NCBI GenBank assembly: GCA_045837725.1
Contig: JBEWZL010000301.1
Location: forward strand, 62,001-92,593
Length of the DNA: 30,593 nt
DNA from: Vermamoeba vermiformis
Taxonomy: Eukaryota
Direction: 5' to 3'
Positions 1 to 30,593 of the stretch are shown piece after piece. The position numbers and the translations under genes are program-made. Every line of letters begins with the position of its first letter. Within the stretch, counting starts at the first letter, position 1. The notes beneath the pieces were generated by a model. That model did not search any database. It was not told the origin of the DNA and was given only the letters and a program-made list of their open reading frames with translations.

Positions 1-339
1 TTAGTAATAGTATAAGGCCAAGGACTAATACCGTTGCATAGTGGTCTCTGCGTATTATCGGAGGATGAAAGATACCAACTTTCGCTCAAGATCGTACCTA
101 AAAAAACCGCCAAGTAAATTTTTTGTTAGAATTTTGTATTTTAAACCATAAGTAAATAGTGCGTTCATTAACCGACGTTGAAGGTTCGAGTATGTTCGTA
201 AAAGGAAATTGTATTTTTAAACGCAGAAAACAGACAGAGTTTTCATTGTTTTTCTGTGTTGCAATGTCATCTCGTGGTGCACCACGCGCCTTCGGGCGAA
301 CGTTGCGCGTTATGCCAGTCATATTTGTTCCATAACAGG

Positions 340-3300
340 ATGGCTGCAGCTGGATGGATCGACGAATCCGTCCTCTTGAAGGTTATTCCATTGTCTCAGT
401 TGGCAGCATATGAATGGGATACGACTACAAATGAGACAAAATATAACGAAGCATTTTTCAATTTGTTTGGAGTGGACAAGAATGATCCAAAAGCAATTGA
501 AGATCTAAAGGCACTAAAATTTGTTGTGGATAAAGAAGAAGCGATAAAAGAAACAGGAAGACTAGTAAATTATGCAAACAGCTTGGATTTGTCAAAAGAG
601 GGTAATTATTTAATCAGATCAAAACTTGAAAAACAAATTTGATTGAATGCATACTGATAGTAATCTATTAGTATTACAATAACAACGCCGAAATTGCTAA
701 TTTTCTATCAGTAATTAAACGTTACACAAAGTTTTATTTCTGGTGGATTTGGCCTATTACCGTTACTGAATTACTTGTTGCGCCCTTGTCTAATTGTAAT
801 AATGTAATTTTAGACATAGTCATTTCGAACGAAGGCCGGTTTGATTTCATTTACCGCTTGAGAGTAGCGGATGGATCTATTAAATGGGCTAATACGAGAG
901 GCAGCATTGTTGTAGAAACAAATATCGATAGTAACACGAATAGAGCAACAAAGCACGTGAAACTCGTCGGTATAGTCCAAGATCTGACGAAAGTGTGGGA
1001 TAGATTCAAAAGTGAAGTACCCAACGGCAGCGTAGCGTCAAACGAAGTCGAAAATTCCATGCTCGTCACCGAGGCAATACCTCACTTAGTGTGGGCTAAC
1101 TACGTAAGCGATTTTTCGCGATCTTTCTAAACACTACGTGATTTATTTAAATGACAAGCGTTGCTAACCTCCAATATGTAGCCTTCAGGAGAGCCTTCCT
1201 ACTTCAACTCGCGATGGGCGGACTATACAGGCATAACATTATTTGACTTGGCGCAGTTGGGCTGGTCTTGGGAGACCGTTATACATCCGGACGATGTTAA
1301 AGGTACTTTGGAGGCGTGGAACAGAGCTTTGGGTAGCGTAAGTATAGCACTACATAAAAGCCATTCTTTTATCGAGATCTATTGGATCGAGTTTCAGATC
1401 TGACTTTGTTATTAATAACTAGATTTCCTCTATTAACTTTTAATACTTGTAGGGCCAAGACTACGAAGCTCGATTTAGATTGCGAAGACGCGACGGCCAA
1501 TATCGATGGCATCTAGGACGAGGAGTTCCTATTAAAGGCTCAGACGGAAGCATCAAACGATGGTTCAGCACGTGCACCGATATTCACGATCAAAAGATGT
1601 TAGAAGAAAAAGCTACGGCGTCAGAATTGAGATTGAAGTGGCTGATACAAAGCTTCCCGGTTAATATTTGGACGATCGATAACAATGCAATCATTACGTT
1701 CATGAACCAACAACCGTCCACAGACGACATCGGATTCGGTACGTGCAACATTAGTGTTATAAAGACACTTAATAGGATCAATTTGAAGTTCTCACAATGA
1801 AATTTCAAAAGATTATTGAAGTGTCAAAGTGTCTAATTGTTGCTTATTAAGTTCCGTCCTGGATCGGCAGATCGTTGTACGAGTACATCGATGCTAAAGG
1901 CTTGGTCGAGTTGAAGCCAGTTCTCGAGAGAGCGCGCAAAGGAGAGAATTTCTCGCAAGAAATCAACGTTGACAAGTACTGGTTTGACGTGCATTTTTGG
2001 CCGTTGAAGAACGATGAAGGAGAAATGACAGGTGTCGCTGGAGTGTCAGCGGATATCACGATCAAAAAACAAGCGGAAAAACTTATCATTAGCGAGCAGA
2101 GCGCGTTGAAGGTCGCACAAATGAAGTCGGAATTTTTGACCACGATGAGCCACGAGATCCGAACACCGTTGAACGGGATCATTGGCATGAGCGAGTTTTT
2201 GGCAGAAACGAAGTTGACTGAAGAACAAACGAAGTATTTGGATATTATTCAGAATTCAAGCTCACACTTATTGAATCTGATTAACGACATTTTGGACTAC
2301 TCGAAGATTGACAGTGGAAAAGTCGAATTAGAGCCGCGAAATTTCACGTTATCAGCATTACTCGAATCGTGCTTAAGATTGTTCATTCACAAACTGCAAA
2401 GCAAGCGATTGAATTGTGGAGTTTGCGTTGACCAAACGTTGACCAAATTAATTATGACAGCGGATGAAGGACGGATCAGCCAAATTTTGATCAATTTCGT
2501 ATCAAACGCTATTAAATTTACCCCACCTAATGGAGTTATTAATATCAAGGTTATGCCGATGAAGAAAGAGAAATTTAATCAGCTTCGAAATGACAAAGAG
2601 AAATTTTTGCAATTAATCCCAGCTGCAAAATGCCCGTTCATTCAATTTGAAGGCGAAGAAAAATCAATAATTATAACTGAAGCGAAATCTACAGAAGACG
2701 ATTGGAACATTGCTGAAGCTAGTACCGAAACAATGCACGTGCTGTTCTTAGTTCGTGACACGGGAATCGGTGTGTCAAAAGAAACAGAAGAAAAATTATT
2801 CAAGCCGTTTGTGCAAGCGATGGGCACGCACAGACAGTTTGGCGGCACTGGACTCGGCTTGTCCATTTGCAAGAAGTTAATCGAGCTTATGAAAGGCGAG
2901 ATTGGCGTGTTTAGCGTAGAAGGTCAAGGATCACTATTTTGGTTCATAGTTCCTATTTTGGTAAAGCCAAATTTGTAAGTAGAAAACAAAGCTGGATGTA
3001 GATCTGGCAGATTCTTCAATAGATTAGATAATTTATTTGCAATTTAGGAATTCATATAATGACTTTTTCGTTTATAGTGCGGGAGAGCTATCGCCGAGTA
3101 ACGAACGAGTGGATGTACCACCGTCGTCCAGTACATCCGAGCCAAAGTTACTCTTTGAAAGCAGTAAAAAGAAGAGACCTAATATATTGATAGTCGAAGA
3201 TCATCCAGTCAATAGGAAACTCATGATATTGACGCTGCAGAAGCTTGGATGCAATGTAACGGCGAGTAGCAACGGTTACGAGGCGCTGGATCTGCTTTAC

Positions 3301-3561
3301 AAAGAGAAGCAGAAGTTCGATATTATTTATATGGACTGTCATATGCCAGGCTTAGATGGCTACGAGACCTCAAGAGAGATTCGCAAGCACGAGATCTCCG
3401 AGAACATGCTCAAACCAGTGCCGATAGTTGCTTTGACAGCAGCAGCGTTGCCAGGGGACCGAGAAAAGTGTCTCGATGCAGGCATGAATGATTATATCAC
3501 CAAACCTGTAACGAGACAAGTCATTGCTGCTTCGATCAAGAAGTGGATCCCCTGGGTTTGA
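340..3561 (+). CDS. Hybrid sensor histidine kinase/response regulator (3x PAS/PAC - HisKA - HATPase_c - REC), multi-exon
   Basis: ORF pieces 256-642, 786-1130, 1480-1800, 1875-2978 and 3037-3561 join across GT-AG introns (e.g. 602-813). PAS/PAC motifs (HPDD; RRRDGQYRWHLGRGVP...TDIHDQK), H-box EFLTTMSHEIRTPLNGIIG, N-box QILINFVSNAIKFT, G1 DTGIG, G2 GGTGLGLSI; receiver ILIVEDH...YMDCHMPGLDG...GMNDYITKP. Confidence 0.95.
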
Positions 3562-3946
3562 GCGAATAGATCTGCGATTCCTTATTGAAATGACGATGAG
3601 AAGTATTATAGAGGCCATCAGATAGGCACGTGCTACATATTTGTACTGTATCATGACTACAGAGGTCATTCTAATGTATGGAGAGGTGCGTGGATCTTGC
3701 ACTCAAGAGCGGATGTGCGGTGACAGTTTTTTTTGGCTTTGATTTTGCCAATAGACTCGCTCTAACAATGGGCGATAATGAAACTATAGTAGTTAAGTCA
3801 AAATAAAGGTATAATATTTCGTCTTGCCGGAGTTTTCAGCCACTTTTTCAACGAACGAAATTTTCAATCGATCCGACGTAGAGATCAACAACAATTTGTA
3901 ATTAATTTATTTATTTGTATATTATAGATAGCATATTTAATGTATA

Positions 3947-5780
3947 ATGGCAACTGCTGAGCCCGAGAAAGCATCTCCAGCGGAGGTTAAAAAACGAACG
4001 GATTCTGGAAGTCTGATTATGAGCCGCTTAGGCAGCATTATCTCGACTTCCCTATCATTTAGCGAAGATGAAGATGACGGTCATTTAGCAGCGACATTAA
4101 AGGCTGCAAAAGCACTATCAAAATGCACATCCGTCGTTACCAATATTTTTCAGTTGGCTGGACATATTCATTTGCGCATAAAATATAATCCTCCTAAAAT
4201 TGTAAGGGCGGGAAAATTAACGGTGAGAGGTAAGCTAATTTTTGAACGGATTTGATTAAAAATTCCAAATCTGAATTTCATTCTAATGACCGTTAGAATA
4301 CCGATAGTTGTAAATTAATTATATATACTTTTAATAGTTGTCGAGGCACGAGATCTTGATTCAAAAAGCGCGACTGGTAAGTCAGATGTGATATGTAACT
4401 TTATCGATACCGTTAATTGCACTCTATATTATCGTGCATCGTATTATTACTCAATAATAATTTAATTAAATATTTAATAATATTTTTATCGGTTAGGAAC
4501 ATGCGCGCCGTACGTCAAAGTTCAATACGGCAAATCCAAATACAGATCGAGTGTCATCAAAAAGAATTTGGTATGATAGGCGATTTCATATAATATGATA
4601 ATATATCTAATATTATACGCTGTTAGAATCCATTTTGGAATGAAGAGTTCACTTTGTAAGTTGGATCTGATCCAGATTAAGATTTTATTTGCGGTACTTA
4701 AAGACGATTTCCTAATATGGTAATATTGATATACAGTGAAGTACCCATCAAGTCACCTCCAACAGATATAATTCTAGTCGTTTGGGATTGGAACAGGTAA
4801 ATTTTCAGTTGCATCCAGATCCACTTTCAAGATCCGCTTTAATACAAATATTTACGGCCTTTAAATATATTCCGGAGTATATTTGAAAACTAATTTAGTA
4901 TAAAATTCGGAAGTGGCTCCGGATCGGGTTTGTCACTCGGAGATCAGGAAAACTTTTTTTACGATCCGGATCAAATTTTTTTCCTAACGATAATCTGCTT
5001 TACTAATTTTATTATTATTTTTTTCTTAGAACTCGTGACGATTATATCGGAGAAGTTAAATTATGTTTGACCGATTTCAAAGTCGGCGACAACGACGAAG
5101 CGGAATTGGACGAGTGGTTTCCGTTAAAAGCGCAACTTGAAGAAAAAGACGGACCGGATCCGCAACAAGAAATGATTCACGAGGTAATTATATATACTAA
5201 TTAATTATAGGAGGAACATTATAATATTCATCGTAGAAATTATTGCAAATTGTACGGACATTTTTTTTGCATCCAGATCCGCTTTTCAATTTCTTCATTA
5301 TTGTTCATAATTTTACTTATTAATATAGAATTATATGTATATTAGCCTTAATAATTATTGGCGTTATATAGCGTGACAGATCTGTCAAAAAAATTAAAGG
5401 AGTGGTTTCGATTTTTTTTTTTCAGGATAAATGCTACTTAGATATTAATGATATTACCATATTAGGCAGTAGCAAATATAGAACAACAGCAAAAAATGCG
5501 CTCGAAAATGAAAAGCCCAGAAAACTTAAAACGAAAGCGGGACGCGATTCATGAACGAAAAGTGCAGCACGTGATCGAAGACAAAAATAAGTACCTAAAA
5601 AAGGGCTGGACGAAATCATTGGACGAATTCGTGATTGAAGAAAGCAAGAAAAAAGAATTGGCCGTCAACACACCGACACTGCAGCGCGTGTTGATGAAAA
5701 AAAAGAATTCGCAGTTTATTGTCATGTTAGCGCCGCTGTTGCTAGTGTTGTTGATCTACGCCATCAACCAGGGCTGGTAA
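3947..5780 (+). CDS. C2-domain protein with C-terminal transmembrane anchor, multi-exon
   Basis: Short exons read GKLTVR-VVEARDLDSKSATG-TCAPYVKVQYGKSKYRSSVIKKNL-NPFWNEEFT-...LVVWDWN-TRDDYIGEVKL...LDEWFPL, a typical C2 domain. The last exon ends in a hydrophobic helix FIVMLAPLLLVLLIYAINQGW*. Confidence 0.85.
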
Positions 5781-6055
5781 TGCTTTCTCAATAGGACAAA
5801 TATCAATAGTATAGGTGTGTTGCAAACGAATCGAAGAATTGTGTTTTGTTCCAAGATATCATGTAAATAGAGTAAATTTAATTTAGAATAATTTAATGTA
5901 CATACAATGTTTGCTGAGATGATTTCAAATTAGTCGCAAGATCTGGCCGGACCTTAGGTAGATACAAAATAGTTCAAACCGTTTGTTAAACTAGTCTTCA
6001 TTTCTTAATACTAATACTACAAGCTATAATATAGTGGTCGGTCGGCATTGCACGG

Positions 6056-8525
6056 CTAAAAGGCCAAAGCGAGAAGTGCAAAAAGAGATCCAACGATGAT
6101 ATCTGAGAGGAGCAAACATTAACACCATAGTAATATTCAAACTATTGACTATTGAACTTACGATTTGCTGTTGACTTAACGTTGTTTCCAGGAGATGGAC
6201 CGTTGTTGCTGCCGGATCCAGGAGCATTTTGATGACCGAGCGGAATATTGACACTTTGCTCCGAGAACATGAACACGGGTGTCGGTGTGGCTTGGACATC
6301 TATTTTTCCGCTGACAGGGCTTAGGACAAGTTGCGAACCATCGTACGCGATTTTATACCAATTGTTAGTGGTTGGCATCGATAGGTCAACGACGGGGTTG
6401 GCTTCGTCGTGGGCTCCTGTATTATTGGCCCATAAGACTACAGCAATATTTGTTCCGTTAGTGAACGCATAGGCTCGAACTCGCGGATCCAGATCTGATA
6501 CAAAAATTAGCGCCAACTTTAAGTTTAAGATACATCTTTAAATTAATTATAGCGTACGTGTCAAAATGTCAACAGATCCATCGTAGTACTGATAGCCGTA
6601 CAAGTACTTGGTGTACGAAATCATGGCAGAAGTCGAAGGTTTAGGAACAGCAGTGTCGGGGGTGCTTTGCGTGATATCAGCGTACAATCCCATGTAGCTG
6701 AACGAATTATCGGCTCCTGAATTTGCGTCCGTCAAACTCCACCAATGAACCTAAAAACATAACAAAAAATTGATCAAAACCTAACCCTAAACCTAACCCT
6801 CGATAAAGGTTCATCAGAATTGTAGCGAATTTTTGCCTGTTATGACTTTGTTTGCGTACCTGAGAGACGCCATTGACTTGCGCTAAGACGGACATCTTCG
6901 TAAAGTAATTTCTTTGAAGCACATCAGATCCTGGCGCGGATGTAGTGCTCTTTGAAGGAGCACCGGATTCCGTGCAAATGACGTAAGCAGGTGTATATGA
7001 ACGAGCTGTGCAAACTGCTAGCATATCCTAAACGCATTAAAATATCAGATCCGTAACTTTTGCAAAAAATTTTTAATTTCTTTACCTTGACTTGGGCAGC
7101 GAAATTATCAGCCCATTCGTCCGAAGAGTTTTTACCAGCAAAGACGGGATAGAAATGGAAGCTCAAAGTGTCGAAGTAATTGCCGCCAGTACTTCCATCT
7201 TGACCGTCGGTGTTGCGCAACATTGCGTCGAGGAAATAAGGATAACCAAGACCACCAACGGCCACATGAGCTGTTGGATCTACTTTCCTCGCCACCTACA
7301 CGAACATAATTACAAAGATTTCCTTTTTTGGCAACATGAGACTGCGGCACGTACCTCCCAAGTGATGCGCATCATGCGATTGTACTTTTGAATGGTGTCA
7401 TGCCAGTTCACGAGATCGCTCGGACTAGGGTCTTGCATGTTCCACGTTTGAGTGGCTTGCCAATTAGACACGAAATCTGGCTCGTTCCAGACCTGTCAAA
7501 AAATGACACGTGTCAACCGAAATGTCACTTCAAAAAAACTCGCGTCCTAACGCTTACCTCCCAAATCTTAATATAGTCCTTGTACATTGTGACCGTTTTG
7601 TTAACGTACGAGGCCCAATAGTTGTCAGGATTGACGTTGCCGTCTCCCAGCCAAATCGGTTGATCTAAATTCTTCGGCGAGTACGCATATGCGCTGTCTT
7701 GATTAGGCGCATTTGAATGGGCCGCAGTAGGAGCTATTATGTATCGATTAATAATAAGATTCGATGCGAAATTTAAGGTGGATCTGTTAAAGAACAACTT
7801 ACTGTTTAGGTTGCCAACCAAATTTTTGAATCCAACCTCTTTATAAGTGCTCATAGCACCTGTTTGAAATGCAATATCATAGCCCCATGTTTCCAAGTAA
7901 TTTTCAGGCAGCCACACGCGATACGAATTTACGCCAACTTTGGATGCGATGATAGCTTGCTTAGCGTCATTCCAATCTAGAATACATATGCTATTAGTTC
8001 AGTATAATACAATGGATAAACTATTCGTCCGAATGAAATCGTTGCAGGAGTTGCGAAACGAAAAATTTGTGACACGGCGTTGACAGATCAAAGATACTCG
8101 ATTCGAATTTCCTTCTCTAAATGCGTTCAATAAGGTAGCATTCAAAAAATAGTAATTTGATCGCTAATAATAAGTCCAAGAATTAAATCAATACGTTTCC
8201 GATTAATCGGGAAGCTCGAATTGATTTGAAAGTAAGCTCGTTGGAAAATCAAAGATATTATAAATGATTATGGATTAATAATAATGCTTCAAAAATTAAG
8301 GAAAAATAACTAGGCACAGAAAATCTAACTTACTAGCGGGAGGTGCTCCTGGATTTGCTCCGAAAAGATACGGAACCGAATCAAGCTCAGCTTTAACGCA
8401 GCCAATAATTACAATAATATATACGAGAGCCTATTATCAGTAAATATGTCAGAAATGTGCTATTTACTCGTGGATCATGTAGCACCTATCAGCGTGATTT
8501 CGTTTACCTTAATAATACAAGCCAT
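6056..8525 (-). CDS. Secreted or cell-surface clan GH-A glycoside hydrolase (GH5/GH39-like), multi-exon
   Basis: Spliced model: signal-peptide-like MACIIKALVYIIVIIGCVKA; acid/base motif KIWEVWNEPD; FDTLSFHFYP; nucleophile motif VICTESGAPS; Ser/Gly/Asn/Pro linker; last exon HIIVGSLFALLALAF* (stop 6056-6058), a GPI-signal-like tail. Family number not assignable by eye. Confidence 0.8.
6780..6800 (+). repeat. Short interstitial telomere-like tract (CCCTAA-like) in an intron
   Basis: cctaaccctaaacctaaccct inside an intron of the glycoside hydrolase gene; about 3.5 imperfect units. Confidence 0.4.
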
Positions 8526-8985
8526 AGGTGACGGATATCCGTGTGCTTCTTACGGCAGCAGTAAACTTACTGATAAATTTTGGCCTGCTGCTTTTAACGG
8601 CTTTGACAGCTAGCTGACAAGGGTAAAAAGATTTGACACGAATAAATACTTCAGAGCAAACAATAAAACACCAATTAATTAATTTGAATGCGACCGATAG
8701 AACGGAGGCGTTAGGTAGAAGTTGTTGGATCCGCCAAAAGTTCGCTGGAGACTCTGTTGGTAAATGATCCTGCGTAAATAATGTTAATTACAATGTAATT
8801 ATTAAAATTAACAGCTATTTAATTCGTACCTCGACAGGGCGTAGAATTTTTTCATCAGAAAGGTGAGCAGTCAGTATTATTGAAGCAGATAATGAAAAAA
8901 GTAACGTCCGTATTATTCCTGATTTTTTCATATTTTTTGGGTGCCTTCAGATTGATTTCTAATTATTTTTCAGTTTTGAACGAAG

Positions 8986-11253
8986 ATGTCGACAACAGAA
9001 CGCCACTCCTGCGTTCGCATTCGCACAAACCTGACCGGTGGCCTTAACATCGCAGAGCTAAAGCGAGTAACAGACGTCAGACCATGGGATTCTATGCGCT
9101 CTGTGGTGCTCCGTTATTGTCTTGCTGAAACTATTACCGATCCAAACCTTTACGCTATTCTAATTGGTCGAAACAATAGCGTGAATTTATATACCGTCGA
9201 GTATTATGGATTGTATAATGGTTTAGTGTTCATTTGCTTTCCTCGTTCCGGGCGCGAGATCGGTTATGGAAAAATGGAAGAAGCACCGATTGACGTAAAT
9301 AGTTCTAATTATTCTTTTAATTACTTAATTAATTCATATTATTTAATTATAGGAAAATCACAAAGCCAGCAGTAAAAGTCTTTTTGATCCAAATCCGTTT
9401 CAGTTCGAAAATCTCCCTTCAGATATTCAACAAGATTGCCTAAAATATCTAGAGCTCCATAGTATAGTCCGATTAACAGAAGTACGTCATATTCGATTAA
9501 ATACAAATGCTTAATGCGACTTCTTGCAGGTCTCAAAAAAAATGAAGAAGATCGCGTCGCTATCCAAGTTCTGGGAGAATATTTCATTCTATAACAATAA
9601 TAGTATAGACCCACAGAAGATATTAAATATTTCAACAGCGTATTACGCTCCCTCAATCAAAAAATTGGATCTGGCCTTCACGAAGATCACCTCGGAAACG
9701 CTCGCTGAGATTACATCGAAGTGTGTTAATCTAAAAGAGCTTATATTGGATGGATGTATCGATTTGAAAGGAGGCTTAAGCCAGCAGGTAAGAATAGCAG
9801 CACACAACGATCCGCTACGAAGGATTTTTTATTAAAATTCGCCAAATTTCTTTAAATATTATATAATATTAAAGTATTTGATTTATTACTGAAAATCAAT
9901 TTTAGTGCTCACAACTTGAGGTTCTGTCACTGAACGGCATTTCTGGATTTGCTCAAAAGTTAGAAACAGTTTTCCAACCAAAAAACACGACGCTAAAAGT
10001 GCTCGGCTTGGCGCACACGTATCAAGTTCTAACGGCGCAGTTATTCTCGAATTGCATTGGTTTAGAACAAATCGATATGAATTACAATCGCGGGGCTGTC
10101 ACTAATGAAACAATTGAAGCTTGCTCTCGATTGCCTAATTTGGAAGTGCTCAAGGTACGTACAATCCGAAATTTTATCAAATTTATTCTTTTGAATTATA
10201 TTTACAAAACGCAGAAAAAGCGATGCGGATCTCTATCTACGATAGTAAATAATCTTTTTTGTAATAGATTAATTGGTGCCCTAATGGAGTTGATGAAAAT
10301 GTTTTAGCGCCGTTAAGTACGATTAGATCTATAGGCATTACTAAATTTGGAAATGCTAATTAAAGTTTAGCACGGTTAACCACGTTAACAGCTTTGGAAT
10401 TTGCTGAAGGTCGAACTACGGCGGAAATACTCAAGGCCCTTTGTGAGCGGAATAACTTCAAAAGACTTCACCTGCAAGAAGTTTTTAGCTCGTACTCGTC
10501 CGCGGACATTTTCAACAATTCTCCGCAGCTCGAGAGTTTCTACGGCGTAATTCATCGCGGCGATTACAAATTACCGAAGACTTTGAAGGTAAGTCCACAA
10601 TCACAAAAAAATAACGAATTTCTTTTGACACGTGTCAAAGGCTGAACTTAATCAATATGAAAAAAATGACATATTTAGTGTCTTTCCCTATCGATTTTGA
10701 CATCGGTTTTGCTGTCATAAATTAGTACAGCCCAGGTCTCGTACGTCGACATTTTGACACTTTACGATAATTTATACGATCGTATTCGAACTTTATTTTT
10801 TAACGTTAACGTGTGTTAGTTTGACACGTGTCACAGCTTACAATTTAAATTGAGTGCTAACGAACTGTCTTGCGGTAGGCTCTGATGGCACCTGTCATGT
10901 GGCCAGAACTCTTGCAAAGATTAGCTGACGAGTGCCCGCTACTTGAAGCATTAGTTTTAAGTGACATGTCTGAAACTAAGCTCGAAAATACTTTGATTGC
11001 ATTATTACAAGCGGAAAAACTTCGGAATATTAAGTTCTTGGATATTTGTGGCGTCGCTGGCACTCAAATCGTCACTGAAGTAGCATTTCATTGCCCAAAT
11101 TTGGAATATTTGCTCTTGCATGAAAAACTCGAGGTTACTTTGGCCCAGTTGCAACTCGTACAAGAAAAATGCAAAAATCTCCGTGAAGTCCAAGTTAGAT
11201 GGCGTGATGAATTCACCGTACTCAGTAACAAATTTCAAGGATACAAATACTAA
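8986..11253 (+). CDS. Leucine-rich repeat protein (cysteine-containing, FBXL/RNI-like repeats) with a possible N-terminal ubiquitin-like domain, multi-exon
   Basis: Repeats such as SIKKLDLAFTKITSETLAEITSKCVNLKELILDGC, CIGLEQIDMNYN, LPNLEVLKL, CPLLEALVLSD and CPNLEYLLL across GT-AG exons. The N-terminal ~85 aa end in NLYTVEYYGLYNGLVFICFPR, resembling the ubiquitin strand TLSDYNIQKESTLHLVLR (weak). The 3' end is uncertain and may splice into 11277. Confidence 0.8.
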
Positions 11254-11276
11254 TGTTCTACACGTCAATTAATTAG

Positions 11277-11828
11277 TGCAAATTAAACTTAACTTTCAAA
11301 AAAGCAACCGAGCGGATCTGCTGTCGCTACACAAAAATAAAGGATCGCCGCAAACAGTTGCGACTGAGCCATGTTGTGAAGCTGATCTATGATCAGATCA
11401 CCATTTGGGATTTGAACAAGGATCAAACAGACTATGTTATTTGCCCTGGTCACATCACACGCAACAAGGTTGATGCCTCCCATCTTTGTCATAATCCACA
11501 ATGCTTCAACCCAGTTCACATCTGCTTTGAACTGACAATGATCAACCTTTCTCGCAATACCTGCTTCACAAGCAAGAGATGTAGCGGTCATAAGGGTGCC
11601 CCTAAATGCATCATTCGTAAGAGCAATGAAACTGTGAAGGAGATGAAGAGCGACGATGAAATTTCTGATTTTGAAGATGAAATTTCATCAAAGCAAGTTA
11701 AACAACGAACCAGAATTGGACGCAATGCAATTAAAATCATTCGTAAGTATCAATTCAATGTTGCAAAAGAGAGTGAATCGAATGCAAAGTCTTTGAAGGC
11801 CAAGAGAAGACAACTCCAACGCAAATAA
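11277..11828 (+). CDS. His-Cys box / His-Me finger endonuclease-like segment (zinc-binding loop of homing endonucleases); no own ATG, so a terminal exon or a 5'-truncated fragment
   Basis: DASHLCHNPQCFNPVHICFELTMINLSRNTC...C..H...PKC matches the SHLCHNxxCxNPxH...E...N..R..C signature of I-PpoI-type nucleases. The frame is open from 11277, right after TAG 11274-11276, with no ATG before the motif; acidic then basic tail. Confidence 0.75.
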   Translation, partial: CKLNLTFKKATERICCRYTKIKDRRKQLRLSHVVKLIYDQITIWDLNKDQTDYVICPGHITRNKVDASHLCHNPQCFNPVHICFELTMINLSRNTCFTSKRCSGHKGAPKCIIRKSNETVKEMKSDDEISDFEDEISSKQVKQRTRIGRNAIKIIRKYQFNVAKESESNAKSLKAKRRQLQRK

Positions 11829-12053
11829 GCTTATTTTTAACGTCTATCATTTGATTTTATATACAATTTATATACAATTCTAATTAATTTCAACGAATGT
11901 GTTGTACAATCAATATTTAAATAAAATTATGTATTCATGAATTGGTGGTGTAGGTAAGATTTACCTTTGAAATTTCAAAAAAAATAAAGAAAACAAGTAT
12001 TAAGAGCTATTCAGACTCGAGATAATTCAATACAAATGAATTTTATTGTTCTT

Positions 12054-13894
12054 TTAAGCTTTTTTACTAGCGTAGACTTGAAATAGCAGGCGAAGAAGAA
12101 TTGCAGCGCATAATTTGGCTGCAAAAGAAAACGATACAACTCTGCACATTTGCAAGGAAAATAATTCCCGGAAAGTTATTCCGAATATTCGCGCTGTTAG
12201 TATTAAGTACACTGTAGCACCAAAGAGGTACTTAAGATTGTGCCCCAATAATATGATGCTCTTATTAGCAGACCATACTATAGTATCTGATATCATCGTA
12301 TTTGGTAGCACTATTAGCGATGAATATATTGCTAATAGCACGCAGAAGCTCGTAAGAATTTTTCGCACCGGATCCACTTTTTGTTGCTTCAAGTAGCCCG
12401 ATCCAACTTCAGCATAAGCATAAAATACTGCGGTCCATAAGAAATTTCCTATTGTTTCGTATATTGGTACGTAGAAAGTGCTGTTGTTGTTAACGTACTG
12501 GCTGGATCCAACGGTGAACGTGAACCAAATTGCTGCCGCTAATTCATACAGAAAGATCGATCGGTGGTCCTTATTAGATGAAAGTGCAAATACGACTAGT
12601 ATCACTATAATTGTTGAATAGAAGGTCCACGAAGGTAACAGCGGAGTTATGAACGAGCAGATCCACGGCCAGATCAGCAAAGATATAACCGGTACAAGTA
12701 TATCCGCTGAATTTGCAAATAACCCCACTAAATATATATCATTAGTATTAACAATATAAAGACAAAACAGTCGCTTACGTGTCCAAATTAGCGGATCTTC
12801 AATGTGGTACTCGATCAGGCGCAATCGATAGACCGGATCTCGTAACGTTAAAGCTACAGGCACCGCCGTTAAAAATTCTCCGAGATTGAAAGTCAATTTC
12901 ACCGGGCTGTCTGAGAGACGAGGCAGCGGTACTGTGATTGGTCGTCGAATGAGGTACTGTTCGTAGTCTGTGTCGTAGAGCGTAATGCAGTTTCGATATT
13001 TGTTGTCATAAGTATTATTCGTAGTAATGCCTTCAACTTGCACTACAAAACTAAAAAATACGTCGTTATGTAAGAATTATTTTTTTCTATTAATTAACAA
13101 ATGATAAAAAATACGTACTCGCTAAAATTGTCCGTTGTAGCAGCTGAAGATTTTCTAAGATTTCGTAGGATATTTGTGTCTTTTAATTCCACGAAATATT
13201 TCCCGCGCTTTTCTGCCGCGCAAACGTTTCTATTTAATTCTTTTGTAACCAAAATTGGCTCCTGTCAATCAATACGTAATTAGGTCTTAGTCTATTATAA
13301 TAGTCAATCTTATTATATTACTTCTTTTTCTACCCATTTTTGCTGCGCTGCATCGTAGTAGAAATTATTACTGGAGGCAAAATCACTGTCACAGTTACAA
13401 GCTTCAAGCAACGATTTTAATAAGTCTCTAGCAATATGATCATTAATATATTAGTATTATATATATATGATTATAGTGTACCTTCCCTCTTTGGCACGGC
13501 GCAGCACAAAGTAGTCCAAGTCGCGATCCGAAATTAAAGATCGCCAGTACTTGCTAACTTCTCGGCTCCGAATAGCATTGGATATATCGGATTTTATTAT
13601 CTTTAGTAAAATCTCCTATTGTTGAAAAGAAAATTAATGCTGATGTCAGCACGTCGGATTTGTTTTTTAACTTATTTAATTTCAAATTTCTTATGTGCGA
13701 TTGTAACATAATATAATTATCGGATTTTTTCGTATATTTACCTGCGGTAGCACTGTATCAATAAGAGCTTCACTTGGGGCGATAACCTTAGTTAGATCTA
13801 ATTTTTTCGTCGTGCTTCGACGTTTGTTGCGTCTATCGAGAGCAAATTTTGCTATTAATGCTAAGGTTACTATATAAGCCAGCAATATTAACAT
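12054..13894 (-). CDS. F-box protein with N-terminal signal anchor and C-terminal multi-pass membrane region, multi-exon
   Basis: ATG 13894 MLILLAYIVTLALIAKFAL (hydrophobic); across the first intron LPQ|EILLKIIKSDISNAIRSREVSKYWRSLI fits the F-box consensus; the last exon (ORF 12054-13043) has several hydrophobic helices. Confidence 0.7.
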
Positions 13895-14368
13895 GTTTAG
13901 GTACTGTGGTGATGCAAACAAAGCAGGTGTCAAAATAACGGGATATGAAAGGTGAATACACCAAAAATCGTTATGACGACGTTAGCATAAAAACAGTACC
14001 TAGCAGACTGCCGTTGTCTTATGGATGATGTCGGGACAGTTACTCGGATGCTCTCTATCCGAAACCAAAACTGATCGACTGGACCTGATTAATTTAAATA
14101 ATTTAAAATAATTCAGAAAAATCTTGAATGGGCGGATTTGAATTACAGTCTAATTATCGTAGCTATTCATAATTTTCCTTTTGAAAATAAAATTTGCCAA
14201 GCGGATTTAAACCTCACTTACCTCAACCGGTTTATGGTTATCTTTCTTTAGTAGACTATACAAAATTGAATTATACAACAACGGTGCTGCATTTCACGAT
14301 ATTATTGCATCAAATACACGTATTTGTGTTAGTTAAAATTGCGTACAAAAAAAAACTTGATCTGAATG

Positions 14369-14399
14369 AACGATAACTATTGTAAAATCAAATAAATGC
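14369..14399 (+). repeat. Candidate left terminal inverted repeat, preceded by AATG
   Basis: 26/31 match to the reverse complement of 21091-21121. Confidence 0.55.
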
Positions 14400-14671
14400 G
14401 TTATAGATTATTTATAAATAATTAACTATTTAATCTATCGTAATATTGTGTTAAAATGATAGTCACTCATGGATCTGACCGCCGAATCTAGGCAACGGCA
14501 GATCGTGAAAAAATTTATTCACTAAAAAGGGACCTGTTTTAAAGACTTACATCCTAAGCTTAGACTTAGCAGTTTCCAAAATATGACGCTTATTTGAGGT
14601 GTTTGTGCGGAGAATCGGCCCTGAACTTTTTGATTTTGGATCAAAGACCGACGTAGTCAACCACAAGAAAA

Positions 14672-15879
14672 ATGACTGACCGCATTGTTTATGATTATGT
14701 TAATGTTCCTTATGGGAAACCTATGGAAGAGACGATTGATTTACCTGCCCTGACGGAAGAGGAATTAAAAGAGTATCGGACCGTAACGACAAGGTAATAA
14801 ATAATTTTAAATAATTTAATATTGGTAAAATATCAATCTTCCGTTGACCCAATGAAATATTATGATTTGCCAATTATTATTTTAATTCTTTAATTTTTTT
14901 TAGCGCCGTTTTCAAGGACGATTATGGCAGTACTGCCATAGCTTTTTTCCAAGGGGTGCTCGAGAAAAAGACTGTCGATGACGCCAAAAAAGCTGCCCAG
15001 TCGTTGTTAAAAAATTTAAAGATATCTCAACCTGGGACTAGCGCGCATACAGGCGAATGGCGAAAGAGCAGCGATTGGATATTCAAAACCAAAGACACAG
15101 TCAACGGTGAAGAGTACTACAAACGAGTTAACCGAAAGCCCTTTTGGCAGAATGCTGCCACAAAAAAGATCGTCAAAAAAGTTGATAACTACTTTTCAAG
15201 AACAGCGAGCGATTTATGCGAGGCATATAAAAGAATCAACGCAGAACGCATTTACGGAGGCTCGTACCTCATGTGCGTTATCAACACTGGGGTAGTTGGG
15301 CCTCATTACGACGAGAAAGACGAAATTGAAGGACTTTGCTGTGTCGTTCCAATGGGCGTATTTGATGGTGGCGACCTGGTGTTCCGACAACAGAAGCTTC
15401 GTTTTCAAGTACGAACAGGAGACATCATCTTCTTCCGCTCTCGCGAGTTGATGCACGAGAACTTACCTTGCACCGGAGAGCGATATTCGTTAGTCTTCAC
15501 TACTGACCACGACTCGTTTACGGAATTTGGTCAACCTGCTCGTCAGTACATGCATTGGAAGCAACCAAAGTTAAACAGTCACACCACTATTGAAGCACAA
15601 GGATTCAAACCCGAAGACGTACCCGAGTTACGCAAAACAAAGGTTGTTGTTATCGACAAGGTGTACACAAAACTAACGCGTGCAAATACACCACGAACAA
15701 AATTTGGTACGTTAAAGCTACCCTCACAAGATGGAAACCCAAGGGCACCAATTTCTCTTCGAAAAAATGCCAAGAAAAAAAAGAAGGCAACGAAGAGAAA
15801 GAGAAAAGAGATCGACGATGACGAGAGCCATTCTGAAGAAATATTGCTCGAAACAAAAAGACGGCGTATACAAAAATAA
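14672..15879 (+). CDS. TET/JBP-like 2-oxoglutarate/Fe(II) dioxygenase (Naegleria Tet1-like), 2 exons, 365 aa
   Basis: Exon 1 14672-14793, GT-AG intron 14794-14903, exon 2 14904-15879, in frame. HxD at PHYDEKD (His 15304, Asp 15310), strands GLCCVVPMGVFDGGDLVF and GDIIFFRS, distal His (15454), then Arg (15481) in HENLPCTGERYSLVF. C-terminal basic clusters KKKKKATKRKRK and KRRRIQK. Confidence 0.8.
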
Positions 15880-15880
15880 T

Positions 15881-17221
15881 TTATTTGTTACGATAAAAGA
15901 AGAACGATAATAAATTGTTAATTTCCATTTGGTATTGATTACGAGTGTAGAGCTCTTTCATATAATAAAATAAATCCAAATTATTCGGCAAAGTTGACAA
16001 ATTAGCTGATGCTAGTGGAAGCGAGGGCAGCAATTGGGGAGGTAATGAAGGTTGAGGCATGCTGAGCGACTGGGCATTATTTTGACTTTGCAAGTCGGGG
16101 GTCTTAAGCGGTGGCAACAGGGCTGGCTCATTGTCTACTGACCTCGGCAGAGGTAACAATGACTCCTCGTGACCCTCCTCTTGCTTTGTCTCAGGAGGAG
16201 TTTGAACCAACTTCTTTTTTTGCTTGTACCGCCTCTTGGTGAGCTTATATTCACCTGATGCATCATCGCTTATAGAACGATCAACAACAACACGTGTCTT
16301 CTTTCTTCGGGTCATAGATTTTGACTTCGCAGCTGCCGTTGGACTTGCCGTCTTTTGATTTTTTCTTGCTCCTTGCGATCTTGTCACCCGTCGTTCAGGG
16401 CCAGGAGTGCTTTTTTGCTCTACTTTCTTTGTTACTCGGGCCTTTTCTTGTTTTGAGGGTGGTACTACTTCCTCTTTAGAATGTGTTCGTTCTGGTGAAG
16501 ACTACTAGGATTAAAAATTTGTTAATTAATTTGAGCTTACTTTATGTGTGACTTCTCCAGACAGAAATTGTTGCCAAATTGTCGTCAATTGTTCGTTTTG
16601 CTCGGATGGGATTTGTGCCGGGTCTGAAAATTTTCTGAACTGCTTAACGTCAAGCAAACACACCTCGTCAAACTTTTCTGTTGTTGCAACTATCCTTGGA
16701 CTTAAACCCTTTCAAACCATAGTTACAAATTATAAAAATAATTAAAATAATTGTTAAGTAATCGTTCTTACCCTTTCAATTGCTAAAATTATATATGTAG
16801 TGCTTCCTTCATTCAGTAGAATGCGATTGCCAGAACCAAGAGCAATTTTAGAGTTGGGAAGTAAAACAGAACCGTAGTAACGACCATTGATTGCACTTCC
16901 ATTGTAGCGTGCAGTACTATGAAGTTCGTCTATCAAAGTTTAGCATGTGGCAACCCTATTATTTGCTTGTACCGCTATCTTCATCCTTTTTCACGTTGGA
17001 TTTCTCTTCATCTAGTTTTTTTATTGATAAATTTGGCTTGGTTTCCTCTTTCAAAGTAGTTAAATCTGCTTCTTATATAATATATTAATTCGTCTAGTAG
17101 GTAAAAACATGTAGCTTTTTTTTACAAGCCAGATCTTACCGAGAGCAACCTGAGTACTTGTTGGTAAATCATCATTCTTAGTAGTTTCTTCATTACTTAT
17201 TGAGGACTCATCAGCACTCAT
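15881..17221 (-). CDS. Hypothetical protein, about 5 exons: acidic N-terminus, small globular middle region, basic and Pro-rich C-terminus
   Basis: Phase-compatible GT-AG splicing gives MSADESSISNEETT...DELHSTARYNGSAINGRYYGSVLLPNSKIALGSGNRILLNEGSTTYIILAIER|GLSPRIVATTEKFDEVCLLDV...IWQQFLSGEVTHK|SSPERT...TRRKKTR...LLSFFFYRNK*. The start could lie further upstream. Confidence 0.65.
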
Positions 17222-17433
17222 TGTTATGGTTGTGTGTATCCCAATCAAAACGTTACTATCATAAGTAGTTTTACTTTGCCGACATGCATTTTCGAAGCTT
17301 CCTTTCCTTTTTTGGAAATTCAACGAGCAATTTTTTCCCTGCTTTACCAAGCCTTCGTTAGCATTAAAATCAGGTAGAACCACCACAACATACTTTGGAA
17401 AGTGATATACTTGCAATATAATATCAAAATAAT

Positions 17434-20400
17434 ATGGCAGATAATATACTAGGTAAGATCTTAAGAGTTGCTGTTCGGATCTTGATTTCTAAATATTTTT
17501 TTACTTCGGCACATAACTTATCTTTTTTAACAAGATTAATTAAGTCTATATCTTACCTCTGTTGTGTAATTGGCTAGGCAATTATGCAATGTCGGATTAA
17601 ATCTGAGCATTTTTACATTAGGTATCGAAATCGAAGGAGCGACAGTAAGTTTTAAGCATTACGCACATGATTTTTAATTTATTTAGCCCATTCCAAGTGA
17701 TTTACAAGGGTTTGTATGGGGATCCGGAGGTTGAACTATTTTGTTACAAGCATAATTCTAACCGGTGTACAGGAATTATCAACTTGTGTACCATGGAAAC
17801 ATTGTGCTTTATATTTAAACAAGCCCTAGTGGTATACAACATGGTAGTTGATTGTGAATTTTTTCGACTATTGCGCAACACTCTGGATGCCGTTACATTT
17901 GATCAACTACACACCAGTAAATTACCAATAATTCAGTTTTTCCAAAAGCTGTGTCCTACTTGGGTGCCAGGAAGATACGTTGGCGTAAATGAATTACTAA
18001 ATCCTTTAATCAAATCGGAGCTTGTTTTCAAGACCAAATTTGAGCTTTGCTTCACCAAGTCAGTCAACTGTGATTGTGGCCAAGAAGTTCAAACTCTCTT
18101 TAGCAACTCTCTGGTGGTATCTGAAGATTACTTGAAACAAACAAATTCAGTTACTGCATCAATAAGAAGATCAATGTTTCGAGAGCAAGACTTAGCAGGT
18201 GTCTGTTGCTTTTGTCACTCACCAAGGCACTTGAAAGGTAGATAAACTGTTTCAAAACTAACTTTAACCAACCTTCTTTAGAATCAATAACAAAGCTTCC
18301 AGACTTGTTGGTTGTGGAGTTTGACACTGGACATCAAAACTATCTGTCTTCTACATTTGATATTGAACAAATTGTTCGCTTAGAAGATGGAGATTTTTCA
18401 TTATTGGGGGCATTGAGAATTGATGGGAATCATACTACTGGATTCTTTCATAAAAATGGTCGAGTGCATGTTTATGATGGCTTAAAAAATGAGGGTAAAG
18501 CAATGGAGCTGCAGTACTCTAAAATGCACTATCTACCCTTGGAAGATTTTAAATATATAACACACTTGATTTACATTCGTACTGCCAATTTTGCCAAAGG
18601 TAATAACATTAAATTCAAGCTTACTACTCTGTTGACATGCTAATGTACTTCTTAGACTTGGTTCTTTCAGATAGCAGTCAATTACTATTCTCACAAATCA
18701 ATGCAGCAAAAAAACTCACTCCTCTTGGAGATAGTGGCTCAACCTCCAATGAATTGGCAACTGTCGAAGCTACCTCATTATTTAGTAGAATGAATCAAAC
18801 AGTCAATAACACAAAGAGTAGCTCTTTGGCTAAACAATCCATGTTGAAAAAGAAGTTAACCCAAGAACATGCCTCAAAAAGTATGTGCATCTACCGTTAA
18901 CTATAGAGCATAATGCTAAATACTGCTTTAGGTTTACGTTTTAAGTGCTGCACAAATGAGTGCTGTTCTAAATTTGATCTATTCCAAGTCGTACATTATC
19001 GAAACCAATTACTACAAGACAACCATTTCAATTCGAACTTTATTAAATCCTACATTCGACAACATGCCAACAACGAAACTATTTCTTGGCAATTTGGAGG
19101 GTTAGAAGTTTGCCAAGCAGCATGGTACACACTATATGGATTTTCGTCAGTTAAATTTTTTAAAGCAAAAAAAGAAGAATTACAAGGTAAACTCTGCATT
19201 ACTTGAATTGTCATTAATATTGTTTAGGGTCTTATCAAGTGCTTCACGGGAACTATTTTCGAGAATATCCAAAGCCAAAGAGTATTAGTGTAAGCGCATG
19301 GCTTACAAACTACTGTGAAAAGTATGGAGATTATGTTCCTACAATCAATGAAATACATTTAAGTGGCAATTTAAGGTAAGTAACGTTACAATTTGCTGTA
19401 AGCCTTTAATTGTATGTGCAAGTTTACAAGAGTGGTATGAAGAGTATCATGCTGAAGCATCAGTCACTTTGGGTGACGTAGCAAGTTTTAAAACCTTTTG
19501 CTATGTTCGTAATTCCCAATTTTCGCATGTGAAGTTTCCAAAAGTTACTAGACTGGGCAAGTGCTCCATTTGTGTTTCAAATAGAAAATCAAGATTACTT
19601 TGTAGTAACCTTGAAGACATCATATCATTGAAATCTGAGTTAAAGGCACACTTTAGCGTTACTGCCGGAGAAAAACAACAGTACCATGGCAGAAAGATAA
19701 AAGCCAGGCAATATCCAACTGCAATTTTGTCATTTATTAGTGATAAAACAAAAGATGTAGAAATTCCAACTACCAACCCTCTACCAAAATCATGGACAAG
19801 AGTAAAAAGACATCCAGTTGGAATTATGGGCATTTTAAATCATTCGTTAGGAACCAAAGAATTTGTTTTGTTTTCCCCAGAACAGTGGACCTTGGACTCA
19901 AACTTTTTTCTAACAATTTTACATAACTCGATTATGAACTCTCTAAAAGCTTACAAGGCAGAAAGGCCCAGAGTTTTATATATACAAACAGATAACTGCA
20001 GTGCAGAGTCAAAAAACCAGTATTTATTAGCATATTTGGCTCTACTAGTCGAGTACAAAATTTTCGATGAGATTTACTTCCACACTCTAATTCCTGGTCA
20101 TACTCATGAAGATATAGACCAACTATTCAGCGTTCTGCACCAAAAATTAGAAACTGCTACTATTGAAACAATATCACGACTAATCAACTTCATGGAAACA
20201 AAAGTTTTCTCAAGTCGTCCAATTGTAACATGGATTCGAGCTGTGTATGATTGGAAACAATGGATGTCTGGTTTTTGTAACAAAATATCTGGTCACAAAT
20301 CACCACATGCTTTCTTAATTAAGAATGGTTCTGACTCTAAGGTGCACCTATATTATAAAAAGTACTCTCAAGATATGGAATGGTTGGGAGACCATAATCA

Positions 20401-21086
20401 AAATGTCATTTTCAATTCAAAACCTGCAGCATGGCCAAATATCCTTCATCAAAACCAGTTTGATCATGAAGCAATTAAAAAGATGGTAGATCAATGCAGG
20501 TCACACATCTCCGAAACGGTAAGTTTAAAACTTTGAAAAGCAATTAACAACCTTTAGAGTGTTCAATGGTGGCAACATATTGATAAATCAGTTAAAGTCC
20601 TACCTTGTTTGTCAATTACACCCAATCCATTTGCTGATTTTCAAATATCTTCTGTTGTTCAACATGAATTCAAAGTTGTTTCAACACAAACACCAGTTAT
20701 AAAAGTAACAAAACCAAGGCAAAAAAGAAAGCCAGAAGGTTTGTACTGTTTATTATATAGAACGGTTCTAATCATTTCTAGATTGGCCTACAGGAGCTGT
20801 GAAAAAGCTTCGTTCTGCAAAAGTAAAGGATGATTTGTTGGATTTATTGGCAAGCCTTAGTAAATCCTTTGAAGCTAGTCTGCATTATCCTATTCCAACT
20901 CTACAACAATCTCTTCGCAACTTACTAGGGTTTGGATCTCCCTTTATAACCAACATTTCAATGAACAAAGAGTTTGAAGAAGAAATTGGATCACTAAGGT
21001 CAAGAATTGAAGCACTACAGTATTTACATACACTGTTAGAAGATTATGACAGCATTGTAAAAGATTTGAAGCTCAAAAAAAAGTAA
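17434..21086 (+). CDS. USP-like cysteine peptidase fused to a Sola-type DDD transposase, 11 exons, ~1025 aa, apparently intact
   Basis: Exons 17434-17452, 17622-17644, 17687-17729, 17773-18237, 18282-18599, 18656-18880, 18932-19186, 19228-19375, 19423-20518, 20558-20738, 20782-21086 (3078 nt, all GT-AG, no internal stop). Peptidase motifs: INLCTMET, CDCG...CCFC, LPDLLVVEF, LLGALRIDGNHTTG...VYDGL, LIYIR. Transposase motifs: CC..C, VCQAAWYTLYGFS, HGN, WL...GDYVP...IHL, KCSIC...H, ISDKT, YIQTDNCSAESKNQY, PGHTHEDIDQLFS. Confidence 0.85.
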
Positions 21087-21090
21087 ATTT

Positions 21091-21121
21091 GCCTTTATTT
21101 GGTTTTACATTAGTTGCCGTT
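21091..21121 (-). repeat. Candidate right terminal inverted repeat, followed by AATG
   Basis: Starts 5 bp after the transposase stop codon; 26/31 inverted match to 14369-14399. Confidence 0.55.
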
Positions 21122-21154
21122 AATGTTCAACGACTTTCGGTTCAAAGAGTAAAT

Positions 21155-22610
21155 TTACAACTTCGAAGCAGTACTAGGTGGGTCTAATTTAAATACACGA
21201 CAGGCGGTCTTCCACAAGAACTTGTCTTTGGCATCCGACGAGAGGCCTAAAGTATCGACATTTTTCAACGTCTTCTCAAGATTCAATTGCGGAAAATTCG
21301 TGCCAAACATCACTAATATAACCTTATTAGCACTTGTATAATATTGTTTATATTAAAAGTCGTACCTTTGTCAGATCCATAAGTCTTCATATAATGAACT
21401 AATGCTGGCGGGAAGTATTTAGGATCATAAGCAGATGTATCTATAATATTATAAAGAGGCATTAATAAAATATTGTAATTTCCAAATAAGGATAAAATAC
21501 GTACCAATATAAACGTTTTGATGCTTCCAACAAACTGCAATCATTTCTTCGGTCCAAGGATAACTAATCAACAATAATAAGACCCCTTTTCATATCTATA
21601 TCATATATATATAATATTTTAATAGCTTACCCAAGATGACCGCCTACAATTTTCAACTGAGGAAAAGTTAGTGCAACTTCGTCAATGTACGGGATCGGAC
21701 GACCAGTCTCAGAAGGCATAAGAGGCCCTGTGTGCCCAACTTGACAACAAAATGGTATGTCTAATTCAATGCATTTGACATATAACGGATAATACAACTT
21801 GTCATTGGGAGGAAGTTTCCACATCCTGATCGCACGAGAGAAAAGTCATTAATAAAAACGAAATCATTCATTAGGATATAATTATTAGAATTCAATGCAT
21901 ATTTACCATGGAACTACTCGAAGAGCTTTAAAACCGTATTCTTTGACGCATTTTTCGAGTTCTTTGACTGCGGCGACTGGATCCGCCAAATTGACCGCCG
22001 CAACACCTTAAAACCAACAGAAATCAATAATGTATTTGAAATATCGTATAAATATGCATAGAAATTGTTAATAGGATACGTACCAATAAATCTTTGAGGG
22101 TTGTACTTGACGAACTCGTAGATTTCTTCGTTTGTAAGTGGATAGCATCCAGGACGCGACCTAAAATATGAATTATTATTCGATTTTAATCATTATAATA
22201 ATATTTACCACGCGGAAAGCATCATTCTGTCAATGTTCGCTTGATCCATCAATTTCAACAAAGCTTTTGGAGTCCATTTGACGCTGCCTATAAAGAATCG
22301 CTTAGTCAATAATAATTATAGTATTCATGGGTAATATTAGGTATATACACCATTTAAATCGGACCGATTTTGTGAAAGAAAAAATCTTTCCGTCGAAAAT
22401 ACTGGTGGGATCTGATATTATACCTGTTTTAATGGCCGTAAAAAGTTGTTCGTTGCCCTTTCCCGATATTTCTAGCAACCTCAGCGTCTCAGGCGCCAGG
22501 TTAAAGAAGTTCGAACCTACATCCAAATTTAATTCGGTATACTTTATTTGAAAGACACAATTATTACCTGCAGGCTGTGCCCAAACATCAATAGCTACTC
22601 TTTGTGCCAT
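21155..22610 (-). CDS. Amidohydrolase_2 family metal-dependent hydrolase/decarboxylase with C-terminal PTS1 (-SKL), multi-exon
   Basis: IDVWAQP; CQVGHTGPLMPSETGRPIPYIDEVALTFPQLKIVGGHLG|YPWTEEMIAVCWKHQNVYI|DTSAY; MFGTNFPQL; ends ...FKLDPPSTASKL* (stop 21155-21157). Confidence 0.9.
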
Positions 22611-22931
22611 AATGATTCGTGGACGTCTTTGTTGTTGATCAAAACTTAAAGAGAATAAAATTGCGCCTTTTCATTTTATTTCAATCTAACCTGCCATCAA
22701 CATATAATCACCTTCAAACGATCATATAAAATAGAAAAAGATTTACCCAGAGCTAGGATCCGCTGAATTGACGAGAAATGCAGATTATCAAAAGGTAATC
22801 CAGCTGCCAATTAATTTTTTAATTGCCAAATAATCGAAAATAATTATTGTTGTCCGGATTCAAATCCCGCCAAAAATAATTTATAAATAGTTCCCACCCC
22901 GTAAATAATATGAATTTTATAAATTATTTTA

Positions 22932-24963
22932 GAGTGAGTCTCCGATTTTGTCCCAAACCCCCAATTTTGTCCCAAACGATTTTGGACTAAAATTTAACAA
23001 TAATTTATTTTAATACTTATTTAATGGAGTGATTTCAATACAAATAGATAAATAATAAGTGAATACTTGAATTACAGTTGATTTAATCGTGCAATTCGCC
23101 TTCATCACTGGCCAGATCGGATCTTTCTTCGCTTCGATCAGATCCGCATTCAGCAGCATGCTCATCATGAATATCGCGTTTTTGACACTTCTTGCATACT
23201 TGATAGCTATTACATGAGGTGCAGACCCAAAATTTGTGCTTCTTGGTATATATACGACGGCAAGGTGAGCACGTCCTACTAATCACATCACTCTGTTTGT
23301 CAAGTTTGCGTCGCTTGACGAGCTCTTGTCGCTCTTCTTTCTCCTCTTCTCTCTTTCTCTTCTTGTCCTCTCTTTCTTTCTTCGCAAGTTCTTTAGCCTC
23401 CTTCTCTTTCAGTGCTTTTTCCTCCTTCTCACGGGCATAGATCACCAACTGCTGGCCAGTCACCAATTTATTCCGCTCATTGGCACGTACTCGCTTGATA
23501 GGAGTCTTGGTTTGATTAGGTATCAAGGCCTCCTTAAGTATCAGTGCCATAGCTTTAACTTCTTCATCTTCACTGGTGTGCAGTTGAGGTTTTGTGTCGA
23601 ACATGTACATGTTCTGAAATTTCTTGCTGATAAGTGCACTATCGAATGGCCAAATGCCTGTATGTCGAAATCCTGCCTTAATGACCTCTTTATCAAATAT
23701 ATTGGACTTCTCCTCCGTGATAATGTCTTCAATAACAGAGTGCAGGGTCTCTCCAGTGAGGAGCCGTCGCATTCTTTCAAGGTCTCTCTTGACACGCATC
23801 TTGCGTTTGAACGAGCCAAAAATCACGTCGTCAAGAGGTTGAAGCAAATGAGTTGTATGTGCTGGTAGGTACAGGGGCTGTATATCAGAATCTAATAGCA
23901 AGTTGATGCTGGTCAACTCCAGGTGGGTGGAGTGGCGGTCAAGAAGTAAAAGAGCTGGTTGTCCTTGCTTGAACGCTGAAAGTCGCTCCACGAGTCGCGC
24001 TATTATTTGCTTCCACAACTCATTTGTAATAAAGCCATTAGCTGTTGTGGCATAATAAGTTGGTATAGTGCTGCGAGTATATCTCAGCTCTGTAGTGACG
24101 GGAATCGAATTCTTCTTTTCGTTGCCATTTTGTGACATGTCCTTGTAGATGAGCACTATCATCCAAACACGACCAGATGCTGCAACGAATGGAAGTATAG
24201 TGCGTAGATGACTCTTGGGAGTACTCAATCTACCCTGCTTTTTCGAATTTGCACTCGTTAGAATCTTCGAACTTTCTCCGTCAGTAAATTTACAGGGAGA
24301 TTCGTCAGTGTTGATGATGAAGTCATCCGTGTAACTTTTCTCTTCTAGTAGCCTCTTGTATTCTTTCACAAATGACTCAATAATATCAATAGTGACAGAA
24401 TTGACACGTCCCATGTCGAGGTCTTTACCAAACGCGTGAGAGATGTGATCTGAATTGCGGATCAGAAAATTGCTAAACCAGTGATTGCCTCGCCAGTCTT
24501 CAGGGAGCTCAAATATCTTACGTACAAAACTAATGAATACACTTCTCGACAGAGCTATTCTGCTTGCTGAAAAAGCTAAAATGATGCTGCATAGTCTTTT
24601 TTCTTGCTGATCGGTGAGCATCTGATTTCCATGTTTCTTCTCTTTATTCTTTTGAGCCCGCTGGTAGGCTTTGCGAAGTGTTTCGAATTTATTGGGACTA
24701 TTCCGCGTCAAATCGCGAATAATTTCGCTAATTGTCTCGCCGTTTTCTGAAATCCGTTGATTGATCTCATGAATTTCGTTTTCATACTTCGCCATTACTG
24801 GTCAGAAAAATTATAAATAAAATCAATACTATTGAACAACAAGCTGTCGTGTTCGTGTGCGAAGCAACTTATTGAATGCCGTTGGTAAAATAATTTGCGA
24901 AATTACGCAAAAAAATCGGTTGGGACAAAATCAGGGGTTTGGGACAAAATCGGCGACTCACTC
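22932..24963 (-). mobile_element. pogo/Fot1-like (Tc1/mariner superfamily) DNA transposon, 2032 bp, 53-bp TIRs, 3-bp TTA duplication
   Basis: TIRs 22932-22984 and 24911-24963 (GAGTGAGTCkCCGATTTTGTCCCAAACCCC..ATTTTGTCCCAAmCGATTTTT, 49/53 identical). TTA at 22929-22931 and at 24964-24966. Single transposase ORF inside. Confidence 0.92.
23083..24795 (-). CDS. DDE_1 family (pogo-type, DD35D) transposase with CENP-B-like HTH region, Lys/Glu coiled coil and C-terminal Cys-rich zinc finger; 570 aa, intronless
   Basis: LTDQQEKRL...GNHWFSNFLIRN (HTH); IINTDESP; LLLLDRHSTH followed 35 residues later by LPAHTTHLLQPLD; CSPC...WVCTSCNSYQVCKKC...H...C. Confidence 0.93.
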   Translation of the reverse strand: MAKYENEIHEINQRISENGETISEIIRDLTRNSPNKFETLRKAYQRAQKNKEKKHGNQMLTDQQEKRLCSIILAFSASRIALSRSVFISFVRKIFELPEDWRGNHWFSNFLIRNSDHISHAFGKDLDMGRVNSVTIDIIESFVKEYKRLLEEKSYTDDFIINTDESPCKFTDGESSKILTSANSKKQGRLSTPKSHLRTILPFVAASGRVWMIVLIYKDMSQNGNEKKNSIPVTTELRYTRSTIPTYYATTANGFITNELWKQIIARLVERLSAFKQGQPALLLLDRHSTHLELTSINLLLDSDIQPLYLPAHTTHLLQPLDDVIFGSFKRKMRVKRDLERMRRLLTGETLHSVIEDIITEEKSNIFDKEVIKAGFRHTGIWPFDSALISKKFQNMYMFDTKPQLHTSEDEEVKAMALILKEALIPNQTKTPIKRVRANERNKLVTGQQLVIYAREKEEKALKEKEAKELAKKEREDKKRKREEEKEERQELVKRRKLDKQSDVISRTCSPCRRIYTKKHKFWVCTSCNSYQVCKKCQKRDIHDEHAAECGSDRSEERSDLASDEGELHD

Positions 24964-26038
24964 TTAATTAAAATTCAAAATTTGAATTATTGTTCACGGG
25001 ACGTTCGTTACCCGGGTGGGTCGAGCGTGGCCTGCGTGCGAAAACAGCAATATACAATAATATATGTTTCAGAGACTTATTTTATTACTTAATTACGGTT
25101 ACACTATTCAAACACACAGAACTCGTTTGGCTTGACTACTCTTAGCAGCATGGAGCAAGGCAGTGACGGAAGTGTTTGGGCTTACCTTCGCAGTGTAGGC
25201 GGCTTCCGTGGCACTCAGGACTTTGACAACTCGAAAAAAACAAAAAAAGATTCGTGACACATCTTAGCTCACCTTCCAAATGCGGTCAAAATGACAAAAT
25301 ATCTCGGAAATTCTTGTCGGAAAACTGGAATGACCAATCATTTGGAAGGATTGAGCTTTGTTTACGTCACGCAATTTTTTCATTTGTCAAAGTCCAAGTG
25401 CCACGAAACCACGAACGCACGCTGTCGGAGGTAAGTTTAAAACTTGTTGCTGCATTGCTGCCTTGGTAAAGCGCTAAGAGTGTTCAAGCCATTTGTCGGA
25501 TCCGTTTGTATGTGTTTGTACATGTAACCCGTAATAAACTACTGTGGCTTATCAAATATTGTGTAATTTATCTATTCGCTTGCACGTACGCTCGGTGCCG
25601 GCCGCAACGCACGTTATTATTATTGAAATTATGAATTTTTAAAATAATTAAAATTCTAAACAAAATTTAAACTATTTACGGGGTTCGAACTTAATATAAA
25701 TTATTTTTGGCGGGATTTGAATCCGGACAACAATAATTACATTGATAATAACATTCCATTTTTAAAAATAATTAAAATATTTATTTACGCAAATATTAGG
25801 CAGGAGCGAGCCATTTTATTGTACCTGCGCGCTACTTACATAATAAATGGTAGGTAGCTATAATATGGTGGTGTAAACGAGTATGACGCGCTGAGTCCGC
25901 ATTCCAGTGTTGCCTAACTGATCCTTAGAAACTCTGTCCTCTTCGGTACGTCTTGCGTCAATTGCTTCCATTAATGCAATAAGTTAATCAAATATTGCAA
26001 CATTTTTTATACGACGGTCCATGTTGCGTTTTTGTTGA

Positions 26039-29000
26039 TAGTCGTTTGACTTCTGGGTAAGGTAAATTTTACCTCCTTTTTTATTTACCTACCTGAAAAG
26101 TCGGTAGGTAACCAAAACCGGGTTATATTTACCAAGGTAAATTGGTAAATTACCAGCGAGGGTCCGGCCTTCCTCTTCGCCCAGACTTAGTCAATGAACT
26201 CGATCCACCATAACAAATGCAGTAGGGCTCAAATCAACACACAGCATTTAAATATTCAATATTGTATATCAATTACAGGCAGGTATAGCCTTGGCGAAGG
26301 TACGTTTCTTCCGAGATTCGCATCCAATTCGCTGAGACTAAATTTTCTGCACGCTAGGTACTTGCAAAAAATTAGAAAAAATAGAGCCACGTGCGTTATT
26401 ACACACCACGTGATGCCCAGCTTTTCTGCGAAGATTAATGGCTGTTCAATTTCACGGTAGCGTCTCGATCAGCAATGGCAGAGAAAGGAGTATGGCAATA
26501 TCGGATAATATGATATTAATTAATTACTAACTTAATCTGCAGACTTCAACAAACAAGCGCAAGCTAAACGAACAAGATCAGATGGTAGATTTGTTCCTGG
26601 CAGTCGCCGAAAAGACGGCATATTCTGCAGACGAGATTGAAAAAACGAGAGTCGCGTTGTTTGAAACACTGAAACTGGGTTCTCGAGAATCAATACTAGT
26701 TCTAGAACAAAGCCCACTGTTAGGTCAGATGCGAGGCGAGCTTGTAATAGGCTTAGTTTTTGCATTCCTAAGTGCACTGGTAATGATAATATTATTTTGT
26801 ATTCTCTCTTCTAATTTGATGACTTTTTAGAAGAAATTTGAGCCGGATGGCACGGATGTTGAGCCGCCAACGAAGCGAGCCAAACTAGGGCAGCGCAAAG
26901 ACAATGCCAAAACACCAGAAGCACTCGCTGACAAAATAATAGACAAGTTCCCGTTTCCAAACATGCTTGACGAAACACTGCCCAACAGAAAAGACGATTT
27001 TACAGTAATAACTCTCGAATCGGTGCACTGCAACATCTGCAACAAAACGCTGAAGCTGAACTTTGTTGGTAAGCTAAAATTTCGTCATTGCCGCGTCTCC
27101 TAACCTGTACCAGCTTGTCCGGCGAAGTTTTATCGACACTTGTGCGGTGATAAGCCAGGTACTATAACAAGTCATATTCGAGCCTTGCAAGACCAAAAGT
27201 ATGTTAATTTTAACGCACAGAAACAAAACTAATTTGGGTTAGGCAAGATGTAAAGCGTCGCCAAAGTTTTGGTCACCAGGCTGAGATCCTTCGTTCAAAA
27301 CTCAGCCAGACGGAAGGAAAGGTTATGTGCTTCTGTGGTGAATCTGCCATCGAAATGAATGTCGCTGGCAAGGTTTACTATGTTTGTGCTAGAACACAGG
27401 TGACAGGTGCACGCGACTATTGCACCCTGAAAAAAGTCAAGAAATTAGCCGAGCTTGCAGTAGATGAAGGGTTAGTCAACAATGAAAATATTGTAGTTAG
27501 TTAATAGTTAATAAATAATATAGGCGTAAGCTGCGTATGGTTAATTTGCGCAAAAAAAGTCTATCTTGCCAGATCAGTGCACGACCCCAGGGGCTTTCGA
27601 CCAAGGGCTTGCCTTGGCGACCTTCTTTGCGAATCAGGTTACTACAAAATTATGTAAAAGCTCTGGCAAAACACTACACTGCAGCTCCCAGTATTTGCAA
27701 AGATCGTGCACCAATTGGTTCGTAACCAAACGGCCTTTGTATCGTGCTCCTCTTACTGATTGTTCTCAATTACTAGTGTCAATTGAGGCACATGTACTTC
27801 ATATGGTCAAGCTACTAATTAAGACAAGAGAAATGGACAATAAGACGTGGCACTTTATCGACACAGTTCTGAATCATTTTCGTGGCCAACATGGGAAGAG
27901 GTAACAATATTTTCTCAATATTTTATTTAAAATAATCAATTGTATTAGATATCATCATTCATCTTTGGCACTGGGAAAAAAAATCAAAATGCAGGGCGGA
28001 TCGAGATCCCTGAAACTTCTTCCTTTGCCAAGCAAAACCACAATAAGTCAGTCAAAGCATGTATATTTAAGAGAGTATGGGATTTCTTCGTCATTGATTG
28101 ACCTGGTATGCCCTTGAAATGATTTTTGGTGACCCGTTAACTTACAATTGCCAATCCTAGGCCAAGCGCTACTTTGACATGCACAACATATCCTCGTCAA
28201 GCTTTTTAATATGCTTAGACGGCATTTATGTGCCAGAAGATGACAATATATGCTTCTCATCAAGAACACGTCATGGTTTTGTTGTACCGGTAAGGTTTGT
28301 ACTCGTAACAGCTCGTAACTGATAGTCATTCATGAAGGATTACACAACAGTTCTTAAAATCCGGTCATATACAGAGGTTGAAAAGCCCTTTGTACAAGAT
28401 TGGAAATATGCACGTCAAGTTGTTGTCGTTCTGCTCTGCCCGCTCATTCCTGGCTATCATGCCTTTCCCATTGGCCTTGTACCAACAGAGGTTACCTACG
28501 ATACAAAGTTAACAAAGAACTTATTTGAACAAGCAGTGTCTGAAGTACAGAAACGCTCTTTCGAAGTTTTCGCAATTTCGGCTGACAACGCTCCTGGACA
28601 TGCTGCCTACTTTGGTGATCAAGTCAGTTCACAACCATTTATTATTGCTGATTGGCCTTATGGTGCTCCTGCTACTCATCCTATCCCCCTTGTTGATTAT
28701 CTCCACGTTGGAAGGAAAATTTGCAACCAAGTTATCAACCCAAAACGAATAATCATGATCGGTGAAGTTCCAGTCATCATTCAGCCCCTACTAGACTTGC
28801 AACGAGTAATAGAAGGCTTTAATGTTCGAATTATGAAGCACCAAGATGCTCAGTATCATCAAAGGGTTGATTTCTTATTGGGCAATTCGGACGTGTGTAA
28901 CTACTCTCACTTTTGGATCTCACTAACATATTATTTACAGTTACACTCCAAGCTAGGTGATATCCAATTAGCGGAAGGCCTTTCTGTATACTTGCGAATG

Positions 29001-30593
29001 ATGCAGTACTTCTATTTTGCATTTGCTAGCAAAACGTGGTCATGGAAGCAACGGATCTTCGCTGCTTGGCAATCTGTCTGTTTCCTAGTGTATACCCGCC
29101 AATTTGTAGTCGAGCATCACGAATACAACTTAGGAGAGAATCACATTACCACACCAACTTATACAGCAATATTACTGACAGTTTCGTCCTTGATTTCATG
29201 TTGTCAGCGTTGGGTGCAACCAGTCGCTCCATGGTTATTGGTATGAACCTAGCACTTGTTACACGGAATTCTAATATAATATTTAGTATGAATATTGGTG
29301 CGAAAATTTCTTTTCAAGTGTACGTTCGTGGATCGTTAACAAATCATCTGTTACGGTAACCGAGATCTGGCACATTGTGAATGAAATTATTGAGTAAGTA
29401 CTAAATCTTTATTATCGTAGCTAACAAAAACTGCACAGCTCCAGATTGATTGAAACCCCTGTAAAGTCACAAACCTCTGCCCTCCCAGCGGATCGATTGT
29501 CATCGTCGGAAATTGCTGCCGTTCTGGCTGGTGCTGACTTTGAAGTACGACAAGTACTAGGTCAAGAGTCATTTGCAATGACTGACATATTATCGAAATA
29601 TCATGGAGTAGTTGCTTGTTTAAAGAAGGAGGCATCGATCGATGGATCTGTACTCGCCAGTAATCAAATACCCACCAGTACGTTAACTTTATGAGTTGTT
29701 AAGTTAATAACCGTTGTTATTGAAGGGATTGATATTACTTTAGATATTCCTGCAGCAGTTAAGTCATCAGAAAAACGATCGCGGCATGGTGCGTCCTAAA
29801 TCTGCCGAAAGACTTTACTAATTTGTTTCAGTGTTCGTTCCGATTAACCCAGAGGAAAAACTGCGACATTTACAGCGTTTTAATCAAGAAAGTGGTGACT
29901 GGATACAGTTTTCAAAGTTGCTGAAATTATTTGGGGCGGCAAAACGTAACAACCAAACTTTTAGCCGAGATCGGGAGCGAAGACCAGTTATAAACCGCGC
30001 AACGATCCCCATATACACTGATGATAGGCCAAAATTCGCCATAAACAAAAAATATGTATTTATCAACGTTAACGACGAAGATCCAACAACCTACTACGGC
30101 ACAATTGCACAAATTGTAACTACGGTGAATAACTCCCCTATGTAAGTCAAATATTTTAATAGCTATTAGTATATACTAACCGACACCATAGTGTTGTTCC
30201 CGAGGCACCGATCGAGGAAATAAAATACTTGATCGCGAGAGCAGAATTAGTAGATGAAGAACTTACTGCCAGCTATCCGGCCAAATATTTTCTAATTACA
30301 TCTTTAAATGACTGGGAAATATTGTATTTAAGTGAGGCATTGGAGAAAGCTCGACAGATTCGGCTTTCGAAGGCAATCCAGGACTTGTCAACAAAATAAA
30401 ACCTTTTAATGTTCGTATCTTAGAAGCGTGGCATATGTAATTGCATTATAGTCAACTTTACATCATAGATTGGTATTTCGAGGTAAATTTACCTTAACCT
30501 ACGGAAAAGGTAAATTGTCCGTTTCCTACCCGAAAAGTCGGTAGGAAAAAAAATACCAGGTAAAATTTACCTTACCCGGGAGTCGAACGACTA
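26039..30593 (+). mobile_element. P-element-superfamily-like DNA transposon; right end reaches the window edge
   Basis: TAGTCGTTTGACTTCTGGGTAAGGTAAATTTTACCT (from 26039) matches the reverse complement of the last 36 nt, TAGTCGTTCGACTCCCGGGTAAGGTAAATTTTACCT (33/36). Both ends have several GGTAAATT(T)ACC-type subterminal motifs. The TSD is not visible because the window ends. Confidence 0.85.
26475..30399 (+). CDS. P-element-like transposase, more than 10 exons, with N-terminal C2H2-like and GRF-like zinc fingers; appears intact
   Basis: Spliced frame MAEKG|TSTNKRK...HCNICNKTLKL...YRHLCG...SH; MCFCGESA...YYVCART...DYC; RYHHSSLALG...LPLPSKTTI; LICLDGIYV (Asp 28218); FAISADNAPGH (Asp 28584); LVDYLHVGRKICNQ (DxxH 28695); HQDAQ; YWCENFFSSVRS (Glu 29302); stop 30397-30399. 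Confidence 0.8.

What the first reader, a model, noticed from the sequence alone, without database searches (positions are those of the whole stretch)
14369..21121. Three-gene Sola-type transposon carrying a TET/JBP-like DNA dioxygenase: candidate anti-silencing system
Seen: an intact TET/JBP-like gene, an unknown basic ORF and a peptidase-transposase gene are packed tightly between two same-strand host genes. They are bracketed by 31-bp imperfect inverted repeats (26/31) with an AATG direct repeat immediately outside each. Removing the interval leaves ~0.5 kb between the amidohydrolase stop and the F-box start, a normal spacing here. Known: Sola elements make 4-bp TSDs; TET/JBP enzymes oxidise 5mC or T in DNA; TET/JBP genes travel with fungal Kyakuja/Dileera/Zisupton and Plavaka transposons. 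I do not recall a TET/JBP cargo described for a Sola-type transposase with DNCxxExKN and GHTHxxxD motifs. Inference: a mobile element that rewrites DNA methylation on itself or at its insertion sites, analogous to the VANC anti-silencing proteins of plant VANDAL elements.
Basis: partly seen in the sequence, partly recalled or inferred. Interest (0 to 1): 0.93.

Follow-up and report, generated by a model that had tools for sequence, protein, structure and literature searches.

The report
Transposon carrying a TET DNA oxidase
A 6.75-kb cut-and-paste transposon in an unidentified microbial eukaryote carries an intact TET-type DNA-base oxidase, adding a new transposase lineage to the fungal transposons already thought to use such enzymes against methylation silencing.

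Summary
The observation largely holds. 14369-21121 is bounded by 31-bp inverted repeats (26/31) with AATG directly outside each end. None of 10 shuffled windows gave such a pair.

It holds three intron-bearing genes:
- A 365-aa TET/JBP dioxygenase with an intact HxD...H...R site. Its model's best PDB matches are NgTet1, CcTet and CMD1.
- A 375-aa basic protein of no known family on the opposite strand. Three of its introns are seen spliced in RNA-like contigs of a related organism.
- A predicted 1032-aa transposase with a DUF7869 (PF25273) DDE core.

- "Sola-type" fits the 4-bp duplication, but no Sola reference was available to test it.
- The "peptidase" part has no sequence support.
- Contig depth indicates a single copy, and no empty site was seen.

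A divergent metagenome contig (L001) also has TET followed by a DUF7869 transposase. In both elements the TET part has normal CpG content (o/e 1.34 and 1.07). The rest is CpG-depleted (0.56 and 0.54).

TET-bearing transposons and the anti-silencing idea are already in print (Kojima 2025, 11 lineages in Dikarya). This is therefore a new variant of a known kind.

The parts
14365..14368 (.). left target-site duplication AATG
14369..14399 (+). left terminal inverted repeat (31 bp, 26/31 with the right arm)
14672..14793 (+). TET/JBP gene exon 1 (ATG 14672). The 110-nt GT..AG intron 14794-14903 is predicted and not seen in RNA.
14904..15879 (+). TET/JBP gene exon 2 with stop. The protein is 365 aa, with H175-x-D177, H225, R234 and a basic C-terminal tail from residue 331.
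15881..16501 (-). gene 2, last exon (basic, low-complexity; includes the stop)
16541..16707 (-). gene 2 exon 4. The flanking introns 16502-16540 and 16708-16770 are seen spliced in X3 contigs.
16771..16929 (-). gene 2 exon 3. The 43-nt intron 16930-16972 is predicted and is retained in the X3 contig.
16973..17071 (-). gene 2 exon 2. Intron 17072-17139 is seen spliced in an X3 contig.
17140..17221 (-). gene 2 exon 1 (ATG at 17221). The whole product is 375 aa, pI 9.1.
17667..18237 (+). transposase exon 1 (start codon uncertain). N-terminal region of unknown family.
18282..18599 (+). transposase exon 2.
18656..18880 (+). transposase exon 3
18932..19186 (+). transposase exon 4 (CCxxxCC motif shared with relatives)
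19228..19375 (+). transposase exon 5
19423..20518 (+). transposase exon 6. DUF7869 DDE core with D613 (19742-19744), D696 (19991-19993) and E735 (20108-20110).
20558..20738 (+). transposase exon 7
20782..21086 (+). transposase exon 8 with stop, ending 4 nt before the right repeat
21091..21121 (-). right terminal inverted repeat
21122..21125 (.). right target-site duplication AATG

Best explanation
The interval is one autonomous cut-and-paste DNA transposon of 6,753 bp. It has 31-bp imperfect terminal inverted repeats and a 4-bp target-site duplication, and it sits about 30 bp downstream of an amidohydrolase gene.

Its DDE transposase belongs to the uncharacterised eukaryotic family DUF7869 and presumably cuts at the repeats and reinserts the element. 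This is inferred.

The element also carries a catalytically intact TET/JBP dioxygenase with a nuclear-type basic tail, and a basic 375-aa protein of unknown family.

The most likely role of the dioxygenase is to oxidise 5-methylcytosine on the element's own DNA. That would keep at least part of it transcribable despite host CpG methylation. The same role has been proposed for fungal TET-bearing transposons. It is inferred here, not shown.
For: Ends:
- 26/31 inverted repeat plus AATG on both sides.
- 0 of 10 shuffles gave such a pair. The next-best match to the right arm is 19/31.
- In the source DNA run a contig ends at 21122, and two other contigs match up to 21121 or 21122 and then run into unrelated sequence.

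TET:
- 505 relatives at E<=1e-3.
- 19 of 20 aligned relatives hit Pfam Tet_JBP at E<=0.01.
- H, D, H and R are invariant or nearly so.
- The profile's best PDB matches are NgTet1 (E 3.9e-5) and CcTet.
- The model has pLDDT 83.7. Every chain listed at Foldseek ranks 1-16 is NgTet1, CcTet or CMD1, the best at E 6e-12.

Transposase:
- DUF7869 at E 4e-52.
- Removing seven GT..AG introns of 39-56 nt gives one 1032-aa frame.
- D613, D696 and E735 sit on strand 1, after strand 4 and at the start of a helix of an RNase-H-like model. The model matches IstA, TnsB, integrases and Mos1.

Linkage elsewhere:
- Metagenome contig L001 has a TET gene (41% identical) followed on the same strand by a DUF7869 gene (E 3.4e-8; tblastn E 5e-10).
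- Relatives of the TET protein occur on up to 7 contigs each.

Expression:
- RNA-like contigs of a related organism cover TET and the spliced gene 2.

Methylation signature:
- CpG o/e is 0.56 in 15881-21121, against 1.34 in the TET part and 1.21 outside the element. TG+CA is in excess. L001 shows the same pattern.
Against: - Depth of the source contigs is flat: 427-445 inside the element against 387-527 in the flanks. The full element is therefore single-copy, and no second full copy or empty site was seen.
- The two arms differ at 5 of 31 positions.
- The window's own TET scores below Pfam's cut-off (13.8 against 34.9 bits).
- Only 1 of the 40 related loci fetched shows the TET-transposase pair. 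Most of the 40 are short contigs or viral contigs.
- The transposase introns and the TET intron are predicted, not seen in RNA. No transposase RNA was seen.
- Whether the host methylates DNA at all is unknown, because no genome was held.
- The CpG contrast could instead reflect different origins of the two halves.
Confidence: 0.6

Rival explanations
1. The dioxygenase is real cargo but does something other than demethylation-type anti-silencing. It might hydroxylate thymine as JBP does, act on N6-methyladenine as CcTet can, or make a persistent oxidised mark that regulates transposition or host genes.
For: - The protein is only 12-18% identical to the solved TETs it resembles in fold.
- Kojima's discussion notes that transposon TETs may not be limited to canonical TET chemistry, and that CcTET also acts on 6mA (PMC12730594, section 4.2).
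- Host regions of the window have CpG o/e of 1.2-1.5, so there is no sign of genome-wide CpG methylation.
Against: - CpG loss with TG+CA gain in the transposase half of two elements points to cytosine methylation at CpG on these elements.
- No glycosyltransferase or other modification gene lies in the element.
Confidence: 0.2
2. The element is an immobile, single-copy relic. It inserted once, and its genes are now kept, or merely not yet decayed, without further transposition. TET and gene 2 may serve the host.
For: - Single-copy depth, and the same left junction region is covered in a water metagenome.
- The arms differ at 5 of 31 positions.
- RNA-like contigs show TET and gene 2 but no transposase.
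Against: - All three genes are open. The transposase frame survives over 3.1 kb of coding sequence and seven introns.
- The catalytic residues are intact.
- Other contigs of the source run share the right end and diverge exactly at 21121 or 21122.
- The TET and gene 2 pieces differ at 7 of 1632 bases between the two organisms, whereas the neighbouring amidohydrolase exons differ at 18 of 429. This suggests a recent arrival rather than an old relic.
Confidence: 0.15
3. The TET gene is a host gene that merely lies beside a smaller transposon made of gene 2 and the transposase. The left repeat at 14369 would then be a chance match.
For: The TET part has host-like CpG content (o/e 1.34) and higher G+C, while the rest is CpG-poor. 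The change falls near 16000, not at the left repeat.
Against: - No alternative left end exists. The best other match to the right arm is 19/31, and 0 of 10 shuffles reach 26/31.
- AATG flanks both ends.
- The TET stop (15877-15879) and the gene 2 stop (15881-15883) are one base apart, which leaves no room for an end between them.
- L001 repeats both the TET-transposase order and the CpG contrast.
Confidence: 0.05

Closest known systems
TET-bearing (TET+) DNA transposons of Dikarya fungi (Kojima 2025, PMC12730594; Iyer et al. 2014, cited there, not held)
   Same: A complete TIR- and TSD-bounded DNA transposon encodes an apparently active TET/JBP dioxygenase beside its DDE transposase. The same escape-from-methylation rationale is proposed for it.
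   Different: - The transposase family is DUF7869. [quoted passage not shown]
- The words Sola, Mucoromyc-, Glomeromyc-, Rhizophagus, chytrid and protease each occur 0 times in that paper.
- The host here is unidentified. Its DNA turns up in water and aquifer metagenomes, and the only named TET relative is from Rhizophagus irregularis.
- This element is single-copy and has an extra basic-protein gene.
- The paper's supplementary tables could not be seen.
Sola superfamily (Sola1/2/3; Bao et al. 2009, known here only through passages in PMC10741241 and PMC5751038)
   Same: 4-bp target-site duplication, TIRs within the stated 11-1124 bp, size within 2-9 kb, an acidic-triad transposase, and presence in early-diverging fungi (Rhizophagus).
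   Different: No sequence comparison with any Sola reference was possible. One Atlas cluster of DUF7869 proteins also carries DDE_Tnp_ISAZ013 in 11% of members. That family is tied in print to Zator (3-bp duplication), not to Sola (PMC10045372 passage).
NgTet1 (Naegleria Tet-like dioxygenase 1; PDB 4lt5, 5cg8, 5cg9)
   Same: It is the best sequence-profile match and the best fold match. It is also a small single-domain TET without the Cys-rich insert of animal TETs.
   Different: Only 18% identity. NgTet1 is not known to me as transposon cargo. This protein has an extra N-terminal exon and a long basic tail.
VANC anti-silencing proteins of plant VANDAL (MuDR) transposons
   Same: A transposon-encoded factor proposed to undo DNA-methylation silencing of its own family. 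Kojima's introduction cites this as a precedent.
   Different: VANC is not an enzyme of the TET family, and it acts sequence-specifically. Here an oxidase is carried and no targeting mechanism is known.

Membership tests
TET/JBP dioxygenases (Pfam PF12851) | 2OG/Fe(II) site: HxD...H triad plus the 2OG-binding Arg | tested here: met
   H175, D177, H225 and R234 are invariant or nearly invariant in alignments of 20 and 90 relatives.
TET/JBP dioxygenases (Pfam PF12851) | Scores above Pfam's curated cut-off | tested here: not met
   The window protein scores 13.8 bits (E 0.034) against a cut-off of 34.9. 19 of 20 aligned relatives hit the family at E<=0.01.
TET/JBP dioxygenases (Pfam PF12851) | Fold closest to solved TET/JBP enzymes rather than to other 2OG oxygenases | tested here: met
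   The model has pLDDT 83.7. Every chain listed at Foldseek ranks 1-16 is NgTet1, CcTet or CMD1 (E 6e-12 to 7e-8). AlkB-type and prolyl-hydroxylase chains follow from E 1e-6. The profile-to-PDB search agrees.
TET/JBP dioxygenases (Pfam PF12851) | Oxidises 5mC (or T) in DNA | not testable with these tools
   Needs an enzyme assay.
TET+ DNA transposon (sense of Kojima 2025) | TET gene and transposase gene lie inside one TIR- and TSD-bounded unit | tested here: met
TET+ DNA transposon (sense of Kojima 2025) | A repeated family with several copies sharing termini | tested here: inconclusive
   The interior is at single-copy depth. Two other contigs share only the right end. The whole genome was not available.
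Sola superfamily | 4-bp target-site duplication | tested here: met
   AATG on both sides. Duplications of 3 or 5 bp do not fit. The 4-bp rule comes from a passage in PMC10741241.
Sola superfamily | DDD/DDE transposase of RNase-H fold | tested here: met
   D613, D696 and E735 (D736 and D738 lie beside it) sit at the expected places of the model. The fold matches are DDE transposases and integrases, but with low TM scores of 0.2-0.3.
Sola superfamily | Sequence similarity to Sola1, Sola2 or Sola3 reference transposases | not testable with these tools
   No Repbase sequences or Majorek/Yuan-Wessler profiles were at hand. The founding papers are not held. No paper mentions DUF7869 or PF25273.
KDZ (Kyakuja/Dileera/Zisupton) and Plavaka transposases | Match to their transposase domains; 8-bp duplication for Zisupton | tested here: not met
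   Pfam-A gave only DUF7869 for the transposase exons at E<=0.1. That Pfam holds KDZ and Plavaka models is my recollection. The duplication is 4 bp, not 8 (the 8-bp figure is from PMC12730594).
USP/UCH (C19) peptidase domain in the transposase N-terminus | Detectable similarity to UCH families or solved USPs | tested here: not met
   - No Pfam hit even at E<=10.
- No relevant PDB sequence hit at E<=10.
- No homologue of 73-233 aa.
- Only Atlas leads: one cluster with 10% UCH at score 0.93 and one with 73% UCH at score 0.88.
- The fold could not be modelled because the domain spans two exons.

The most novel reading that the evidence does not exclude
The element is methylated by its host over only part of its length, and its own TET enzyme keeps the TET-bearing end free of 5mC. 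The result would be a transposon with a permanently open 'demethylase cassette' beside a normally silenced transposase.

The sharp CpG contrast would be the evolutionary footprint of this locally acting, self-encoded anti-silencing. The values are o/e 1.34 against 0.56 here, and 1.07 against 0.54 in a 41%-identical relative from another organism.

The near-identity of the TET and gene 2 pieces between two organisms (7 of 1632 bases differ) contrasts with the neighbouring host gene (18 of 429 differ). This would mean the family moves between species.
Probability: 0.2. Interest if true: 0.8.

Novelty: new variant of a known kind. Interest (0 to 1): 0.55.

Why it matters
Transposons that carry a DNA demethylation-type enzyme are a proposed counter-defence against epigenetic silencing, and this has never been tested. 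All described cases are in Dikarya fungi.

This case adds a transposase family (DUF7869) that has no literature at all, and it gives that family defined ends and a 4-bp duplication. It also shows the association outside the listed lineages.

It offers a simple, checkable prediction as well: methylation should cover the transposase half and spare the TET half. For an organism that already has DNA and RNA data sets, one methylome experiment could test the anti-silencing idea directly.

Tried and rejected
- Whole-genome copy search: no genome is held for this window.
- Earlier scan notes: nothing for this genome or these sequences.
- Peptidase: Pfam at E<=10, PDB sequence searches and a homologue search found nothing. 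The Atlas gave only weak UCH leads.
- Gene 2: no Pfam family and no match in any fetched locus.
- Transposase classification: the Sola and Yuan-Wessler papers are not held, nor is Iyer 2014. DUF7869 and PF25273 appear in no paper searched.
- Fold search of the transposase model (pLDDT 67): only generic RNase-H-like transposases and integrases at TM 0.2-0.3, so it gives no superfamily assignment.
- Viral contigs: 29 TET relatives, none with the transposase. The transposase alone found no viral relative.
- RNA: no RNA holder was listed for the stretch. The one RNA run of the same species label that was laid gave only 46 reads, all 90-95% alike and all on the amidohydrolase. It therefore comes from a divergent strain or a paralogue and says nothing about expression of the element.
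- Host identity: two cluster look-ups gave one named relative only, Rhizophagus irregularis at 26% identity. I did not try to identify the source sample.
- Loose-end letters of the right-end contigs: I did not search with them.


Full report
**1. The observation**

The left arm (14369-14399) and the reverse complement of the right arm (21091-21121) agree at 26 of 31 positions. AATG lies directly outside both, at 14365-14368 and 21122-25.

An exhaustive scan of the window for inverted 31-mers of at least 26/31, 2-15 kb apart, found three places only. The other two are the ends of transposons at 22.8-25.7 kb. None of 10 block-shuffled windows had any such pair. The next-best match to the right arm anywhere in the window is 19/31. 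The repeat finder did not list the pair among its 25 longest, because its seed is longer than the longest exact run.

The flanks are an Amidohydro_2 gene whose stop is at 21155 and an F-box-like ORF at 13457-13615. The F-box hit is below Pfam's cut-off. Both lie on the minus strand, opposite to TET and the transposase. Removing the interval leaves about 0.75 kb between them.

**2. The TET gene**

The gene has two exons, 14672-14793 and 14904-15879, and encodes 365 aa. The 110-nt intron is predicted.

On its own the protein misses Pfam's Tet_JBP cut-off, at 13.8 bits and E 0.034. Other evidence places it in the family:
- An exhaustive search found 505 relatives at E<=1e-3.
- 19 of 20 aligned relatives hit Tet_JBP at E<=0.01.
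- H175-x-D177, H225 and R234 are invariant or nearly so.
- A profile of the alignment finds NgTet1 (E 3.9e-5) and CcTet in the PDB.
- An AlphaFold model (pLDDT 83.7, above 90 over the catalytic domain) has NgTet1, CcTet and CMD1 as every chain listed at Foldseek ranks 1-16.

The C-terminus is a lysine- and arginine-rich tail. I conclude that this is an intact small TET/JBP enzyme.

**3. The transposase**

The 394-aa ORF at 19352-20536 matches Pfam DUF7869 at E 4e-52. Nine long relatives of 725-1017 aa all carry the same domain. Atlas clusters place the family mainly in arthropods and nematodes.

Seven GT..AG introns of 39-56 nt, each restoring the frame, join eight exons from 17667 to 21086 into one 1032-aa frame. 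The frame ends 4 nt before the right repeat. These introns are predictions. Their sizes match introns seen spliced in neighbouring genes.

D613, D696 and E735 align with the conserved acidic residues of the family. In a moderate model (pLDDT 67) they sit on strand 1, after strand 4 and at the start of a helix of an RNase-H-like core. The fold matches are IstA, TnsB, retroviral integrases and Mos1, at low TM scores.

There are only weak Atlas leads to UCH. I treat the peptidase as unproven.

**4. The third gene**

Contigs of a run from a related organism (X3) skip 16502-16540, 16708-16770 and 17072-17139 with minus-strand GT..AG ends. These contigs are therefore RNA-derived, and the "basic ORF" is the last exon of a minus-strand gene.

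With one further predicted 43-nt intron, which is retained in that contig, the gene encodes 375 aa with pI 9.1. It has no Pfam family and no counterpart in L001.

Its stop codon lies one base from the TET stop. Its start faces the transposase start across 445 bp.

**5. Mobility and copy number**

No genome was held, so I laid public runs on 13400-22400.

In the DNA run that may be the source, contig depth is 427-445 inside the element and 387-527 in the flanks. The full element is therefore single-copy. One contig ends at 21122. Two other contigs match up to 21121 or 21122 and then continue into unrelated sequence. This suggests other insertions that share the right end, but I could not follow them further. 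No empty site was seen.

A water metagenome holds pieces of all three genes and of the left flank region at 98-100% identity.

Between the window and organism B, the TET and gene 2 pieces differ at 7 of 1632 bases, whereas the amidohydrolase exons differ at 18 of 429. This is compatible with a recent arrival of the element, or with comparison to a paralogue. X3 has no coverage of the transposase.

**6. Linkage elsewhere**

A pattern scan of metagenome contigs gave 11 TET relatives. A scan of viral contigs gave 29. Of these 40 loci, one shows the pair. L001 is 3.7 kb and is cut at its end. It has a TET ORF (41% identical) followed on the same strand by a DUF7869 ORF (E 3.4e-8; tblastn to the whole transposase E 5e-10 over 320 aa).

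Most of the other loci are too short to tell, or they are viral. L012 is a polinton-like virus carrying a TET gene, a combination already in a preprint.

Relatives of the TET protein sit on up to 7 contigs each in unnamed assemblies. The only named relative is from Rhizophagus irregularis. According to a passage in PMC5751038, this is the fungus in which Sola1, Sola3 and Zator elements were found.

**7. An unplanned finding**

CpG observed/expected values:

| Region | CpG o/e | Detail |
|---|---|---|
| Window outside the element | 1.21 | |
| 14369-15880 (left end plus TET) | 1.34 | |
| 15881-21121 (gene 2 plus transposase) | 0.56 | 95 observed, 168.6 expected, Poisson P 5e-10; TG+CA excess 1.20 |
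| Transposase coding sequence alone | 0.40 | |
| L001, 1-1416 (TET part) | 1.07 | |
| L001, 1417-3685 (rest) | 0.54 | P 1e-7; TG+CA 1.45 |

The value returns to 1.0 or above at the right repeat.

The simplest reading is decay by 5mC deamination confined to the transposase half. That would imply the host methylates these elements, which gives the dioxygenase a substrate and a reason to be carried. Different origins of the two halves remain possible.

**8. Comparison with what is known**

Kojima 2025 (PMC12730594) describes complete TET-bearing transposons of 11 lineages in Pucciniomycetes, Agaricomycetes and Pezizomycetes, and proposes escape from methylation silencing. I read its abstract, introduction, section 2.1 and section 4.2, and ran a word search. 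Sola and early-diverging fungi are not mentioned. Its supplements were closed.

Sola is described as a DDD-transposase family with a 4-bp duplication, 2-9 kb long (passage in PMC10741241). Those features fit, but no sequence test was possible. One Atlas cluster hints at ISAzo13/Zator kinship instead.

The concept is therefore known. The transposase lineage, the extra gene and the CpG asymmetry are new.

**9. Verdict**

This is a real, intact, probably recently arrived DNA transposon with TET cargo. I rate it a new variant of a known kind, of moderate interest.

Noticed in passing
window 22834-25746: Nested transposons just beyond the amidohydrolase gene. An outer pair of about 45-nt perfect inverted repeats (from about 22841 and 25739) encloses an inner pogo-type element. 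The inner element has about 55-nt near-perfect repeats (about 22932 and 24963) and an open 572-aa DDE_1 ORF (23083-24801, minus strand).
   Followed up: partly
window 15881-21121 versus 14369-15880; L001 1417-3685 versus 1-1416: A sharp CpG depletion with TG+CA excess is confined to the gene 2 and transposase part of both TET-DUF7869 elements, while the TET part is spared.
   Followed up: partly
L012 (IMG/VR contig, 19 kb), TET ORF 8163-9041: A polinton-like virus contig (rve integrase, A32-type ATPase, double-jelly-roll capsid) carries a TET/JBP gene 33% identical to the window's. Tet genes in such viruses are already mentioned in a 2026 preprint.
   Followed up: partly
window 21886-22063: The source DNA run holds a second, lower-depth variant of the amidohydrolase exons (16 differences in 231 bases; depth 164 against 387). 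It shares its variant bases with the water metagenome. It may be a second haplotype, strain or paralogue.
   Followed up: no
window 11277-11828 (+) and 26500-30400 (+): An ORF with a His-Me endonuclease zinc loop (zf-His_Me_endon, E 5e-9), and a run of long plus-strand ORFs without Pfam hits. These may be further mobile elements, so the region is transposon-rich.
   Followed up: no
window 1453-3561 (+): A hybrid histidine kinase (HisKA, HATPase_c, receiver domain). It is the clearest host gene in the window.
   Followed up: no
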